Source: Candidatus Nanoarchaeia archaeon | GTDB lineage: Archaea > Nanobdellota > Nanobdellia > Woesearchaeales > JANQNE01 | Assembly: GCA_028279725.1 (NCBI GenBank) | Contig: JANQNE010000007.1 | Location: 99,406 to 163,405 of the forward strand | Direction of reading: 5' to 3' | Length of the DNA stretch: 64,000 bases | Shown: positions 1-64,000 of the stretch, piece after piece | Numbering within the stretch: position 1 is the stretch's first letter | How the letters are laid out: every line of letters starts with the position of its first letter | Notes under the pieces: generated by a model | The model's input: only the letters and a program-made list of their open reading frames with translations | What the model was told of the DNA's origin: nothing | Databases searched by the model: none | Program-made: the position numbers and the translations under genes

Positions 1-1
1 C

Positions 2-373
2 ACAGATAAGATAGGGCATAAAAAAACACTCATAATAATACTCCTCAGCTGGATAGCTATAATACTGCTATTATATTTCATAAGCAACCTGATCACCTAT
101 GTAATAGTTGGATGTGTGGGAGGAGCATTGCTCGGTGGAGTCTGGACAGTTACAAGGCCTATGCTTCTTACGCTGGTTCCAAAAGAAAAAGCTGCTGAGT
201 TTTTCGGATTCCAGGGGCTTACAGAGAAGTTTGGAGGAGCTTTAGGACCTATACTTTTTGGATATGTCGTAGTAAGAGCAGGCTACAAGCCAGCCTTGCT
301 AATCATAATTGCGCTCCTTATCATCGCTCTGTCACTTTTCAGATTTATCCCGACCAAAAAGGTGAACCTATAG
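2..373 (+). CDS. MFS-type transporter, C-terminal fragment. The frame is open from the window edge, so this is 5'-partial. It is possibly an LplT-like lysophospholipid transporter given the Aas-like gene that follows.
   Basis: The frame is open from nt 2 with no stop. The sequence is a hydrophobic TM-helix protein, LLIIIALLIIALSLF. The ORF track starts it at GTG 116. The LplT analogy rests on synteny only. Confidence 0.45.
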   Translation, partial: TDKIGHKKTLIIILLSWIAIILLLYFISNLITYVIVGCVGGALLGGVWTVTRPMLLTLVPKEKAAEFFGFQGLTEKFGGALGPILFGYVVVRAGYKPALLIIIALLIIALSLFRFIPTKKVNL

Positions 374-377
374 ACAT

Positions 378-2813
378 ATGGCATTAAAAACATTCAAAGA
401 ACTGATAGATGGATTCAAAGACTCAGATAATACAGCGGTAATAAATAGAAAAGAATACAGAAAATTCACCTATTCTTACAAACAGTTGTATATTCTTTCT
501 AAGAAATTCTCAGCCTTTCTAAACAAGAACAACATAAAAAAAGGAGATAAGATAATTGTCTGGAACTATAACAGTATAGAATATGCTTTGATCTTCTTGG
601 GAGCTTTTTTAGAAGGAGTTATTGTAGTGCCTATAGATCTTAGATCAAACATAGATCTTGTGGAAAAAATACAGAAAGAAGTGAAAGCAAAGATAATATT
701 TCAGACAAGATACAGGTCAAAGCTAAAAAAAGCAAAGACAGTATTCACAGAAGATATTCTGGACATCTTAGAACAGATAAGACCAAAAAAAAGCTCAGTA
801 AATATTAAAGAGAACGATATCGCTGAGATAATCTACACATCCGGAACAACCGGAAATCCAAAAGGTGTTATTCTCACAAACAAGAACTTCATCTCTAACG
901 TAAACGCCCTGAATAAGATAGAAAAGATACAGCCATGCTTCAGATTTCTTTCAGTCCTTCCTTTAAGCCATGTATTTGAGCAGGTTGTAGGGCTATTCAT
1001 ACCATTATCAAACAGATCTACGATTGTTTACATAAAAGCTCTAAAGACGAGAGCATTGTTCGAGGCATTTAGTGAGGAGAAGATAACAAACATGGCTACG
1101 GTTCCAAGGCTTCTTGAACTGATAAAGTCAGGGATAATGAAAAAAGTGAAAGATAATAAGAAAGAAAAACAGTTCCTCTCTGCGCTAAAGATCTCAAGCA
1201 AGCTCCCTTACATTCTAAGAAGATTCATATTCAGGAAGATACACAAAAAATTTGGAAGCCATGTAAATTATTTTATGTCAGGCGGAGCAGCTCTTGATCC
1301 AGAACTGGAAAAGTTCTATGATTCTATGGGGGTAATTCTTCTTCAGGGATACGGCCAGACAGAAACATCTCCTGTCCTTACATCCAACACACTAAAAAAT
1401 AGAAGGATAGGCTCTGTCGGAAAAAAGATTCCAGGAGTCAGCCTAGAGCTGGATAAAGAAGAAGTGCTTGCCAAAGGGCCTAATATAACACAAGGTTATT
1501 ACAAAAATCCAAAAAAGACAAAAGAACTGTTCAAAGACAGCTGGCTAAAGACCGGAGACTTAGGCTATTTTGATAAAGATGATTTTCTGTTCCTGAAAGG
1601 AAGGAAAAAAGACTTGATTGTGACAGCTGCCGGAGTAAATATCTATCCAGAAGACATAGAATCTATATTAAACAAGACTGAAGGAGTAAAAGACAGCTGC
1701 ATCATAAGTATAGACGACAAGATACATGCTTCCCTATTGCTGAAAAAAGGGACAAACTTAAAGAAAATAATTCAGCAGGCTAACTCAAAGCTAGATTCTT
1801 CGCAGAAGATACAGGATTCCAGCACCTGGCCTTATGAAGATTTCCCAAGGACAACAACTATGAAGATAAAAAAATTCGCAGTAAAAGAGACGATCCAGAA
1901 CAAGGCAAAGCCGAAGATCACAGAGAGAAAGAACAAGCTTTTCAGCATATTATCACAGTTGACAGACAAAAAGATAACAAAAGATTCGACACTCCAAAGC
2001 CTAGGTCTTTCATCAGTCGACAGAGTAGAGCTGATCTCTCTCTTAGAGCAGGAATTCAATATCGAGATAGATGAGGAAAATATATTTCCAACTACAAAAG
2101 TAAAGGATCTTGAAACAATAATAAAACAGAGAAAACAGGTAGAAGAAAATCCGATATTCAAAACATGGGCTCTATCACTGCCGATCAGAGTGATCAGGGT
2201 AATCGCACAGGCATTTATCCATTCTTTTGTAAGATTCTACAGCTGGCCTAAGGTTGAAGGAAAAGAAAATCTCAAAGGAGTTAAAGGACCTGTTATATTC
2301 ACAGCAAACCATCAGAGCCATTTTGACACCCCTACAATATTCACTAAGCTGCCCCATAGATTCTCAAAGAAGATTGCAGTTGCAGCATGGAGGGAGCACT
2401 TTTTCAAAGATAATCTTGAATTCAAGAGCAAAGGGCTAAGAAATCTATTTTACGCTCTCACGATAGTGTTTAACATCTACCCATGGCCACAAAACAAAGG
2501 ATTCAGAAAATCGTTGAAATATACAGGAAGCTTGATAGACAAAGGATGGAACATATTGATATACCCAGAAGGAGAAAGAAGCAAGACAGGAGAGTTTCTA
2601 GAATTCAAGCAGGGCATAGGTATAGTTGCTGTAGAAACAAAAATCCCAGTAATACCGATAAGAGTCCATGGAACTAGAAACTCGCTTCCAAGAGGGAAAA
2701 ACTGGCCAACTTTTGGAAGATCTAAGATAAAGATTGGAAAACCTATTATAATTAAGGAAGATTCTTATATCAAAGCAGCCAATAAGATAGAAAAGGCGAT
2801 AAAAGAACTATGA
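378..2813 (+). CDS. Tri-domain fusion protein, Aas-like. Order: AMP-dependent acyl-CoA/acyl-ACP synthetase, then an acyl carrier protein domain, then a 1-acyl-sn-glycerol-3-phosphate (lysophospholipid) acyltransferase.
   Basis: AMP-binding signature IIYTSGTTGNPKGV plus YGQTE. A central phosphopantetheine-attachment-like segment LGLSSVDRVELISLLEQEFNIEIDEE (DSL-type serine). A C-terminal PlsC-family HX4D motif NHQSHFDT plus a YPEGERSKTG (FPEGTR-like) motif. Confidence 0.75.
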   Translation: MALKTFKELIDGFKDSDNTAVINRKEYRKFTYSYKQLYILSKKFSAFLNKNNIKKGDKIIVWNYNSIEYALIFLGAFLEGVIVVPIDLRSNIDLVEKIQKEVKAKIIFQTRYRSKLKKAKTVFTEDILDILEQIRPKKSSVNIKENDIAEIIYTSGTTGNPKGVILTNKNFISNVNALNKIEKIQPCFRFLSVLPLSHVFEQVVGLFIPLSNRSTIVYIKALKTRALFEAFSEEKITNMATVPRLLELIKSGIMKKVKDNKKEKQFLSALKISSKLPYILRRFIFRKIHKKFGSHVNYFMSGGAALDPELEKFYDSMGVILLQGYGQTETSPVLTSNTLKNRRIGSVGKKIPGVSLELDKEEVLAKGPNITQGYYKNPKKTKELFKDSWLKTGDLGYFDKDDFLFLKGRKKDLIVTAAGVNIYPEDIESILNKTEGVKDSCIISIDDKIHASLLLKKGTNLKKIIQQANSKLDSSQKIQDSSTWPYEDFPRTTTMKIKKFAVKETIQNKAKPKITERKNKLFSILSQLTDKKITKDSTLQSLGLSSVDRVELISLLEQEFNIEIDEENIFPTTKVKDLETIIKQRKQVEENPIFKTWALSLPIRVIRVIAQAFIHSFVRFYSWPKVEGKENLKGVKGPVIFTANHQSHFDTPTIFTKLPHRFSKKIAVAAWREHFFKDNLEFKSKGLRNLFYALTIVFNIYPWPQNKGFRKSLKYTGSLIDKGWNILIYPEGERSKTGEFLEFKQGIGIVAVETKIPVIPIRVHGTRNSLPRGKNWPTFGRSKIKIGKPIIIKEDSYIKAANKIEKAIKEL

Positions 2814-3211
2814 TGAGATCAAAAAACTGGAAAAACACACTTGCTCGTGACACGATGGTCTTAGGTGGCCTTCCATTCTACTTTATTGTCGCAGTCAGGG
2901 CAGTAATCGGACAGTTCGCACCTTTTGTAACACAGCTTGTCATCGCACTTATTGTCATACTCATCCTATCCAGGATGATCAAAAACTCAGACCAGTATAT
3001 TGCACGTGCACTTGTCCTTGTAGTTTTCACATCAATATTCTACAAAGACTCATTCTTCACAGTCTTTGCATCTTTATTATGGTTGATGATGATCATATCT
3101 GCACTTTACTTGAAGGTCAAAAGCAGCGAAATAAGCAAAGGGATATTCATTGGGATTATCGCAGCCATAATAAGCCATTACCTAACTCCTGTAATCATAC
3201 AATTGATTTAG
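2810..3211 (+). CDS. Small integral membrane protein, hypothetical. Translationally coupled to the Aas-like gene through an ATGA overlap.
   Basis: Four predicted TM segments. The start overlaps the stop of the upstream gene. Confidence 0.4.
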   Translation: MMRSKNWKNTLARDTMVLGGLPFYFIVAVRAVIGQFAPFVTQLVIALIVILILSRMIKNSDQYIARALVLVVFTSIFYKDSFFTVFASLLWLMMIISALYLKVKSSEISKGIFIGIIAAIISHYLTPVIIQLI

Positions 3212-3214
3212 AAT

Positions 3215-3709
3215 TCAGTCAACAGTAGTTGTAAACTTATCTCCGGCTACATGAAACATCTTCTTTCCATCTTTATTATGATAAGTTAACAAGACTTGCC
3301 CGATGAATATGAAATGGTCTCCTGCTTCTATCTCTTTCTCTACCTTGCATTCAAGATAAGACAATGCATCCTTTATCCTTACTCCATCGATAGCTTCAGC
3401 ATCCTCTTTCATCAAGCCAGCATGCTTAAACTTATCAACATGTCTCCCAGAGACCTGTCCGCACAGCAATAGCTTATCTTTCATCTCGATCGGAACAAAA
3501 TTAACGACAAAACTTCCTACTGATCTTATCATCTCGACAGTGTGATGGTCATTCCTAACAGCTATGGCATAAAGCTGAGGGTTTATAGAAACAGGCATAT
3601 GCCAGTCAAGAAGAAGTATATTCTCCCTTTCATCAGTCTTACCCAAAACACTTGTCTCTGCTCTTGTAGTAACTGCAACAGTCTGTCTCGGATTTATAGA
3701 ATCAAACAT
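3215..3709 (-). CDS. Flavin reductase-like FMN-binding domain protein.
   Basis: 164 aa. The pattern is typical of the flavin reductase-like domain family, with DHHTVEMIRSVGSFVVNFV and a conserved GD pair. Confidence 0.55.
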   Translation of the reverse strand: MFDSINPRQTVAVTTRAETSVLGKTDERENILLLDWHMPVSINPQLYAIAVRNDHHTVEMIRSVGSFVVNFVPIEMKDKLLLCGQVSGRHVDKFKHAGLMKEDAEAIDGVRIKDALSYLECKVEKEIEAGDHFIFIGQVLLTYHNKDGKKMFHVAGDKFTTTVD

Positions 3710-3710
3710 C

Positions 3711-3941
3711 TTATTTCTTTTTCTTCTTCTTTTTTGGATGATCTAATGCCCATTCTGCTTCAATAGGAGCATAAGTCATCGATATTATTGATGCTACAAA
3801 CATTATTGTAAAGAATATACCGAATGTGAATCCCCAGCTCATTGATCTTGGAAAGACATATATCGCAGAGACTAAGAATCCGACCATGCTTGTTAACATA
3901 AAACTTCCTGATAAAGGAGCAACTTTGTACATACCTATCAC
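3711..3941 (-). CDS. Small membrane protein with a lysine-run N-terminus, hypothetical.
   Basis: Two TM helices. The stop/start abuts the flavin reductase gene. Confidence 0.3.
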   Translation of the reverse strand: MIGMYKVAPLSGSFMLTSMVGFLVSAIYVFPRSMSWGFTFGIFFTIMFVASIISMTYAPIEAEWALDHPKKKKKKK

Positions 3942-4057
3942 CTCATTTGATTATTATCTTTTAAAATTTATAAAGTTATTGGAATTTTCAATCGTGGCGG
4001 ACCGAGCATAGCGAGGTCCTCCATACTTTCTACCAGATCTTTAGAAAAAATCTGAAG

Positions 4058-5155
4058 TTATTGGAATTTCACGAAATTTAGCTTTGTTATATGTTTCTTT
4101 GCCTTCTCCACACCATCATTAAAATTCTTCATAAAATCATCCATCTTCTTGCATGAGATATTCTTGCACTCACCGCACAACAATTTCCCAGCTTTGCAAT
4201 TTTCATATATTTCCTGTAATTCTTTATCTTCCTCAACAAGATGCTGCTTCTGTAGTTCAAAATTCATGCATTCCTCAGGCCTTCCTCCTTTTTCTTTCTG
4301 CTCATCAACAGTATCTCTTCCTCCTGTCTTTGCTCTCTTTATCTTCTTCTTGACTTTCTCTATAGGCTCAGGCAATTCGATGCAGCTCTCTGGCTTTGAC
4401 TTTGACATCTTTAACCCTCCATCTAATGAAGGGGTATATTTATGATAAAGTCCTGAAGGCAGGAAAAACTTATACTTCTCCTTTGTCCTTCTTGCAACAT
4501 CCCTAGTCAGCCTAATGTGGGGATCCTGATCAACACCGACAGGTATTATCCCTGGCATCCTCTCTTCCATCTGAGGATACAATATATCTCCAACCTGGGT
4601 CATAGCTGCCATTATTCTGCTTGGATCGGCGCTTCCATAAACAGCCTTAAACTCATTCAGTGTGATTTTCCTCGCAAACTCATAAGCAAGATGTATCACA
4701 TCTTTATTCTCCGACTGGAAATAGAATGTGGTCTTCTTAGGGTCTAGTCCTAATGCAATATATGCTGGAATATGAAAATTCAAAGCCCTTCTCTGCGCTT
4801 CTTCTAATGTAACTCCTCTTGTGCATGCTGATTCAAGATCAGCTATTAATATGAACGCATCTCCTCCTCTCTCCTGAAAATATCTTATATTCTCTACAAC
4901 CATCTTGTTTCCAAGATGTATCTTCTCTCCAGAAGGCATTATTCCGCTCAAGACATAGAATCTTTTCTTGTTCTTTATTGCTTTTGATATGGGTTCAAGA
5001 TCTCTTCCGCTAAAAACAACCCCTCTTCTCATTATCTTGTTCGGCTTAGGAAATGTCTTAGCTCCAAAAGTCTCCAACCCAAAATCTTTTACGATCTTTT
5101 CATAATCTTCAACTAATTCGCTTCCCCATGGGTCTATAATCTTTGCCATATGCAA
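4058..5155 (-). CDS. trpS: Tryptophanyl-tRNA synthetase of the archaeal/eukaryal type, with a C-terminal four-cysteine motif that is putatively Fe-S.
   Basis: Class I HIGH-like PSGEKIHLGN. KMSKS motif. GVDQDPHIRLTRDVA is the TrpRS-type DQDP. The C-terminal C-x23-C-x6-C-x2-C resembles the [4Fe-4S] motif reported for some TrpRS enzymes. Confidence 0.75.
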   Translation of the reverse strand: MHMAKIIDPWGSELVEDYEKIVKDFGLETFGAKTFPKPNKIMRRGVVFSGRDLEPISKAIKNKKRFYVLSGIMPSGEKIHLGNKMVVENIRYFQERGGDAFILIADLESACTRGVTLEEAQRRALNFHIPAYIALGLDPKKTTFYFQSENKDVIHLAYEFARKITLNEFKAVYGSADPSRIMAAMTQVGDILYPQMEERMPGIIPVGVDQDPHIRLTRDVARRTKEKYKFFLPSGLYHKYTPSLDGGLKMSKSKPESCIELPEPIEKVKKKIKRAKTGGRDTVDEQKEKGGRPEECMNFELQKQHLVEEDKELQEIYENCKAGKLLCGECKNISCKKMDDFMKNFNDGVEKAKKHITKLNFVKFQ

Positions 5156-5244
5156 AAATTAGGCATAGCTTTATTTAAACATTTCTGTTTTTTAGTATAA
5201 ACGAAAAACATTTATATGATATGACTAAATAATTACACCAGACA

Positions 5245-6198
5245 ATGAATATCGCAATAACAGGTTCTAACGGGTATGTGGGAAATTTCCTAGTTGAATA
5301 CTTCTCTAAAAAAGGAAATAATGTGATTGGATTAGATATTGCATCCATGGACCGCCAAAAAACATACAAAAACTTCAAGTTTGTAAAGTGTGATGTAAGG
5401 AATAAAGCACTGGTTAAAAAAACATTTGAAAAAGAGAAAATAACGCATATATTCCACCTGGCATATCTTATGAGTCCGCAACACAACAGAAAATTTGAGT
5501 TTGATGTTGATGTTAATGGTTCAAAAAATGTCTTCGAAGCTGCAAATGAGGTAAAGACAGTAAAACAATTCATACATTTCAGTTCTGCTAGCATCTATGG
5601 TGGCTGGCCATACAATCCGTTATGGATAGTGGAAAAAAGTCCAAGAAACCCGAGAGATTGGGTCTATGCGCAGAATAAGAAGATTGTTGAAGACTATTAT
5701 TTCAATTTCAAAAAAAGAAAAGACCTTAAGCTTGTTAACTTTAGGATGTGTACTGCTGTCGGCCCTTCTTATTACAAAGGTGGTGGTGTCGTAAAGACGT
5801 TATCAGGCCCTATCGGGCTTCTATTAAATGGAAAAGACACACTATTACAGTTCATCCATGAAGATGATGTAAATAAGATAGTTGAACTTACAGTAAAAAA
5901 GAAGATAGAAGGAGTATTCAATCTTGCTCCTGATTCATACTCAATAACTAAAGAGCTAAATCCAAATCCAAAGAAGATCTTTATCCCGTTCCCAAAGATA
6001 CTTTTCAAACTGATAGTATCTATCCTATGGTATACAAGAATAGCTCCTATCTCACCAACTTCAGTCAATTTAGTTGCGCATGGGGTTGTTGTTTCACCAA
6101 AAAAACTAATGAAAGCATTAGATTACAGGTTCAAATATTCTACAAAAGAGGCTTTTTTTGACGCTGTTAAAAAGAGGAAGAAAAATAAGACTTTATGA
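5245..6198 (+). CDS. NAD-dependent epimerase/dehydratase family protein.
   Basis: N-terminal Rossmann motif ITGSNGYVGNFL. 317 aa. Confidence 0.65.
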   Translation: MNIAITGSNGYVGNFLVEYFSKKGNNVIGLDIASMDRQKTYKNFKFVKCDVRNKALVKKTFEKEKITHIFHLAYLMSPQHNRKFEFDVDVNGSKNVFEAANEVKTVKQFIHFSSASIYGGWPYNPLWIVEKSPRNPRDWVYAQNKKIVEDYYFNFKKRKDLKLVNFRMCTAVGPSYYKGGGVVKTLSGPIGLLLNGKDTLLQFIHEDDVNKIVELTVKKKIEGVFNLAPDSYSITKELNPNPKKIFIPFPKILFKLIVSILWYTRIAPISPTSVNLVAHGVVVSPKKLMKALDYRFKYSTKEAFFDAVKKRKKNKTL

Positions 6199-7196
6199 AA
6201 AAGAAGATAGATTTCTCAGATGGATGGCATCCTACAAAAGAGGGGTATGTTGAATGGTGGTACTTTACATTAATTTGTGAAGATGGCTGCTATATTTCAG
6301 GGGTTTTAGCTATAAAAGACAAGACACCTCACGTCTGGCTTTCTATAAATAGTGAAGCAGGTAAGCCAATATATGTTAACAATACGCATGCATTTAAGGA
6401 TTTCAAAGCTTCAAGAAGATCATGTAATGTAAAAATTAAGAACAGCTACATAAAAGAGCATGGAAAAGATATCAAGATCAAAGTAAAAGAAGGGAATATT
6501 GACCTATGTGTTGATATCAAGAGGATTGTCACCTGGAGGGATAATAAGATCAGTGGTAATGTTAACAAGAAAGAAAAAGCTATGTGGATTGTTCCCTGCC
6601 TAAAAGGAGATTTCATAGGATATCTTAAGATAGGAAACAGGAAACATAAGATGAAAGGTCTTGCATTCCATGACCATGTCTGGAACAATATCAAGACAAC
6701 AACAGGATTGGCAAACTTTAATCAGTGGTATTGGGGCATTGCTCTAAGCAGAGACTTTGCATGCCTTTTTGTCTGTGTCAGATTCAAGAGAAGGATCTTC
6801 AAATTCTTATGTTTTGAAGAAAATGGAAAAGTGATGTCTTCTAACGATGAGATCAAAGAAAAGGATTTTAAGATAGAGACTGATGGAAAATTCCCTCCGA
6901 AAAATATTGATATCTTCTTAAAAGGTGAAAAATTTGTTGAAATCAAGCTGAAAAAAGAACATAAGATCCCTTTCATAAGTAAAAATCCTCTCGCAAATAC
7001 AATCTTAGAGAATGTTGTAGGCATATCAAAAGTCCATCTTAGCGGAAATTTCAAGAACACGAAAGAGCGCGGAAGGAGTTTTGTAGAGATGCTTAGGTTC
7101 CAACTAATGCCTCGACTACCCCGAAAGCTGCCTCTTTCCTTGAAGGAAAGACTGCAATCTGTATTTTCACGTGGAAACAATTCCCGGAATCAATGA
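6195..7196 (+). CDS. Hypothetical protein, possibly CrtC/AttH-like of the carotenoid 1,2-hydratase / lipocalin-fold hydrolase family.
   Basis: N-terminal GYVEWWYFT resembles the EWWY motif of the CrtC/AttH family. This identification is weak. Confidence 0.35.
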   Translation: MKKKIDFSDGWHPTKEGYVEWWYFTLICEDGCYISGVLAIKDKTPHVWLSINSEAGKPIYVNNTHAFKDFKASRRSCNVKIKNSYIKEHGKDIKIKVKEGNIDLCVDIKRIVTWRDNKISGNVNKKEKAMWIVPCLKGDFIGYLKIGNRKHKMKGLAFHDHVWNNIKTTTGLANFNQWYWGIALSRDFACLFVCVRFKRRIFKFLCFEENGKVMSSNDEIKEKDFKIETDGKFPPKNIDIFLKGEKFVEIKLKKEHKIPFISKNPLANTILENVVGISKVHLSGNFKNTKERGRSFVEMLRFQLMPRLPRKLPLSLKERLQSVFSRGNNSRNQ

Positions 7197-7542
7197 TCCT
7201 AAACTCATCATTAAGCAGTTTCTCTTTATCTAACCTTATGAAAAAATTACAGTCATCATCAACTCTGCTTTCTTTCTGTCTTATCAACATATTCTTCTGA
7301 ACTTCATCAAATTTAGAGAAAAAACTGTCTAAAAAAGCATTAACATTTCTGTCTTTATTCAGAAGAACAGTATAGATTATTATCTCCTTTTCGTTAAAAC
7401 CCTGAGCTTTCTTCTCTTCAATCTTTATCTTTTCTTTCTCAAGGTCTAAAGGGATCAAAGACACTAACTTCTCCTTTATCCTTTCCCTGTCCTCTCCTTC
7501 ATTTGCAAAAACACTTATTTTTACAGAATGCGCTATTTTCAT
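7093..7542 (-). CDS. UPF0201-like small RNA-binding protein (COG1325-type), tentative.
   Basis: 149 aa. The length and composition resemble the archaeal UPF0201 family. It overlaps the 3' end of the convergent gene by about 100 nt. Confidence 0.4.
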   Translation of the reverse strand: MKIAHSVKISVFANEGEDRERIKEKLVSLIPLDLEKEKIKIEEKKAQGFNEKEIIIYTVLLNKDRNVNAFLDSFFSKFDEVQKNMLIRQKESRVDDDCNFFIRLDKEKLLNDEFRIIDSGNCFHVKIQIAVFPSRKEAAFGVVEALVGT

Positions 7543-7589
7543 AATAAAATGATAACAATAAATTTATATAAGCTTTACGTTTTATATTA

Positions 7590-8495
7590 TTGATGAAGCA
7601 TACATTAAAGATTACACTTATACTGATCTTATTCTTCCTGATTACACAGGTTGTAGGGCTATCTATAATAAACAGTTATATCGACCACAAAACATCAGTT
7701 GAAACAGGAAAATCAACATTCAAATCATTACCAGGTGGCCTAGAACGTCCCCAGGTTGAAGAAGAAACTTCTTATATTCCGATATTTGCTGCAATAATTG
7801 TGGGGACTCTGCTGATATTGTTGATAATCAAGATGAAAAAAGTAAGATTATGGAAATTTTGGTTCTTCTTATCTGTCTTATTGTGCCTCACAGTTGCACT
7901 TGCAGCTTTTTTCCAAAGTATATATGCTTTCATTGCAGCATTGCTCTTATCATTACTAAAAGTATTAAGGCCAAACATCTACATACATAACCTAACTGAA
8001 ATCTTCATCTATGGTGGACTTGCAGCGATCTTTGTTCCTATCATCAGCTTTAATTCGGTCATTGTCCTTCTGCTATTGATATCAATCTATGATATGTTCG
8101 CAGTTTGGCAGAGTAAACATATGGTCAAGCTTGCTAAATTCCAGACAAATTCTAGATTATTTGCAGGTCTGCTTATACCTTATTCATTACCAAAAAAAGC
8201 TAAGAAAACAGGAAAGACTAAGATGGTAAAGGTTAAAGCAAACAACGCAATCCTTGGCGGAGGAGATATAGGCTTCCCATTAATCTTCGCAGGTGTTGTC
8301 ATGAAAAACCTCATGCTTCAAGAACCAATGATGACAGCATTCCTAAAGACACTGATCATCCCATTAATAGTAAGCTTCGCACTTCTATATCTTTTAGTAA
8401 AAGCAGAAAAAGACAAGTTCTACCCGGCAATGCCCTTCCTATCTATTGGATGTCTGGCTGGATATGGCGTTTTGACATTAATTGCTTTATTATAG
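7590..8495 (+). CDS. Presenilin / signal-peptide-peptidase-like intramembrane aspartyl protease, GxGD family A22.
   Basis: Multi-TM protein. YD motif SIYDMFAVW. GxGD-type motif LGGGDIGFP. C-terminal PAL-like FYPAMPF. Confidence 0.6.
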   Translation: MMKHTLKITLILILFFLITQVVGLSIINSYIDHKTSVETGKSTFKSLPGGLERPQVEEETSYIPIFAAIIVGTLLILLIIKMKKVRLWKFWFFLSVLLCLTVALAAFFQSIYAFIAALLLSLLKVLRPNIYIHNLTEIFIYGGLAAIFVPIISFNSVIVLLLLISIYDMFAVWQSKHMVKLAKFQTNSRLFAGLLIPYSLPKKAKKTGKTKMVKVKANNAILGGGDIGFPLIFAGVVMKNLMLQEPMMTAFLKTLIIPLIVSFALLYLLVKAEKDKFYPAMPFLSIGCLAGYGVLTLIALL

Positions 8496-8498
8496 AAC

Positions 8499-9320
8499 TT
8501 ACATCCCAGTCAATTTCTTCTGAGCTGACTTTGCAGAATAGCTTCCAGGATTGATTGCCATCCCTTCTTTAGCAGATATTGTCTGTATCCCAGTTGCTGC
8601 CTGTATCTCTCTTGCTTCATAGATTGGATCAGCCTTTGCCATCTTAACACCAAAGTGTGTTATTACAGCTAGTCTTGGCTTTACTTTATCAATCATCTTG
8701 ACAGCATCATCACTTGACATTCCGCTTCTCTTATCTTCTTTAGAAGTTCCTCTTGGATGCTGCACATTCATTATCAGTATATCGCATCCTTCATAAGCTT
8801 TCACAACATCTGGTGAAAGCACAGTATCAGAAGTATACCCCATAGTAAAATCTTGTGTTATTACCTTCAGACCAATAGCTTTCGGATCAGTATGTTCTGC
8901 TGGAGTTGCAACTATCTCAACATCTTCTATTCCGACCCTCTTCCCATTTTCTAAAGTTATTACTCTTTCAACACATTTCTTATGAAATTCAGAAACAACA
9001 GGACTTTCATCTTCCAATCCTGCAATCACAGAATCAGAAGCGATCAAAACTCCTTTTTTATCAAACCCATTATGGGTCATTGCATCAATAACTGCATTGA
9101 CATCATTGCAATGGCCAAGGTGATTATGTGTAACAACAACAGCTGTTGTATCTCTAAGATTTATGTTTCCAACTCTCGCCCTATTAAGTGTTCCTGGTCC
9201 TGGATCTATATGTAGATTAACTCCATCAGATTCCACAATAATACCTCCAGAACCTAGCATCTGCTTTCCTACAGTGTAATAATCTCCTCCCGTTCCTAAG
9301 AATACAATTCTGCTTGCCAT
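8499..9320 (-). CDS. MBL-fold metallo-hydrolase.
   Basis: HNHLGHCNDV is an HxHxDH-like metal-binding motif. 273 aa. Confidence 0.55.
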   Translation of the reverse strand: MASRIVFLGTGGDYYTVGKQMLGSGGIIVESDGVNLHIDPGPGTLNRARVGNINLRDTTAVVVTHNHLGHCNDVNAVIDAMTHNGFDKKGVLIASDSVIAGLEDESPVVSEFHKKCVERVITLENGKRVGIEDVEIVATPAEHTDPKAIGLKVITQDFTMGYTSDTVLSPDVVKAYEGCDILIMNVQHPRGTSKEDKRSGMSSDDAVKMIDKVKPRLAVITHFGVKMAKADPIYEAREIQAATGIQTISAKEGMAINPGSYSAKSAQKKLTGM

Positions 9321-9389
9321 ATATTATTCCCCCAACACTATTCACGAGTAAAACCATCTTAATAAATGTTTCGCTGTTTTTTAGATACA

Positions 9390-9399
9390 TTTAAAAATA
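9390..9399 (+). promoter_or_regulatory. Archaeal TATA-box candidate for the SRP RNA gene.
   Basis: TTTAAAAATA lies about 25 nt upstream of the GGG putative 5' end. Confidence 0.3.
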
Positions 9400-9418
9400 T
9401 CCATATTCTCAAGCAAAT

Positions 9419-9665
9419 GGGCAAGCTAGACTGGACAGTTAGCTCCTGTCTGTAACCACAACCGAGCTATATGGTGGAGTCGAAGTTTGGAGAGCGCTAT
9501 AGGATTGGCTTATTGGTCTTGAGTTGGACGTTGAAGTTCTGTCCTATAGGACTGGTGCCTTTGAGAATCGGGTCAGGCTGGGAACAGAGCAGCCCTAATC
9601 ATTAGTATTGGTGCTTGTAGGGTAGCGGAATTGAGGAAAATTCAAGGTTAACCATTAGGTTTTTT
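9419..9665 (+). ncRNA. ffs: Signal recognition particle RNA (7S / SRP RNA). Boundaries are approximate.
   Basis: A GC-rich stretch with no ORF in AT-rich surroundings. GGUCAGGCUGGGAACAGAGCAGCC matches the universally conserved SRP domain IV (helix 8) motif GUCAGGUCCGGAAGGAAGCAGC with a GNRA-type loop. It ends in a T-run at 9660-9665. Confidence 0.6.
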
Positions 9666-9924
9666 CTTATATCCATCTCTTTACGTGCTTGCCCGCTTAC
9701 ATTCACCACTTTCTGAAGACTATCACCAAAAAATTTATATAAAACAAACACCTAACAGCTAATTATGAACACCACAAGTAAAATCAGTATATTGAATGTT
9801 CTGGTCTTGCTAGTGGTCGTTGTACTGTAAAGCTCTCAGGCTTCGCTTGGGACTTTGCATGACTGATTCTAAAATGTAATATTCTCAAGCTGAAAAACCA
9901 AGAGCAAATAGGAGGCAAATAGAA

Positions 9925-10209
9925 ATGAAAGGTTTAAAAGCTGAAATAGAAAACACAGAATCTGCCAGATTCATAGAAAAAGCGCAGATCAATGAATCAC
10001 ATCCTTGGGCACAGAAAATACCCATACCTACAAATGCAAGATACCTAAGGACAAAAGGAAAAGATGTAAAGTATTTTGAAAACAAAATACAGACAAAAAA
10101 GAACGGCTTCATAGAAATACCAGAAGATGCTATGTATGTATCGTTCCCATCTTACAGCATAAGAAGTGGACACACCTCACATGGAGAACCAACTTTCCAT
10201 TACAATTGA
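9925..10209 (+). CDS. Hypothetical small protein.
   Basis: There is an AGGAGG about 9 nt upstream of the ATG. No recognisable domain. Confidence 0.3.
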   Translation: MKGLKAEIENTESARFIEKAQINESHPWAQKIPIPTNARYLRTKGKDVKYFENKIQTKKNGFIEIPEDAMYVSFPSYSIRSGHTSHGEPTFHYN

Positions 10210-12903
10210 TCATTCAATCAATATCGCAGGCTTTGCAGGATAAGCATTCTTAGATTTAGCCTCTCTGCTGTCCTGCGCTTTAATTACTTCAATCTTAATG
10301 CCAAACTCCTTTTTGATATCAGCAGAAGCATCTTTAAGAGAATTAAATTCTTTTTCTTGATCTAGAACAGTTTCAGGTATCTTTGACTCATCTTTGACTA
10401 ACTTAGGAACTAGCTTGCTTATCTCTTTTCCATATTTCTTAAGTTCAGTTGCCATCAGTTTCTTCATTATCGCTCCTGCATTATGTGTTTCCTTAAGATG
10501 CTCTTTAACTTCTTTTATAAGATCATATTTCCATTGCTCTGAAATAAACAATATTATCTTCTTAGGCTTTTTAACTTTAGTCAGTTCCATTACTGCATGG
10601 ATATCAGACACAACTCCATGAACAGTCTCTTCGCTTGCCATAGCTTCTCTGTCTATCTTACTGTCATCAAACTGAGGCCATCCAGCCTGAGAAATAAATC
10701 CTTTATTCCCCATCTTTTCCCACATCTCTTCAGCAAGATGTGGTGTAAAAGGACAAAGCATCAGAGCAAGGTTAATAGTTAATTCATCATAAACATCTTT
10801 ATTGATCTCTCCTTCTTTGTACTTATAAACATCATTCACAAATTCCATTAGTATTCCTATAGCCAAACTCAATTTGAATTCTTCCATAAACTGTGTAACT
10901 TTCTGGATCGTATAGTGCATCTTTCCTACTATATGCTTATCTCTGTTTGTCAGCTTAGCCTTCTTCTTAACTGCAAACTCACCTTCAACTAGAGTATAGA
11001 CTCTGTTCAAAAACCTAAAAGCTCCGCTAACACCTTGATCATTCCATTCTAATTCTTTCTCAGGCAATGCAGTAAACAAGATAAACAATCTAGCAGTATC
11101 ACTCCCATATTTATCGATAATCTGGCTAGGATCAACAACATTCCCTAAAGACTTGCTCATCTTAGCTCCATCTTTGATTACCATTCCCTGGCATAACAAT
11201 CTCTTAAAAGGCTCATCAAAATGTATCAACTTAAGATCACGCAAAGCTTTAGTAAAAAATCTTGCATATATCAGATGCATGCAAGCATGTTCTATGCCTC
11301 CAATATATTGATCAACAGGCATCCAATATTTAGCAGCCTTCTTATCAAACACCTCATCAACCTTAGGGCTACAGTATCTTAAGAAGTACCATGAACTATC
11401 TACAAAAGTATCCATTGTATCAGTCTCCCTTCTTGCTTTCCCACTACATTTTGGACATTTACAGTTCTTATACTCTTCAGAAGTTTCTAAAGGATTTCCG
11501 CTTCCAGTAAACTTAACATCCTTAGGCAGTTTAACAGGAAGTTCTTCCTCAGGAACAGGAACTATTCCGCATTTATCACAATAAACAATAGGTATTGGTG
11601 TTCCCCAGTATCTTTGTCTTGAGATCAGCCATTCTTTCAATTTAAAATTTACAGTCCGTTCTCCCCATCCTTTTTCTTCAGCAAGATCAGCTATATCTTC
11701 CATAGCATCTCTATTGCTCATGCCGTCAAACTCTCCGCTGTTGACCATAACTCCTTCTTCAACAAAAGCTCTTGACATCTTATCTAACTTAAGATCATAA
11801 TCATGAGGATTGATAACGATCTTCAAAGGAAGATCATACTTTTTAGCAAAATCAAAATCTCTCTGGTCATGAGTAGGAACTGCCATAACTGCTCCAGTCC
11901 CATAATCATAAAGCGCATAATCTGCAACCCACAAAGGGCATTTATCTCCTGTAAATGGGTTGATAAAATACTTCCCCAAGAAAACTCCATTCTTCTCTTT
12001 TCCTTCAGCAGTCCTTTCTATAACACTAAGCTTCTTTACTTTAGCTACAAAATCCTTCACTTCCTTCTCTTTTTTTGTTCCTTTTGTCCATTCAAGAACC
12101 TTAGGATGTTCTGCAGCCAAAACTAAATATGTTATTCCATAAACCGTATCGCATCTTGTTGTATATGTTTCAATCTCATCTATCTTCTTTCCTTTCTCAT
12201 CAACAATACCGAACTTTAAAGTTACTCCAGTACTTCTTCCGATCCAGTTCTCCTGCATTATCTTGACTCTTTCAGGCCAGTGCTCTAGTTTCTTTATATC
12301 ATCCAAAAGTTCTTCAGCATAATCTGTTATCTTGAAGAACCACTGCTCAAGATTTTTCTGATCAACTTCAGCTGAACATCTCCAGCACTTTCCGTCATGA
12401 ACCTGCTCATTTGCAAGAACAGTCTCACATTTAGGACACCAGTTGACAAAAGACTTTTTCTTATACGCTAATCCTTTCTCCAAGAATTTCAAGAATATCC
12501 ATTGGTTCCATCTAAAATACTCTGGCCTGCATGTTGCAACTTCTCTGTCCCAGTCATAACTAAGGCCCACCATCTTCTGCTGAGCCTTTATTCCCTCGAT
12601 ATTCTTGTCAGTCCAATCAGCAGGATCTGCTTTCTGTTTTATAGCTGCATTCTCAGCTGGCATTCCAAAAGAATCATAACCCATTGGATACAATACATTA
12701 AACCCTTGCATCCTCTTATACCTTGCAAAAGCATCACCAATAGAATAATTTCTTACATGGCCCATATGAAGATAGCCTGAAGGATAAGGAAACATCTCAA
12801 GAACATAATATTTAGGCATCTTCGGATCTTCCTTAACCTTAAAGATTCCTTTATCTGCCCATCTCTTCTGCCATTTATCCTGTATCTTCCTAAAATCTGC
12901 CAT
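10210..12903 (-). CDS. leuS: Leucyl-tRNA synthetase, archaeal type.
   Basis: HIGH-region MGHVRNYSIGD. KMSKSLGN. 897 aa with zinc-knuckle cysteines. Confidence 0.9.
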   Translation of the reverse strand: MADFRKIQDKWQKRWADKGIFKVKEDPKMPKYYVLEMFPYPSGYLHMGHVRNYSIGDAFARYKRMQGFNVLYPMGYDSFGMPAENAAIKQKADPADWTDKNIEGIKAQQKMVGLSYDWDREVATCRPEYFRWNQWIFLKFLEKGLAYKKKSFVNWCPKCETVLANEQVHDGKCWRCSAEVDQKNLEQWFFKITDYAEELLDDIKKLEHWPERVKIMQENWIGRSTGVTLKFGIVDEKGKKIDEIETYTTRCDTVYGITYLVLAAEHPKVLEWTKGTKKEKEVKDFVAKVKKLSVIERTAEGKEKNGVFLGKYFINPFTGDKCPLWVADYALYDYGTGAVMAVPTHDQRDFDFAKKYDLPLKIVINPHDYDLKLDKMSRAFVEEGVMVNSGEFDGMSNRDAMEDIADLAEEKGWGERTVNFKLKEWLISRQRYWGTPIPIVYCDKCGIVPVPEEELPVKLPKDVKFTGSGNPLETSEEYKNCKCPKCSGKARRETDTMDTFVDSSWYFLRYCSPKVDEVFDKKAAKYWMPVDQYIGGIEHACMHLIYARFFTKALRDLKLIHFDEPFKRLLCQGMVIKDGAKMSKSLGNVVDPSQIIDKYGSDTARLFILFTALPEKELEWNDQGVSGAFRFLNRVYTLVEGEFAVKKKAKLTNRDKHIVGKMHYTIQKVTQFMEEFKLSLAIGILMEFVNDVYKYKEGEINKDVYDELTINLALMLCPFTPHLAEEMWEKMGNKGFISQAGWPQFDDSKIDREAMASEETVHGVVSDIHAVMELTKVKKPKKIILFISEQWKYDLIKEVKEHLKETHNAGAIMKKLMATELKKYGKEISKLVPKLVKDESKIPETVLDQEKEFNSLKDASADIKKEFGIKIEVIKAQDSREAKSKNAYPAKPAILIE

Positions 12904-12955
12904 TTTAAGCTAAATTATTCAGTTCTTATATTTAAATCTTTAAGAAAAAATAGAA

Positions 12956-13153
12956 TCAGAATTTTTTGAACTTTGATGCAGTATCAATCAGATCGACATG
13001 CCCTAAAAACAGAGCTCTGCAGCAGTACTTCTCTAGACCAAGTGAATCCAGAACTTTGATTCCTTCCTCTCCTTTCTCAGTCCTTTCCTTATACTCTTCC
13101 CATGCATGTGCAACCGGCTTTCCGCATGAAAAACATCTTATTGGTATTATCAT
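12956..13153 (-). CDS. rpoN: DNA-directed RNA polymerase subunit N (Rpb10 homologue).
   Basis: MIIPIRCFSCGK...CCR has the zinc-binding pattern and length (65 aa) typical of RpoN. Confidence 0.85.
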   Translation of the reverse strand: MIIPIRCFSCGKPVAHAWEEYKERTEKGEEGIKVLDSLGLEKYCCRALFLGHVDLIDTASKFKKF

Positions 13154-13157
13154 ATGA

Positions 13158-13559
13158 TCACCTGTATGACTTCTGCCTTTTAGCTCTTGCTTTTGAATCG
13201 TTAGGCTTCCCAGTCTCCTTCCTTCTTACATCTGCAACAAGCAGATGCCTGTCATAATCTAAAAACCTTCTTTTAAGCTTGTCATCTTTTGTATATTCAA
13301 CTAATGATTTTGCAATGACTAATCTTGCAGCTTCAGTCTGGCTCGCTACTCCTCCGCCGCATACATTAACATCAATATCAACCTGGCTTGATATATTGCC
13401 AGCGATCATAAGTGGCTCTTTTATCTTCAATCTCATTATTTCAGGCTGATAAACATCTAGATCAACATTATTGATCAGTATATTTCCTTTTCCTGCTTTT
13501 ATTGTAGCTCTGCTCTTCGCACTTTTTCTTTTTCCTGAAACATGAAATGATTTGCTCAT
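13158..13559 (-). CDS. rps9: 30S ribosomal protein S9 (uS9).
   Basis: Conserved GGGVASQTEAARLVIAKSL and a basic C-terminus. Position in the operon fits. Confidence 0.85.
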   Translation of the reverse strand: MSKSFHVSGKRKSAKSRATIKAGKGNILINNVDLDVYQPEIMRLKIKEPLMIAGNISSQVDIDVNVCGGGVASQTEAARLVIAKSLVEYTKDDKLKRRFLDYDRHLLVADVRRKETGKPNDSKARAKRQKSYR

Positions 13560-13972
13560 ATTTTTGCCCCCAGTACTTTGCTTATCTCTCCTACAGACAT
13601 ATATCTTAGGCTTGGAACTTTTGAGACATTAGCTTCTTTGAAAGTTTCTGCTTTCTTGTCTTTAAGCTCATCAGGAACTCCTGCATAGCACATGACATTC
13701 TTGAAAGCTTCTCTTCCTCTTTCCTGCTTATAGGGAAGCATGCCTCTTATTGTTCTTCTGACAATTCTGTCAGGTAATCTAGGAAAATAAGGTCCTTTCA
13801 GAGGGATTCCTCTGTTTTTCTTCTGCTTATATTTCTCCAAAAGATAGCTTTTCCTTCCTGTAATTATTGCTTTTTCGCAGTTTATTACATCTATCTTCTC
13901 ACCTAACAAAGAAAGCTTAGCTATCCTTGCAGCCATCCTTCCAAGTATTAGATCAGTAGCGTCGACTATCAT
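13556..13972 (-). CDS. rpl13: 50S ribosomal protein L13 (uL13).
   Basis: N-terminus MIVDATDLILGRMAARIAKLSLLGEKIDVINCEKAIITG. Confidence 0.85.
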   Translation of the reverse strand: MIVDATDLILGRMAARIAKLSLLGEKIDVINCEKAIITGRKSYLLEKYKQKKNRGIPLKGPYFPRLPDRIVRRTIRGMLPYKQERGREAFKNVMCYAGVPDELKDKKAETFKEANVSKVPSLRYMSVGEISKVLGAKI

Positions 13973-14331
13973 CCTATTATCCTCACCTTGCTTGCTTTTG
14001 GATTTTCTTTCATAAGTTCTGAGATTGTAATTGCTTTTCCTACTTTGTTTATCTTATCTATAGCACTTTCAGAAAATTGATATGCAGCAACAGTAACTTT
14101 TCTTCCAAGTTCTCCGCCACCCAATACTTTTCCAGGAACGATTATTGTTTCGTTATCCTTGACGTTCTTATTGATTCTCAATAAATTAACAACTCTTCTG
14201 ATTCTTGTAGGTTTTTCAAGATCATCAGCAACTCTTTTCCATATCTGAACCTTCTCCTGACTACTTTTTTTCTTCAACTCTTCTACCAATGACTTCAACA
14301 TTGGGTTTGTGGGTCCGGTTCTTTTTACCAT
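13969..14331 (-). CDS. rpl18e: 50S ribosomal protein L18e (eL18).
   Basis: MVKRTGPTNPMLKSLV... The archaeal rpoD-L18e-L13-S9-rpoN gene order is conserved here. Confidence 0.8.
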   Translation of the reverse strand: MVKRTGPTNPMLKSLVEELKKKSSQEKVQIWKRVADDLEKPTRIRRVVNLLRINKNVKDNETIIVPGKVLGGGELGRKVTVAAYQFSESAIDKINKVGKAITISELMKENPKASKVRIIG

Positions 14332-14333
14332 TT

Positions 14334-14666
14334 TTATGTTATTGGGATTCCTTGTTCAATTTCCTTATCTGGAGTTAGTAATACACATTCACTCTCATCT
14401 TCTTTTTCTGCACAAAGCAACATCCCTTCTGAGATTTCACCGCCAAACTTGGCTGGTTTTAAATTAATTAAGACAATTATTTTTTTATCTTTTAATTCAT
14501 CTTCGCTGTAATAAGGAACTAAGCTCGTTACTATTTGGATTGTCTTTTCTCCGATATCTACTTTTAATTTATAGAGTTTCTCAGTTTTTGGAACCCTTTC
14601 TACTCCAATTATTTTTCCAACTTTGATTTCCAATTTTTTCCAATCATCAAAATTTATTTGTTCCAT
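14334..14666 (-). CDS. tRNA-binding domain protein (Trbp111/CsaA/EMAP-like OB fold).
   Basis: 110 aa. KVGKIIGVERVPKTEKLYKLKVDIGE...ISEGMLL is the typical Myf-domain pattern. It is inserted between rpoD and L18e. Confidence 0.6.
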   Translation of the reverse strand: MEQINFDDWKKLEIKVGKIIGVERVPKTEKLYKLKVDIGEKTIQIVTSLVPYYSEDELKDKKIIVLINLKPAKFGGEISEGMLLCAEKEDESECVLLTPDKEIEQGIPIT

Positions 14667-14676
14667 TTTTCCATAA

Positions 14677-14809
14677 TGCGGGAGACGAGGTTTGAACTCG
14701 CGCAGGCACTAAGCCACAAGGCGTTTGAAGGCGCAGGCTTCGAACCTCAAAAACCGCCAGGTTTTTCGCCGCCTCAACCTTGCCCGTTTGACCACTCCGG
14801 CACTCCCGC
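14677..14809 (-). tRNA. tRNA-Leu(GAG) with an intron of about 49 nt at the canonical 37/38 position.
   Basis: Read on the minus strand. Acceptor GCGGGAG / CUCCCGC plus A73. D-arm CCGGAGUGGUCAAACGGG. Anticodon stem CAAGG / CCUUG. Loop UUGAGG|intron|G. Long variable arm UGGCUUAGUGCC (type II). T-arm GCGAG-UUCAAAC-CUCGU. The intron-exon junctions fold into bulge-helix-bulge: a 4-bp helix U32-A35 pairs with the intron 3' end and is flanked by 3-nt bulges. CCA is not encoded. Confidence 0.65.
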
Positions 14810-14823
14810 TTTACAAACAGGAA

Positions 14824-15606
14824 TTACTTGAGCTCTTTGAGTTTTTCAGCAAATTCGTCAGCTTTCTCCTTCAGTACATCAGCTGTCTTTGCTATCATAT
14901 CTTTCGGGCTAAGTTGTCCCCATGATTCAACATAGAATACAAACTCATCTTCTTTGTATTCCACTTTGACAACATCATCACAGATCCCGTCAACAGCATC
15001 TATAAGATTTGGTGTGTTGATCTGATCTTTGTTTATCTTTCCGCTCTTGTCAAATACCTGCGGAGGATATTTATCCTTAAATTCATCAAATGATTTACTG
15101 TTATTATTAACTGTAATAATTGGTTTGTATGTATAATAGACATATCCAGGGCTCCACTTTGCGTGATCTTTTCCTCTTCCAAGAACTGCAGTTGCAGTCA
15201 GCTCCACATCCTGGCCTTTTATCAGCTTTAATACAGGAGTCTTTGGATACAATGGAACAACTTTTGGATCTGTGCTCTTTATATCAGCTGCATAAACAAC
15301 TCCAGCTTTCTTTGCAGATAATGTCATCTTAAGCTGGCACTGAGCACATCCTGCTCCCTTGCATGTACATTTATCAGGAAGATTATATGATTTCAGATCA
15401 GTCTTCAAAGGGATTAATCCTAATCTATGAGCTACCATCTCATCATACATTATTGAAGAGTTCTTTGTAAATTCAACTTCTTCTATAGCCATTGTCGGGA
15501 CTTCATCCATTGTCATCCTTCTTACAGCATTTGCAAATGGTACATCAGCACCTTTCAAGGTAAATGAAAGCTTCTCTCCCTTTTTGTCAAGTACATTTAT
15601 TTCCAT
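14824..15606 (-). CDS. rpoD: DNA-directed RNA polymerase subunit D (Rpb3 homologue).
   Basis: 260 aa with a cysteine-cluster insert CTCKGAGCAQC. Position between S11 and L18e fits. Confidence 0.85.
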   Translation of the reverse strand: MEINVLDKKGEKLSFTLKGADVPFANAVRRMTMDEVPTMAIEEVEFTKNSSIMYDEMVAHRLGLIPLKTDLKSYNLPDKCTCKGAGCAQCQLKMTLSAKKAGVVYAADIKSTDPKVVPLYPKTPVLKLIKGQDVELTATAVLGRGKDHAKWSPGYVYYTYKPIITVNNNSKSFDEFKDKYPPQVFDKSGKINKDQINTPNLIDAVDGICDDVVKVEYKEDEFVFYVESWGQLSPKDMIAKTADVLKEKADEFAEKLKELK

Positions 15607-15609
15607 TTT

Positions 15610-16092
15610 TTATACTCTCCTCCCTCTTCTTCCGCCTTTCTTTCGGCATCCGTCATGAGGGATTGGTGTTACGTCTTCTATTACCCCTATTCTTAGTCCC
15701 ATTCTTGATAGTGCTCTTACTGCTGCTTGCGCTCCTGGACCTGGATTCATAGGACCGTTGTGCCCTCCAGGCGCCTTTATCTTTACATGTATAGCATTTA
15801 TTCCTTTGTCTCTTGCAACTTCAGCTGCCTTCTTAGCTGCAACCATCGCTGCAGTTGGGCTTGATTCAAGTCTGTCCTGCTTTACTACTTGCCCTCCTGA
15901 AGTTCTTGCGATTGATTCTGTCCCTGTTATATCAGTTATATGGATTATAGTATTATTATATGAAGTGAATATATGTGCGATTCCCCACCTTTGGTCAGGC
16001 CTGGGTCTTCTGTCAAACTGCCTTCTATCATTTCTTCTGTCATGAGGTCTCCTGTTGTCTGGCCTTCTGCTTGGAGGTCTTCTTTCTTCCAT
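15610..16092 (-). CDS. rps11: 30S ribosomal protein S11 (uS11) with an R/P/D-rich N-terminal extension.
   Basis: Core [23 protein letters not shown]...AAMVAA. N-terminus [36 protein letters not shown]. Confidence 0.85.
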
Positions 16093-16094
16093 TT

Positions 16095-16754
16095 TTATTC
16101 ACTTTTCTCCTCAGTTTTTTTCTCTTCCTTTTTCTCTGCTTTCTTCTCTTCCTTTGATTTCTCTTTCTTCGCTGGTTTTTTATCTTCCTTCTTGCCTTCT
16201 TTCTTCTTTGGCTTCTTCTTCTCTTCCTTTTCTTCCTTCTCGACTATCTTCCTTTCAGGGTGTTCAGGATCTGATAATGACGACGAAGGTATAAATCCTA
16301 TCATAGCCTCTTCTTCTGTTGTTATAAGATAAGATGGCTGCGTTATTATCTTTCCGTTTACTGTAACATGTCTGTGTGTTATAAACTGCCTTGCCTGATC
16401 GATTGACCTTGCCATTCCCTTGCTCAAAAGCTGTGTCTGAAGTCTCCTCTCCATAACATCTTTCAATTTCAATCCTAAAACATCAGCCAGCTGTGCTGTT
16501 GCAGGCAGTAATCCTAAAGATTGTAATTTGACAAGCATCTCCTGCTTCTCTTTATCAGCTTGCTTTGACCTTAATGCAACCAATTTCTTAGCATCATCAG
16601 CAAATCTCTTAAGGAAAGAATTCATCTTCTGGATCTCTTTCTTATTTCTGACCCCATACTCTTTCTTAATCTCTTTCTCTTCATCTATTCTCGTCTTTTG
16701 CCACGGATGTGTTGGCGTTGAGTACGTCTTCCTTCTTTTCCTTGGATCTCCCAT
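16095..16754 (-). CDS. rps4: 30S ribosomal protein S4 (uS4) with a K/E-rich C-terminal tail.
   Basis: N-terminus [20 protein letters not shown]. The tail is [22 protein letters not shown]... Confidence 0.85.
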
Positions 16755-16765
16755 TTATTGCACCT

Positions 16766-17254
16766 TTACTTTCCTGATTTTGCTCCTGGCCTTTTCTTCA
16801 CACCAGTAACATTTCCTTTATTCTTTCTGAAATTTGATTTTGTCTTCTGTCCTCTTACAGGCAATCCATCCATATGTCTTATTCCCCTGTAAGTCTTGAA
16901 CTTCTTCATCATCTTGATATCATTATCTTTGATAAACTTAAGATCCGCAGTTGTTATATGCTTATCTTCTCCAGTCTCATAATCATTCCTTCTGTTAAGC
17001 ATCCAAGCTGGAGCTCCATTGCCCAATGGGTTGTTGATCGCATCCTCTAGTTTCTTTACTTCATCATCACTTAGAGTTCCTGCTTTTTTTGTTTTGTCAA
17101 CGCCAGTTGCAGAACATACCATGTTTGCAAACATGAAACTGACACCATAGATCTTTCTAAGTGCATTAACTATAGGTTTGCTTCCGTCAAGATCAGTATT
17201 GACGACCCTTATTATATGTTTAAAATTCTCGTCTTCTCCCATTTTATCCCCCAA
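16766..17254 (-). CDS. rps13: 30S ribosomal protein S13 (uS13).
   Basis: FKHIIRVVNTDLDGSKPIVNALRKIYGV is typical of S13. It is the first gene of the S13-S4-S11-rpoD cluster. Confidence 0.85.
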   Translation of the reverse strand: MGDKMGEDENFKHIIRVVNTDLDGSKPIVNALRKIYGVSFMFANMVCSATGVDKTKKAGTLSDDEVKKLEDAINNPLGNGAPAWMLNRRNDYETGEDKHITTADLKFIKDNDIKMMKKFKTYRGIRHMDGLPVRGQKTKSNFRKNKGNVTGVKKRPGAKSGK

Positions 17255-17365
17255 TGACGCATAGAATTAAAGCATAAGATAGCCTTAAACCCTAATGCGC
17301 TCGATTTGAACTCGGGCTTTTTACCTCAAGAAACTAGAAGTTATTTATAAAGCTTTTGATAACAT

Positions 17366-17373
17366 TTATAAAC
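17366..17373 (+). promoter_or_regulatory. TATA-box candidate for tRNA-His.
   Basis: TTTATAAA lies about 26 nt upstream of the tRNA 5' end. Confidence 0.35.
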
Positions 17374-17398
17374 CATAATCCATCCCAAACATTTCATG

Positions 17399-17475
17399 GC
17401 GGCCATGGTGTAGCCTGGCTAGCATAGGGGACTGTGGATCCTCTAGGGCGGGTTCAAATCCCGCTGGCCGCCCCA
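17399..17475 (+). tRNA. tRNA-His(GUG), intronless, with G-1 and CCA encoded.
   Basis: Acceptor GCGGCCA / UGGCCGC, discriminator C, then CCA. A G immediately 5' (17398) can serve as G-1. D-loop AGCCUGGCUA. Anticodon stem-loop GGGGA-CUGUGGA-UCCUC. T-arm GCGGG-UUCAAAU-CCCGC. A T7 run follows. Confidence 0.8.
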
Positions 17476-17482
17476 TTTTTTT
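17476..17482 (+). terminator. Oligo-T archaeal terminator after tRNA-His.
   Basis: TTTTTTT immediately 3' of the CCA. Confidence 0.4.
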
Positions 17483-17532
17483 AATGTTTACAAACTAGGA
17501 GTTTGTGAACACTAGAAATTTTTCTAAATTTC

Positions 17533-18033
17533 TCATTTCTTAATTATTTTAGAAACAAAATAAGGCAGTACAAACCCAACAACATACACGATAGCTACTG
17601 GCAAGGGGTCTGTCGCAGGTATCTCTAAAAAAGCAACCTGTGAAGCAAGCACATTGGAGAATCTTACGATAATAAACACATTAACGACTGCAATTATCGG
17701 GATGAACATCCCTGCAATCAAATGATGATGTGTCTCCATATTATCTATATCTTTTATCAGTATGTTAAACAAAAAACCGAACAAAGCTGCAATCACAAAT
17801 ATTATAACAAAAAGAACAACTCCCTGCACCATAAACAAGAAAGGTATCAGAACAAAAGAGACAGCTATATTCCCTAACAATGTAATCACTAAAGCTGTCC
17901 AGTACACAAAAAGATCAAGCCCATGCTTATATTTTGTCTTCTGTATTCCAGCTTCTATTATCCTCTCTGCATGATCAATCTCATGCTCTAACCATCCCTT
18001 TTTCCTTAACTTGTGTTTTGTGTCCTCTTTCAT
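17533..18033 (-). CDS. Hypothetical integral membrane protein.
   Basis: Soluble N-terminus followed by 3-4 TM helices. The stop/start overlaps the MinD-like gene. Confidence 0.4.
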   Translation of the reverse strand: MKEDTKHKLRKKGWLEHEIDHAERIIEAGIQKTKYKHGLDLFVYWTALVITLLGNIAVSFVLIPFLFMVQGVVLFVIIFVIAALFGFLFNILIKDIDNMETHHHLIAGMFIPIIAVVNVFIIVRFSNVLASQVAFLEIPATDPLPVAIVYVVGFVLPYFVSKIIKK

Positions 18034-18803
18034 TTAGCAAAAAAATCAGAATACTCTAACTTTACCTCTTTTAATTCACCGCTTCCATCTTCATAAACTT
18101 GCCCGATTATCTTAGATGCCAGATACTTAAACTCCTTCCCTATGGCTGTATTTGGATAAGCATAAGCTACTGGCTGCTTTGTTCCTAACGATTCCAATAC
18201 TTTCTTATCATTGCTTATTGCAGCTATTATTGGTTTTTCAAGAATTGTCTCGATGTTCTGTAAGCTCAGCTCAAAACTTTCCCCTCTGACTTTGTTGATT
18301 ATGACTCCAAGCACATTAGCTCCGTTCTCCTCTGCAAAAGCTATTGACTTCAAAGCCCCTGTAACTGCATTAAGATCTGGTGTTGTAACAACAATAACAT
18401 CATTAACAGCTTTTATCACACCTCTTGCTTCCTCATTTATTCCGCCAGCACTGTCAACTAAAACGATCTCTGTCCTGTCCTTAAGCAGTTTGATATTATT
18501 CTTTAAGCTTTCAAAGTTATGGCTTCCTGCTGTCTTGTACTTTATATCAGAAGGTATGATCATTAACCCAGAAATATGCCTGTACGCAGTATTTGTTATA
18601 TCTCCTTTTCCATCAAGAACATCATTCAGGTCTATCTTAAAGCTTGGAATCCCCAAACTCAGCCCAAGATTAGGTGTTGCAAGATTCCCATCCACAGCAA
18701 CAACATGCCTTCCAAAATTTGTAAGGGTGATAGCTAGATTCAAAACACAAGTTGTCTTGCCAACACCTCCCTTACCAGATATAATCCCTATAAATCTAGT
18801 CAT
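18030..18803 (-). CDS. MinD/ParA-family P-loop ATPase.
   Basis: Deviant Walker A GIISGKGGVGKTT. The ORF track extends to 18866. The likely start is the MTRFIGIISGKGG methionine at about 18803, which leaves an 8-nt overlap with the upstream gene. Confidence 0.75.
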   Translation of the reverse strand: MTRFIGIISGKGGVGKTTCVLNLAITLTNFGRHVVAVDGNLATPNLGLSLGIPSFKIDLNDVLDGKGDITNTAYRHISGLMIIPSDIKYKTAGSHNFESLKNNIKLLKDRTEIVLVDSAGGINEEARGVIKAVNDVIVVTTPDLNAVTGALKSIAFAEENGANVLGVIINKVRGESFELSLQNIETILEKPIIAAISNDKKVLESLGTKQPVAYAYPNTAIGKEFKYLASKIIGQVYEDGSGELKEVKLEYSDFFAK

Positions 18804-19248
18804 TATACTTTTCCTCGATATACTCCACAAATGATTTGATATATTCAAAATGCTCATATACAACATCTATGTTTATTATCACTTCTTTTCCATCTACATC
18901 AGCAGTCATCTTCACGTGCCTCCTAAACTCCTGATCCTTCTCATAATTAGCTCTCATTATCTTCTTCAATGATTGTCTAAAATCTATTGCATCAACAATT
19001 TTTTTATCGTCTTTATATACATCTTTCACGATATTAAACCTCAATCCGCTCTGTGTAGGGACATCCTCTATCTTGCCTTCTTTCTTCGCTTTATCGATCA
19101 GCCCATCCATTATAAAATCGATGCAATTCATCAATCTTTCAACTACACTCCTAAGAACATCAACTGTACGGGTATACTTAAGGCTGACATAGATCAGATG
19201 ATCCATCCTTTTCAGCTCTTCCTTTGCATCATCTAAATAGTCCTTCAT
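18796..19248 (-). CDS. Hypothetical helical protein, member A of a tandem paralogue pair.
   Basis: 150 aa. KRMDHLIYVSLKYTRTVDVLRSVVERL aligns with the next gene's RKADHMISVTYPLVKDTKLLLAVMENI. A second block, EFRRHVKMTADVDGKEVII, matches EFVRNDKFVICDNDYNMKAI. Confidence 0.4.
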   Translation of the reverse strand: MKDYLDDAKEELKRMDHLIYVSLKYTRTVDVLRSVVERLMNCIDFIMDGLIDKAKKEGKIEDVPTQSGLRFNIVKDVYKDDKKIVDAIDFRQSLKKIMRANYEKDQEFRRHVKMTADVDGKEVIINIDVVYEHFEYIKSFVEYIEEKYND

Positions 19249-19714
19249 TCTTACTGGTGATGTTATGTATCTCTTCTATAAATAGCTTTGCTTTAGAGAT
19301 ATGGCTCTTTACCTCATCAACTGATATTGCCTTCATATTATAGTCGTTATCACATATCACAAACTTATCATTCCTGACAAATTCCACAGGGCTTTTCTTA
19401 TGCTGCTTTACTGTATTCTTTACTTCCTGGATAAGCTCAACATAGCTCTCATCTATCTTATGTCTCCTTGTGCATCTTGCCCTGAATATGTTGAACTTGC
19501 TGTCAAAATTATCCTGGAACCTAGGAATCTTCTTGAAAAGGAACTCATAATAAAGCAAAGAGCTCATCGTATTCGTCAACCCTAGAAATATGTTCTCCAT
19601 AACTGCTAAAAGCAGCTTTGTATCTTTGACTAAAGGATATGTTACAGAAATCATATGGTCTGCTTTCCTAATGTTAAGTTTGGCAGCCTCCCTCAACTCC
19701 TGGAATCTTTCCAT
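19229..19714 (-). CDS. Hypothetical helical protein, member B of the tandem paralogue pair.
   Basis: 161 aa. It overlaps member A by 20 nt. See the paralogy note above. Confidence 0.4.
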   Translation of the reverse strand: MERFQELREAAKLNIRKADHMISVTYPLVKDTKLLLAVMENIFLGLTNTMSSLLYYEFLFKKIPRFQDNFDSKFNIFRARCTRRHKIDESYVELIQEVKNTVKQHKKSPVEFVRNDKFVICDNDYNMKAISVDEVKSHISKAKLFIEEIHNITSKNEGLFR

Positions 19715-19759
19715 TTTAGAAGCTGTAAAGGCATTATTCTATAAATAATTTATGCAGAA

Positions 19760-20101
19760 TTATTGGCTTAATTCCATTATTGAAGCAGCAAGATCTCCTT
19801 CATTCTTTTCAAGAACTTCTTTAGCTTTTTCCTCACTCACACCTGTCTGCTCAACTACTGTCTTTATATCTTCTTCAGATATCTCAACTTTTATAGGCTC
19901 TCTTGGCAGCTCTTCAATATCTCCTGTAACTTGTAAAGTGTCCTGGCCCATCATATTCACTTTGCTTACACCAGGATTCCTGATTATAAGGTCAACTTCA
20001 GGTGTCTTTATGATAACTTCAGTTGCAGGAATATCTACCTGTGACATTCCCATCTTCTTCATCATCTGCTGCATCTTCCTTGGATTCATTCCTGGAATCA
20101 T
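19760..20101 (-). CDS. nac: Nascent polypeptide-associated complex protein (NAC alpha homologue).
   Basis: NAC domain (VIIKTPEVDLIIRNPGVSKVNMMGQDTLQVTG) plus a C-terminal UBA-like segment. Confidence 0.8.
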   Translation of the reverse strand: MIPGMNPRKMQQMMKKMGMSQVDIPATEVIIKTPEVDLIIRNPGVSKVNMMGQDTLQVTGDIEELPREPIKVEISEEDIKTVVEQTGVSEEKAKEVLEKNEGDLAASIMELSQ

Positions 20102-20102
20102 C

Positions 20103-20285
20103 TTATCCTAACATTGCACCGCCATAAGCGTGTAGAAGTATTATTATGATCATTACAACAATACACAGGACAATAACATGTCCTGGCTTTAATGTTATCT
20201 TGCTCTTATAATCTTCAAAATATCTGATCAGTCCGCCTCCGCTTGAAGGCATTGTCATCCTGTCTTTTACCATTTTCTTTCTCAC
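20103..20285 (-). CDS. secG: Preprotein translocase subunit Sec61beta (archaeal SecG).
   Basis: 60 aa. SSGGGLIRYFED motif followed by a single TM helix. Confidence 0.65.
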   Translation of the reverse strand: MRKKMVKDRMTMPSSGGGLIRYFEDYKSKITLKPGHVIVLCIVVMIIIILLHAYGGAMLG

Positions 20286-20296
20286 CTAAAATTAAA

Positions 20297-20637
20297 GTTG
20301 TAGGGTAGCTGTAAGCCACCTTCTGTCAGACCCTCATGCAACACTGGTTACGATGGTCTGCCTTAGCATTTAACTAAGCGTCATTGCCGAATCATTGTTG
20401 ATTCAACATTTTCGACTTGCACAAGCCAGGTCTCGCCGTTTCACCCATTCTCACCAAAACATCAGTTGGTTAACTCCCTTCTCTCGCGAGAAGCTTCACA
20501 ACATCATCTTATCGGTAAGTGGTCTCGTTTCTGAGCCGTTGCCGCAGGTTTCCCCGCCTTGATTCCGCAAGTGGCCACGTATAGTGGGTGGACTTTCCTC
20601 AGACATATGTCCGTCAGCTAAGCACTACCCTACAGCC
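20297..20637 (-). ncRNA. rnpB: RNase P RNA.
   Basis: The minus strand contains CR-I-like GAGGAAAGUCCACCCAC. CR-IV-like AAUGGGUGAAACGGCGAGACC. CR-V-like GACAGAAGGUGGCUUACAG. A P1 helix CUGUAGGGUAG / CUACCCUACA joins the ends. The region is GC-rich and ORF-free. Confidence 0.75.
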
Positions 20638-20656
20638 CCTAGAAACAGTATTTTCT

Positions 20657-21769
20657 TTAAAAGGTTTTCGATAAAACCACAACCTTATACTCCTGCTTTC
20701 CACTCCAGACTAATCTCTCTGATTCTATCTTAAACTTCTTCCTCAAAGCAGTTTTCTTGAAAAGCTCGATATTCTTTGAAATTGCAACCATTTTCCCTTT
20801 CAAAATAAATTCAGCATTGTGAAAAAACTCATCATAAAGTTTCTGTATAACTGTCGGTCCAGCATGCTGTGTTATTATCGGTGGATTTGTTACAATAAGA
20901 TCAACTGCCCCTTTGTCAAGTTTAGCATCCAGCCATTTTGCTTCGATCCTAGAAAAATTTATCAGCTTCTCAACACCAGCGATCTTTGCATTGTTCTTTG
21001 CAGACTTGATATATCTAAGCTGGTCGTCAAAACCATTCAGTTTAATCTCCTTGCTCTTGTCAGTTTCCTTATCAATCTTATCAAAGAATTTGTCAAAATC
21101 AAACTTCTCAAAACATTTGAATCCTAAAAAAGCAAATTTATCCTTTTGATAAAAATTAACCGGAAACTTTGACTTATGCAGAGCAGCTTCAATTATTAAA
21201 GTTCCACTTCCGCAAAAAGGATCCAATACATTTTCTCCTTCAGCCAATCTATACACGCAATAAGCGACAGTTCCCTTCAGTGCATAAGGATGCTGAAAGA
21301 TCTTATACTGCCTTTTGCTCAGATCAATTCCAGAAAAATCAACTCCAAGATATGCTTTTCCTCCTGAGATATTGACAAAAAAAGTTACATCAGGATCTTC
21401 CAGTTTTACTTTAGCTTTTTTCCTGTCTAAGATAAATCCTCCAACTCTGGATTCAACATCTTGTGTTGATTCATCTCCATCATGCATGCATCTTACACAA
21501 AAAGTTGTATCCTTCCCAAACCATTCATCAATATTTATCTTCTCAACTGATTTCTTTATATCATCAACATCAGAATAATCTACTGTATCAATCAGATAAA
21601 GAACCTTAACAACAGATTGAGCTTTATAACAAAGAAGACAAAGATCTTCCAGCTTACAGTCAAATTCAACACAGCCATCAAGAACTTTCCCCTTAGCTCC
21701 TATCAGCTCAAAAATTTCTTTAGAACAAATATCTTCAAAACCCTTATGAGTTATAGCTAATCCTTTCAT
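20657..21769 (-). CDS. THUMP-domain class I SAM-dependent RNA methyltransferase (Trm14/TrmN-like tRNA m2G methyltransferase).
   Basis: SAM-binding [15 protein letters not shown]. Catalytic DLIVTNPP. N-terminal THUMP-like region. There is a 4-nt overlap with gyrA. Confidence 0.6.
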
Positions 21770-24594
21770 CTCCTTTTCATAGCTTTCTTTCTAAGCTCGT
21801 CTATTGAAGGAACATAGTCTGGCGTTGGCTTTGGATTGAAATCCTCTTCTTTATCTTCTTCAGCAGGTTTTTCCTTTACTTCCTCTGATGATGCTTCTTG
21901 AACTGGCTCTTTCTCTTCAACTTCTTTTCGTGGTTCTTCCTCTTTTTTTTCTTCAACAGGTTCTTCTGGCTGAATCTCTTCCTGCTTTGAATCTTCAACT
22001 GGCTGCTCTTCCTTTACTTCAGGCTGCAGTTCTTCATCATGTCCATTTCCATTCTCTTCTCCAGTTTCCTCTTTTTTTATCGCTTTATTCAGTTCATCTT
22101 CACTTTCAACAACAATCTTTGCAGCTGCAGCAACCTTGTCATCTCCGCCCATCTTCATAAGCCTTACTCCTTGGGTATTTCTTCCTATCTTCGATATTCC
22201 ATCAACTCTGGTTCTGATAACAATTCCCTGCCTGCTCATAAATATAATCTCGTTATCAGGATAGACTGCTTTAACTTCAACAACCTTTCCGTTCCTTTCG
22301 CTGCACTGTATGTTGATTACACCGACCCCACCACGACCGATAACTCTGTATTCAGCCATCGATGTCTGTTTTCCATAACCATTCTCTGTAATAGTAAGCA
22401 ACCTCTTCTTATCAGTTGCAATATCCATACCAATAACTGCATCCTTTCCTTTCAGATTTATTCCTTTTACACCTTTTCCAGTCCTTCCTATTGGCCTTAC
22501 ATCTTTTTCATCAAACCTAATTGCCATTCCATTTTCTGTAGCAAGAACAATATGCCTGCTTCCATCAGTAAGCTTAGCTGTTATCAGATCATCTCCTTCA
22601 TCTAAAGTTATAGCTCTTATTCCTCCTCTTCTGGGTTTCTTAAAATTAGAAAGTGGGGTCTTCTTAATTATACCCTGTTTAGTCGCTAACATCAAGAAGT
22701 GTTCTTCATCAAATTCTTTTACAGGAATAAACGCAGTAACACTTTCTTCCTTATCTAGTTCAACTAAATTAACTATTGGTCTTCCTTTAGCCTGTCTGCT
22801 TCCCTCAGGAATATTATAGACTTTAAGCCAATGTACATTTCCTTTGTCCGTAAATACTAAGATATAACTATGGGTTGACGCAACAAATATTTCCTCTACA
22901 AAATCTTCTTCTTTTGTTCCTGTTGCTATAACACCCTTTCCTCCTCTTGCCTGTAATTTGTAAGTGTTCATAGGAACTCTCTTAACATAACCAGCATGTG
23001 TAACAGTGACGACCATCTTTTCTTCTTCAATAAGATCTTCAAAATCAATCTCAACATCTTGTCCGCCTTCCATGATCTGTGTCTTTCTTTCATCGCCATA
23101 CTTTTCTTTCATATCCTCAAGTTCTTTTTTGATTATTTCCAGTATCTTTTGCTCAGAAGCTAAGATCGCTTTTAATTCTTCAATTAATTCCAACAATCCT
23201 TTATGTTCTTCTTTGATTTTATCTTGCTCTAAGTTAGTTAACTTCTGTAATTTCATATCTAGGATAGCCATCGCCTGCTTTTCACTTAATTCATACTTGG
23301 CGATTAATCCATCTCTTGCTTCAACTGTTGATTTAGATTGTTTGATCAGCTGGATCGCATTGTCGATATCATTCAAAGCTATGATTATACCTTCAAGAAT
23401 ATGCGCTCTTTCCTCAGCCTTAACCAACTCATACTTTGTTCTCCTTCTTACAACTTCTTTTCTGTGATCTATAAAGTTCTGTATTATTTCTTTAAGGTTC
23501 AGTACTTTTGGTTCTCCATCAACCAAAGCCAACAATATCATACCTACAGTTTCCTGCATTCTTGTATGTTTATACAATTGATTAAGAACAATGTCAGGAT
23601 TTGCATCCTGCCTTAATTCAATAACTATCCTCATTCCTTCTCTGTCGCTTTCATCTCTAAGATCAGATATTCCTTGTATCTTTTTATCTCTTACAAGATC
23701 AGCAATCTGTTCTATAAGGTGGGCTTTATTCACCATAAATGGAATCTCAGAAACAATTATCCTCTGCTTATTCTTCATCTCTTCAACATTTGTCCTTGCT
23801 CTTACCAAAACTTTTCCTTTTCCTTTAGAATAAGCACTAAGGATTCCGCCAGTTCCGTAAATAATTCCTCCAGTAGGAAAATCAGGACCTTTGACATTCT
23901 CAACAAGATCCATCGCAGTTACATCAGGATTGTCAATAACTCTTATCGTTCCGTCAATAACCTCGGTCATGTTATGTGGTGGAATTGTCGTAGCCATGCC
24001 TACTGCAATACCACTGCTTCCATTAATCAAAAGATTTGGAATCTTTGAAGGAAGAACAGAAGGCTCTTTCAGGCTATTGTCAAAATTAGGGACAAAATCA
24101 ACAGTGTCCTTATCAATATCAACTAACATCTCTTCAGCAATTCTAGATAGTCTTGCCTCAGTATACCTCATTGCAGCTGCATTATCTCCATCAATTGAAC
24201 CAAAATTTCCCTGACCGTCAACTAAAGTATATCTTAAAGAAAAATCCTGAGCCATCCTGACCATGCTGTCATAGACAGCTGTATCACCATGCGGATGATA
24301 CTTTCCCAGCACCTCTCCAACAATCCTTGCAGATTTCTTAAAAGGCTTGTTATGCATCATTCCCATGCTGTGCATCGCAAAAAGAATTCTTCTGTGAACT
24401 GGTTTTAATCCATCTCTTACATCTGGCAAAGCTCTGCCAACTATTACACTCATAGAATAGTCCAGATAGCTGCTCTTCATCTCATCTTCCACTACCCTTT
24501 GGACTACTTTTTCTTCTGTATTTTGGCCTTTATTTTGCTCTGGTTGGCTATTTTCCTGGCCTTCAATTTCCTTATTTTCAGGGTTTTCAGACAT
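21766..24594 (-). CDS. gyrA: DNA gyrase subunit A with a long acidic C-terminal tail.
   Basis: [25 protein letters not shown]. The active-site Tyr region and a beta-pinwheel CTD. The last roughly 120 aa are an E/K/P-rich low-complexity tail. Confidence 0.9.
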
Positions 24595-24851
24595 CTTCTC
24601 CTCGATAGTTGTTAATGGAGGTTTATTTATAAATCTTTTGTTCGTAAAATGGCAATACAGAGTCTGTAAAGCCAGAATTATAGCATTTCAGCTATCTGAA
24701 TTTGGCCACTTCAGACCCCTCAAAATGCCCAAAAATTAGCTATTTCACTACTCTACAGAGACTACAAAACGAAAGGTTTAAATACTTGCTTTGCTTTACT
24801 TTATTTAGAGAGAGGTGACTAAGCTTCTTTCTAAAAAAAGGTGGTTAAAAA

Positions 24852-25133
24852 ATGAAAATCAAATTCGAAAGTGCAAAAGGTGGAAGAGGAATAGACGCAT
24901 GTGCTTCTACTATGACCGAAAGATACGGACTGCAATATGCATTACATAAACTAGAGATGCAAAATCCTTCATTAAGCAGCATAAGGCCTACTGATGTGGC
25001 GGACATTCTAGGCGGTGGAGATGGATATGTTCCAGCTGACAAAATAGGGACTGATTTTGAAACAAACCAACCGATATATCAATTTAGAAATTATGAATTA
25101 ATCACCAGACCTACAATAGAAAAAGGTGAATAA
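24852..25133 (+). CDS. Hypothetical protein, island gene 1.
   Basis: GGTGG RBS. No recognisable domain. Confidence 0.3.
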   Translation: MKIKFESAKGGRGIDACASTMTERYGLQYALHKLEMQNPSLSSIRPTDVADILGGGDGYVPADKIGTDFETNQPIYQFRNYELITRPTIEKGE

Positions 25134-25136
25134 AAA

Positions 25137-25733
25137 ATGATAAGAAGATTAGCGAACAACAGAATTGTCAGAGGACTTGTTACATTTCCTATCATATTCT
25201 CAAGCGGTTGTATAGATGAACTTGTAGATGAAGCTGCCAAAAGTAGAATCAAGAAAATAAAAAAAATCAGTAACAACATCAAACGAGAAGTAGATGATCT
25301 CGGTTATTTTAATGATTCTCTTGTAAACTCTGTGAAAGAAGATGCAAAAAATGCATATGGACAGATGAATTCTGTATTAAATACACTAAGGTATCAAAGA
25401 GAGTATGGCAATAATACTGGAATTCCAGTTCAGCTAAGCCCCGGAGATATAGTTAATTTAGGAAATGGAGGGGTGTTTGACCACAGATACATGAATAGAT
25501 TAAGTAGAGAATCACAAAGAGAAATACAAGTGCAATGTGATGGTTCTGTAAAGATCCTTGAAGGACTGTCTAAAGGAGTTCGTGTAAAACCTAGATGGAT
25601 CGCAAGCGCGATAAAGGGAAGAGGCAACGAACCATATGAGATTCACATTAATGGGGAAACAGCAAAATACAACGGAGAGGCATATGTCATGTCAAGAAAA
25701 AAGTTGAATAACTCAAGATTGTTAAGAAATTAA
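25137..25733 (+). CDS. Hypothetical protein, island gene 2, with a signal-peptide/lipobox-like N-terminus.
   Basis: N-terminus MIRRLANNRIVRGLVTFPIIFSSGC. Preceded by the AAAAAGGTGAATAAAAAATGATA cassette. Confidence 0.35.
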   Translation: MIRRLANNRIVRGLVTFPIIFSSGCIDELVDEAAKSRIKKIKKISNNIKREVDDLGYFNDSLVNSVKEDAKNAYGQMNSVLNTLRYQREYGNNTGIPVQLSPGDIVNLGNGGVFDHRYMNRLSRESQREIQVQCDGSVKILEGLSKGVRVKPRWIASAIKGRGNEPYEIHINGETAKYNGEAYVMSRKKLNNSRLLRN

Positions 25734-25749
25734 AAAAGGTGAATAAAAA

Positions 25750-25845
25750 ATGATACGCACAATAAAAAAGATTTTTGCTGCATTAGTAAAACTTAGTCCA
25801 ATCACAATTGAGATTGAAAGAGAAAATTATGTTTTACTGAGGTGA
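25750..25845 (+). CDS. Possible 31-aa micro-ORF (MIRTIKKIFAALVKLSPITIEIERENYVLLR).
   Basis: It is not in the ORF track, which cuts off at 60 aa. It is preceded by an exact 23-nt copy of the RBS/start cassette of island gene 2. Confidence 0.15.
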   Translation: MIRTIKKIFAALVKLSPITIEIERENYVLLR

Positions 25846-25851
25846 ATAAAA

Positions 25852-26118
25852 ATGCCAGATGATAATTTACCAAATCCAGAAGAACATTTCAAAAAACCAG
25901 AATCACCAGAAGAATACAAGCCTGGAAAATTAGGAGATGCAAAAAGATACGGAAGTCTTCCTCCAGCAAAAAGTTATAGTCAAGAAACTAATTACCAAAG
26001 CAAGCAATTCACAGATGATCTTGCTATAGCAATGAAATTGAGTGATCCGATTGAATTCATGACCAAAATGGGCATGTTCGCTCCAGAAGGTGTAGGAAAT
26101 CCAAGAAAAGGTGAGTAA
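25852..26118 (+). CDS. Hypothetical protein, island gene 3.
   Basis: GAGGTGA RBS. Pro/Glu-rich N-terminus. Confidence 0.3.
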   Translation: MPDDNLPNPEEHFKKPESPEEYKPGKLGDAKRYGSLPPAKSYSQETNYQSKQFTDDLAIAMKLSDPIEFMTKMGMFAPEGVGNPRKGE

Positions 26119-26120
26119 AG

Positions 26121-26423
26121 ATGGAAAACATACAAACAATCAAGATAGGAGATGGTTACCTGGATCTTAAAAATCCAGAATTATGTGATGTTAACTATAA
26201 CGGAAAGATATATCATGGTTGGTACAAGAAGATTGACAAGGCTGGACGTAGATGTTATTTTCTTCCAGAAGACGTCGATTCAAGAAATCCGATCTCAAGA
26301 GACAACATAATTGACATGAAAATAGAACTTAATAAAATAAAAACTGTAGAAGACGCAATAAACTCGAATCTGTTTGCAAAAAACTACAGGGCATTTATCA
26401 GCCCGGAAGATGCAGGAAAATGA
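26121..26423 (+). CDS. Hypothetical protein, island gene 4.
   Basis: GGTGA RBS. 2-nt spacing from the previous gene. Confidence 0.3.
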   Translation: MENIQTIKIGDGYLDLKNPELCDVNYNGKIYHGWYKKIDKAGRRCYFLPEDVDSRNPISRDNIIDMKIELNKIKTVEDAINSNLFAKNYRAFISPEDAGK

Positions 26424-26707
26424 TTCAACAAAATCAACAAACATATGGACACTGGTACCATGACATTGCAGAAAAGATCCCTAGCATTGACGCTGAAATT
26501 GAAGACTGTCAAAGATGTCTAGGTATGATAAGATCTGGAGACAGGCTTAGCCTCATGAAGAGTGGAAGAAGTATAGAAACAAGGGATTATCTGGTCTACA
26601 TGGATATGTTGACTAACTTAAAAATAGCTCTTACTCGATCTAAAAACTTAGTTCCAGCAATGGATGAAAACCCAACTCTAAACACAGAATATGTTTTTGA
26701 AAAATGA
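26420..26707 (+). CDS. Hypothetical protein, island gene 5.
   Basis: 4-nt overlap with the previous gene. Confidence 0.3.
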   Translation: MIQQNQQTYGHWYHDIAEKIPSIDAEIEDCQRCLGMIRSGDRLSLMKSGRSIETRDYLVYMDMLTNLKIALTRSKNLVPAMDENPTLNTEYVFEK

Positions 26708-26771
26708 TTCTCGAAATCTTAACTTAAAACAGAAACCTATTTAAAATTCTCACAAACTCCAGCTTATTAAA

Positions 26772-27398
26772 ATGAAAAATATATTATTGATTGGAGGGAT
26801 GGCATCAGGAAAGACTACACTAGTTGAAGCTCTGATGAAAGCAGATCCTTCCATAAATGACATAAATATGTCAAACTATGCTGTAAAGATTCCGATGACT
26901 TTAATCTCTAAAGATCATCCAGATCTAATGTCATACCCTAAAAATATCTATATTGATACAATCCTGAAAAATCAAACAGTTGATGAAGATTTATTCCGTT
27001 ACAAAAGAAGAGAGATGGATGAATTCTGTCAGAAAGTTAGAGATGTTTATGGAGAGACAATACTCGCAGAACTTGGTTTTTTAGCATCAGACATACACAA
27101 GCAGAATGTCATAGATAATATTGCAAAAGTTCCAAGCGTGAAATACCTTAAAGACCAAGGATTCTATGTTGTTGGTCTTGAATGCAGCTTTGAAGATCAG
27201 ATTCAAAGAAGACTGGAAAATCCAAAAAGTATTGATCATCCCAGCAGATATAAATTAGAAGAACAGATAATGAGAACAAACGCATTCTTCGAGATTAGAG
27301 ACACTACGAAACTTGCAGATAAAGTATATGATACAAGAAAGATTAGATCAGACTCCTCTCAAGTAGTCCAAGAAATATTAAGAGATGCAAGATTATAA
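26772..27398 (+). CDS. P-loop NTPase of the nucleotide/nucleoside-kinase-like fold.
   Basis: Walker A LIGGMASGKTTLVEAL at the N-terminus. 208 aa. The family cannot be assigned by eye. Candidates are dNMP kinase, CoaE-like or zeta-like. Confidence 0.45.
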   Translation: MKNILLIGGMASGKTTLVEALMKADPSINDINMSNYAVKIPMTLISKDHPDLMSYPKNIYIDTILKNQTVDEDLFRYKRREMDEFCQKVRDVYGETILAELGFLASDIHKQNVIDNIAKVPSVKYLKDQGFYVVGLECSFEDQIQRRLENPKSIDHPSRYKLEEQIMRTNAFFEIRDTTKLADKVYDTRKIRSDSSQVVQEILRDARL

Positions 27399-27535
27399 TT
27401 TCTTAACAATATTATCCCTAACCTTAAAACTTCTCCCGCAATAAACACATCTTTTGCTTTTCCCGACAATATATCCATCCATGGAATTATATTTCATATT
27501 ATTCTTGCACTTTGGACATTTTAGAAGTAGCATTC

Positions 27536-28666
27536 TTACGCAGCTCTTTGGTCTTCTTCAGTATCTTCAAAATCTTCTGGTTTTCCTTGAGCTAGATTTT
27601 CCATATCACTATGTTCTTGTTCTTCTTTAGTATAATTCTTTTCCGTAAACTCTCCTTCTTCCTCTTCTGACTTCTCTTCCCTTTCTTCATGAGTTTCTTC
27701 AGGTTCTTCCTTCGGTTCCTCTTCCTCTGCTTTTTCTTCCTTAGGTTCTTCCTGCTTTGGAGGGACATAACCTTCAGGATGGATCATCTCTTCAATCCTT
27801 TTCTCGACTTCAGGAGCAACTTCCTCAGTTTCAACTTTCGCAACGATCTCATCAGCTTTCTTCTCTTTATCTTCCTGCCTCTTATTGTCTTCTTTTCCTT
27901 CTGTGATTATCTCAGGCTGCAATTTCTCTTTTATCTCTTTAACTTCTTTATTCCTTTCCTCTTCATCTTCAGGTTTTTCTTCATAAGTTTCTAATTTAGT
28001 CTTAGCTCCAAAATCATCAACAATATCAATCTCTTTCTCCAATTGTTCAGCCTTCTCTTTCTCCTCTCTCATCTTCTGTTCCATCTCTTCTTTTTTAGCT
28101 TTGGCCTCTTCAACTTTCTCTTCTGTATCTTTTATCTCTCCTTCTCTTTTTTCTATAGCATCCCTTACCTCTTCAGGAACAGCCTGCCTGAAAGTTTCCC
28201 TTGTCTGTTCACCTTTAGGCAGATCAAAATAATCAAAGAACTTCTGGGTCAGCTTTATCGACCTTGTCCTTCCGTAGACTTCTCTTGCGATAAAACCAGC
28301 AGCCTCCAGCTCTTTCATATGCTCATAAGCTTTATTATTTCTTATCTTGATGACATCAGCCTGTAATATTGGATATTTCCAGGCAATGACTGCTAATGTT
28401 TCCATTATAGACTTATCAAGTTCAGTTTCAGAGACTATATTCTGCACAATTCCTAAATATTTCTCCCTTACAGCTAATTTCCACGTATCTCCCTCGTTGT
28501 CAAGCATCAGGGAGCTATCTTCATCGCCATATTTCTCCTTTAATTCCTCAAGGCCTTTCTTTACCTGAGAAAGTTTAAGGTTTGTCAGCTGTACGATCTC
28601 ATCCTCTCTCATCTTTCTTCCGGATGAAAACAGCAAAGATTCTACTTTATTTGATTCTTCACTCAT
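27536..28666 (-). CDS. scpB: Segregation and condensation protein B (ScpB) with a long acidic K/E-rich tail.
   Basis: N-terminus SLLFSSGRKMREDEIVQLTNL with tandem winged-helix regions. About 200 aa of E/K low complexity at the C-terminus. Confidence 0.65.
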   Translation of the reverse strand: MSEESNKVESLLFSSGRKMREDEIVQLTNLKLSQVKKGLEELKEKYGDEDSSLMLDNEGDTWKLAVREKYLGIVQNIVSETELDKSIMETLAVIAWKYPILQADVIKIRNNKAYEHMKELEAAGFIAREVYGRTRSIKLTQKFFDYFDLPKGEQTRETFRQAVPEEVRDAIEKREGEIKDTEEKVEEAKAKKEEMEQKMREEKEKAEQLEKEIDIVDDFGAKTKLETYEEKPEDEEERNKEVKEIKEKLQPEIITEGKEDNKRQEDKEKKADEIVAKVETEEVAPEVEKRIEEMIHPEGYVPPKQEEPKEEKAEEEEPKEEPEETHEEREEKSEEEEGEFTEKNYTKEEQEHSDMENLAQGKPEDFEDTEEDQRAA

Positions 28667-29240
28667 TTTTTAAAGAATATGTCCCCTTTTCTTCTTGTAT
28701 TATTCCTAATTTAACAACTGTAGCTAAGAACTTCTTCATCTCTCCCTCAACTACTCCAGTTATCTTAGACAATTTCTCCAGATCTTTCGGTCCGTTATGC
28801 AGGGCAACAGTAACAAGATTCCTAAGCAGTGTATTTGTATTCTTCCTCAGGAACTGGTTCTCATTCCTTGCCTGCTTTATAGCCATATCAACATTATGCA
28901 GCTTAGCCTGCAGATCATTGAAGAAATTTGAAAGGTCATTATACTTTATCTTAAGTTCCTCTGGCTCGATAACTTCAATTGAAGAAGGCATATAATCAAA
29001 ACTGAACCCCATCAGAGCAGGCATCCCTTTAGCCAAGAACTCAAGTTCAACAAAAGCAGCCCACATATTATCCTGTTCTTTTGCATCTGCAAACTTCTCA
29101 TTAGTAATCTCAAAATCTTTATCTTCTTTTATCTTATCAACATACTCCTTCAGTGTCTTCTCAACATGCTCTTTCGGCTTTCCAAGTATTTCTATTATCA
29201 CTCTTGCTTTTATCTTCTCAGGTCCCTCTTCATCTGCCAT
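28659..29240 (-). CDS. Hypothetical protein with a C-terminal winged-helix, possibly a short ScpA/kleisin-like partner.
   Basis: It overlaps the scpB start by 8 nt. The C-terminal LEKLSKITGVVEGEMKKFLATVVKLGII is wHTH-like. The assignment is by synteny only. Confidence 0.3.
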   Translation of the reverse strand: MADEEGPEKIKARVIIEILGKPKEHVEKTLKEYVDKIKEDKDFEITNEKFADAKEQDNMWAAFVELEFLAKGMPALMGFSFDYMPSSIEVIEPEELKIKYNDLSNFFNDLQAKLHNVDMAIKQARNENQFLRKNTNTLLRNLVTVALHNGPKDLEKLSKITGVVEGEMKKFLATVVKLGIIQEEKGTYSLKNE

Positions 29241-29278
29241 AGTATAAAATGAGTACTCTCAAGTTTATATAGTTTTCG

Positions 29279-31366
29279 TCAAATATCCTTCCTATGCACC
29301 AGATATATCAAAAGAATAACAAGCAAAAAAACAATCCCTCCTAAAACTAGCTCCTTAGCTTTATAAGAAGTAGATTGGTATATTACTCTCGGACCATCGC
29401 CAGTCGCTAAAACGATTCTGCCAGTCATGCCACTTACATCTTTTCTCAGGCTGTTTTTTTCAAAAAAATCCCCATCCAGATACTCATTTTCTCCAACATC
29501 AACAAAGCCAGTCTCATCAACTGATATTTCTTTCTTTTCAAAATCAAGAACACCATTATTCTCTAATCTTATAAAGAACACGTTCCTTTCAGAAGCAGCA
29601 TCAAAATTAAAACTCAACTGTTTTTCCTCATCTTCCTTCAGATCAACATCCAGATTCTTACTTTCAAAAAAAGTATCTACAAAAACATCCAGTCCCCTTA
29701 TCTCCTTACCATAATTTTTGATCCTTGGATAAAGTCTCAACTGCCCTTCGCTAAAATTAACACCAACATCTTCTATTTTACAGCTTATTCCTTGTTCAGC
29801 CTCAACAATTATATCTCTGGTTATCTCTTTCAAGGTCTTCTGATTATCTTTTCTTATCTTAACCTTAAACTTATACAGGCCCGGATCAGCACTTTCAATT
29901 TTATTTGATAATTTAACAACTAAAGAATCCCCTTCCCTGATAAAATCCTCTTTCTTATTCTCTTCTCTGTCCCCACTATACACTTTACTTCCTCTATAAA
30001 CATAGCTCCAAAACTCAACCTTAACTCCTGAATCATCATTATTCATCATCTCAACTCTGCTTTCAAACTTCTCTCCAACCCTTACTTTTTCAGGTAAAAA
30101 CAACAGACTATAATCAAATTTTCTTTTGTTTGCTTTATCTTCCTCACTAAGATAAACCTCCTCACACATCTCATCAGTTATATCTTCAACCATGAGATCA
30201 AAACTGTCTTCTCTATCAAGGCCCTCAATAAATAGCGTATAATTTCCATCCTTATAATCATAATCACAGTTAGGTTTTAGCTGAACAGGTATTGTCAAAG
30301 TATAATCAGTAAAATCTGTATAAACGTTTGTCTTAGACTCCTTGCTTATCCTATCACCTTTATCATTTTCAACCCAGAGCGCAATGGAATTTTTGGTAGA
30401 AACTCCTTTGTAAACAATAACATTAACTCTTAAAGTCTGGCCAAACTTAGCCTTATTATCGGTTCCAAGATCATATATCTTCTCTATCTTGAGATAAGAT
30501 TCATTGCTTTTCTCTTCTTCTTTTACTATTATAACTTTTGAATCCATATCATTGCTTGAATCAGTATCATTACATCCAGGAAATATCACAGTATTTATCA
30601 CATAACTTCCTTCATCAAGATTTGGGGAATAACCATATGTCTTGTGATTTGTGATCTCATTCGTCAGATTTGCATAGCTTTTAACCAGTTCTCCGGAACT
30701 GCTTCTTATCTCTTTAAACAAAGTGACATTGCTCTTATTCCCATGCTTTCTTTTAATATAGATGTCAAAATCAAAATTATTTCCATCATCAAAAAAAGAT
30801 TGATTGGTAATTACACTAACACTAAAATCGCATCCTGTCTTTTCAGCTTCATAGCTTCCGTCATTGCTATAGCCGCAAGTCACATTCCCTTTATCCCAGG
30901 AATCGTTGAGCAAAAACCAGCTATTTCCTTCATCAGTCTCATTATAAGAAAAAGAATCAATTAAACTCCCCTCAGAATCATATAGGTACAAAGTATCTCC
31001 ACTATTGCTCAATCCATTTCCTATTGAGCTATCATCAACATATAATCTCAAAACATTATTAGCACAGTCAAAATTATCATATGTTCTTGTAGAGTCATCA
31101 GTTATCAATGCGTATGCTCCTGCACCCAATATAGTTCCACTCCCAAAATATAATCCACCTTCAATTGTATCATTATCATTAGAATCTCCAATTATCCATC
31201 CGCTCAGATTAACACCTGAACTTCCGCCATTATACAGCTCAACCCATTCATTCAGATTTTCATCTGCAATAGGGTCTGCCATAATCTCATTTATCAAAAT
31301 GTCTGCTCTAACTACTGAAACTAGAAATAATACAAAAAATCCAAAAATTGCGATTTTTTTGTACAT
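29279..31366 (-). CDS. Secreted surface protein with an N-terminal lamin-tail-domain (LTD)-like module and a C-terminal TM anchor.
   Basis: Signal peptide MYKKIAIFGFFVLFLVSVVRA. LTD-like ILINEIMADP...NEWVELYN...VNLSGW. C-terminal hydrophobic LVLGGIVFLLVILLIYLV followed by HRKDI. Confidence 0.5.
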   Translation of the reverse strand: MYKKIAIFGFFVLFLVSVVRADILINEIMADPIADENLNEWVELYNGGSSGVNLSGWIIGDSNDNDTIEGGLYFGSGTILGAGAYALITDDSTRTYDNFDCANNVLRLYVDDSSIGNGLSNSGDTLYLYDSEGSLIDSFSYNETDEGNSWFLLNDSWDKGNVTCGYSNDGSYEAEKTGCDFSVSVITNQSFFDDGNNFDFDIYIKRKHGNKSNVTLFKEIRSSSGELVKSYANLTNEITNHKTYGYSPNLDEGSYVINTVIFPGCNDTDSSNDMDSKVIIVKEEEKSNESYLKIEKIYDLGTDNKAKFGQTLRVNVIVYKGVSTKNSIALWVENDKGDRISKESKTNVYTDFTDYTLTIPVQLKPNCDYDYKDGNYTLFIEGLDREDSFDLMVEDITDEMCEEVYLSEEDKANKRKFDYSLLFLPEKVRVGEKFESRVEMMNNDDSGVKVEFWSYVYRGSKVYSGDREENKKEDFIREGDSLVVKLSNKIESADPGLYKFKVKIRKDNQKTLKEITRDIIVEAEQGISCKIEDVGVNFSEGQLRLYPRIKNYGKEIRGLDVFVDTFFESKNLDVDLKEDEEKQLSFNFDAASERNVFFIRLENNGVLDFEKKEISVDETGFVDVGENEYLDGDFFEKNSLRKDVSGMTGRIVLATGDGPRVIYQSTSYKAKELVLGGIVFLLVILLIYLVHRKDI

Positions 31367-31507
31367 CTAGTCCTTATTTCAACCAACCCAACTATATTAT
31401 TCTTCCCTATTTATTTCGTCCCATGGTTGTGACAAAACCGAAAGCTTTATAAATAGAAACCAAACATTTATAAATAAAATTCCCTATACTACTTTTTAGT
31501 AAGAACG

Positions 31508-31948
31508 TTGGGGAATGGGATGAGAAACGATAATACTTCAGGAAGAAGATGTACTGTAATTCTAAAAAAAGGTCATGTTACTAAATTCTATGAGACAAAT
31601 AGTCTTCAGGAGCAAGTCAGAGAGTATAGGATGAGCTTTGGACCAGAACTTACGATATCAGGAACAGTAATAAAAGAAAATAACGGCTACTTATCAGTCT
31701 TATCAGATATAGATGGGATCGGATCCGAACATCCTTTATGTGTTGAAGAATCACTTAACTGCAACCCAGTAGAAAAACAAGACGGACTTGAACATAGTGT
31801 TGCAAACATCTTTCATAACTTACACAACTGTACAAGGCCTGATTTCAAACCAGATCAGGGAGTTGAAACAAGACCTTCTGAACTTTCTCCAGTAGATACT
31901 CAATACAAAGTAGAAATCTATCAGAGAGATATTCTTATGAAACTTTAA
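31508..31948 (+). CDS. Hypothetical protein.
   Basis: 146 aa with several cysteines. No recognisable domain. Confidence 0.3.
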   Translation: MGNGMRNDNTSGRRCTVILKKGHVTKFYETNSLQEQVREYRMSFGPELTISGTVIKENNGYLSVLSDIDGIGSEHPLCVEESLNCNPVEKQDGLEHSVANIFHNLHNCTRPDFKPDQGVETRPSELSPVDTQYKVEIYQRDILMKL

Positions 31949-33372
31949 GCTGCTTGCTTTATTCTTTTGGCTAAAACAGTTGCCAGATAATTAGAAGTGC
32001 CTGTAACTTGCACAACATCAAACATGACACCAATATAATCTATCTTATATTTAGATTCAATAAACTCATAATTAACTCCTGATTTTGCTGTTGTAAAATG
32101 ATCATGATTGTTTCCATAAGTCAAAAAAGAGAAATAAGCTATCAGGTTCTTGAAATTGTTGTTGCTTAAATTAAAAGAATCAGTTAATATTCCGTTTTTC
32201 TTCGCAATCCCCCTCAAAACTTTTCTCCCATAGATATCAGTATTGTTCTTTGCTTCAACATGCTCTATCCTGGAGATAAAAGCACCATACTCCTGCCTTA
32301 TTTTATTCTCTAATAAAGAAACTATCTTGGAAGCAACCTCTCTTGCATTGCCTGATGTATAAGATTCTGCAAATTGCCTAAATTGCTTTTTCTCTTCTAC
32401 CCTATCTTGCGTAAATTTTGAAGGTATTTCAGGAACAAAAAGCCTTACTCTTTGTATATTACTTAATGCATCTTCAATCTCTTTCCTAAGCTCATCAGCT
32501 ATCACTAGTATTGACTTTGTAAGGTTTGCTTTCTTCTGCTCTCTGACGATTATCCTATCCAGTGTATTCTTTTGCTGTGATAATGTATTGTCCATCAGTG
32601 AGATCATTTTTTGTTTTTGTTCTTGTATCCTTCTGAAAACACCATAATCAATCCTGCTTGATCCAAACAACTGCCTTATCTGCAGCGTGTATATGCTTTT
32701 CACAGAATTATACCAGCTTTTTATCTGTTCGATCTGCTCTTCCAATGATTCTCTTAAGACCTTAACTTCTTCTGACAACTTTTCATCGATCTCTTTCATC
32801 TCCAAAAGTTCAGAAAATAAGGTGCCGACCATATCTCTTCTCTTATGTAATTTTCCGACTATTGAATTAAAAACTGATTCGAGATCTTTAGTATTTTTTA
32901 TATCATTCATGATACTGATCAGCTGCATAACATATTCAGAATCTTTTTTGATCAGCTTCTCTGTTATTTTTTCTTCCCTGTATTCTTCTTTTTCCTCTTC
33001 AATCAGACTTTCTATCTTAGAAAAAAATAACTTATCTAGTCTTGTTAAAGCATACTTCTCAAAAAAAGCTTGTTTTTCCGCCTTACTCTGAATCTTAGCA
33101 AGATGACTGACAATTTTTGGCTCTCTTCGTAAAGATGAGATAAAATTCTTAGCATTATTAAGCTCCTTGACTATAGAAACAGCTATCTCTCTTTTATTAT
33201 CTAACTTCTGCCTAAGAGACTTAGCATGTCCCACTATCTCTGCTTCTATCTTCTCATCAATTCTCTCTCTTTTTAGAAAATCTCTCAATCCTCTCAGAAC
33301 TTTCCTCTTTATTTCAGCAGGATCAGCAGTAGAATTTGCTGAACCCCTTATCAGGTTTCTCAAAAATTCCAT
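31945..33372 (-). CDS. Hypothetical coiled-coil protein.
   Basis: 475 aa. Largely helical and K/E-rich. Confidence 0.35.
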   Translation of the reverse strand: MEFLRNLIRGSANSTADPAEIKRKVLRGLRDFLKRERIDEKIEAEIVGHAKSLRQKLDNKREIAVSIVKELNNAKNFISSLRREPKIVSHLAKIQSKAEKQAFFEKYALTRLDKLFFSKIESLIEEEKEEYREEKITEKLIKKDSEYVMQLISIMNDIKNTKDLESVFNSIVGKLHKRRDMVGTLFSELLEMKEIDEKLSEEVKVLRESLEEQIEQIKSWYNSVKSIYTLQIRQLFGSSRIDYGVFRRIQEQKQKMISLMDNTLSQQKNTLDRIIVREQKKANLTKSILVIADELRKEIEDALSNIQRVRLFVPEIPSKFTQDRVEEKKQFRQFAESYTSGNAREVASKIVSLLENKIRQEYGAFISRIEHVEAKNNTDIYGRKVLRGIAKKNGILTDSFNLSNNNFKNLIAYFSFLTYGNNHDHFTTAKSGVNYEFIESKYKIDYIGVMFDVVQVTGTSNYLATVLAKRIKQAA

Positions 33373-33405
33373 AATAGAAATCTAAAACTTACTCCTTTAT
33401 AACTT

Positions 33406-34404
33406 TTACTCCAAAAAACCAGCTATCTTCTCTCCACAGCTGCATTTTCCCTTCTCAACATCATTCTTCAATATATTATACCCTTTTCTCTCGATTGCAA
33501 TCTTTCCAGATTCAGGACAATATGTATTCTCACCTTCTTCAGTAAGCAGGTTCCCGATATAAACATAATTCAATCCAACTTTCATTGCAATCTCCCTTGC
33601 TTTCAGCAAAACATCTTCTGATGTTGGAGATATCTCACTCATCTGATAATATGGAAAAAATCTTGAAAAATGAAGAGGAATATTCTTCCCAACATTCTCA
33701 AATATCCATCCACACATCTCTCTAATCTTATCAAGATCATCATTCTTTGTTGGGATTATCAAATTAGTAATTTCCATCCATGTTTTCATCTTACTTATTC
33801 TTTTTATCGTATCCAACACAGGCTGAAGATGAGCCCCAGTGACAGAAGTATAGAATTCTTCAGTAAATCCTTTAAGATCAACATTGACTCCATCAATATA
33901 CCTATATAACTCTTTTAATGGCTTTTCATTGATATATCCATTTGTAACCATAACATTCTTCAGTCCTTTCTTATTGGCTAACTTAGCAGTATCATATACA
34001 TACTCAAAAAATATGCTTGGCTCATTATACGTATAGGCGATAGATGAACAATTATTTTCTAAAGCCTGCTCAACAACTTCTTCAGGCATCAACTTCTCTC
34101 CCATTATCTCTCTTTCCTGGGATATCTGCCAATTCTGGCAGTGCTTACACTTAAGATTACAGCCAACAGTTCCGATTGAAAACACATCTGTTCCAGGCAA
34201 AAAATGAAATAAAGGCTTTTTCTCTATAGGATCGATAGAAATTGAAACAGGCTTTCCATAAACTAAAGCAACTAACTTACCTTTCTGATTCTCTCTGACA
34301 CCACAAACACCTCTTTCGCCGTCAGCGATAACACACTTCCAAGGGCATAACTCACACTGCACAACATCATTTTCTTTCTTAACATAATGCATTGCCTCTT
34401 TCAT
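33406..34404 (-). CDS. Radical SAM enzyme, AmmeMemoRadiSam-type / PflA-like activase.
   Basis: CNLKCKHCQNW is a CxxxCxxC cluster. An N-terminal extra cysteine cluster is CELCPWKCVIADGERGVCGVR. Confidence 0.6.
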   Translation of the reverse strand: MKEAMHYVKKENDVVQCELCPWKCVIADGERGVCGVRENQKGKLVALVYGKPVSISIDPIEKKPLFHFLPGTDVFSIGTVGCNLKCKHCQNWQISQEREIMGEKLMPEEVVEQALENNCSSIAYTYNEPSIFFEYVYDTAKLANKKGLKNVMVTNGYINEKPLKELYRYIDGVNVDLKGFTEEFYTSVTGAHLQPVLDTIKRISKMKTWMEITNLIIPTKNDDLDKIREMCGWIFENVGKNIPLHFSRFFPYYQMSEISPTSEDVLLKAREIAMKVGLNYVYIGNLLTEEGENTYCPESGKIAIERKGYNILKNDVEKGKCSCGEKIAGFLE

Positions 34405-34465
34405 AAGCCATCACAATTAAAATCAACTATTAAAACTTTGTTGTCTCGTCTATAAAAAAGTATCC

Positions 34466-34502
34466 ATTTTAGAATAGTTAAAACATGTTAGTATTCTAAA
34501 AT
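34466..34502. promoter_or_regulatory. Imperfect palindrome, a candidate transcription-factor site between divergent genes.
   Basis: 11-nt perfect inverted arms ATTTTAGAATA ... TATTCTAAAAT separated by 15 nt that contain AACATGTT. It lies just upstream of a TATAAAAA box. Confidence 0.3.
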
Positions 34503-34566
34503 ACTTAGAAAAACTTTAATAAGGAGAAGCAATTTATAAACAGAATATTAGGTGGAGGTGTATTAG

Positions 34567-35025
34567 ATGGGGTTATTAAATATGTTTGGAAAGTCTAAAG
34601 AGAAGAAAGAAGGCTTTGAATTCCCTGAAAAAGAAGACTTAGACATCCCTCCAGCTCCTCCTTCTGTCACTGAAGAACCAACAGAACTTCCTAGCTTCCC
34701 GGTAAAAGAAGAGAAAGTAGAAGTTCCAGAAATTTCTCCTGTTGATGAAGCTGAGGACGAGGCTGTTCAGATCGTAAAAGAAGGTCTTGAAGAAAGGGAA
34801 TCTTTAGAATTAGCAAAGCCGCTGTACATAAAATATAAGATGTACAAAGCTATGTTAGATGAGGTTAGTCAGATTAAGATTATTCTGAAAGAATCAGAAG
34901 ATACCTTGACAAGACTTGCTGATTTTAAAGACGACGAAGACAAGGAATTTGCAAAGTGGCGCAGGGAACTGGATGACATTCAAAGAAAGCTTATCTATGC
35001 TGATAAAGTTTTATTTGGCAAATAA
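34567..35025 (+). CDS. Hypothetical small helical protein, paralogue 1 of a triplet, with an acidic P/E-rich N-terminus.
   Basis: The C-terminal 70 aa, KPLYIKYKMYKAMLDEVSQIKIILKESEDTLTRLADFKDDEDKEFAKWRRELDDIQRKLIYADKVLF, align position-by-position with the next gene. Confidence 0.4.
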   Translation: MGLLNMFGKSKEKKEGFEFPEKEDLDIPPAPPSVTEEPTELPSFPVKEEKVEVPEISPVDEAEDEAVQIVKEGLEERESLELAKPLYIKYKMYKAMLDEVSQIKIILKESEDTLTRLADFKDDEDKEFAKWRRELDDIQRKLIYADKVLFGK

Positions 35026-35046
35026 AAATTAAAAGGTGGTACTAAA

Positions 35047-35289
35047 ATGGAAGAACTTCAAGGAGAAACTATGCCGGTCTTTGTTAGGGTCGATGAATAC
35101 AAAGACGTGCTAGATGTTATGAATCTTATCAAAAGCAAGATTGGTGAAGCTAGAGAAACACTGGCTAAGCTGAACGATCTAAAGAATGAAGAAGACGCAG
35201 AACTAGAGCTTTGGCACACTAGCTTGGAAGAAATCGAAAGAAAAGTAGATTTTGTTGACAAGACACTGTTCGAACCATCTGCTCTTTAG
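35047..35289 (+). CDS. Hypothetical small helical protein, paralogue 2.
   Basis: MPVFVRVDEYKDVLDVMNLIKSKIGEARETLAKLNDLKNEEDAELELWHTSLEEIERKVDFVDKTLF. Shared motif P-x-F/Y-(I/V)-(K/R)...YK..LD...IK...E...TL..L.D.K.EED.E...W...L..I.RK....DK.LF. Confidence 0.4.
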   Translation: MEELQGETMPVFVRVDEYKDVLDVMNLIKSKIGEARETLAKLNDLKNEEDAELELWHTSLEEIERKVDFVDKTLFEPSAL

Positions 35290-35733
35290 GTGAACAATAT
35301 GGCTGAGAAAAAAGAAACAGATGTTTTCTTTGTTGGTATTAAGGACCCTATAGAGATCAGAAGAAGTATTCTTGAATCACTAAAAGGAACTGTTGAAGAT
35401 CTTCAGAGATTCGAGAGATTCAAAGCAGTAAGGGAAGAAAAAGCCAACACAGCTGCTGCATTAAAAGGTCAGGTTAAAGAGATCCAGAAGCTTATCAATA
35501 AGCTGAAATCAGAGCTTCCAAAAGGAGACTTAAGGATCAAGCTTGGACTTGAACACGCAGCTGTTGAAGAAGAAAAAGCTAAGAAAGAAGCTGCTAAAAA
35601 AGACAAGAAGAAAAAGAAAGCAAAAAAAGTAGTTAAGAAAGAAGTAAAAGTAAAGCCAAAGGAGCTTTCTGAGCTTGAAAAGCTAGAATCTGAACTTAGC
35701 AACATAGAATCTGCCCTAGGCAAGATTTCTTAA
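35290..35733 (+). CDS. Hypothetical small helical protein, a divergent paralogue 3 with a lysine-rich C-terminus.
   Basis: DVFFVGIKDPIEIRRSILESLKGTVEDLQRFERFKAV follows the same pattern. A KKEAAKKDKKKKKAKK tail. Confidence 0.35.
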   Translation: MNNMAEKKETDVFFVGIKDPIEIRRSILESLKGTVEDLQRFERFKAVREEKANTAAALKGQVKEIQKLINKLKSELPKGDLRIKLGLEHAAVEEEKAKKEAAKKDKKKKKAKKVVKKEVKVKPKELSELEKLESELSNIESALGKIS

Positions 35734-35800
35734 TTTTTTTATTTTATTTCTGGTTTTTTAGTAAGTTTTTTATAATACTCTCTAGTTCTTAGACCTTGAT

Positions 35801-36000
35801 GCGGAGGTGCCGGAGATTGTCGAGTTCATGAGACTCGCGACTGGAATGGTCAAACGGGATGGACTCAAGGCATTTGAGTGTTGAGTGCTCGTAAAGAGTG
35901 CGATGAAAATATCAATGTAAGTCATCCATTGGCTTAGTGCCTACGAGGGTTCGAAAGGTTGACGATGTAATCGGCAACAACGAAAGACCCTTCCTCCGCA
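35801..36000 (+). tRNA. tRNA-Leu(CAA) gene interrupted by three introns: D-loop about 31 nt, anticodon loop 37/38 about 54 nt, T-loop 59/60 about 31 nt.
   Basis: Acceptor GCGGAGG / CCUCCGC plus A73. After removing the three intervening segments the D-arm is CCGGAG|UGGUCAAACGGG, identical to the tRNA-Leu(GAG) at 14.7 kb. Anticodon stem AUGGA / UCCAU with loop CUCAAG|A. Variable arm UGGCUUAGUGCC identical to the other Leu. T-arm GAGGG-UUCGAA|A-CCCUU. Each junction can be drawn as bulge-helix-bulge. The T-loop junction shows a 4-bp UUCG/CGAA helix flanked by 3-nt bulges. The D-loop junction shows CCGG/CUGG. The mature length is about 84 nt. A T-run follows. Confidence 0.55.
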
Positions 36001-36011
36001 TTTTTTATTTT
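36001..36011 (+). terminator. Oligo-T terminator after the multi-intron tRNA.
   Basis: TTTTTTATTTT immediately 3' of the acceptor end. The RNase J ATG is 16 nt downstream. Confidence 0.35.
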
Positions 36012-36016
36012 GAAAA

Positions 36017-37348
36017 ATGGTAGAAATATACGCAATAGGTGGATACAACGAAGTTGGCAAGAACATGACTGCCATCAGAGTAGACAACGAGATCATAATT
36101 CTAGATATGGGTCTCCATCTTCCGAACTATATCAACTTCACAAAAGATGAAGATGTATTTGCAGCAGATCCTGCTGACCTTATAGAAGCTAAAGCGATTC
36201 CAGATGATTCAGTCTTACACCAATGGAAAGATCAAGTCAAAGCAATAATTCCAACACATGCTCATCTAGATCATGTTGGTGCAATCCCTTATCTTGCAAA
36301 AAACTATGACTGTCCTGTAATCTGCACACCATTCACAGCTGAAGTTATAAAAGCGATAACAAGAGATGAAAAGATAAAACTAAAAAATCAGATTAAGATC
36401 CTTAACTCAAACTCGATAATATCAATAACAAAAAATATCAAGATAGAATTCATATATGCAACACACTCCACCCCTCAGACAGTTATGGTTGCTATACACA
36501 CAAAAGAAGGGATAATTCTTTACTGCAATGATTTCAAATTTGATAACTTCCCGACAATAGGTTCTAAACCCAACTACAAGAGGCTAAAAGAGCTTGGAAA
36601 GCAAAACGTAATAGCTATGATCGTAGATTCATTATACTGCACCGAAAAAAGAAAGATGCCTGGGGAAAACATAGCTAGAGAGATGTTAAAAGATGTTATG
36701 ATCGAGACAGACTCTGAAGGAAAAGCAGTCATAATAACTACATTCTCATCACACCTTGCAAGATTAAAAAGTATTATGGAATATGGAAAAAAGATGAACA
36801 GGAAGATTGTATTCCTGGGAAGAAGTCTTTCAAAATATATCCAGGCTGGAGAAAGTGTAGGATTGATTGACTTCTCCAAAGATGCTGAAATTGTAAAGTT
36901 CGGTGGAGAGATCAAAAGAAAGCTGAAAAAGATAGAAAAAGATGGTGTAGAAAAATACTTATTGATAATAACAGGTCATCAGGGAGAGCCAAAAGCAACA
37001 CTATCAAAGATGGTTGATGGGGAACTTCCATTCAAGTTCAAGAAAGGCGATCATGTTATATTCTCATGTAATGTTATCCCAACCCCCACAAATATCGAAT
37101 TAAGAAAGATATTGGAAGGAAAGCTGCAGAAATTTGGAGTCAGGATGTTCAAAGGAGTACATGTAAGCGGTCATGCTGCAAAAGAAGATATAAGGGACCT
37201 TATTGAATTTGTAAAACCAAAACATATCATTCCTGGTCATTGTGAAAAAGAGGAAAGTGAAGCTCTTTTATTCCTCACAGAAGAGATGGGTTATAAAAAA
37301 GACAAGGACGTCCACCTTATAAAAAACGGCAAAATTCTCAATATTTAA
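36017..37348 (+). CDS. rnj: Ribonuclease J, an archaeal beta-CASP MBL-fold RNase.
   Basis: HAHLDHVGAIPYL (HxHxDH), beta-CASP motifs, and 443 aa, which is typical of archaeal RNase J. Confidence 0.7.
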   Translation: MVEIYAIGGYNEVGKNMTAIRVDNEIIILDMGLHLPNYINFTKDEDVFAADPADLIEAKAIPDDSVLHQWKDQVKAIIPTHAHLDHVGAIPYLAKNYDCPVICTPFTAEVIKAITRDEKIKLKNQIKILNSNSIISITKNIKIEFIYATHSTPQTVMVAIHTKEGIILYCNDFKFDNFPTIGSKPNYKRLKELGKQNVIAMIVDSLYCTEKRKMPGENIAREMLKDVMIETDSEGKAVIITTFSSHLARLKSIMEYGKKMNRKIVFLGRSLSKYIQAGESVGLIDFSKDAEIVKFGGEIKRKLKKIEKDGVEKYLLIITGHQGEPKATLSKMVDGELPFKFKKGDHVIFSCNVIPTPTNIELRKILEGKLQKFGVRMFKGVHVSGHAAKEDIRDLIEFVKPKHIIPGHCEKEESEALLFLTEEMGYKKDKDVHLIKNGKILNI

Positions 37349-37394
37349 CAGAAACGTTTATATATTGGCTTAAGCTTTCTATTGCCCAGGGGGG

Positions 37395-38147
37395 ATGTAT
37401 ATGAAACTTACTTTAGCAGAACCAAACTATCTAAAAGACAGTATTTCGATAATCTCAGAGCTAGTTAACGAAGCTTCTTTCAAGATCACATCTAACGCAG
37501 TTGAGATGGTAGCGATGGACCCTGCAAACGTTGCAATGGTCGTTTTCAAGCTTCTTTCATCATGCTTTGCAGAATATGATGTAAAAGAAGACACAAGTAT
37601 CGCGATTAATCTTAATAATCTTAAACAGATCCTGAAAAGAGCAGGCTCAAGTGATGTTTTAACATTAGAGTTAGACAAAGAAAACAAGCTTAAGATACAG
37701 ATCAAAGGTAATACTACAAGAACTTTCTCATTGCCTATAATAGAATTAGAAGAAAAAGAACAGAAGGTTCCTGACCTAAGCTTTGCTGCATCAATAAAGA
37801 CTTCAACAACACTTTTCAATGAAGCTATTGAAGACGCTGATATTGTAGCTGAATCTGTTGTTTTTGAGGCTGAGCCTAAAAAACTGACACTTATGGCTGA
37901 AGGAGATCTTTCAAAAGCTAAGATCGACATAAATGATGGAGACTCAACTAAGATAATCACAGAAGGTGAAGATAAGGTAAAAGCAAAATACTCCATAGAA
38001 TATCTGAAGAAGATGACTGGAGGATCAAAGCTTTCTAACGAAGTCAGCATCCAGCTAAACAAGGATTATCCATTGAAACTGGAATACAAAAGCGTCGACA
38101 AGGTTATGCTTTCATTCATACTCGCCCCTAGGGTAGAGAATGAATAA
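37395..38147 (+). CDS. pcn: DNA polymerase sliding clamp PCNA.
   Basis: 250 aa. The two-domain PCNA pattern. N-terminus LAEPNYLKDSISIISELVNEASFKI. Confidence 0.8.
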   Translation: MYMKLTLAEPNYLKDSISIISELVNEASFKITSNAVEMVAMDPANVAMVVFKLLSSCFAEYDVKEDTSIAINLNNLKQILKRAGSSDVLTLELDKENKLKIQIKGNTTRTFSLPIIELEEKEQKVPDLSFAASIKTSTTLFNEAIEDADIVAESVVFEAEPKKLTLMAEGDLSKAKIDINDGDSTKIITEGEDKVKAKYSIEYLKKMTGGSKLSNEVSIQLNKDYPLKLEYKSVDKVMLSFILAPRVENE

Positions 38148-38171
38148 TTTATTTTTTCTTTTTAGAATTGA

Positions 38172-38621
38172 TTATTTCTTATTGCCAAAATAGAAAACAT
38201 CATTGATGTCAACATCACCTGGCTCAAAATCACCGCTTCTTGGTTTCGCCTCTTCAACTTTCTTCCCTTCCTTAACTTCAGCCTTAAGTGTCTGCTGTTC
38301 AGGTTTAGGAGCAGGTCTGCTTGCAAGATCTTTCACCATATCTCTCAAAGCCTTAAGCTCTCCAGCCATATTGCCAACTTCTGCCCTTAGCTTATCTGTC
38401 TCTTCTTTAAGTCTCTTCTCACTAAGTTCAGAAAGATATTGCATCTTTCTGTTAATCATATTCAGAATTTCCTGGCTTACCTCTTCTTTCTGCATCCCGT
38501 TCAGCGCCTCTTTACTGATAACCCTCGTCGCTTCTTTTATAGCTTCTTCTTCTGTCGCTATTCCGTGCTTCTTAAATTCATTAACAAGCTGATTTATCTT
38601 TACTGTTTGTTTGACATCCAT
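38172..38621 (-). CDS. Hypothetical coiled-coil protein.
   Basis: 149 aa and helical. No recognisable domain. Confidence 0.3.
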   Translation of the reverse strand: MDVKQTVKINQLVNEFKKHGIATEEEAIKEATRVISKEALNGMQKEEVSQEILNMINRKMQYLSELSEKRLKEETDKLRAEVGNMAGELKALRDMVKDLASRPAPKPEQQTLKAEVKEGKKVEEAKPRSGDFEPGDVDINDVFYFGNKK

Positions 38622-38651
38622 GATTTTCAGAAATTATAGAAGATATTTAAA

Positions 38652-39767
38652 TTATTCTTTTTTGTTTAAATACCTTGTAAGAAACTCCTGCCTGTACTCT
38701 TCAAAACTTCCTTTCTCTATCTCTTTCCTTGCCTCTTTTATCATATTCTGCAAAAAATAAAGATTATGTATCGTCGCCAATCTCAAACCGAAATTTTCCC
38801 TGGAATTCAGCATAAAATTAACATAAGCTTTTGAAAAATTCTTGCATGTATAACATTTACACCCTTCTTCTATAGGTGCATTTTCATCAATAAACTTTCC
38901 CCTGTCAAGCCTTATCTGTCCATCTCCCGTAAACAAGCTCCCTCTTCTTGCATTCTGCGCAGGAAATATTGAATCAAATATGTCTGCACCCATTGATATT
39001 GAATTCAGTATCTCTTCAGGAGTGCCCATACCCATTACATACTTTGGCTTCTCCTTATCGATATTCTTCATCCCAGCTTTTATCATCTCATAAGTCTTCT
39101 TCCTGTCCTCTCCGATGCATAACCCTCCAAAAGCAACACCATCAAAATTCAATCCATCAATAAATTTAGCGCTCTCAGAACGCAGATCCTCGAATATTCC
39201 GCCCTGTATTATCCCAAACATCATCTGCTTGTCATTCTTATGAGCTTTCAGACATCTCCCAGCCCAGTCATGCGTCCTATTCATAGAAGCCTTAACATCT
39301 GATTTTTTATCATCATGATGCGGAACATGATCAAATGCCATCGCAACATCACTCCCAAGTTGATTCTGTACTTTTACAGAATCTTCCGGCCTAAACCACC
39401 CGCTCTTTCCGTTGATAGGATCTTTGAACTTCACGCCTTCATCAGAGTATTTGACGAAAAAATCATCAAGCAGCACTTGAAATCCGCCGGAATCAGTAAA
39501 TATCCCTCTATCCCAGTTCATAAACTTATGGATGCCTCCAAATTCCTCGATCAATTTAGAGCCAGGCTTTAAAGAAAGGATAAAAGCATTTGATATCAGG
39601 CATTCAGTGCCCATCTCTTTAAGCTCTTCAGGACTTATATTCTTAACATTTGCCTTCGTCCCAACTGGCATAAAAAACGGAGTCTTCAACCTCCCATGCG
39701 CTGTATTTAGATATCCAGTCCTTGCTTCATTGTCTTCTTTTTTTATCTTGAACATATCAGGAAACAA
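38652..39767 (-). CDS. tgt: Queuine/preQ1 tRNA-guanine transglycosylase, bacterial-type short form.
   Basis: GRLKTPFFMPVGT, DSGGFQV, FGIIQGG, the LFTGDG region, and the zinc motif CKCYTCKNFSKAYVNFM. 371 aa. It lacks the long archaeosine-TGT C-terminal PUA region. Confidence 0.8.
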   Translation of the reverse strand: MFPDMFKIKKEDNEARTGYLNTAHGRLKTPFFMPVGTKANVKNISPEELKEMGTECLISNAFILSLKPGSKLIEEFGGIHKFMNWDRGIFTDSGGFQVLLDDFFVKYSDEGVKFKDPINGKSGWFRPEDSVKVQNQLGSDVAMAFDHVPHHDDKKSDVKASMNRTHDWAGRCLKAHKNDKQMMFGIIQGGIFEDLRSESAKFIDGLNFDGVAFGGLCIGEDRKKTYEMIKAGMKNIDKEKPKYVMGMGTPEEILNSISMGADIFDSIFPAQNARRGSLFTGDGQIRLDRGKFIDENAPIEEGCKCYTCKNFSKAYVNFMLNSRENFGLRLATIHNLYFLQNMIKEARKEIEKGSFEEYRQEFLTRYLNKKE

Positions 39768-39843
39768 GCCACAGATACTTTATAAATATTTTCAATCAGA
39801 AAATTTTATAAAGCTAAATCTCATTTATCTTTAAAGGTGATAG

Positions 39844-40329
39844 GTGTTGGATAACGTAATCCCTTTTTTAAGTGAATGGATGTTCAATTACATAAAGAAC
39901 AGAGATCTGATCACTAAAAAGATCGAGAAGATTGAAGAATATATGAATAAAAGCTATATCTTCGTAAAATACAAAGATAAAAAACAAATATTCTTCATAG
40001 AACCAGAAATAACAAATATTGACGAGACATTAGAAAATATCAATTCCGCAAAAAAAGAGACTGATTCTGAATGGTCCAGCCTGATTGTATTGAATTCTTT
40101 AAACAATCTAAAAGCTATGCAGGATAACTGGAAAACGCTTTCAAAAGATACGAAGTTCAGCATCATGATGATCAATCCTTTCTCTGTCCTGGACAAAAAA
40201 TGGATAATCTCACCTTATGTTCATTCCAAGATCACTGAGCCAAAAACGCTAAAACAGGGCTTAAAAGCCATGTTTGACAGCGTAGAGCGCCTCTCCTTGG
40301 ATGACTTAAAAAGGAAGATCAAGCAATAA
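39844..40329 (+). CDS. Hypothetical protein.
   Basis: 161 aa. No recognisable domain. Confidence 0.3.
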   Translation: MLDNVIPFLSEWMFNYIKNRDLITKKIEKIEEYMNKSYIFVKYKDKKQIFFIEPEITNIDETLENINSAKKETDSEWSSLIVLNSLNNLKAMQDNWKTLSKDTKFSIMMINPFSVLDKKWIISPYVHSKITEPKTLKQGLKAMFDSVERLSLDDLKRKIKQ

Positions 40330-40455
40330 CTTTATAAAGTTCTCATCAAATCAAGCTTTCGTGCACTTGGGACGCAAAGGGTGCCTAATCTAAAAAAAGG
40401 ACTGTGTCCAATCAAATTAAGTTACCTTATTTGGTCCCTTGTGCACAACCTAAAA

Positions 40456-41025
40456 ATGATTTCTAAAGAAAAGAAGAAGGTGTTGCTCCATGTCTGCTGC
40501 GCTCCATGCGCAACTCATGTAATTAACAGACTAAAACTAGCCTATAATCTGACTTTTTTTTTCTACAATCCAAACATCTATCCAGAATATGAGTACAAAA
40601 AAAGACTAGAGAATGCAAAAAAAATAGCTGAAAAACTCAGAGTTCCATTAGTTGAAGGAAAATATGATCCAGACAATTGGCTAAAAGCAGTAAAAGGATA
40701 TGAAGAAGATAAAGAAGGTGGAGAAAGATGCAGCATATGCTTCAACTTTAGGTTAGAAAAAGCAGCAAAATATGCAAAAGAGAACAACTTCAACTTATTC
40801 ACGACAACCCTTACAATAAGCCCATACAAAAATTCAAAAATTATCAACCTTATCGGAAAAGATCTAGAACAAAAGTACAATATTCCTTTCTTTGAATCTG
40901 ATTTCAAAAAAGAAGATGGTTACAAAAAGAGCATAGAACTTAGCAAAAGATTTGACCTGTACAGACAACACTACTGCGGCTGTGTTTTCTCCTTAAACAG
41001 CAGCATTGCATCACCAAAACTATAG
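40456..41025 (+). CDS. queH: Epoxyqueuosine reductase QueH (DUF208).
   Basis: KVLLHVCCAPCATHV is the signature HxCCAPC. The ORF track starts at 40381. The start chosen here is the MISKEKKK methionine. Confidence 0.7.
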   Translation: MISKEKKKVLLHVCCAPCATHVINRLKLAYNLTFFFYNPNIYPEYEYKKRLENAKKIAEKLRVPLVEGKYDPDNWLKAVKGYEEDKEGGERCSICFNFRLEKAAKYAKENNFNLFTTTLTISPYKNSKIINLIGKDLEQKYNIPFFESDFKKEDGYKKSIELSKRFDLYRQHYCGCVFSLNSSIASPKL

Positions 41026-41984
41026 AATCTATATTTATTCTCTATGGCTTCCTTATAAGCTTCAAATATCCTTTCTCTTCCTGCAAAACCGCAAACCAAC
41101 AAAAGCAAAGTTGATTTTGGAAGATGAAAATTAGTTATCAGCACATCAATTCCAGCTTTAAATTCATGTTCTGGAGTGATAAAAAGATTAGACCATCCTT
41201 TCATTACCTTAACTCCATTTCCGTCGACAGAAGCTGACTCTAAAGTCTTCAATGTTGTAGTTCCGACAGCAAACAATCTGCCAGTTCGATTATTGATCGC
41301 ATCAGCACTCTCTTCACTAACTTCAAAATACTCTTCTTCCATCTTATGATCAAGCACATTCTCACTCCTTACAGGAATAAAAGTTCCAAATCCAACATGG
41401 AGAACAACCTTAACAACCTTTACACCTTTCCTCTCGATCTTGTCCAATAGCTCAGAAGTAAAATGAAATCCTGCTGTCGGCGCAGCTACAGATCCTTCCT
41501 CCTTAGCATACGCTGTCTGATAATCTTCATTCTTATCAAGCTCTTTTTTTACATAAGGTGGAGTCGGAAGCTTCCCATATTTTTTCAAATAATCTTCAAC
41601 ATCATCAATATTAAACTTGACGTAAAAAACATCCTTATTCTGTATTATAATAGTGGCTTTCAACCCATCCTCAAATTCCAGCTCATTCCCTTCCCTAGGA
41701 TTATTCGCAGTTATCCTGACCTTATACAGATCATCTTCCTTTCCTGTGATGATCATCTCAGCTTTAGCCCCTGTACTTTTCTTTCCTATCAGCTTAGCTG
41801 GAATCACTTTAGTCTCATTCAAAACTAAAACATCTCCTTCTTCAAAATAATCAAAAATATCTTCGAAATGTTTATGCTCTAATTTATCCTTGACAACTAG
41901 CATCTTAGAGCTGCTCCTTGGAAAAACAGGCTTTTGTGCTATAAGCTCCTCAGGCAATTCATAATCATAATCTTTAAGTTTCAT
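40971..41984 (-). CDS. queA: S-adenosylmethionine:tRNA ribosyltransferase-isomerase QueA.
   Basis: N-terminus MKLKDYDYELPEELIAQKPVFPRSSSKMLVV is the characteristic QueA start. 337 aa. Confidence 0.85.
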   Translation of the reverse strand: MKLKDYDYELPEELIAQKPVFPRSSSKMLVVKDKLEHKHFEDIFDYFEEGDVLVLNETKVIPAKLIGKKSTGAKAEMIITGKEDDLYKVRITANNPREGNELEFEDGLKATIIIQNKDVFYVKFNIDDVEDYLKKYGKLPTPPYVKKELDKNEDYQTAYAKEEGSVAAPTAGFHFTSELLDKIERKGVKVVKVVLHVGFGTFIPVRSENVLDHKMEEEYFEVSEESADAINNRTGRLFAVGTTTLKTLESASVDGNGVKVMKGWSNLFITPEHEFKAGIDVLITNFHLPKSTLLLLVCGFAGRERIFEAYKEAIENKYRFYSFGDAMLLFKEKTQPQ

Positions 41985-42715
41985 TTGAACTTCTCCAGAA
42001 ACTTCATGTCTTTATTTAACTTTATCGCTTCATCCCTATATTTCTTTCCTTCTCTATTCTTTCCGATCTCAAAACAGTGTATTGCCATCTCTGCAAAAGA
42101 ATGTGCTGTCGGAAATTCTTTTATCTTCTTTTCCAATAACTTATAATAAAACTCCCCTTTGCTTTTTCCAAAATGATGCATAGGAATCTCAGAGTTGACA
42201 ACTTTTCCTTTTATATTATTAAAAACAGTCTCATGTATTGGATATTCAAACTTAACTCCTTTTTTATTTCTAAATAATCTTATTATCCCTCTAAATTGCC
42301 AGCCTAAAAACTTCTTGCTCTCTTCATAACTATCTCCTTCGCTAGATCTCCATTTTATTGGTTTCTCCTCATTATAATAGTTCCTCTGTACAAATTTATA
42401 ACCATTGACACTTTCATCCTTAACAAGATCCTCAATCTTCTTCAGATCTATCAGAGAAATCCTTTCATCAGCATCTAAAACTAAAATCCAATCTCCGTTG
42501 GCTTTTGAAATAGAAAAATTCCTTGCAGCAGAAAAATCATCACACCATTCAAAATCAAAAACTTTTGCTCCGAAACTCCCAGCAATATCTTTTGTCCTGT
42601 CAGAACTTCCAGTATCGACAACTATGATCTCATCAACAAAATCCCTTACAGATTCTAGACAAGCGCTAATATTCTTCTCCTCATCCTTAACAATCATACA
42701 CAAAGAAATGGTCAT
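41981..42715 (-). CDS. Family 2 glycosyltransferase.
   Basis: ISLCMIVKDEEKNI...VVDTGSSD is the GT2 DxD region. There is a 4-nt overlap with queA. Confidence 0.65.
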   Translation of the reverse strand: MTISLCMIVKDEEKNISACLESVRDFVDEIIVVDTGSSDRTKDIAGSFGAKVFDFEWCDDFSAARNFSISKANGDWILVLDADERISLIDLKKIEDLVKDESVNGYKFVQRNYYNEEKPIKWRSSEGDSYEESKKFLGWQFRGIIRLFRNKKGVKFEYPIHETVFNNIKGKVVNSEIPMHHFGKSKGEFYYKLLEKKIKEFPTAHSFAEMAIHCFEIGKNREGKKYRDEAIKLNKDMKFLEKFK

Positions 42716-43242
42716 TTTCTCTCTTCTAGATACTTCTTCCTCACACCAACTAAAAAATCTCTTACCAATCTTGTCCTGTAATCAGGAAAAGTATGCCTTG
42801 AATCCTCATAGTCTCCTTTCCTATATTCTAAAACAACATCCCCAAACATCCCTCTGCCAATAGACACTTTATGAGGCATTTCCTTAGCACTTGCCAAAAC
42901 AACATTATGCTCAGTCATATAGCCAGGATCAAGATTTATTTTTCTCTTCCCATCTTCAGAAAGATTATCTTCTATTTTGTTTGTAAAATGCTTTATCTCA
43001 GCCAATTCATCTCTATCAACTAGTTCCTCAAACACGATAATCCTCTTCTTAAGATCCTTTCCACTCTCATCTTCATAATAATCTGTAAAATCAAAAGCAT
43101 AATCATCACTCTGACAACATATTTCCCCAAATCTTTCAGAAAGGGTTCCAACAACCCCATCAAAAACTTCCTTATCTCTGTACATGATTCCAACTATAAG
43201 TTTAACCTTTGATATTTGCTTTATACTGGCCATAATAAGCAA
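42712..43242 (-). CDS. Hypothetical protein, first gene of the operon with GT2 and queA.
   Basis: 176 aa. 4-nt overlap with GT2. Confidence 0.35.
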   Translation of the reverse strand: MLIMASIKQISKVKLIVGIMYRDKEVFDGVVGTLSERFGEICCQSDDYAFDFTDYYEDESGKDLKKRIIVFEELVDRDELAEIKHFTNKIEDNLSEDGKRKINLDPGYMTEHNVVLASAKEMPHKVSIGRGMFGDVVLEYRKGDYEDSRHTFPDYRTRLVRDFLVGVRKKYLEERK

Positions 43243-43422
43243 AGAATAAGGATTAATATAAAAAATTTAAGAATTAATTAGGTGCATTGGTCATAAGGGG
43301 CACAGTAGGGTCTTCACTAATCTGCTCAAAACTCCTTATATCAACTTGATTATATCTAAGCATAATATAATTAGTTTTAGCTAGATCTGTCAATATCCTT
43401 GTATTTTTAGATTTGTACAAGT

Positions 43423-43698
43423 TTATTCTGCCTCTTCTTCTTCAGGGTTATAAGATGGAACTGCAGCCTTAGAGATCACCATTATATCTCCTATAGCTTT
43501 GACAAGCTGATGAGGTACAATGACTCCTTTTGCACTTCCCAGAACTTTTGTTAAAAATGAGTTTCTTGTTGCCTTTACTTTCCAGCCAAAAATCTTGTTT
43601 GTTGTCAGTATTGTCTCTTCAATATCTCCAAAATAATCTCCAGTATCAGTGAAAACCTTCATATCGTAAGTTTCAGAAATTTTCTTCATCTTTAGCAT
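43423..43698 (-). CDS. PRC-barrel-like small protein, tentative.
   Basis: 91 aa. The pattern is typical of archaeal PRC-barrel proteins. Confidence 0.35.
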   Translation of the reverse strand: MLKMKKISETYDMKVFTDTGDYFGDIEETILTTNKIFGWKVKATRNSFLTKVLGSAKGVIVPHQLVKAIGDIMVISKAAVPSYNPEEEEAE

Positions 43699-43816
43699 AT
43701 TTTCTCACCCTCTTATCTTTAGATTGATTATCTTTATTCTAGAGTACTAATACTTTATATACTTTTCTATTCCTTCCGTAAACCTTTTAAAAGCACAGAA
43801 TAAAGCCCATTTAACT

Positions 43817-44527
43817 ATGAAAAATCTCACAATTATAGGAACATCTCATATTGCAAAACAGAGCTTAGATGAAGTTACAAGCACCATAGAAAGAGAAAAG
43901 CCAGACATCATAGCCATAGAACTAGACAGAAGAAGGCTTTTCGCTTTAAAAACAAACAAGAAAAGAAAACTGACTTTCAGGGATATCAGAAGCATAGGAA
44001 TCAAAGGATTCCTGTTTAATGTGATCGGAGCTTACATAGAAAAAAAGCTTGGAAAGATTGTTGGTGTTAAGCCAGGCTCTGAGATGATCTCAGCGATAAA
44101 ACTCGCAGAAAAAAACAAGATAAAGCTTGCATTAATCGATCAAGACATCGCAATAACACTGAAAAGATTCTCGAAAACTTTCACATGGAAAGAAAAATTC
44201 AACTTAGCAAGAGATCTCTTCCGAGCAGTATTTTTCAGAAAAAGAGAGCTAAAAAGGCTTGGAATAACTGATCTAGACCTATCAAAAGTTCCTTCAAAAA
44301 AACTGATAAAAAAACTTTTAGAAAGGGTAAAGACAGACTATCCAAATATCTACAAAGTTCTCATTGAAGAAAGAAATCACGTCATGGCAAACAATCTTAG
44401 AAAATTAATATCACAACACCCAGATAAAAGGATACTTGCAATTATTGGAGCTGGCCATAAAGAAGGCATAGAAGAGCTCCTAAATAATCCTGATGAACAA
44501 ATTACATACTCATTCTCTGTGGGTTGA
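43817..44527 (+). CDS. TraB/PrgY/GumN family protein.
   Basis: N-terminus IIGTSHIAKQSLDEVTSTIEREKPDIIAIELDRRR is the family signature GTSH...ELD. Confidence 0.65.
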   Translation: MKNLTIIGTSHIAKQSLDEVTSTIEREKPDIIAIELDRRRLFALKTNKKRKLTFRDIRSIGIKGFLFNVIGAYIEKKLGKIVGVKPGSEMISAIKLAEKNKIKLALIDQDIAITLKRFSKTFTWKEKFNLARDLFRAVFFRKRELKRLGITDLDLSKVPSKKLIKKLLERVKTDYPNIYKVLIEERNHVMANNLRKLISQHPDKRILAIIGAGHKEGIEELLNNPDEQITYSFSVG

Positions 44528-44669
44528 TGCATAGCACCAGGCGAAGTATTTGGTAAAACATCAATAATACTTAAATCTGCATCACATCATTAAAATAAAC
44601 GATACGAAGCGTGCTATGCATAGTTAAGGAAAACATTTATAAACACCAAACCCCATTTAAATAATAAAA

Positions 44670-45422
44670 ATGAGGAACTTGATAGATAAGATTAAACGAT
44701 ACTTTGGCTTTAACAGGGCTGAAGTTCAGGCACTGATAATCACGATATTGATTCTTGGTTTTGTTGTTGGATTTAATGATGGAAGCAAGAAGTTTAGCGC
44801 AGCTTCTTGGTTGTTCAATCTGTTCAATTCGATATTGCTTGTTGCATTAGCTCTTTTAGTGCAGCAGTCTTTATTGAGAATAGCCTGTCTTAATTCAGGC
44901 TACAGGCCAGAATACAAGATGTTCTTTTATGGATTATTATTCTGCTTGATCCTTGCACTGGTCTCAAGAGGCAAACTTATCTTCCTTTTGCCAGGATTCT
45001 ATGTAGTAAGGATGCTTGAAGGTCATAGGCTTGGAAAATTTAGGTATGGTATAAAGCAGGAGACTATGGGTTGGATCGCCCTCTTGGGCCCGATATCAAA
45101 TATGTTGCTTGCACTATTCTTCAAAGCTTTGACATATATTCCTGCATTGTCAGCTAACCCTATAATCCAGAAAGCTATTACAGTCAACATGTTATTTGCC
45201 ATATATACTATGCTTCCTATTCCAAACTCAGTTGGCTTATATGTTTTCGCATGGTCAAGGTTAGGATTGGTCTATGTTTTCTCTGCATTTGTGGGATTAT
45301 CACTTATGATCTATTTAGACTTGAACTTATTCATAATAATTTTAGTTGCAGCACTTATAGGTGTAGTTGGATGGGGCATCTACTACATACTTTTTGAACA
45401 GGGAGCGTGGGAGTACATATGA
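44670..45422 (+). CDS. Hypothetical multi-TM membrane protein.
   Basis: About six hydrophobic segments. Confidence 0.4.
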   Translation: MRNLIDKIKRYFGFNRAEVQALIITILILGFVVGFNDGSKKFSAASWLFNLFNSILLVALALLVQQSLLRIACLNSGYRPEYKMFFYGLLFCLILALVSRGKLIFLLPGFYVVRMLEGHRLGKFRYGIKQETMGWIALLGPISNMLLALFFKALTYIPALSANPIIQKAITVNMLFAIYTMLPIPNSVGLYVFAWSRLGLVYVFSAFVGLSLMIYLDLNLFIIILVAALIGVVGWGIYYILFEQGAWEYI

Positions 45423-45805
45423 TAAAAATATTCAGATCAAAAAAAGCAGCAGCACTTGACTACTGGAACAAATGGGCTGAATTCTATACAATCTTATTGT
45501 TAGTTATTGGATTCCTGATTGGAATAACTGTCAGAAGCGTTGCTCTCAACTATGTGATCATCTTCATAGCAGGACTTATGGGTGGAAGACTCCTTCACAG
45601 CAGAAAAAACAAGCATAAGTTCTCTTATTATCTGATTATAATAGGGTTTCTTCTGGGGTATATGCTAGGTTCTGTTGTCTACAACAAGAAGATCATAGCT
45701 TTCCTGTTCCTTTCTGCATTTCTGATTAGTTATTACTTACACGAAAAAGGTATCGTTGAAAAAGCGCTGCCTTTGAAAGACCCTCATAAAGAGCTGTGGA
45801 AATAA
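45407..45805 (+). CDS. Hypothetical membrane protein.
   Basis: Three TM segments. Overlaps the upstream gene. Confidence 0.35.
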   Translation: MGVHMIKIFRSKKAAALDYWNKWAEFYTILLLVIGFLIGITVRSVALNYVIIFIAGLMGGRLLHSRKNKHKFSYYLIIIGFLLGYMLGSVVYNKKIIAFLFLSAFLISYYLHEKGIVEKALPLKDPHKELWK

Positions 45806-45869
45806 TCTTCTTTCAGAAGATTAGACCAAAAAAGAAACCTATAAAAAGAAGGAAGTTTCTTTTTTACGT

Positions 45870-46427
45870 ATGATAGAGAAGATATCTAACTCTGTAAGAA
45901 AGTTTATTGGAAACTCTAACATCTATGTGATCTTACTGGACAAACCAATAGTCATAGACGCTGGAAACAGGGCAGACAAGCAGCTTGTAGAAAAGTTCCT
46001 AGGTAAATTGATAGACTTAAATCAAGTAGAAAAAGTAATATTCACACATCTTCATTACGATCATATCGGAAATTTTGACCTGTTCCCAAATGCAAAATTC
46101 TACGCTTCAAAAGCTGAGATAGAATCTTTCAAAAAAGATCCGATGGGAACTGTTCTTGATGAAGACACAATAGAAAAATTCAATGTAGAACTTCACCCAA
46201 TAACTTCTGATGAAACTTTAGAGGTTATAGAAACACCAGGACACACTGCAGGTTCTATTTGCTTATGGTTTGATAAAGAAAAAGTTCTCTTCTCCGGAGA
46301 TACACTGTTAAAAGGAGGAACTGGAAGAACTGATCTTCCATCATCACAGCCAGAAGAGATGCAGAAAAGTATCCTAAAACTAATAAAATACACTTACAAA
46401 TATCTGGCAACAGGGCATGAGTATTAA
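45870..46427 (+). CDS. MBL-fold metallo-hydrolase, glyoxalase II-like.
   Basis: FTHLHYDHIGN is an HxHxDH motif. 185 aa. Confidence 0.6.
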   Translation: MIEKISNSVRKFIGNSNIYVILLDKPIVIDAGNRADKQLVEKFLGKLIDLNQVEKVIFTHLHYDHIGNFDLFPNAKFYASKAEIESFKKDPMGTVLDEDTIEKFNVELHPITSDETLEVIETPGHTAGSICLWFDKEKVLFSGDTLLKGGTGRTDLPSSQPEEMQKSILKLIKYTYKYLATGHEY

Positions 46428-47001
46428 AATGAAAAAACAAAACTCAAAGATAAATCCAGAATTGATCTTAAAATATACATTTCTTTTTCTGCTCGCATGT
46501 GTGATAGGCAGGATCTATGAGCTTGATCTGATAATAAGTGCAGGCACATTAAACTACTTAAAATTTTTCCCGACTGCTATCTACACTTTCATCTTTGCAT
46601 TGCCTTATGGGGTTGCAGGATTAGTTCTTTACAAGATTGCAAATGTTTTGAACAGATATGACTTCACAAAAAATAAGACAGTCCTGAAGATAATAATATG
46701 TGTTACGGTGATTAATCTGATAGAACTGATAACTGGTCTGATAGCACTGAAATTTTTAGGGGTTATGCCCTGGGACTACTCTCATCATTTTCTAAATTTC
46801 ATGGGATTGATCTCAGTTCCGATTACTGTAAGATGGCTTATTTTTGTGATAGTTCTGGGATTATTCGCTTACAAGCCAGCTAAAAGATTCATAGAAAGGC
46901 CGCTCCCAAAGAAGATTAAGAAACTGACGATCGCCACACTTGTTGTTTATGGGATTTATTTGATTGCAATAATGACATTAAAAGTTCTTGGGATTATCTA
47001 A
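46417..47001 (+). CDS. Hypothetical membrane protein.
   Basis: Five TM segments. Overlaps the MBL gene by 11 nt. Confidence 0.4.
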   Translation: MSIKMKKQNSKINPELILKYTFLFLLACVIGRIYELDLIISAGTLNYLKFFPTAIYTFIFALPYGVAGLVLYKIANVLNRYDFTKNKTVLKIIICVTVINLIELITGLIALKFLGVMPWDYSHHFLNFMGLISVPITVRWLIFVIVLGLFAYKPAKRFIERPLPKKIKKLTIATLVVYGIYLIAIMTLKVLGII

Positions 47002-47024
47002 GCTGTACAGTCTATTAAAAAAGG

Positions 47025-47537
47025 TTAATCCTTTGCCTCAACATCCTTGATTCTTTTGACAGCATCTATCTTCTTAAGATATCCAGAAACAGATTCAGGG
47101 ACCAGCTCTTCCCACTCCCTTTCATTAAGCAGCTCTTCCCTTACTTTTGTCGCAGAAACATCGATATCCTTAGACACTTCTCTAACTTCATAACCTTTAT
47201 TCTTCTCAAAAAGCATCTTTGTTATCGGAGATCCTGTATACACTATCTCAAACTTAGGACACAATATCTCTACATGACTTACCCACATACCATACTTTTC
47301 TATATCTCTTATATGGATAATCAGATATCTGTCAGTACTTATTCCTTCTCCTTCAAGAGCAGAAGTAATCATCTCAACCCGTTCTCCAGCAGTAAAAGGA
47401 TTATCTCTGGTGTAACATTTCTCAGGACTTCCAATCCCTATTATCAATTTATCAACTTCTTTAAGTGCATTCTTTATTGCAGACATATGCCCGTTATGCA
47501 GCGGCTGGAATCTTCCGATATAAAATCCTGTTTTCAT
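47025..47537 (-). CDS. nadM: Nicotinamide-nucleotide adenylyltransferase, archaeal NadM type.
   Basis: GFYIGRFQPLHNGHMSAIKNAL is the (H/T)xGH nucleotidyltransferase motif in archaeal NMNAT context. 170 aa. Confidence 0.8.
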   Translation of the reverse strand: MKTGFYIGRFQPLHNGHMSAIKNALKEVDKLIIGIGSPEKCYTRDNPFTAGERVEMITSALEGEGISTDRYLIIHIRDIEKYGMWVSHVEILCPKFEIVYTGSPITKMLFEKNKGYEVREVSKDIDVSATKVREELLNEREWEELVPESVSGYLKKIDAVKRIKDVEAKD

Positions 47538-48238
47538 TTTATTTTTATCTTTGGTATTGCATCTGTTTTATGTTTGTTGTTTTTAACCCTTTCCATTATC
47601 TTAGCAGATCTCTTCTTTCCTTCCAGTACTTTATCAATTTCTTCATAAACCATCCCTAGCTCTTTCTCATCAGTATGCCCGTGATAAAGCTCTGCACTCG
47701 GCTCTTTATTGATTATCTCATCAGGCAATCCTAGATATCTGGCAAGCTCAAAAACTTCAGTCTTATAGAGTCCAGCAATGACTTCAACATCAACAGCACC
47801 ATCCCCATATTTTGTAAAATATCCAAGCATAAGCTCAGTTTTATTTGAAGTTCCAACAACCAAAGCATCATGAGTATTTGCATAGTTATACAAAATATTC
47901 GCCCTTATCCTCGCTTTTGTATTTATTACAGCTGATTTATTCTCTCTCCAGCCGACTTTTCTGAAAGGCTTCAGAAAATCATTGATAGGGATTATTTTAT
48001 ACTTAACACCAGCTATCTTTGCGATCTCAATACCATGCTCAACTCCAGCTCTAGATGAAACTCCTTTCTCAGGCAATATCAAGCCAAAAAGATTCTCAGG
48101 ACCAATCGCTTTAGCAACTAAAAAAGCAGAAAGAGAAGAATCTATACCTCCACTTAATCCTATCACAGCTTTCTTGAATCCTGCCTTTTTGAAATAACTC
48201 CTTATATTCTTTACAAGTGCCTTATAGATTTTTTCCAA
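47534..48238 (-). CDS. nadE: NH3-dependent NAD+ synthetase.
   Basis: PP-loop GLSGGIDSS. 234 aa. 4-nt overlap with nadM. Confidence 0.8.
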   Translation of the reverse strand: MEKIYKALVKNIRSYFKKAGFKKAVIGLSGGIDSSLSAFLVAKAIGPENLFGLILPEKGVSSRAGVEHGIEIAKIAGVKYKIIPINDFLKPFRKVGWRENKSAVINTKARIRANILYNYANTHDALVVGTSNKTELMLGYFTKYGDGAVDVEVIAGLYKTEVFELARYLGLPDEIINKEPSAELYHGHTDEKELGMVYEEIDKVLEGKKRSAKIMERVKNNKHKTDAIPKIKIK

Positions 48239-48352
48239 CTTAATCCCCCAACAAAGGTGTTATCTCCCTCAAACTTATAAATCTTTGCCAGAGCACTGGA
48301 CACTGGACATACACGCCCAAACTTTATAAATGAATTTTGACAATAATAGAAT

Positions 48353-50563
48353 ATGATCAATAACTTCAAGCCAAGGCTTTACCAGGAAACTATCCTTTCT
48401 ACAGCAGTTAACTATAACACCTTGGTTGTTCTTCCTACAGGTATGGGTAAGACAGCAGTCTCCCTTATGCTTTCAGTAAAACAATTATCATTGTATCCAG
48501 ACTCAAAAATTGTCATCCTAGCTCCCACAAGACCTCTTATAGACCAACATATGAGAACATTCAAATCATTTTTGAATATTGAAGAGGATAAACTAGCTGT
48601 CTTCACTGGATTTGTAAAACCTACAGTAAGACAAGAGCTATGGAAAACAGCTCAGCTGATCTTCTCAACACCGCAAGGGCTGGAAAATGATATTATCTCA
48701 AACAGGATAAGCTTAGAAGATGTCAGCCTACTTGTCTTTGATGAAGCCCATAGGGCTGTAAAAGATTATTCTTATGTTTGGATTGCAAAACAGTATAATA
48801 AGCTTGCAAAACATCCAAAAATACTTGCACTTACAGCATCCCCTGGTTCTGATATGGAATCTATAACAGAAGTCTGCAAAAATCTGCATATTGATGAGAT
48901 TGAACTAAGGACTGATGAAGATCCTGATGTCAAACCATACATACAGGAGATGGAGATTAAGTGGGCAAAAGTTGATCTTCCTGAAGAGTTTAAAGAAGTA
49001 AAAAGATTTCTAGAACAATGCTATAGGTCAAAGCTTGAAGAGGCAAAGAACTATGGCTATATCTCATCCCCACAGCTGCAGTACGCTTCAAAAGTAGATT
49101 TGTTGAAAATGCAGTCAAGACTTCATGCAGAGATAGCAAAAGGAGATAAAAACTTTGAGATACTAAAATCAGTATCTTTGATTGCAGAAGCTATGAAAGT
49201 TCAGCATGCCATGGAGCTTATAGAAACACAAGACCCATTAGCGCTTCAGATGTACTTTGAAAAACTACAATCACAAGCTGTAACTTCTAAAGTCCAGGCT
49301 GTAAAAAATTTAGTGAGAGATCTAAATTTTAAATCTGCATTCATAAAAAATAATAATCTTGTTGAAAATAACATAGAACATCCTAAGCTTACAAAGCTAA
49401 AAGAGATATTAAGGGAAGAGATAAAAAAAGACAGAGACGTAAAGATAATAATTTTCTCCCAATACCGTGATGTTGGATCTAAGATAAATGATGAGGTTAA
49501 CAAAATAGAAGGAATCTCATCAAAAGTCTTCATAGGTCAGGCAAAAAAGAACGGAAACGGCATGAGCCAGAAAAAACAGATCGAAGTTCTGGATGAATTC
49601 AGAGAAAATAAGTTCAACACTATCTGTATGACTTCTGTCGGAGAAGAAGGATTAGACATACCTTCTGTAGACTTAGTCATATTCTATGAGCCAATACCTT
49701 CGGCTATAAGGACTATCCAAAGAAGAGGCAGGACTGGAAGAAACGAAAAAGGAAGGGTTACTATTCTTATGACAAAAAACACAAGGGATGAAGGATACAA
49801 ATGGTCTGCTCATCATAAAGAAAAAAGGATGTATAGAAATCTGAATACATTAAAGAAAAATTTCAGATCAAACAAAGTAAAACAGCAGCCTGCTATCTCA
49901 GATTATGTTCTAAAAGAAAAAAAGCTAAAAGTATTCGCAGACTTCAGGGAAAAAGGATCTGGTATAATAAAAGAGCTAATAGACTTAGGAGCAAACATAC
50001 AATTAGAAAAACTAGATTCCGCAGATTATCTTTTATCGCAGAGGGTTGCGGTCGAACATAAGACAACCCATGATCTTGTTGAATCAATAATAGATGGAAG
50101 ATTACTACAGCAGATGAAAGAATTGAAAAGAAACTTCGAAAGGCCAATAATCATCGTAGAAGGTGAAGAAGATATCTATTCCTTAAGAAATATACATCCT
50201 AACGCAATAAGAGGTATGCTTGCAACTATCTCAGTAAGCTATGGTGTTCCTCTGATCTATTCAAGAAACTTCAAAGATTCCGCTGCAATCCTGAACATAA
50301 TCGCAAAAAGAGAACAGGAAGAGTCATCATCAGAATACAGCTTACATGGAGATAAAAAACCATTAGCATCAAAAGAGCAGCAGGAATATATAATCTCATC
50401 TCTCCCAGGAGTTGGTCCTTCTCTAGCAAAAGAACTGCTCAAAAACTTCAGGACAGTAAAAAATATAGTCAATTCAAATCATGAATCACTTAAAGAAGTT
50501 GATAAGGTCGGAGATAAGATCGCAAATAATATAAGAAATATAATAGAAAAAGAATATGTTTAA
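48353..50563 (+). CDS. hef: Hef-like helicase-nuclease: superfamily 2 DEAH helicase, then ERCC4/XPF nuclease-like domain, then HhH2.
   Basis: Walker A VVLPTGMGKTAV. DEAH box VFDEAH. C-terminal ERCC4-like VAVEHKTTHDL and helix-hairpin-helix LPGVGPSLAKELL. 736 aa. Confidence 0.65.
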   Translation: MINNFKPRLYQETILSTAVNYNTLVVLPTGMGKTAVSLMLSVKQLSLYPDSKIVILAPTRPLIDQHMRTFKSFLNIEEDKLAVFTGFVKPTVRQELWKTAQLIFSTPQGLENDIISNRISLEDVSLLVFDEAHRAVKDYSYVWIAKQYNKLAKHPKILALTASPGSDMESITEVCKNLHIDEIELRTDEDPDVKPYIQEMEIKWAKVDLPEEFKEVKRFLEQCYRSKLEEAKNYGYISSPQLQYASKVDLLKMQSRLHAEIAKGDKNFEILKSVSLIAEAMKVQHAMELIETQDPLALQMYFEKLQSQAVTSKVQAVKNLVRDLNFKSAFIKNNNLVENNIEHPKLTKLKEILREEIKKDRDVKIIIFSQYRDVGSKINDEVNKIEGISSKVFIGQAKKNGNGMSQKKQIEVLDEFRENKFNTICMTSVGEEGLDIPSVDLVIFYEPIPSAIRTIQRRGRTGRNEKGRVTILMTKNTRDEGYKWSAHHKEKRMYRNLNTLKKNFRSNKVKQQPAISDYVLKEKKLKVFADFREKGSGIIKELIDLGANIQLEKLDSADYLLSQRVAVEHKTTHDLVESIIDGRLLQQMKELKRNFERPIIIVEGEEDIYSLRNIHPNAIRGMLATISVSYGVPLIYSRNFKDSAAILNIIAKREQEESSSEYSLHGDKKPLASKEQQEYIISSLPGVGPSLAKELLKNFRTVKNIVNSNHESLKEVDKVGDKIANNIRNIIEKEYV

Positions 50564-51072
50564 GGTACATCACTCACGACTAAAGTTTCTGTTCCCTCGA
50601 CATCCTCTATCTGTCTTATGTTCTTCTGGAGAAAATCCTCCAACTCTCTGTTTGTCTTTGTCTTAACTTTAGCGATTATATCAAATTGCCCGTAAAGCTC
50701 ATGCACTCTCTCTACTTCATCTCTTTTTGCTAATTTCTCAGAAACTTCTCTTGTCTTCCCATATTTCACTGTAAATAATATGTATGCTACAGAATCGTTC
50801 AGCCCTGTTGACTCATTTCCCCCTTCTTTTATCGTCTCAGAAACAACTAAAGTCTCTGACCTTGTAACCCCAGGAATATGTCTTATCTTTGTCTCCATAA
50901 ACTCTTCTGCATTAACTCTGTTGTCTGCAACAACCTTGACCAATACATCATACTGTCCGTAAAGCTCATGTATATTCTCTATCTCTTTGTATTCAAGAAG
51001 TTTCTCTGAAACTTTCTTTATCTGTGCTACATCTGTGTTTATCAGGATGAATACTTTGAATTTTTCGCTCAT
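50560..51072 (-). CDS. Tandem RAM-domain (Lrp/AsnC ligand-binding domain) protein with no HTH.
   Basis: Two repeats of the pattern ...VEKVHELYGQYDVLVKV... The ORF track extends to 51177. The start chosen here is the MSEKFKVFIL methionine, which avoids a 109-nt overlap with htpX. Confidence 0.5.
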   Translation of the reverse strand: MSEKFKVFILINTDVAQIKKVSEKLLEYKEIENIHELYGQYDVLVKVVADNRVNAEEFMETKIRHIPGVTRSETLVVSETIKEGGNESTGLNDSVAYILFTVKYGKTREVSEKLAKRDEVERVHELYGQFDIIAKVKTKTNRELEDFLQKNIRQIEDVEGTETLVVSDVP

Positions 51073-51980
51073 AATTTCAACTCCTTTAGTTTTTTTATTC
51101 TTTCCTTCATCGGAGGATGTGTACTGAATAAGTTTAATACACCAACTCCTCTGAAAGGATTTGCTATAAACAAGCATGATGTTGCTTTGCTCCCAAAATT
51201 CATCGGATTCATCTTAACTCCTTGCTCTAATTTATGCAAAGCACTTGCAAGATGGTTCGGATCATTTATTATCCTTGCTCCAGTCTCATCTGCTAAATAT
51301 TCCCTAGATCTTGATATTGCAAGCTGTATTATTGTAGCTATCAAAGGAGTTAATATCGCCAAAGCCAGAAGCTCAAACGCATTCCCACTATCTCTGTCTC
51401 TTCCTCCTCCAAATATAGCTGCAAATCGTGCCATAAATGCAACATATGATATCACGCCTGCTATTGTTGCAGCAACAGTCTGCACTAATATGTCTCTGTT
51501 CTTCACATGAGCTATCTCATGTGCGATAACACCTTTTAGTTCATCCTTTGAAAGCAGCTGCATTATACCGACAGTCGCAGCAACAGCTGCATTCTTTGGA
51601 TTTCTCCCTGTCGCAAAAGCATTTGGATTATGCGTCGGTATTATATAGACTTTAGGCATAGGCACTTTAGCCATATGTGCAACTTCTTTGACGATCTCAT
51701 ACAGTTCAGGAGCCTCTTTTGCTGTAACTTTCTTGGCTTTATACATCGCCAAGACAATCTTATCAGAAAACCAATAAGAGCCAAAATTCATAAGCAGAGC
51801 TAAAACCAGTCCAGCAGCCAACCCTGTTCTTCCGCCGACCAACTGTCCTACTCCTAAAAGTACTCCAGTCAGTAATCCCAATAATATTATAGTTTTTATC
51901 TGATTTTTTATCATCTTACCCCCAATTGCTCCAAAGCCTTTTTGATTTAAAAATCTATCGCTTTTCTTTGATCCTTTCAA
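51069..51980 (-). CDS. htpX: HtpX-like M48 zinc metalloprotease.
   Basis: HEIAHVKNRD (HExxH) and the TM topology typical of HtpX. The start may be the internal MIKNQIKT methionine at about 51914. Confidence 0.75.
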   Translation of the reverse strand: MKGSKKSDRFLNQKGFGAIGGKMIKNQIKTIILLGLLTGVLLGVGQLVGGRTGLAAGLVLALLMNFGSYWFSDKIVLAMYKAKKVTAKEAPELYEIVKEVAHMAKVPMPKVYIIPTHNPNAFATGRNPKNAAVAATVGIMQLLSKDELKGVIAHEIAHVKNRDILVQTVAATIAGVISYVAFMARFAAIFGGGRDRDSGNAFELLALAILTPLIATIIQLAISRSREYLADETGARIINDPNHLASALHKLEQGVKMNPMNFGSKATSCLFIANPFRGVGVLNLFSTHPPMKERIKKLKELKL

Positions 51981-52320
51981 AGTAATTCGCTATCCCTTCT
52001 ATCTGCCTTAGCTTTGTTTTCTTAAAAAGAAAATTTCTGAATCTCTTGTCAACCCTCACTCCTCTCTCGCTAAGCCCTGAATTTATCTTTCCAAATAGCT
52101 TTTTCCCCTCTTTATCAAGGTCCATCAGAACAACACAATCCTTGTATCTGTCTGATATAAACTCAACAACCTTATAAATCGCTCTCCTCCCAAGGGTTAT
52201 CACTTTATCAACATCAAGCTCAGCCAAAGCCCGCTTATCTTTAATACCTTCAACCAATATAACTTTACCAGAATCTCTTAATTTCTCAAGTTCTTCGCAG
52301 AATTCATCATATTCCCTCAT
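51955..52320 (-). CDS. Small Toprim-domain protein, tentative.
   Basis: VILVEGIKDKRAL with a conserved E, plus LMDLDKEG as a DxD. Confidence 0.35.
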   Translation of the reverse strand: MREYDEFCEELEKLRDSGKVILVEGIKDKRALAELDVDKVITLGRRAIYKVVEFISDRYKDCVVLMDLDKEGKKLFGKINSGLSERGVRVDKRFRNFLFKKTKLRQIEGIANYFERIKEKR

Positions 52321-52379
52321 AAACTCATTAAAACAAAAAGTATTATATATTTTTATTGTATCTTTCAGTCTGAGGGGGT

Positions 52380-53993
52380 ATGTTAGACTTAAGCACTACT
52401 TTATTGTATTACAAGAGAAAAGATATCCAGGACGCTCTTGTTGATTATGGAAAGAACAGAGAAGTAGTCGGCAGCTTCAAAGGTCAGGGCTTTGCAAAAA
52501 GACCTGACACAATACAATACCCGAGAGATGTTATAGAACTTGTTAAGCAGGGCATAACCTCATTCCACGTCTCTGAAGAAGTTTGGCACAATCCGCTACA
52601 ATTAGACTCAAGCATGAACAGAAGAGATCTTGACGAGCTTAGGATGGGTTGGGATTTAGTATTAGATATTGACTGTCCGTTCTGGCAGCTTTCAAAAACA
52701 ACCGCATGGCTGATAATAAAAGCATTAAAAGAGCATGGTGTAAAATCTATCTCATGTAAGTTCTCAGGAAATAAAGGATTCCATCTTGGAGTTCCTTTTG
52801 AAGCATTCCCTGAAAAGATTTCAGGCAACGACACAAAAGATGTATTTCCAGAAGGCCCGAGAAAGATAGCAGAATATTTAGTAAATTACATGAGTTCAAA
52901 ACATACAAAAGTCGACGGAGATAGTGTTATCTTTGGAGATTCTGTATCTCTCCCCCTAAAAAAGATAGAAGAAGACACAAAAAAGACAAGAGATGAAATA
53001 ACAACAAAATCATGCAGCTCCTGCGGTAAAAAGATAAAAGACAAAGGAACATCTGAATCAAAGTCAACTTTCTACTGTAATTCGTGCGGATTTGAAGAAG
53101 AAGCAAAAACAGATGAACTGTTCAAAAAATGCACTAAGTGCGGTTATCCTGTTGAGGCTGCAGAGACAAAAAAAGCTTTGTGCGACTGTGGCTCAAGTAA
53201 ATATGAGCTTAAGTTCAATCCTTTATCAGTTATTGAAGTTGATACTATTTTAATAGCATCAAGACACCTATACAGGATGCCTTACTCTCTTCACGAGAAA
53301 TCTTCTCTTGCATCTGTCCCAATAGACCCAGAAAAAATCCTTGACTTTGAAAAAGATATGGCAAAGCCAGAAAATGTTAAGATCAATGAATTCAAATTCT
53401 TAAACTTAGAAGAAGGTGTAGTTGGAGAATGCAACGAACTCTTTAGAGAAGCTTTTGATTTCAATCCTGATGTAGATGAAGAAGAAAGCGATGATACAAT
53501 AAAAAAAGATTTTGAATCCTTACAGGAAGCTGCTCCAAGGGATCTTTTCCCTCCTTGCATAAAAAATATCCTCAAGGGATTAAAAGATGGGAAAAAACGT
53601 TCACTATTCATACTTACTAATTTTCTAACATGCTGCGGATGGCAGTATGATGATATTGAAAAGATCCTGAAAGAATGGAATCAGAATAATGAAGAACAGT
53701 TAAGAGAAGTCCTAATCACAGGACAGCTTAGATACCATAAGCAAAACAAGAAAAAGGTCCTGCCTCCAAACTGTCCTCCACACAACACATACTTAAAAGA
53801 CATTGGAGTCTGCGTCCCAGATAATATCTGCAGCAGAATAAAAAACCCAGTTTCCTACACAAAAAGAAAAGCCTTCGCAATCAGCAAACAAGCTGAGCCT
53901 GGCAAAGCAGGCAGAACTAGGCTTACAGAAGAGCAGAAGGAGATGCGTAGAAAACACAGGAAAAAGTTGAAAAAAGAGAAGGAAGAAAATTAA
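52380..53993 (+). CDS. priS: Fused DNA primase: PriS catalytic domain with a zinc ribbon, joined to a PriL-CTD-like Fe-S domain.
   Basis: LVLDIDCP is the catalytic DxD. SGNKGFHL. Zn ribbon CSSCGKK...CNSCG...CTKCG...CDCG. C-terminal cysteines CIKN...CCGW...CPPHN...CVPDNIC resemble the PriL C-terminal 4Fe-4S domain. 537 aa. Confidence 0.6.
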   Translation: MLDLSTTLLYYKRKDIQDALVDYGKNREVVGSFKGQGFAKRPDTIQYPRDVIELVKQGITSFHVSEEVWHNPLQLDSSMNRRDLDELRMGWDLVLDIDCPFWQLSKTTAWLIIKALKEHGVKSISCKFSGNKGFHLGVPFEAFPEKISGNDTKDVFPEGPRKIAEYLVNYMSSKHTKVDGDSVIFGDSVSLPLKKIEEDTKKTRDEITTKSCSSCGKKIKDKGTSESKSTFYCNSCGFEEEAKTDELFKKCTKCGYPVEAAETKKALCDCGSSKYELKFNPLSVIEVDTILIASRHLYRMPYSLHEKSSLASVPIDPEKILDFEKDMAKPENVKINEFKFLNLEEGVVGECNELFREAFDFNPDVDEEESDDTIKKDFESLQEAAPRDLFPPCIKNILKGLKDGKKRSLFILTNFLTCCGWQYDDIEKILKEWNQNNEEQLREVLITGQLRYHKQNKKKVLPPNCPPHNTYLKDIGVCVPDNICSRIKNPVSYTKRKAFAISKQAEPGKAGRTRLTEEQKEMRRKHRKKLKKEKEEN

Positions 53994-54302
53994 TTAATCT
54001 AATAAATATTCTAACTCGTGCATCAATCTTTCAGAAATATGCTCTTTACTCTTGTTTAATTCATTAATTTTTGCTTCAAGTATTCCTAATGCTTTTGCAT
54101 TAATATTAAAATAAGGTATGAGGATACTTAGATCTGGATTCTGTCTAATTTCTTCATTTACTTTTGCTATGTGCTCATCTTCAGAACCAAAAGTAGTCAT
54201 CAATGAGAATCTATCTGTCACTAGGTCATTTTTGATGAATTCGAGATACATAAGATTACTTTGAATATCTCCTTTATATTCCTCGTTATATTCCCCGACC
54301 AT
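53994..54302 (-). CDS. Hypothetical protein.
   Basis: 102 aa. No recognisable domain. Confidence 0.3.
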   Translation of the reverse strand: MVGEYNEEYKGDIQSNLMYLEFIKNDLVTDRFSLMTTFGSEDEHIAKVNEEIRQNPDLSILIPYFNINAKALGILEAKINELNKSKEHISERLMHELEYLLD

Positions 54303-54614
54303 TTTCTAATACCAAAGATTACCTAGAATGCCCCTTTAATGCTTATAAGCCTCCAATCTATATAAATGTTATTTATACATTAAACCAACCATAAGCTTTA
54401 TAAATCAACTCATATTCTCTCAGACAAATCAAATACAGTATTTAAATCAGCTAAAACATGTTTAAATACATTATTACACATGAAACGAGCCTGAAAAGAA
54501 GCTTTTTCAGTACAGTTTCGCTATAAATAGCGCTGTTTCTAAAAAAGGGCTTCATTAAAAGGCTTTTTCCAACCTTTGAGAGAGGACAATTAGACTGAAT
54601 TGTCTCGTTAAAAA

Positions 54615-55595
54615 ATGCCTAAAGCACATAACCCAAGACACGGAAGCATGCAGTTTTGGCCTAGAAAGAGGGCTAAAAGACCTTATGCTAGAGTTAGATC
54701 TTGGTCCAATGGCAAAGAAGCAAAACTTCAAGGATTTGCTGGTTACAAGGCTGGGATGACTCATCTGTTGATTACAGACAACAGAAAAACATCTTTAACA
54801 AAAAATGAGGACATCATTTGCCCGGTAACAGTCATCGAATGTCCTCCATTAAAAATTTCTTCTGCTCGTTTCTACAAAAAAACAATAAAAGGTCTTGTTC
54901 TTCAAGGTGAAATTCTTGCTGAAAAACTTGATAAAGAATTAGCAAGAAAAATCACACTACCAAAAAAAGTCAAGAAGAACTTCGACGATATGAAAGAGTT
55001 TGATGATATAAGAGTATCAGTATTTACTCAGCCAAAACTAACATCAATCGGAAAGAAAAAACCTGAGATTTTTGAAGTTGGTCTAGGAGGATCAAAAGAA
55101 GACAAATTAAACTATGTTAAAGAAAATCTAGGAAAAGAAGTTGACATTGCAGATGTTCTTCAGGAAGGAGAACAGATTGATATTCACGCTGTAACAAAAG
55201 GAAAAGGATACCAGGGCCCTGTAAAAAGGTTTGGTGTTAAGATCAGATTCCATAAAGGAGAAAAAACATTAAGAGGTCCTGGATCATTAGGCGGATGGAA
55301 AGGTCAAGGGCATTTCATGTATAGGATTGCTCATGCAGGTAAGATGGGTTATCACACAAGAACAGAATATAATAAATGGCTTATAAAAATAGGAGAAAAA
55401 CCAGAAGATATCAATCCAAAGGGTGGGTTCATAAACTATGGTCTTGTAAAAAACAAGTATCTGATAGTAAAGGGATCCATTGCAGGTAACAAAAATACAA
55501 TCATAAGATTCAATAAAGCGATAAGAACTAATAGAAAGATACCAACTCAGGCTCCAGAGATACAATACACAAGCTTAGAGTCAAAACAAAGGTAA
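54615..55595 (+). CDS. rpl3: 50S ribosomal protein L3 (uL3).
   Basis: MPKAHNPRHGSMQFWPRKRAKR... Confidence 0.9.
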   Translation: MPKAHNPRHGSMQFWPRKRAKRPYARVRSWSNGKEAKLQGFAGYKAGMTHLLITDNRKTSLTKNEDIICPVTVIECPPLKISSARFYKKTIKGLVLQGEILAEKLDKELARKITLPKKVKKNFDDMKEFDDIRVSVFTQPKLTSIGKKKPEIFEVGLGGSKEDKLNYVKENLGKEVDIADVLQEGEQIDIHAVTKGKGYQGPVKRFGVKIRFHKGEKTLRGPGSLGGWKGQGHFMYRIAHAGKMGYHTRTEYNKWLIKIGEKPEDINPKGGFINYGLVKNKYLIVKGSIAGNKNTIIRFNKAIRTNRKIPTQAPEIQYTSLESKQR

Positions 55596-55597
55596 AA

Positions 55598-56398
55598 ATG
55601 AAAGTATTAGACACTCAAGGAAAAGAAGTAGGAGACAAGAAACTTCCAGCTCAGTTTAAGGAAGAAGTAAATCCAGATATTATAAAGAGAGCTGTCCTTG
55701 CTATACAATCACACAACAAACAGCCATATGGTGCTGATCCGGAAGCTGGAAAGAAATCATCAGCTGAACTTTCAAGAAGAAGGAGAAAGTACAGAGGATC
55801 ATATGGAGTTGGAATATCAAGAGTTCCTAGAAAAGTTATGAGTAGAAGAGGAACTAGGCTTAACTGGGTAGGTGCATTTGCTCCAGGAACTGTAGGAGGA
55901 AGAAGAGCTCATCCGCCAAAAGCAGATAAGATCATAGATCAAAAAATAAATATCAAAGAGAAGAGAAAAGCTATAAGATCTGCTCTTGCAGCAGCTATGG
56001 AAAAAGAAATTGTAAAAGAAAGAGGCCATGAAACACCTGATAATTATCCATTCATCATAGGAAATGATTTTGAATCACTAAAAAAGACAAAAGAAGTTAT
56101 CGCTTCCCTTACAAAACTTGGTTTAGACAAAGAATTGAGCAGATCAGAAAAAAAGACAATAAGATCTGGAAAAGGAAAGACAAGGGGAAGAAAATACAAA
56201 AAAACTAAAGGTCCGCTATTAGTAGTAGCAGACAACTGCACACTTTCAAAAGCTGCTAAAAACATAGCAGGTATAGATATTGTAGAGATAAAAAAGATCA
56301 ACTCAGAACTTCTTGCTCCAGGAGCAGAAGCTGGGAGACTTACATTGTTTACAGAAAACTCAATAACTAAATTAGAAAAAGAAAAACTATTCATGTGA
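55598..56398 (+). CDS. rpl4: 50S ribosomal protein L4 (uL4).
   Basis: Gene order and sequence pattern. Confidence 0.9.
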   Translation: MKVLDTQGKEVGDKKLPAQFKEEVNPDIIKRAVLAIQSHNKQPYGADPEAGKKSSAELSRRRRKYRGSYGVGISRVPRKVMSRRGTRLNWVGAFAPGTVGGRRAHPPKADKIIDQKINIKEKRKAIRSALAAAMEKEIVKERGHETPDNYPFIIGNDFESLKKTKEVIASLTKLGLDKELSRSEKKTIRSGKGKTRGRKYKKTKGPLLVVADNCTLSKAAKNIAGIDIVEIKKINSELLAPGAEAGRLTLFTENSITKLEKEKLFM

Positions 56399-56664
56399 TT
56401 AAGATGGATCCATACAAAATAATAAAACACCCGTTGTCAACAGAAAAATCAATTAGATTGATGGATTCAGAGAACAAACTTATATTCGCAGTATTCGACG
56501 ATTCAACAAAAAAAGATATCAAAGAAGCGATCGAGACAATATTTAAGGTAAAAGTAGTGAAAGTAAACACATTCAAGCACCCTTCAGGACAGAAGAGAGC
56601 CTATGTAAAGCTTTCACCAGACACTCCTGCAATTGATATTGCAACTGAAATAGGTATGATATAA
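56395..56664 (+). CDS. rpl23: 50S ribosomal protein L23 (uL23).
   Basis: MIKMDPYKIIKHPLSTEKSIRLM... Confidence 0.9.
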   Translation: MIKMDPYKIIKHPLSTEKSIRLMDSENKLIFAVFDDSTKKDIKEAIETIFKVKVVKVNTFKHPSGQKRAYVKLSPDTPAIDIATEIGMI

Positions 56665-56665
56665 G

Positions 56666-57382
56666 ATGGGAAAGAGACTAATCCAACAGGCAAGAGGAAA
56701 AGGTTCACCTACTTACAAGTCCCCTAGCTTCAGGTTCAAAGGAGAAGTAAAGCATTATAAGATTACAGACAAAGCAGTTAGTGGAAAAGTTGAAGATCTT
56801 ATCCACTGTGCTGGACATTCAAGCCCGTTGATGATTGTTAACTATGAAGATAATCAGATAATCACAGTCGCTCCAGAAGGTATAAGAGTTGGAGAAGAGA
56901 TTGCATGTGGATCAGGAACAGAATTGAAACCAGGAAATGTTCTTCCTCTAAAAGACATTCCTGAAGGAACACTTATTCATAATATAGAATCAAGACCTGG
57001 AGATGGTGGAAGATTTGTAAGAGCAAGCGGCGGTTACGCTAGAGTTGCAAGCAGGCTTAAGAACAAGGTTCTTGTATCACTTCCTTCAAAAAAGCAGAAA
57101 GAATTTGCTCTGAACTGCAGAGCTAGTGTCGGAGTTATTGCTGGAAGTGGAAGGACAGAAAAACCATTCATAAAAGCAGGAACAAGATTCTATAAGATGA
57201 AAGCTAAGAACAAGCTTTATCCGAAGATCAGCGGAGTATCACAGAATGCAGTTGATCATCCATTCGGTAACGCAAGATCACAGAGAAAATCAAAAGCAAA
57301 GCCTATTCCTAGAAACGCTCCTCCTGGAAGGAAGGTTGGAATGGTAGCTGCTAGAAGAACTGGCAGAAAGAAAGGAAGGTGA
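56666..57382 (+). CDS. rpl2: 50S ribosomal protein L2 (uL2).
   Basis: MGKRLIQQARGKGSPTYKSPSFRFKGE... Confidence 0.9.
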   Translation: MGKRLIQQARGKGSPTYKSPSFRFKGEVKHYKITDKAVSGKVEDLIHCAGHSSPLMIVNYEDNQIITVAPEGIRVGEEIACGSGTELKPGNVLPLKDIPEGTLIHNIESRPGDGGRFVRASGGYARVASRLKNKVLVSLPSKKQKEFALNCRASVGVIAGSGRTEKPFIKAGTRFYKMKAKNKLYPKISGVSQNAVDHPFGNARSQRKSKAKPIPRNAPPGRKVGMVAARRTGRKKGR

Positions 57383-57388
57383 TTATAA

Positions 57389-57772
57389 ATGGCTAAGAAA
57401 GAATTTATTTTCAAAGGAAAGAAAGTAGAAGAGCTAAAGCAGCTAAGCATAGAAGAGTTCAGCCAGCTGGTCACCTCAAGACAGAGAAGATCATTGAAAA
57501 GAGGATTCACAGAAGCGCAAAAAAGCCTTATGAAAAAAATACAGAAGAACGCTAAAAATATAGAGACTCATTGCAGAGACATGGTCATCATACCTGAGAT
57601 GCTTGGTATGACTATTAAGGTTCACAGCGGAAAAGAATTTGTCCCTATCCTCATTCAGCCGGAGATGCTTGGTCATTTCCTTGGAGAATTTGTAATGACA
57701 AGAAAAAGGGTTGCACACTCATCACCAGGAGTAGGTGCTACAAGATCAAGTTCAGCAATATCAGTGAAATAA
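57389..57772 (+). CDS. rps19: 30S ribosomal protein S19 (uS19).
   Basis: PEMLGMTIKVHSGKEFVPI. Confidence 0.9.
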   Translation: MAKKEFIFKGKKVEELKQLSIEEFSQLVTSRQRRSLKRGFTEAQKSLMKKIQKNAKNIETHCRDMVIIPEMLGMTIKVHSGKEFVPILIQPEMLGHFLGEFVMTRKRVAHSSPGVGATRSSSAISVK

Positions 57773-57773
57773 G

Positions 57774-58328
57774 ATGGCTCAATACAACTATTCAACAAAG
57801 CTAGTAGAGAAGGAAAACACTGCTAAGGCAGTCGGTAGAGACCTGGCTATCTCTACAAAACAGACTATTGAAGTATGTAACTTAGTCAGAAAGATGAATG
57901 TTGAAAAAGCAAAGAAACTGCTTTCAGAAGTCATCTCAAAAAAACAGGCAGTTCCTTTCAAAAGATTCAACGGAGATATGGGTCACAAGAGAAAGATTGG
58001 TCCCGGAAGGTATCCTGTAAACACATGTACTGAAATATTAAGATTGTTGGAAAGCGCTTCAACAAATGCACAGTTCAAAGGACTTAATGCCACAAGCCTA
58101 ATTATCGCTCACATAAACGCTCAGGGCGGAGCAAGAAGATGGCATTATGGAAGAAAAAGAAGGAGACAGATGAAGAGAACTAACGTTGAGATCGTACTTG
58201 AAGAGATTGAAGCTAAAAAAGAAGAAAAAAAGGTTGAGAAAAAAGAAAAACCTGTAGAAAAGAAAGAAGCTCCTAAAAAAGAAACACCAGCTGTCAAGAA
58301 AGAAGAACAGAAAGAGGATAAAAAATGA
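57774..58328 (+). CDS. rpl22: 50S ribosomal protein L22 (uL22) with a K/E-rich C-terminal tail.
   Basis: Gene order and the L22 core. The tail is EEKKVEKKEKPVEKKEAPKKE... Confidence 0.85.
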   Translation: MAQYNYSTKLVEKENTAKAVGRDLAISTKQTIEVCNLVRKMNVEKAKKLLSEVISKKQAVPFKRFNGDMGHKRKIGPGRYPVNTCTEILRLLESASTNAQFKGLNATSLIIAHINAQGGARRWHYGRKRRRQMKRTNVEIVLEEIEAKKEEKKVEKKEKPVEKKEAPKKETPAVKKEEQKEDKK

Positions 58329-59041
58329 TTGAGAGACAATTCGTAGCACAAAACGTAAAAGAATATCTGATCCAGGAATATGTAGCTGCTAATGTGAGCA
58401 AAGGCGGCCACTCTCACACAAAGATGCAGAGAACACCTCTTGGTGAAAAGATCATAGTTTATGCTTCAAGACCTGGACTTATCGTTGGAAGGAAAGGAGC
58501 TAACATTAAGAAACTTACAAAAGATTTGAAGAAAAAGTTCAACCTTGAAAATCCTCAGATAGAGATCAGCGAAGTAGAAAATATTTTCATGGATGCTCAG
58601 ATAGTAGCTGAGATGATCGCATCATCATTAGAAAGATTTGGAACTAATAGATTCAAAGGTGTCGGTCACAAGATGATGAGTGATGTTATGAATGCTGGAG
58701 CTATCGGAATAGAGATATTGATCTCAGGAAAGATTCCAGGAGCAAGAGCTAAGAGATGGAGATTTTATGAAGGTTATCTGAAAAAATGCGGAGATGTTGC
58801 ATTGACTGATGTTAAGACAGCATTTTCAAGTGCTATGCTTAAGACTGGCGCAATAGGTATAAGAGTTAAGATAATGCCGCCGGAAGCTAAGGAAAAGAAT
58901 GATATAAAGATCAAAAGCGAAGAGACAGTAGAAGAAGAGGCAAAAGAGAAAAAAGAGCCTGAGAAAAAAGAAGTAAAGAAAAAGACAAGAAAGAAAAAAG
59001 CTAAGAAAGTAGAGGAAAAGAAGGATGCCGATAAAAAATAA
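58325..59041 (+). CDS. rps3: 30S ribosomal protein S3 (uS3) with a K/E-rich tail.
   Basis: KH domain GEKIIVYASRPGLIVGRKGANIKKL. Confidence 0.9.
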   Translation: MIERQFVAQNVKEYLIQEYVAANVSKGGHSHTKMQRTPLGEKIIVYASRPGLIVGRKGANIKKLTKDLKKKFNLENPQIEISEVENIFMDAQIVAEMIASSLERFGTNRFKGVGHKMMSDVMNAGAIGIEILISGKIPGARAKRWRFYEGYLKKCGDVALTDVKTAFSSAMLKTGAIGIRVKIMPPEAKEKNDIKIKSEETVEEEAKEKKEPEKKEVKKKTRKKKAKKVEEKKDADKK

Positions 59042-59231
59042 AGAGTTAAGATCAACTGCTATAGAAGAATTGAAGAGTAAGATGTCAGAACTAAAAAAAC
59101 AATTGATGAAAGATTACACTCAAGTGTCAACTGGGACAACTCCTAAAAGTCCTGGTCAGATTAAAGCAGCGAGAAAGACTATCGCTAAGATAAAGACAAT
59201 ATTGAAGGAGAAAAAGGAAGAGGAGGCGTAA
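59025..59231 (+). CDS. rpl29: 50S ribosomal protein L29 (uL29).
   Basis: 68 aa. The helical ELR...EL..L pattern and gene order. Confidence 0.8.
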   Translation: MPIKNKELRSTAIEELKSKMSELKKQLMKDYTQVSTGTTPKSPGQIKAARKTIAKIKTILKEKKEEEA

Positions 59232-59558
59232 ATGACTGAAGTTTGTCCAAATTGTGGCTTGCCAAAAGAACTTTGTGTTTGTGAAACAATCGCTAAAGAA
59301 AGTCAGACGATAAAAGTTAAGATCGAAAAGAAAAAATTCGGCAAAGAATACACGACAATAGAAGGGATTGATGACAAGGACATAAACATGAAAGATTTGT
59401 GCAAGAAACTCAAAGCAAAATTTGCTTGTGGAGGAACAATAAAAGAAGGAAGGGTTGAACTGCAGGGAAATCATATAAAATCAGACAACGCAAAATCAAT
59501 ATTCAAAAAGACGCTTACAGAACTGGGATTCGCCCCAGAGACTATCGAGATGAAATAA
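59232..59558 (+). CDS. sui1: Translation initiation factor SUI1 (aIF1) with an N-terminal zinc ribbon.
   Basis: [14 protein letters not shown], then the SUI1 core [19 protein letters not shown]. Confidence 0.8.
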
Positions 59559-59564
59559 AAAACG

Positions 59565-59813
59565 ATGGATGTAAAAAAGATAACAAGACATGAACTGATC
59601 GGCCTGAAAGCGAAGATAACAGATGCAAAAAACAAGGCAAACATCGGCATCCAGGGAAAGATCATTGACGAGACAAAAAACACGATCAGTATCGAAGGAA
59701 AAAAGATATTAAAAAAGAATGTGGAGATCGAATTCACGATAAACAACAAAAAAATCAAGATTGATGGAGAAAAATTACAAAAAAATCCGATTGACAGAAC
59801 AAAATCAAGGTGA
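59565..59813 (+). CDS. rnp1: RNase P protein component 1 (Rpp29/Pop4).
   Basis: 82 aa. HELIGLKAKITDAKNKANIGIQGKIIDETKNTISIEG is the Rpp29 pattern. Position between SUI1 and S17 fits. Confidence 0.75.
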   Translation: MDVKKITRHELIGLKAKITDAKNKANIGIQGKIIDETKNTISIEGKKILKKNVEIEFTINNKKIKIDGEKLQKNPIDRTKSR

Positions 59814-59816
59814 ACA

Positions 59817-60254
59817 TTGATGGCTAAACAAAGCACAAAAAATATTGGAATGGATGTAGCATCTCCAAAGGAAGCATGTGAAGATATAAACTGTCCTTTC
59901 CACGGATCACTTAAGGTTAGAGGGAGAACTTTTACAGGAGTTGTACTTTCCAGTAAGATGCATAAGACATGTATTGTAGAATGGGAAAGATCATACTTCC
60001 TTCAAAAATATGAAAGAAGTGAGAAAAGAAAAAGTAAGGTTAAGGCTCATAATCCTCCTTGCATCAATGCTGAAGAAGGAGATCTTGTTAAGATCGCTGA
60101 ATGTAGGCCATTGAGCAAGACTAAAAACTTTGTCATTATAGAGAAAGTAGGAAGAGAAAAGCTTTTCACAGAAAAGATGGAAGCAAGACAGGAAAGCAAG
60201 GTAAAAGACAAGGAAAAAGTTGAAGAGAAGGAAGAACATCCTAAAGAGGAATAA
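59817..60254 (+). CDS. rps17: 30S ribosomal protein S17 (uS17) with a K/E-rich tail.
   Basis: GRTFTGVVLSSKMHKTCIVEW... Confidence 0.85.
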   Translation: MMAKQSTKNIGMDVASPKEACEDINCPFHGSLKVRGRTFTGVVLSSKMHKTCIVEWERSYFLQKYERSEKRKSKVKAHNPPCINAEEGDLVKIAECRPLSKTKNFVIIEKVGREKLFTEKMEARQESKVKDKEKVEEKEEHPKEE

Positions 60255-60256
60255 TC

Positions 60257-60658
60257 ATGCAAGCTATAAAATCAAGAGCAACAAGAGGATTGAATGTAGG
60301 ATCTAAGATCCCTACCTGTGATAACTCAGGAGCTAAGATGCTTAAGTTGTTCACTGTTAATGGTCTTAAGACTGTAAAAAGAAGGTCACCTTCAGCTGCT
60401 ATCGGAGACTTAGTGATGGCATCTGTAATAAAAGGAAGGCCAGATATGAGAAAACAGGTTGTTTTCGCTGTTATAGTCAGGCAGAAGAAAGAATACAGAA
60501 GAGCTGACGGTACAAGAATCAAATTTGAAGATAATGCAGCTGTAGTATTGAAAGATGATAAAGGAAATCCAAAAGGAACTATGTTCAAAGGCCCTATAGC
60601 TAAAGAAGTTACAGAAAGATGGCCAGGCATAGCAAAAGTAGCAAGCATAATTATATAG
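60257..60658 (+). CDS. rpl14: 50S ribosomal protein L14 (uL14).
   Basis: MQAIKSRATRGLNVGSKIPTCDNSGAK. Confidence 0.9.
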   Translation: MQAIKSRATRGLNVGSKIPTCDNSGAKMLKLFTVNGLKTVKRRSPSAAIGDLVMASVIKGRPDMRKQVVFAVIVRQKKEYRRADGTRIKFEDNAAVVLKDDKGNPKGTMFKGPIAKEVTERWPGIAKVASIII

Positions 60659-60665
60659 GTAAAAA

Positions 60666-61070
60666 ATGAAAAATAAATTTTCAAAAACATGGGAAAGTAG
60701 CAAACAGCCAAGAAAACAGAAGAAATTCTTAGCTAACGCTCCTCTTCATACAAAAAGCAGGCTTTTAGGAGTTAATCTTTCCAAAGAACTAAGGACAAAA
60801 TATGGAAGAAGAAACATAACTATAAGAAAAGGAGACAAAGTAAAAGTATTAAGAGGAAAAACAAAAGGAAAAGTAGGAAAGATCGACAGAGTAAGCATCA
60901 AAAAATCAAGAGTTTATGTAGAAGGAATAGATGTTGTTAAGAAAGATGGAACAAAAAGACTTGTTCCTATACATCCTTCAAACTTATCGATACTTGAACT
61001 AAGATTAGATGATAAAAAAAGAGTACAATCACTAGAAAAAAAGAAAGAAGGAGAGAAGAAAGATGGTTAA
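60666..61070 (+). CDS. rpl24: 50S ribosomal protein L24 (uL24).
   Basis: KOW motif IRKGDKVKVLRGKTKGKVGKI. Confidence 0.85.
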   Translation: MKNKFSKTWESSKQPRKQKKFLANAPLHTKSRLLGVNLSKELRTKYGRRNITIRKGDKVKVLRGKTKGKVGKIDRVSIKKSRVYVEGIDVVKKDGTKRLVPIHPSNLSILELRLDDKKRVQSLEKKKEGEKKDG

Positions 61071-61755
61071 GAATCACTTGAAAAGGCTGAACATGCCAAG
61101 TTCATGGCAGATCAAGAGAAAGATAATCAGATGGGTCACTAGACCTAATCCTGGAGCACATGCTCTTGAGTTCGGATTATCAATAAACACATTCCTAAAA
61201 GAGATTACCGGCTTAGCTTCCTCAACAAGAGAAGTGAGAAATATCTTATATAATAAAGAGATATTTGTTGATGGAAAGATAAGAGATGAGCGTAAGTTTA
61301 TAGTTGGTCTTATGGATGTTGTCTCTGTTCCAAAGATGAATAAGCATTACAGGATCGCATTCAATAGCAAAGGAAAGCTTACAGCTGTTCCTATAAAAGA
61401 AGAAGAGAGCAAGATAAAGCTTTCAAAGATAAAGAACAAATCCCTTGTTAAGGGAAAGACGCAGCTTAACCTATCAGACGGGAGAAACATCCTTGTTGAC
61501 AAAGATGATTTCAAAGTGGGAGATAGTGTAGTCATTGAACTTCCTTCCCAAAAGATAAAACAATCCGTAAAGCTGGAAAAGGGGGCACTGATCTACCTTA
61601 CTGGTGGAAAACACACAAGTGACATCGGAAAAGTAGAAGACATATCATCAAGAAAGATCACATTCAAATCAAATACAGGAGAGACTTATCAGACACTGAA
61701 AAAATATGCTTTTGTTGTCGGAAAAGATAAGCCTTTAGTTTCATTGAGTGAATAA
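61063..61755 (+). CDS. rps4e: 30S ribosomal protein S4e (eS4).
   Basis: 230 aa. Gene order and the S4e pattern. Confidence 0.85.
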   Translation: MVKNHLKRLNMPSSWQIKRKIIRWVTRPNPGAHALEFGLSINTFLKEITGLASSTREVRNILYNKEIFVDGKIRDERKFIVGLMDVVSVPKMNKHYRIAFNSKGKLTAVPIKEEESKIKLSKIKNKSLVKGKTQLNLSDGRNILVDKDDFKVGDSVVIELPSQKIKQSVKLEKGALIYLTGGKHTSDIGKVEDISSRKITFKSNTGETYQTLKKYAFVVGKDKPLVSLSE

Positions 61756-61757
61756 AA

Positions 61758-62276
61758 ATGAGTAATCCTATGCAACAGATAAGGGTAGAGAAAGTGACGC
61801 TTAATATAGGCGCAGGTAAAGACCAAGGTAAGCTGGAGAATGGCATCAAGCTGCTGAAGAATATCACTGGCATCAATCCTGTAAAGACATTCACTCAAAA
61901 AAGGATTCCAAGCTGGGGTCTTCGTCCAGGTCTTCCTATTGGATGCAAGATAACACTGAGGAATAAGCAGGCTGCTGAGATGGTAAAAAAATTGTTAGAA
62001 GCAAAAGATAATATACTTACAGAAAATCAGTTTGATGATTATGGAAACATCGCTTTTGGAATTGCAGAATATATTGATATTCCTGCTGTAAAATACGACC
62101 CAAAGATCGGAATAATCGGTCTTGAGGTCTGCATTACACTTCAGAGGCCTGGTTTCAGGATAAAAAGAAGAAGGATAAAGAAAAGAAAGGTTCCGAAAAA
62201 ACATGGGATCCCTAAGGAAGAATCCATAGATTTCATGCAAAAGAACTTTAATGTTAAAACAGGTGAAGATGAATGA
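61758..62276 (+). CDS. rpl5: 50S ribosomal protein L5 (uL5).
   Basis: Gene order and the L5 core. Confidence 0.9.
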
Positions 62277-62329
62277 CTTATAGCTCCTTTGATAAACCAC
62301 TAAAACAGTTGAAAGTAAAGCCTGCAAAG

Positions 62330-62503
62330 ATGGGTAAATACATCAAACATAACTCTCCAAAAGAGAGAAAGATGGGAAGATCAACAAAAAGATGTGTTAG
62401 ATGTGGAAGGATCAGAGGTCTTATAGCATCATATGATATAAAATTATGCAGACAATGTTTCAGAGAAGTTGCCACAAAGATTGGCTTCAAAAAATTCAGT
62501 TGA
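62330..62503 (+). CDS. rps14: 30S ribosomal protein S14 (uS14), zinc-binding type Z.
   Basis: [11 protein letters not shown]...CRQCFRE. The ORF track starts at 62273. The likely start is the [14 protein letters not shown] methionine. Confidence 0.85.
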
Positions 62504-62513
62504 GGTAATAAAA

Positions 62514-62906
62514 ATGTCCATGAACGATCCGATAGCAAACGCATTATCACACATACTTAATTGTGAAAGGACTGCTAAATCCTCATGTATTGTACAGAAC
62601 AGTTCCAAAGTTATCAAAAAGATTCTGGAGATAATGAAGGACAACCAATATGTGGGATCCTTTGAAGAGATAGACGACGGAAAAGGTGGAATACTAAAAG
62701 TAAACCTGCTTGGAAAGATAAACAATTGCGGAGTCATAAAGCCTAATTTTCCTGTAAAAAAAGATGGGGTTGAAAAATTTGAGAAAAGATATCTTTTGGC
62801 TAAAGGATTTGGTATCATCTTAATCTCAACACCGCTTGGGATAATGACACATAAGGAATCACGGGAAAAGAACGTAGGAGGAAAACTACTGGCTTATTGT
62901 TATTAA
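62514..62906 (+). CDS. rps8: 30S ribosomal protein S8 (uS8).
   Basis: MSMNDPIANALSHILNCE. GAGGT RBS 8 nt upstream. The ORF track starts upstream at 62469. Confidence 0.85.
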   Translation: MSMNDPIANALSHILNCERTAKSSCIVQNSSKVIKKILEIMKDNQYVGSFEEIDDGKGGILKVNLLGKINNCGVIKPNFPVKKDGVEKFEKRYLLAKGFGIILISTPLGIMTHKESREKNVGGKLLAYCY

Positions 62907-62913
62907 GATCAAA

Positions 62914-63459
62914 ATGGGAACAAAGAACATAACAGCAGAGATTGAAATTCCAGAAAAGACTAATCTTGATATTGGTAAGGATATTGTTATCAAAGGTGAA
63001 AAAGGAGAGATTAAGAGAAGATTAGTCAGCCCTAAAGTAACTATAGAAAAAAAGGATAATAAAGTGGTCCTATCTGCAAAAAATGCAACCAAAAGAGAAA
63101 AGATTACCATAGGAACATTCAAATCACACATAAAAAATATGATCAAAGGAGCAAACGAGGGCCATTCATACAGGCTAAAGATATGTTCAGGCCACTTTCC
63201 TATGACTGTTGCTGTATCAGGCAACGAGCTTACAGTAAAGAACTTCCTTGGAGAGAGTATCCCAAGGGTGCTTAAGCTGAAAGAAGGTGTTGACGTAAAG
63301 GTTGATGGGGAGAATGTTGTAGTAGAAAGCATCAACAAAGAGCTTGCTGGACAGACAGCTGCTGATATTGAACAGCTTACAAGAATCACAAATAGGGATA
63401 AAAGAATATTTCAGGATGGTATCTGGATCATAGAAAAAGATGGGAAACAGGTAGAATAA
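62914..63459 (+). CDS. rpl6: 50S ribosomal protein L6 (uL6).
   Basis: Two-domain L6 pattern and gene order. Confidence 0.85.
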   Translation: MGTKNITAEIEIPEKTNLDIGKDIVIKGEKGEIKRRLVSPKVTIEKKDNKVVLSAKNATKREKITIGTFKSHIKNMIKGANEGHSYRLKICSGHFPMTVAVSGNELTVKNFLGESIPRVLKLKEGVDVKVDGENVVVESINKELAGQTAADIEQLTRITNRDKRIFQDGIWIIEKDGKQVE

Positions 63460-63460
63460 G

Positions 63461-64000
63461 ATGGAAAAACTGCTGGAATTAAGGAAGAAGATCAAAGGCA
63501 AGAAGCCTAAGTTCGTAAGGACTGATATCCATAAGAAGAAAAAGCTAGCTGTTAAATGGAGAAAGCCAAAAGGAAGGCAGAACAAGATGAGACTGAAACT
63601 TAGAGGATACAGGAGAGTAGTTAAGGTTGGATGGGGTTCACCTGTGGCTGTAAAAGATACATTAAAATCAGGATTAAAAGGAGTGATCGTAAAGTCACTG
63701 AAAGATATGAAAGATCTTGACCCTAAGAAGGAGGAGATAATCATATCAAAGACTGTGGGTCTGAAGAAAAAGATAGATATTATAAAAAAATCAAAAGAAT
63801 TAGGATTGAAGATAGCCAACATAAAGAATGCTGATCTTTTCATAAAAGAGATTGAAGAAAAACTAAGCGCTAAAAAAGCTTCAAAAGAGAAGATAACTAA
63901 AGAGAAAGAAGAGAAGAAAAAAGAAAGAGAAGCTAAAGCTAAGGAAAAAGAAGCAAAAGAAAAACAAGAGAAGGAAAAAGGCACTGAAGATGACCTCGCA
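63461..64000 (+). CDS. rpl32e: 50S ribosomal protein L32e (eL32). There is no stop before the window end, so this is 3'-partial or carries a long K/E tail.
   Basis: KFVRTDIHKKKKLAVKWRKPKGRQNKMRLKLRGY...VGWGSP is the L32e core. The frame stays open to position 64000. Confidence 0.75.
   Translation, partial: MEKLLELRKKIKGKKPKFVRTDIHKKKKLAVKWRKPKGRQNKMRLKLRGYRRVVKVGWGSPVAVKDTLKSGLKGVIVKSLKDMKDLDPKKEEIIISKTVGLKKKIDIIKKSKELGLKIANIKNADLFIKEIEEKLSAKKASKEKITKEKEEKKKEREAKAKEKEAKEKQEKEKGTEDDLA

Follow-up and report, generated by a model that had tools for sequence, protein, structure and literature searches.

Queuosine at the wobble position of tRNA is still called a bacterial and eukaryotic trait lacking in archaea in a 2022 review (PMC8879553), and in the literature searched we found no biochemical or mass-spectrometric report of queuosine in any archaeal tRNA. 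Co-localised genes for QueA, a QueH-like protein and Tgt were, however, depicted in 12 DPANN genomes by Castelle et al. in 2021 (Front Microbiol 12:660052, PMC8204110, Fig. 4), who read the trio in Woesearchaeota-type DPANN as a laterally acquired queuosine pathway. The presence of the trio in DPANN archaea is hence already known, and corresponding Woesearchaeota proteins already bear these names at NCBI. The locus described here adds a further genome with the same three co-localised bacterial-type genes. We consider it likely that they constitute a functional version of the final three steps in the bacterial queuosine pathway, which would be of old bacterial origin, run through preQ1 and probably depend on precursor salvage.

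The genes lie in a 64-kb stretch of DNA, hereafter referred to as the window, which is part of the chromosome of a Woesearchaeote, a DPANN archaeon. The window contains an archaeal RNase P RNA (20300-20633), an archaeal SRP RNA (9419-9694), PCNA and archaeal ribosomal-protein operons, and the queuosine trio itself lies between the gene for PCNA, which is of archaeal type, and further genes of the archaeal backbone. The relevant features are as follows.

17399..17475, plus strand: tRNA-His(GUG), predicted Tgt substrate (ARAGORN and Rfam)
38172..38621, minus strand: orf149, coiled-coil protein, same strand as tgt and 30 nt downstream of it
38652..39755, minus strand: tgt, bacterial-type tRNA-guanine(34) transglycosylase, 367 aa from ATG (TIGR00430, PF01702)
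39756..39843, no strand assigned: intergenic region between the divergent tgt and orf161, containing two TATA-like boxes
39844..40329, plus strand: orf161, Woesearchaeota-specific hypothetical protein between tgt and queH (38 homologues)
40456..41025, plus strand: queH, predicted B12-independent epoxyqueuosine reductase, 189 aa (PF02677)
40971..41984, minus strand: queA (NF001140, TIGR00113, PF02547)
41981..42715, minus strand: GT2 glycosyltransferase (PF00535)
42712..43242, minus strand: DUF4416 protein, whose gene opens the DUF4416-GT2-queA transcription unit

The reading frames of tgt, queH and queA are intact and lie exactly where the original prediction had placed them. The length of 371 aa given there for Tgt holds for a start at TTG 39767, whereas the database copy starts at ATG 39755 and comprises 367 aa. 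For queH, the start is most likely ATG 40456 (189 aa), which matches the call on an independent assembly. The stop codon of the GT2 gene overlaps with the start codon of queA in the sequence ATGA, and the same four-base overlap is found at the DUF4416/GT2 junction. queA and queH are convergent, with a 55-nt overlap of their 3' ends that is also present in a related contig from another sample (L125). The TATA-like boxes between tgt and orf161, TTTATAAATA at 39780-39789 and TTTTATAAAG at 39803-39812, each precede a start codon by approximately 25-40 nt and probably represent archaeal promoters.

Profile searches bore out the assignment of all three genes, with Tgt and QueA scoring above the curated NCBI cut-offs and QueH above that of Pfam. 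Tgt matched PF01702 over residues 14-366 (E = 1.4e-131) and reached 422.2 bits against TIGR00430, the model for tRNA guanosine(34) transglycosylase (model positions 1-365 of 368; cut-off 306.75 bits), compared to 160.2 bits against the archaeosine model TIGR00432, which is below the cut-off of 350. Profile search detected no PUA domain, no C1/C2 domains and no C-terminal extension in Tgt, which consists of a single catalytic domain, and the nearest solved relative was T. maritima TGT (2ash; 345 bits, full-length alignment). Thus, the protein is of the short bacterial, non-archaeosine form, as had been proposed. QueA scored 410.1 bits against NF001140 (cut-off 324) and 364.6 bits against TIGR00113 (cut-off 267.45), covered positions 1-322 of 322 in PF02547 and aligned over its full length (residues 1-329) with T. 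maritima QueA (1vky; 309 bits). QueH matched no NCBIfam model but obtained 239 bits against PF02677 (cut-off 23.5; 174 of 175 profile positions) and 148 bits in a full-length alignment with T. maritima QueH (7lc5). It has the conserved cysteines (CCxPC, CxxC and CxC), and all six of those shared with the solved enzyme are retained. Its HVCCAPC motif is the majority form, and CCxPC is found in 105 of the 107 relatives having the motif. Of the motifs quoted in the original prediction, HVCCAPC, MKLKDYDYELPEELIAQKP of QueA and the zinc motif CxCxxC...H of Tgt are present, while the supposed LFGIIQGG of Tgt reads MFGIIQGG.

Given that the trio is bacterial in type, we considered whether a bacterial fragment had ended up in an archaeal contig through faulty assembly or binning. 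Such an artefact is scarcely credible, since the three genes are interleaved with the archaeal backbone on one contig, their junctions recur identically in an independent Logan assembly (L001) and the same gene order is found in contigs of two other samples (L125 and L126), whose Tgt is 59% identical. Moreover, the composition of the trio matches that of the host (GC 0.34-0.39, compared to 0.366 +/- 0.025 for the window; codon-usage correlation within approximately 1 SD of the window mean), and its nearest homologues are all archaeal. Among the 120 closest relatives of Tgt, all named ones are archaeal, while the best bacterial species representatives share no more than 45% identity with it. 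In neighbour-joining trees, which were built from a biased sample of sequences, archaeal Tgt formed a group of its own against the sampled bacteria with 100/100 bootstrap support, and the Woesearchaeal QueA sequences clustered at 92/100. A metagenome scan with QueA returned mostly bacterial (gut) loci. Since the archaeal Tgt clade comprises at least 114 sequences, and since GC content and codon usage are host-like, the transfer must be old; the sequences indicate that the trio is of bacterial origin, was acquired in an ancient transfer and now constitutes an archaeal lineage of its own. The horizontal acquisition by an archaeal host that had been postulated is therefore upheld, with the qualification that it is ancient. 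We also looked for signs of delivery by a mobile element or virus and obtained no support for it; no integrase gene was found among the ORFs, and flanking repeats were at chance level only. Phage records contained no match closer than 46% identity.

Comparison of related contigs revealed that the presence of the trio varies on a shared backbone. All three genes are found in the window and in L125, only tgt is found in L007, and none of them in L128 and L130. The trio occupies a variable slot in an otherwise conserved segment of the Woesearchaeal chromosome, and it would now be inherited, lost and regained within archaea. Direct adjacency of queA and tgt is typical of Firmicutes (L133) and persists in the sister group of the archaeal clade (L132). 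As for the neighbouring genes, orf161 has 38 homologues, of which all named ones belong to Woesearchaeota, and we examined it as a candidate partner of Tgt; it was rejected because L128 and L130/L131 carry it at the same place in the backbone and have no tgt, queA or queH there. A counterpart of orf149 with 29% identity follows tgt in L125/L126; profile search gave no family match for orf149, and there was no match at that position in L007, L128 and L130. The GT2 protein was considered as a queuosine glycosyltransferase, by analogy to eukaryotic galactosyl-Q, and dismissed in this role, because its nearest solved relatives, the flagellin O-GlcNAc transferase GmaR (119 bits) and SunS, glycosylate proteins or peptides. 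Furthermore, the GT2 gene is absent next to queA in every other archaeal locus, among them L125/L126, L132 and another Woesearchaeote (L135). The operon of queA and GT2 that had been predicted is therefore real in the window, as judged by the ATGA overlap, but is not conserved in relatives. The GT2 is a lineage-specific addition outside the pathway, and GT2, DUF4416 and orf161 are no conserved pathway partners.

We next turn to the active site of Tgt. The catalytic residues D92 and D265 (371-aa numbering) correspond to D102 and D280 of Z. mobilis TGT, and the zinc ligands C303/C305/C308/H334 (371-aa numbering) to C318/C320/C323/H349. The base-recognition residues D156, Q203, G230 and L231 (Z. 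mobilis numbering; D146, Q, G215 and L216 in 371-aa numbering) are all kept, and catalytic, zinc-binding and base-recognition residues are conserved in 114/114 members of the archaeal clade. The alignment of substrate-specificity residues that the original prediction had called for thus placed all of these as expected and revealed changes at positions 158 and 233 (Z. mobilis numbering here and below). V148 of Tgt replaces Cys158, a pocket-lining but non-catalytic residue, and I218 replaces Val233, a conservative swap that is likewise found in T. maritima. Position 158 is occupied by Val, Met, Leu or Ile in 114/114 clade members and never by Cys, whereas Cys158 is present in 86/87 bacterial and sister-group sequences outside the archaeal clade. 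In addition, the clade displays a shift from Val to Ile at position 233, where Ile, Leu, Phe or Val occur, and from Leu to Ile at position 68. In Z. mobilis TGT, the C158V substitution increases the Km for preQ1 from 0.9 to 16 uM, which is equivalent to an approximately 18-fold lower affinity (PMC3660597 Table 1), so that the archaeal enzymes could bind preQ1 with a different affinity or even favour a different base.

It is conceivable that this remodelled pocket serves to insert another base, e.g. preQ0 or another 7-substituted 7-deazaguanine, in which case position 34 would be non-standard in some archaea. In line with this, queA and queH are missing from the neighbourhood of many clade members, and most of the archaeal tgt loci that we examined lack queA or queH within 10 kb. 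However, QueA requires the aminomethyl group of preQ1, and queA is intact in the window, L125, L132 and L135, as is queH except in L132. Leu231, the replacement of which is a mark of preQ0-specific archaeal enzymes (PMC5699537), is retained in 110 of 118 close Tgt relatives, and the changes at positions 232 and 233 could compensate for that at 158 and restore binding of preQ1. Insertion of another base is therefore improbable in our view, and we see similarly little chance that DPANN wobble chemistry departs from the bacterial one in that Tgt would use preQ0 from the archaeosine precursor pool.

Valine at position 158 is also the eukaryotic state (PMC3660597, PMC5699537), which would be consistent with direct salvage as in eukaryotes and Chlamydia, where finished queuine is inserted by Tgt. 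We regard this as very improbable for the window. In queuine-accepting enzymes, glycine at position 233 opens and enlarges the pocket (PMC3660597, PMC5699537), while this position is Ile here and is Gly in 0/114 clade members. QueA and QueH would moreover be left without a role, and partial family-library scans, which were not targeted at these proteins, turned up neither Qng1 nor the QueK hydrolase among the window ORFs. Of the two salvaged bases originally proposed, preQ1 or queuine, preQ1 is hence favoured and queuine disfavoured. The presence of both QueA and QueH makes it likely that preQ1 would be inserted first and then matured on the tRNA. The clade-wide loss of Cys158 apparently represents a new detail beyond published work; the main text of Castelle et al. 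makes no mention of pocket residues (PMC8204110).

Regarding the source of preQ1, the window contains none of queC, queD, queE and queF, in agreement with what had been stated from the sequence before, and no folE, arcTGT or second TGT-like gene. Likewise, neither the transporters QueT and YhhQ nor a preQ1 riboswitch were detected in the 64 kb. A radical-SAM gene examined as a candidate QueE turned out to be AmmeMemoRadiSam, and a PP-loop gene examined as QueC is NadE. In the archaeal loci with Pfam calls (L123-L135), the surroundings of tgt, queA or queH out to 10 kb contained no preQ0-synthesis gene and no queF. Biosynthetic capacity is generally limited in DPANN genomes. Together with the lack of synthesis genes nearby, this suggests that preQ1 is most likely imported, and we infer, judging from 64 kb of genome, that it would be taken up from the environment or a host. 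In L135, the gene of an MFS transporter overlaps with the start codon of queA, and uptake of preQ0 and preQ1 is known for one member of the MFS family (PMC11130926).

A complete pathway, with preQ0 synthesis (folE/queD/queE/queC) and QueF encoded outside of the window and preQ1 made in the cell, would be compatible with the fact that the window covers 64 kb of a 214-kb contig. Many archaea make preQ0 for archaeosine (PMC5699537), and Castelle et al. cite 'complete and/or partial' pathways in 34 archaeal genomes (PMC8204110). For DPANN, on the other hand, the same study gives only QueA, QueH-like and Tgt (PMC8204110), and in view of the missing synthesis genes in the window and around the related loci, as well as the limited biosynthetic capacity of these organisms, we consider cellular synthesis unlikely.

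In the favoured model of preQ1 salvage, Tgt would exchange the wobble G34 of tRNAs with GUN anticodons (Asp, Asn, His and Tyr) for the free base preQ1, QueA is predicted to convert preQ1-tRNA to epoxyqueuosine-tRNA using S-adenosylmethionine, and the B12-independent QueH would reduce epoxyqueuosine to queuosine. What the enzymes do, which tRNAs they act on, that preQ1 is the base used and that it is salvaged are all predictions from sequence. The window itself encodes a putative target, as the anticodon loop of tRNA-His, C-U-G-U-G-G-A, contains U33-G34-U35, the minimal recognition element of bTGT (PMC3660597). The existence of a large and conserved archaeal enzyme clade implies that many DPANN archaea may read NAU/NAC codons by means of a modified wobble base of the bacterial kind. 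Dependence on a precursor made by others is probable and would constitute a concrete metabolic tie of these symbionts to their community, while the clade-wide change at position 158 singles out a specific residue of interest for the chemistry of the reaction.

Among known systems, bacterial precursor-salvagers that possess bTGT, QueA and QueG/H and lack QueDECF (PMC11130926) resemble the window in their enzymes and in the predicted logic, by which a precursor base is imported, inserted by bTGT and completed on the tRNA; the window differs from them in its archaeal host, in the loss of Cys158 and in that no QPTR/YhhQ, QueT/QrtT or preQ1 riboswitch is found in it. Eukaryotic QTRT1 and other queuine TGTs have the fold, the catalytic Asp pair, the zinc site and Val158 in common with the Tgt of the window, which in contrast carries Ile instead of Gly at position 233, is accompanied by QueA and QueH and has no QTRT2-like partner in sight. 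ArcTGT (TIGR00432; P. horikoshii 1iq8) is a homologous TIM-barrel enzyme, to which the window Tgt aligns with 81 bits; unlike arcTGT, the latter is devoid of C1/C2/PUA and keeps Leu231 where arcTGT has a Val-Val pair (PMC5699537). Compared to the DPANN clusters of Castelle et al., finally, the trio in the window has a backbone ORF inserted between its members, and its queA is coupled to a GT2-DUF4416 pair.

The three queuosine genes named in the original prediction are real: all are intact and pass their model cut-offs.

38652-39755 (-): tgt; TIGR00430, which models the bacterial G34 transglycosylase, 422 bits (cut-off 306.75)
40456-41025 (+): queH; PF02677, 239 bits, entire profile covered
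40971-41984 (-): queA; NF001140, 410 bits, cut-off 324

The proposal that Tgt is of the bacterial rather than the archaeosine type was likewise borne out, as the protein scored merely 160 bits with the archaeosine enzyme model (cut-off 350) and a profile search found no PUA extension on it. The motifs cited at that time are present in the window proteins, except that 'LFGIIQGG' in fact reads MFGIIQGG. Tgt, QueA and QueH could be aligned end to end with the solved bacterial enzymes 2ash, 1vky and 7lc5, respectively; the public copy of Tgt has 367 aa, starting at the second Met, and the gene call for QueH in an independent assembly gives 189 aa. The NCBI pipeline already gives these protein names in Woesearchaeota, and co-localised QueA, QueH-like and Tgt proteins were described in 12 DPANN genomes by Castelle et al. 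(2021; PMC8204110), so that the finding is a correct rediscovery of a known gene trio.

The window comes from an archaeon, more precisely a Woesearchaeote, and carries two archaeal RNAs detected with Rfam:

20300-20633: archaeal RNase P RNA
9419-9694: archaeal SRP RNA

Other genes encode PCNA, RNase J and a Trm14-type methyltransferase, alongside archaeal ribosomal-protein operons. The family of orf161 (39844-40329, +), located between tgt and queH, has 38 members, the named ones all being 'Candidatus Woesearchaeota archaeon', and Woesearchaeota assemblies such as GCA_016185755.1 have the same gene order around the locus. We considered an assembly artefact and ruled it out: the junctions recur in an independent Logan assembly of run SRR20820740 (L001), which repeats the order GT2-queA-queH-orf161-tgt-orf149-PCNA-RNase J, the same order is found on contigs from two other samples (L125 and L126) whose Tgt is 59% identical to that of the window, and tgt, queH and queA are within the window's range in both GC content and codon usage. 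Two other bacterial-looking genes occur on this archaeal contig, namely a putative DNA gyrase subunit A (21766-24594, -), whose syntenic counterpart in L130 bears DNA_topoisoIV and GyrA C-terminal Pfam domains, and a stand-alone CsaA/YgjH-type tRNA-binding protein (14334-14666, -; 141 bits, slightly below the 150-bit cut-off). Separately, six or seven small plus-strand ORFs in a row (24852-27398), with locally reversed GC skew, are flanked by long minus-strand blocks and may be what is left of a mobile element or virus.

Comparison of five related genomes revealed that the Q-gene locus is a variable slot inside a conserved backbone, RNase J-PCNA-[x]-orf161-[y]-PRC barrel-TraB-membrane genes-Hef-HtpX, which in L007 is without the TraB gene.

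Table. Occupancy of slots x and y in the shared backbone.
Window: x, tgt; y, queH, queA, GT2, DUF4416
L125/L126: x, tgt; y, queH, queA
L007: x, tgt; y, no Q genes
L128, L130/L131: x, empty; y, other small ORFs

PCNA identity to the window's protein is 73-74% in L128 and L130/L131 and 72% in L125. Since genomes with and without Q genes have the same backbone, orf161 belongs to that backbone and is not a pathway component. The convergent 55-nt overlap of queA and queH is identical in the window and L125; GT2 and DUF4416, coupled to queA through ATGA overlaps, are a later addition. Downstream of tgt, after a gap of 30 nt, the same strand carries a 149-aa coiled-coil ORF, orf149 (38172-38621, -). 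An ORF 29% identical to it follows tgt in L125/L126, and none is present at that position in L007, L128 or L130; orf149 could have moved together with tgt, or its sequence could just be evolving quickly. The records of L005 (CAYWPA010000007.1) and L007 (CAZRPY010000001.1) are labelled 'uncultured Methanosarcinales archaeon'. For L007 this label looks wrong, judging by the Woesearchaeal backbone shared with the window (PCNA 65% and PRC-barrel protein 84% identical, orf161-family member present).

QueH does not need cobalamin. As QueA and QueH are intact, the expected route is that Tgt would insert preQ1 at G34, which QueA and QueH would then mature on the tRNA. A single tRNA gene lies in the window, that for tRNA-His(GUG), and its product carries U33-G34-U35, the element required by bTGT. 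Tgt retains every catalytic, zinc-binding and base-recognition residue. At position 233 (Z. mobilis numbering) the window protein has Ile, and Gly never occurs there in its clade of 114 archaeal sequences; Val-to-Gly is the change that lets eukaryotic TGTs accept queuine (PMC3660597, PMC5699537). Every one of the 114 members has Val, Met, Leu or Ile at position 158, whereas Cys is found there in 86 of the 87 bacterial and sister-group sequences that fall outside the clade; further clade shifts are Val to Ile at 233 and Leu to Ile at 68. In Z. mobilis TGT, C158V raises the Km for preQ1 from 0.9 to 16 uM with guanine unaffected (PMC3660597, Table 1). In the archaeal enzymes the loss of Cys158 may be compensated, may make preQ1 binding weak or may go with a preference for a different base. 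This clade-wide replacement seems to be a new detail. The literature searched yielded no report of queuosine in archaeal tRNA. The remaining interest lies in the chemistry of the modification and the clade-specific pocket change.

The original interpretation was broadly right, and precursor salvage is the better guess, although 64 kb cannot prove it. It is favoured because queC/D/E/F, a second TGT-like gene, QueT, YhhQ and a preQ1 riboswitch were all absent from the 64-kb window, and the same families from the 10 kb around the Q genes of other archaeal loci having Pfam calls, and because in the Woesearchaeota locus L135 (GCA_019322435.1, 10957-13298) the end of a gene for a 452-aa MFS_1 transporter overlaps the start codon of queA as ATGA. 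Import of preQ0/preQ1 is known for one MFS protein (PMC11130926). The L135 protein is a candidate importer of queuosine precursor in archaea; the window has no homologue of it.

Sequence relationships indicate that the bacterial transfer of the Q genes is old. Among the 120 closest Tgt relatives every named protein is archaeal (Woesearchaeota, Nanoarchaeota, Ainarchaeum, Diapherotrites), as are the nearest named QueH proteins, and in a comparison with GTDB species representatives archaeal Tgt hits reach 57% identity at best and bacterial ones (Clostridia and others) at most 45%. One clade member, P0094, which has 366 aa and shares 49% identity with the window Tgt, bears the NCBI name 'tRNA-guanine(15) transglycosylase [uncultured archaeon]', probably an archaeosine label assigned from the archaeal host. 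A second DPANN-type genome from the same sequencing run (L123/L124; GCA_028279745.1, Logan SRR20820740; 1.3-Mb contig) has a Tgt of this clade, 55% identical to the window's, with neither queA nor queH found within 10 kb. Woesearchaeal QueA sequences cluster with a bootstrap of 92/100. In an NJ tree of Tgt, the 114-sequence clade has zero bacterial members; together with a nine-member sister group it splits from the sampled bacteria with a bootstrap of 100/100, the inner clade by itself receiving 46. Two clusters of the sister group point to archaea: in one, a member is named 'Euryarchaeota archaeon', and the other is represented on the L132 contig, where an archaellin gene occurs along with a queA-tgt pair, the latter matching the typical Firmicutes arrangement (L133).

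What the first reader, a model, noticed from the sequence alone, without database searches (positions are those of the whole stretch)
51955..53993. Single-polypeptide primase (PriS fused to a PriL-CTD-like Fe-S domain) divergent from a small Toprim protein
The 537-aa ORF has the PriS catalytic signatures (LVLDIDCP, SGNKGFHL), a four-cysteine zinc ribbon, and a C-terminal region with spaced cysteines (C...CC...C...C..C) resembling the 4Fe-4S domain of the large primase subunit. A fused PriS-PriL primase has been described in Nanoarchaeum. Its presence here supports a DPANN-type reduced replisome. A 121-aa Toprim-like protein (E...DxD) is transcribed divergently 60 nt away and could be a functional partner.
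Basis: partly seen in the sequence, partly recalled or inferred. Interest (0 to 1): 0.55.

Follow-up and report, generated by a model that had tools for sequence, protein, structure and literature searches.

The report
Known DPANN single-chain DNA primase
This gene encodes the one-piece DNA primase, with the catalytic and iron-sulfur regulatory parts joined in one protein, that is already documented as a hallmark of Woesearchaeota-type DPANN archaea; the small neighbouring Toprim gene looks like an unrelated RNase M5-like nuclease kept nearby by inherited gene order.

Summary
A 537-aa ORF (52380-53993, +) and a 121-aa Toprim ORF (51955-52320, -) lie 59 nt apart on opposite strands, with the quoted motifs at the stated places.

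The large protein is a fused PriS/PriL-CTD primase:
- It hits both Pfam PriS and Pfam PriL.
- The catalytic residues D96, D98, H135 and D288 are invariant.
- The four invariant cysteines C393, C465, C478 and C484 align with the P. abyssi PriL cysteine motifs.

This architecture is already published as a synapomorphy of DPANN Cluster 2, which includes Woesearchaeota, and was characterised biochemically as NEQ395 of Nanoarchaeum equitans.

Two corrections. The "four-cysteine zinc ribbon" is an eight-cysteine double zinc ribbon, a clean 66-aa insertion (aa 212-277) that short forms of the family lack. The Toprim protein belongs to the RNase M5-like small Toprim family (PDB 1T6T). It lies beside the primase in 28 of 69 related genomes, and that adjacency decays with divergence at least as fast as that of unrelated neighbours, so a partnership is not supported.

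No second priL or priS lies in the window; the rest of the genome could not be scanned. This is an ordinary, known feature.

The parts
52380..53993 (+). Gene for the single-chain (fused PriS/PriL-CTD) archaeo-eukaryotic primase, 537 aa plus stop codon
   Evidence: ORF. Pfam PF01896 and PF04104. NCBIfam PriL and PriS models match in part. More than 3,361 homologues of about 470-560 aa, mostly labelled Woesearchaeota or Nanoarchaeota. AF2 model with mean pLDDT 88.3.
52380..53384 (+). AEP/PriS-type catalytic domain (aa 1-335, interrupted by the zinc module)
52656..52679 (+). Motif I, LVLDIDCP (aa 93-100), with catalytic D96 and D98
   Evidence: D96 and D98 are invariant in 64/64 and 82/82 sequences.
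52764..52787 (+). Motif II, SGNKGFHL (aa 129-136), the sxH motif with H135
   Evidence: S129, G130, G133, F134 and H135 are invariant.
53013..53210 (+). Eight-cysteine double zinc-ribbon module (aa 212-277), inserted just before motif III. Pairs: C212/C215, C233/C236, C251/C254, C268/C270.
   Evidence: All 8 Cys are present in 56/64 and 67/82 sequences. Five sequences keep only the outer four Cys, and the module is absent in P0098, P0107 and P0119. Short forms of 394-417 aa show a clean gap exactly here. Only generic zinc-ribbon similarity was found.
53235..53267 (+). Motif III region, EVDTILIASRH (aa 286-296), with catalytic D288 and with R295/H296
   Evidence: D288, R295 and H296 are invariant. 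aa 294-325 align with the human Pri1 segment 313-344.
53385..53534 (+). Inter-domain linker (aa 336-385) containing a low-confidence, acidic segment (aa 366-376)
   Evidence: pLDDT is below 50 at aa 366-376. The region varies in length in alignment A1. It is analogous to the flexible linker of NEQ395 (PMC10250227).
53535..53879 (+). PriL C-terminal (4Fe-4S) domain, aa 386-500. Predicted ligands: C393 (53556-53558), C465 (53772-53774), C478 (53811-53813), C484 (53829-53831).
53880..53990 (+). Lys/Arg-rich C-terminal tail with a predicted helix (aa 517-536) carrying the motif RLTEEQKEMRRKHRKKLKK
   Evidence: Helix 517-536 in the model. The motif recurs in a subset of orthologues; the exact EEQK string is in 13 of 82, and close variants such as DEQK in several more.
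52321..52379 (.). 59-nt divergent intergenic spacer with a central A/T-rich TATA-like stretch (GTATTATATATTTTTATT) and GAGGGGGT directly before the primase ATG
   Evidence: Sequence read directly. Promoter function is inferred, not tested.
51955..52320 (-). Small Toprim protein (121 aa), an RNase M5-like two-metal nuclease candidate. E24 is at 52249-52251 and D67-x-D69 at 52114-52122. It is a neighbour, not shown to be part of the primase.
   Evidence: PF13155 Toprim_2. PRK04017 models E 1.6e-13, below their curated cutoffs. PDB 1T6T E 6e-15. E24, D28, D67, D69 and E108 are at least 98% conserved in 114 homologues.

Best explanation
The 537-aa ORF is the chromosomal replicative primase of a Woesearchaeota-type (DPANN Cluster 2) archaeon. 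It belongs to the same fused-primase family as Nanoarchaeum equitans NEQ395.

Shown here:
- One polypeptide carries an AEP/PriS catalytic domain, with metal-binding D96, D98 and D288 and the sxH histidine H135.
- A flexible linker joins it to a PriL-CTD domain whose four invariant cysteines (C393, C465, C478, C484) align with the cysteine motifs of a canonical PriL.
- The PriL N-terminal domain, which in heterodimeric primases docks onto PriS, is missing and is replaced by the covalent linker.

Inferred by analogy with NEQ395 and heterodimeric PriSL:
- The CTD binds template and the initiating NTP and swings on the linker to the PriS active site for dinucleotide formation.
- It then stays on the 5' end of the primer while PriS elongates a short RNA primer.

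This long form also has an eight-cysteine double zinc ribbon inserted before motif III, and a basic C-terminal tail. Short forms of the family lack the insertion. My guess, untested, is that these extras act as accessory nucleic-acid or partner-binding modules.

The divergent 121-aa gene encodes a separate RNase M5-like small Toprim nuclease, which is a neighbour through inherited gene order.
For: - Domain hits: PF01896 and PF04104. The PriL NCBIfam models match only their C-terminal third.
- Profile and phmmer alignments to P. abyssi PriL place C393, C465, C478 and C484 on FPPC, PPNC and C.PD..C.
- Catalytic and Fe-S residues are invariant in 64/64 sequences, and catalytic residues in 82/82.
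- AF2 model pLDDT is 88.3, with a disordered linker at aa 366-376.
- The family is large and almost entirely labelled Woesearchaeota or Nanoarchaeota. It has 751 representatives at 50% identity.
- The gene sits in a conserved chromosomal block next to the uL3 ribosomal operon in dozens of species.
- Several orthologues carry LAGLIDADG inteins, which in my experience are typical of essential replication genes.
- No other PriS or PriL lies in the window.
- Literature: all DPANN Cluster 2 genomes, including Woesearchaeota, have the fused primase (PMC7414124). NEQ395 is a monomeric, Fe-S-containing, active RNA primase with ligands C289, C364, C376 and C384 (PMC10250227). Its cysteine spacing is 75/12/8, against 72/13/6 here.
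Against: - No biochemical data exist for this protein.
- The PriS Pfam score is only marginally above its cutoff (26.9 against 26.8), and the NCBIfam PriS and PriL scores are far below their equivalog cutoffs, so the protein is divergent from canonical subunits.
- The best structural matches of the catalytic domain are LigD-type Prim-Pol domains, slightly ahead of PriS.
- NEQ395 itself could not be retrieved for a direct alignment.
- Only 64 kb of the genome was searched for a second priL or priS.
- Fe-S cluster binding is inferred from alignment.
Confidence: 0.9

Rival explanations
1. The Toprim protein and the primase form a functional pair. For example, the Toprim nuclease might trim or remove RNA primers, or assist priming, with both genes co-regulated from the shared 59-nt divergent promoter region.
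For: A divergent Toprim gene lies immediately upstream of the primase in 28 of 69 related species loci that have enough upstream sequence, always in the same orientation and within about 650 nt. The Toprim acidic active-site residues are conserved. The spacer is short and A/T-rich.
Against: Adjacency falls from 11/16 to 9/21 to 2/19 loci as the primase diverges. The unrelated neighbours M48 peptidase (8/16, 11/21, 9/19), Hef (10/16, 11/21, 6/19) and uL3 (14/24, 10/21, 6/23) hold up as well or better. That pattern is what inherited synteny predicts. In 5 loci the M48 gene directly abuts the primase with no Toprim gene. The Toprim family (PRK04017, and PDB 1T6T from the bacterium Aquifex) is not confined to organisms with a fused primase. 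No literature links the two.
Confidence: 0.07
2. The protein is a mobile-element or repair Prim-Pol, like PolpTN2, pRN1 ORF904 or the LigD PolDom, rather than the cellular replicative primase.
Against: The C-terminal domain is a genuine PriL-CTD with the four Fe-S cysteines. The gene lies in a conserved core chromosomal context (Hef, M48, uL3 operon) across many species. The ORFs scanned in the neighbouring 15 kb include no integrase or plasmid genes. It is the only AEP in the window. Published phylogenies place these fusions as vertically inherited in DPANN Cluster 2 (PMC7414124), and PolpTN2 shows no sequence similarity to them (PMC3914693).
Confidence: 0.03

Closest known systems
NEQ395, the monomeric primase of Nanoarchaeum equitans (Schneider, Bergsch and Lipps 2023, PMC10250227; fusion first noted by Iyer et al. 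2005, as cited in PMC3914693)
   Same: A single chain with an N-terminal PriS catalytic domain, a flexible linker and a C-terminal PriL-CTD with four Fe-S cysteines. There is no PriL N-terminal domain. Cysteine spacing is comparable (75/12/8 against 72/13/6). It belongs to the same DPANN fused-primase family.
   Different: This protein has 537 aa against 393. It carries a 66-aa eight-cysteine double zinc-ribbon insertion before motif III, a longer linker and a roughly 37-aa basic tail. Short forms of the family (394-417 aa) lack the zinc insertion and the long basic tail, and NEQ395, by its length, probably lacks them too. A direct alignment with NEQ395 could not be made here.
Fused PriS-PriL primases of DPANN Cluster 2 and Undinarchaeota (Dombrowski et al. 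2020, PMC7414124; Raymann et al. 2014, PMC3914693)
   Same: This is the family the window protein belongs to. Woesearchaeota are explicitly included, and the fusion is described as a synapomorphy.
   Different: Nothing substantive. In the passages I read, those papers do not discuss the zinc-ribbon insertion or the C-terminal tail motif.
Canonical heterodimeric archaeal/eukaryotic primase PriS-PriL (for example P. abyssi 9F26, S. solfataricus 1ZT2/5OF3, human 4RR2/5EXR)
   Same: The same AEP catalytic fold and motifs I-III, and the same PriL-CTD fold with aligned cysteine motifs. The division of labour between the catalytic and initiating-NTP-binding domains is presumed to be the same.
   Different: One chain instead of two. 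The PriL N-terminal domain is absent. The canonical PriS zinc knuckle that follows motif I (known from published PriS structures; my recollection, not tested here) is absent: aa 99-128 hold no Cys/His cluster. A different double zinc ribbon sits between motifs II and III. Sequence similarity is weak, with scores far below the NCBIfam equivalog cutoffs.
Small Toprim proteins of the RNase M5-like family (NCBIfam PRK04017 models; Aquifex aeolicus 1T6T; B. subtilis RNase M5). This applies to the 121-aa neighbour.
   Same: A Toprim fold with the Glu and DxD residues plus the two extra acidic residues of the two-metal site. D28 and E108 here correspond to D31 and E110 of 1T6T (PMC6755086).
   Different: It lacks the C-terminal extension of bona fide RNase M5: the match covers positions 4-72 of the 174-position TIGR00334 profile. 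Scores are below the PRK04017 curated cutoffs (50 bits against 120). No substrate is known.

Membership tests
DPANN fused PriS-PriL (NEQ395-type) primase | One polypeptide with an N-terminal AEP/PriS catalytic domain and a C-terminal PriL-CTD | tested here: met
   [not shown]
DPANN fused PriS-PriL (NEQ395-type) primase | AEP catalytic motifs: hhhDhD, sxH and hD | tested here: met
   D96, D98, S129, H135 and D288 are invariant in 64/64 and 82/82 sequences.
DPANN fused PriS-PriL (NEQ395-type) primase | Four conserved cysteines at the PriL-CTD [4Fe-4S] ligand positions | tested here: met
   C393, C465, C478 and C484 are present in 64/64 sequences and align to FPPC, PPNC and C.PD..C of P. abyssi PriL. 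Spacing is comparable with the NEQ395 ligands. Actual cluster binding cannot be tested with these tools.
DPANN fused PriS-PriL (NEQ395-type) primase | The PriL N-terminal (PriS-docking) domain is absent | tested here: met
   PriL models match only their C-terminal parts: positions 211-356 of 360 for NF002588 and 71-191 of 266 for PF04104.
DPANN fused PriS-PriL (NEQ395-type) primase | Sequence relatedness to other fused primases of DPANN Cluster 2 | tested here: met
   Full-length hits at 42-66% identity to hundreds of Woesearchaeota and Nanoarchaeota proteins. Direct alignment to NEQ395 itself was not possible because the sequence could not be retrieved.
DPANN fused PriS-PriL (NEQ395-type) primase | The genome has no separate priS or priL, so this is the sole AEP primase | tested here: inconclusive
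   None was found in the 64-kb window, either by Pfam on 30 of the window's other ORFs of 150 aa or more, including every one of 250 aa or more, or by family HMMs on all ORFs of 50 aa or more. The rest of the genome was not available. The literature states that all Cluster 2 genomes have the fused version (PMC7414124).
DPANN fused PriS-PriL (NEQ395-type) primase | De novo RNA primer synthesis as a monomer | not testable with these tools
   Shown only for NEQ395 (PMC10250227).
Canonical PriS (small subunit of the heterodimeric primase) | A separate subunit with a zinc knuckle directly after motif I, scoring above the PriS equivalog cutoffs | tested here: not met
   TIGR00335 scores 20.5 bits against a cutoff of 143.5. 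No Cys/His cluster lies between D98 and S129. The protein is fused to a PriL-CTD.
RNase M5 / small Toprim family (PRK04017, 1T6T), for the 121-aa neighbour | Toprim Glu and DxD plus two additional acidic residues of the two-metal site | tested here: met
   E24, D28, D67, D69 and E108 are at least 98% conserved in 114 homologues. 1T6T matches at E 6e-15. Residue roles come from PMC6755086.
RNase M5 / small Toprim family (PRK04017, 1T6T), for the 121-aa neighbour | A score above the curated family cutoff, and for bona fide RNase M5 the C-terminal extension | tested here: not met
   The best PRK04017 model scores 50.5 bits against a cutoff of 120. TIGR00334 scores 19.6 against 110.65 and covers only positions 4-72 of 174. 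I therefore treat it as a divergent relative and not as a certified RNase M5.
DnaG-type (bacterial) primase, for the 121-aa neighbour | Zinc-binding domain, RNA-polymerase N-subdomain and Toprim domain | tested here: not met
   Only the Toprim core matches (TIGR01391 E 0.014, positions 249-327 of 414). A 121-aa protein has no room for the other domains.

The most novel reading that the evidence does not exclude
The eight-cysteine double zinc ribbon (aa 212-277) is cleanly inserted before motif III in the long-form Woesearchaeota primases and is absent from the minimal short forms. It may be a functional replacement for the lost canonical PriS zinc knuckle. It could give these single-chain primases template-sequence recognition, analogous to the zinc-binding domain of DnaG and T7 primases, or a docking site for a replisome partner. 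The conserved C-terminal RLTEEQKEMRRKYRE helix could be a second partner-binding motif. As far as I could find, neither feature has been described.
Probability: 0.2. Interest if true: 0.4.

Novelty: already known. Interest (0 to 1): 0.15.

Why it matters
The finding confirms that the window comes from a DPANN Cluster 2 (Woesearchaeota-type) archaeon with the expected single-chain primase, so nothing here changes current understanding.

It has modest practical value. The long form, with its zinc-ribbon insertion and basic tail, is a natural variant of the NEQ395 model enzyme. Comparing the two could show what accessory modules add to a minimal archaeo-eukaryotic primase. The analysis also removes a tempting but unsupported primase-Toprim partnership.

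Tried and rejected
1. Direct alignment to NEQ395. The sequence could not be retrieved. It was not among the 120 listed hits or the 150 representatives. P0376 (394 aa) was checked, but its cysteine positions (296, 367, 379, 385) differ from the published 289, 364, 376, 384. The paper's supplements are not held. I compared cysteine spacing and used short-form relatives instead.

2. Cysteine geometry in the AF2 model. The nested arrangement of the zinc sites (outer C212/C215 with C268/C270, inner C233/C236 with C251/C254) is inferred from the five sequences that keep only the outer four cysteines.

3. A specific origin for the zinc module. A profile search against the PDB and a Pfam scan gave only generic zinc-ribbon matches: HVO_2753-like at 1.8e-6, eL43, PolD DP2, DZR and TFIIB ribbons. 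No specific family was assigned.

4. Literature on the small Toprim family (UPF0292, 1T6T, COG1658). Only a structural comparison in an OLD-nuclease paper turned up.

5. A whole-genome check for priL. Only the window and a 12-kb Logan contig could be read.

6. Toprim as a partner. Considered and rejected on the synteny-decay test.

Full report
**Observation.** A 537-aa ORF runs on the + strand at 52380-53993; its ATG is preceded by GAGGGGGT. A 121-aa ORF runs on the - strand at 51955-52320. They diverge from a 59-nt A/T-rich spacer. LVLDIDCP lies at aa 93-100 and SGNKGFHL at aa 129-136. Base composition is uniform across the window, 33-39% GC, so nothing suggests a foreign island.

**Identity of the large protein.**
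- Pfam gives PF04104 (PriL) at aa 348-468, E 1.1e-8 and above its cutoff. It gives PF01896 (PriS) at aa 101-316, just above its cutoff, and a sub-threshold LigD Prim-Pol hit.
- NCBIfam PriL equivalogs match only through their C-terminal thirds, for example model positions 211-356 of 360 against aa 374-522. The PriL N-terminal domain is therefore absent.
- phmmer and a 64-sequence profile against the PDB both find P. abyssi PriL (9F26_B). They align DLFPPCIKN with DLFPPCVKN, PPNC with PPNC, and C.PD..C with CTPDKHC.
- In the 64-sequence alignment the invariant residues include D96, D98, S129, G130, G133, F134, H135, D288, R295, H296 and the four cysteines C393, C465, C478 and C484.
- Across 80 species-level genome loci plus the window's own two copies (window and L001), the catalytic residues are 82/82 and the Fe-S cysteines 77-80/82.

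**What is already known.**
- The fusion was first noted in N. equitans (Iyer et al. 2005, as cited in PMC3914693).
- Raymann et al. 2014 extended it to Parvarchaeota and Nanohaloarchaeota (PMC3914693).
- Dombrowski et al. [quoted passage not shown] They called it a synapomorphy (PMC7414124).
- Schneider, Bergsch and Lipps 2023 purified NEQ395 (393 aa). It is monomeric and brown, with a [4Fe-4S] cluster ligated by C289, C364, C376 and C384. It primes at triplets with a central T and makes RNA primers of about 9 nt. It does not need the cluster for activity in vitro, and its PriS and PriL domains are joined by a flexible linker (PMC10250227).
- The cysteine spacing here (72/13/6) is comparable with that of NEQ395 (75/12/8).
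- The closest homologues of the window protein are Woesearchaeota and Nanoarchaeota MAG proteins at 45-66% identity. The identical sequence is already in NCBI on a 214-kb contig. The family has 751 representatives at the 50%-identity level with E <= 1e-3, and 322 with E <= 1e-30.

**What differs from the minimal form.** The zinc region has eight cysteines in four pairs, not four cysteines.
- All eight are present in 56/64 and 67/82 sequences.
- Five sequences keep only the outer pairs (C212/C215 and C268/C270), and three lack the module altogether.
- Alignment with short forms of 394-417 aa shows a clean insertion of aa 212-277 between ...EITTKS and KFNPLS..., immediately before the motif III strand. 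Many representatives match in two stretches, aa 1-172 and aa 278-500, for the same reason.
- The retention of only the outer four cysteines suggests a nested pair of zinc sites. This is inference, because model coordinates could not be read.
- The module resembles only generic zinc ribbons: the HVO_2753-like small protein, eL43 and PolD DP2.
- The canonical PriS zinc knuckle that follows motif I (from published PriS structures; my recollection, not tested here) is absent. aa 99-128 form a helix with no Cys/His cluster.
- A Lys/Arg-rich tail ends in a predicted helix with the motif RLTEEQKEMRRKHRKKLKK, which recurs in a subset of orthologues.
- These are variations on a known theme, and I found no description of them in the papers read.

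**Is there a separate priL?** Pfam scans covered 30 of the window's other ORFs of 150 aa or more, including every one of 250 aa or more. They found none. They found instead LeuRS, GyrA, PCNA, RNase J, TGT, QueA, ScpB, the Rpb3-like RNA polymerase subunit and others. Family HMMs, both full-length and CTD-only, run with filters off over all ORFs of 50 aa or more, hit only the gene itself. The remainder of the genome could not be searched, so this criterion rests partly on the literature.

**The Toprim neighbour.**
- It matches Toprim_2, the PRK04017 small-Toprim models (E 1.6e-13, but 50 bits against a cutoff of 120) and Aquifex 1T6T (E 6e-15).
- In 114 homologues E24, D28, E53, D67, D69, R95 and E108 are at least 98% conserved.
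- By the phmmer alignment to 1T6T, E24, D28, D67/D69 and E108 correspond to the two-metal site described for 1T6T, OLD nucleases and RNase M5 (PMC6755086).
- The protein lacks the C-terminal part of true RNase M5 and everything but the Toprim core of DnaG.
- My best reading is a small metal-dependent nuclease, probably acting on RNA, with an unknown substrate.

**Is it a partner of the primase?**
- In 80 species-representative loci fetched with the primase profile, a divergent Toprim gene lies just upstream in 28 of the 69 loci that have at least 500 nt of upstream sequence.
- The whole block is syntenic: Hef in 29 loci, the M48 peptidase in 31, uL3 in 38.
- I binned the loci by their rank in similarity to the window primase. 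Toprim adjacency falls from 11/16 to 9/21 to 2/19. M48 goes 8/16, 11/21, 9/19. Hef goes 10/16, 11/21, 6/19. uL3 goes 14/24, 10/21, 6/23.
- In five loci M48 abuts the primase with no Toprim gene between them.
- This is the signature of inherited gene order, not of selection for the pair. No paper links the two. I put the partnership at about 7%.

**Other support for a replicative role.** Four family members carry LAGLIDADG inteins inserted in the primase. In my experience inteins are concentrated in essential replication genes. The gene also sits directly upstream of the main ribosomal-protein operon in many species, which echoes the replication-translation gene linkage reported for archaea (PMC2643942).

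**Verdict.** The Toprim partnership is not supported. The only possibly undescribed elements are the double zinc-ribbon insertion and the tail motif, which justify a small residual interest.

Noticed in passing
window 53916-53990 (aa 513-537 of the primase): A conserved C-terminal helix motif, RLT[ED]EQKEMRRKYRE.LKK, follows a Lys-rich tail. It is present in a subset of orthologues, including P0107, a form that lacks the zinc module. It could be a partner-binding or nucleic-acid-binding peptide.
   Followed up: partly
proteins P0273, P0295, P0329, P0342 (relatives found): Some fused primases of 883-1019 aa contain an intein splicing domain with a LAGLIDADG homing endonuclease. In three the intein begins around residues 132-148, which I judge to be close to motif II; in the fourth it begins around residue 340. 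P0261 and P0269 appear fused, or have been mis-called, to a hydrolase and a methyltransferase.
   Followed up: partly
window 53994-54302 (-): A 102-aa ORF converges on the primase with no spacer between the two stop codons. It has no Pfam family and no homologue in any of the 80 related loci, so it may be lineage-specific or not a real gene.
   Followed up: partly
window 38652-39767 (-) and 40971-41984 (-): Strong matches to queuine tRNA-ribosyltransferase (PF01702, E 1e-131) and QueA (PF02547, E 6e-118). As I recall, QueA belongs to the bacterial queuosine pathway, so it is unexpected in an archaeal genome and may reflect horizontal transfer.
   Followed up: no
window 21766-24594 (-) and 27536-28666 (-): A bacterial-type DNA gyrase A subunit (E 6e-172) and ScpB sit in the same window as archaeal PCNA (37395-38147), the Rpb3-like RNA polymerase subunit and Hef. 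The replication and chromosome toolkit is mixed.
   Followed up: no
window 378-2813 (+): An 811-aa protein with AMP-binding, phosphopantetheine-binding and acyltransferase domains. It looks like a bacterial-style acyl-activating lipid enzyme in a DPANN genome.
   Followed up: no
window 48353-57382 and loci L002-L081: A conserved block, Hef - (AsnC-like) - M48 peptidase - Toprim - primase - uL3/uL4/uL23/uL2 operon, is shared by many Woesearchaeota. The primase directly abuts the main ribosomal-protein operon.
   Followed up: yes
[not shown]
   Followed up: no
loci L003, L009, L013 and many others; L057; protein P0035: Many public MAG records that carry this Woesearchaeota-type primase are titled 'uncultured Methanosarcinales archaeon'. 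One is titled 'Alphaproteobacteria bacterium' and one protein 'candidate division KSB1 bacterium'. These are probably mislabelled or contaminated bins.
   Followed up: no
window 50560-51072 (-): A 170-aa protein made of two AsnC/Lrp ligand-binding domains, with no DNA-binding HTH detected. It overlaps the ends of its neighbours, Hef and the M48 peptidase.
   Followed up: no
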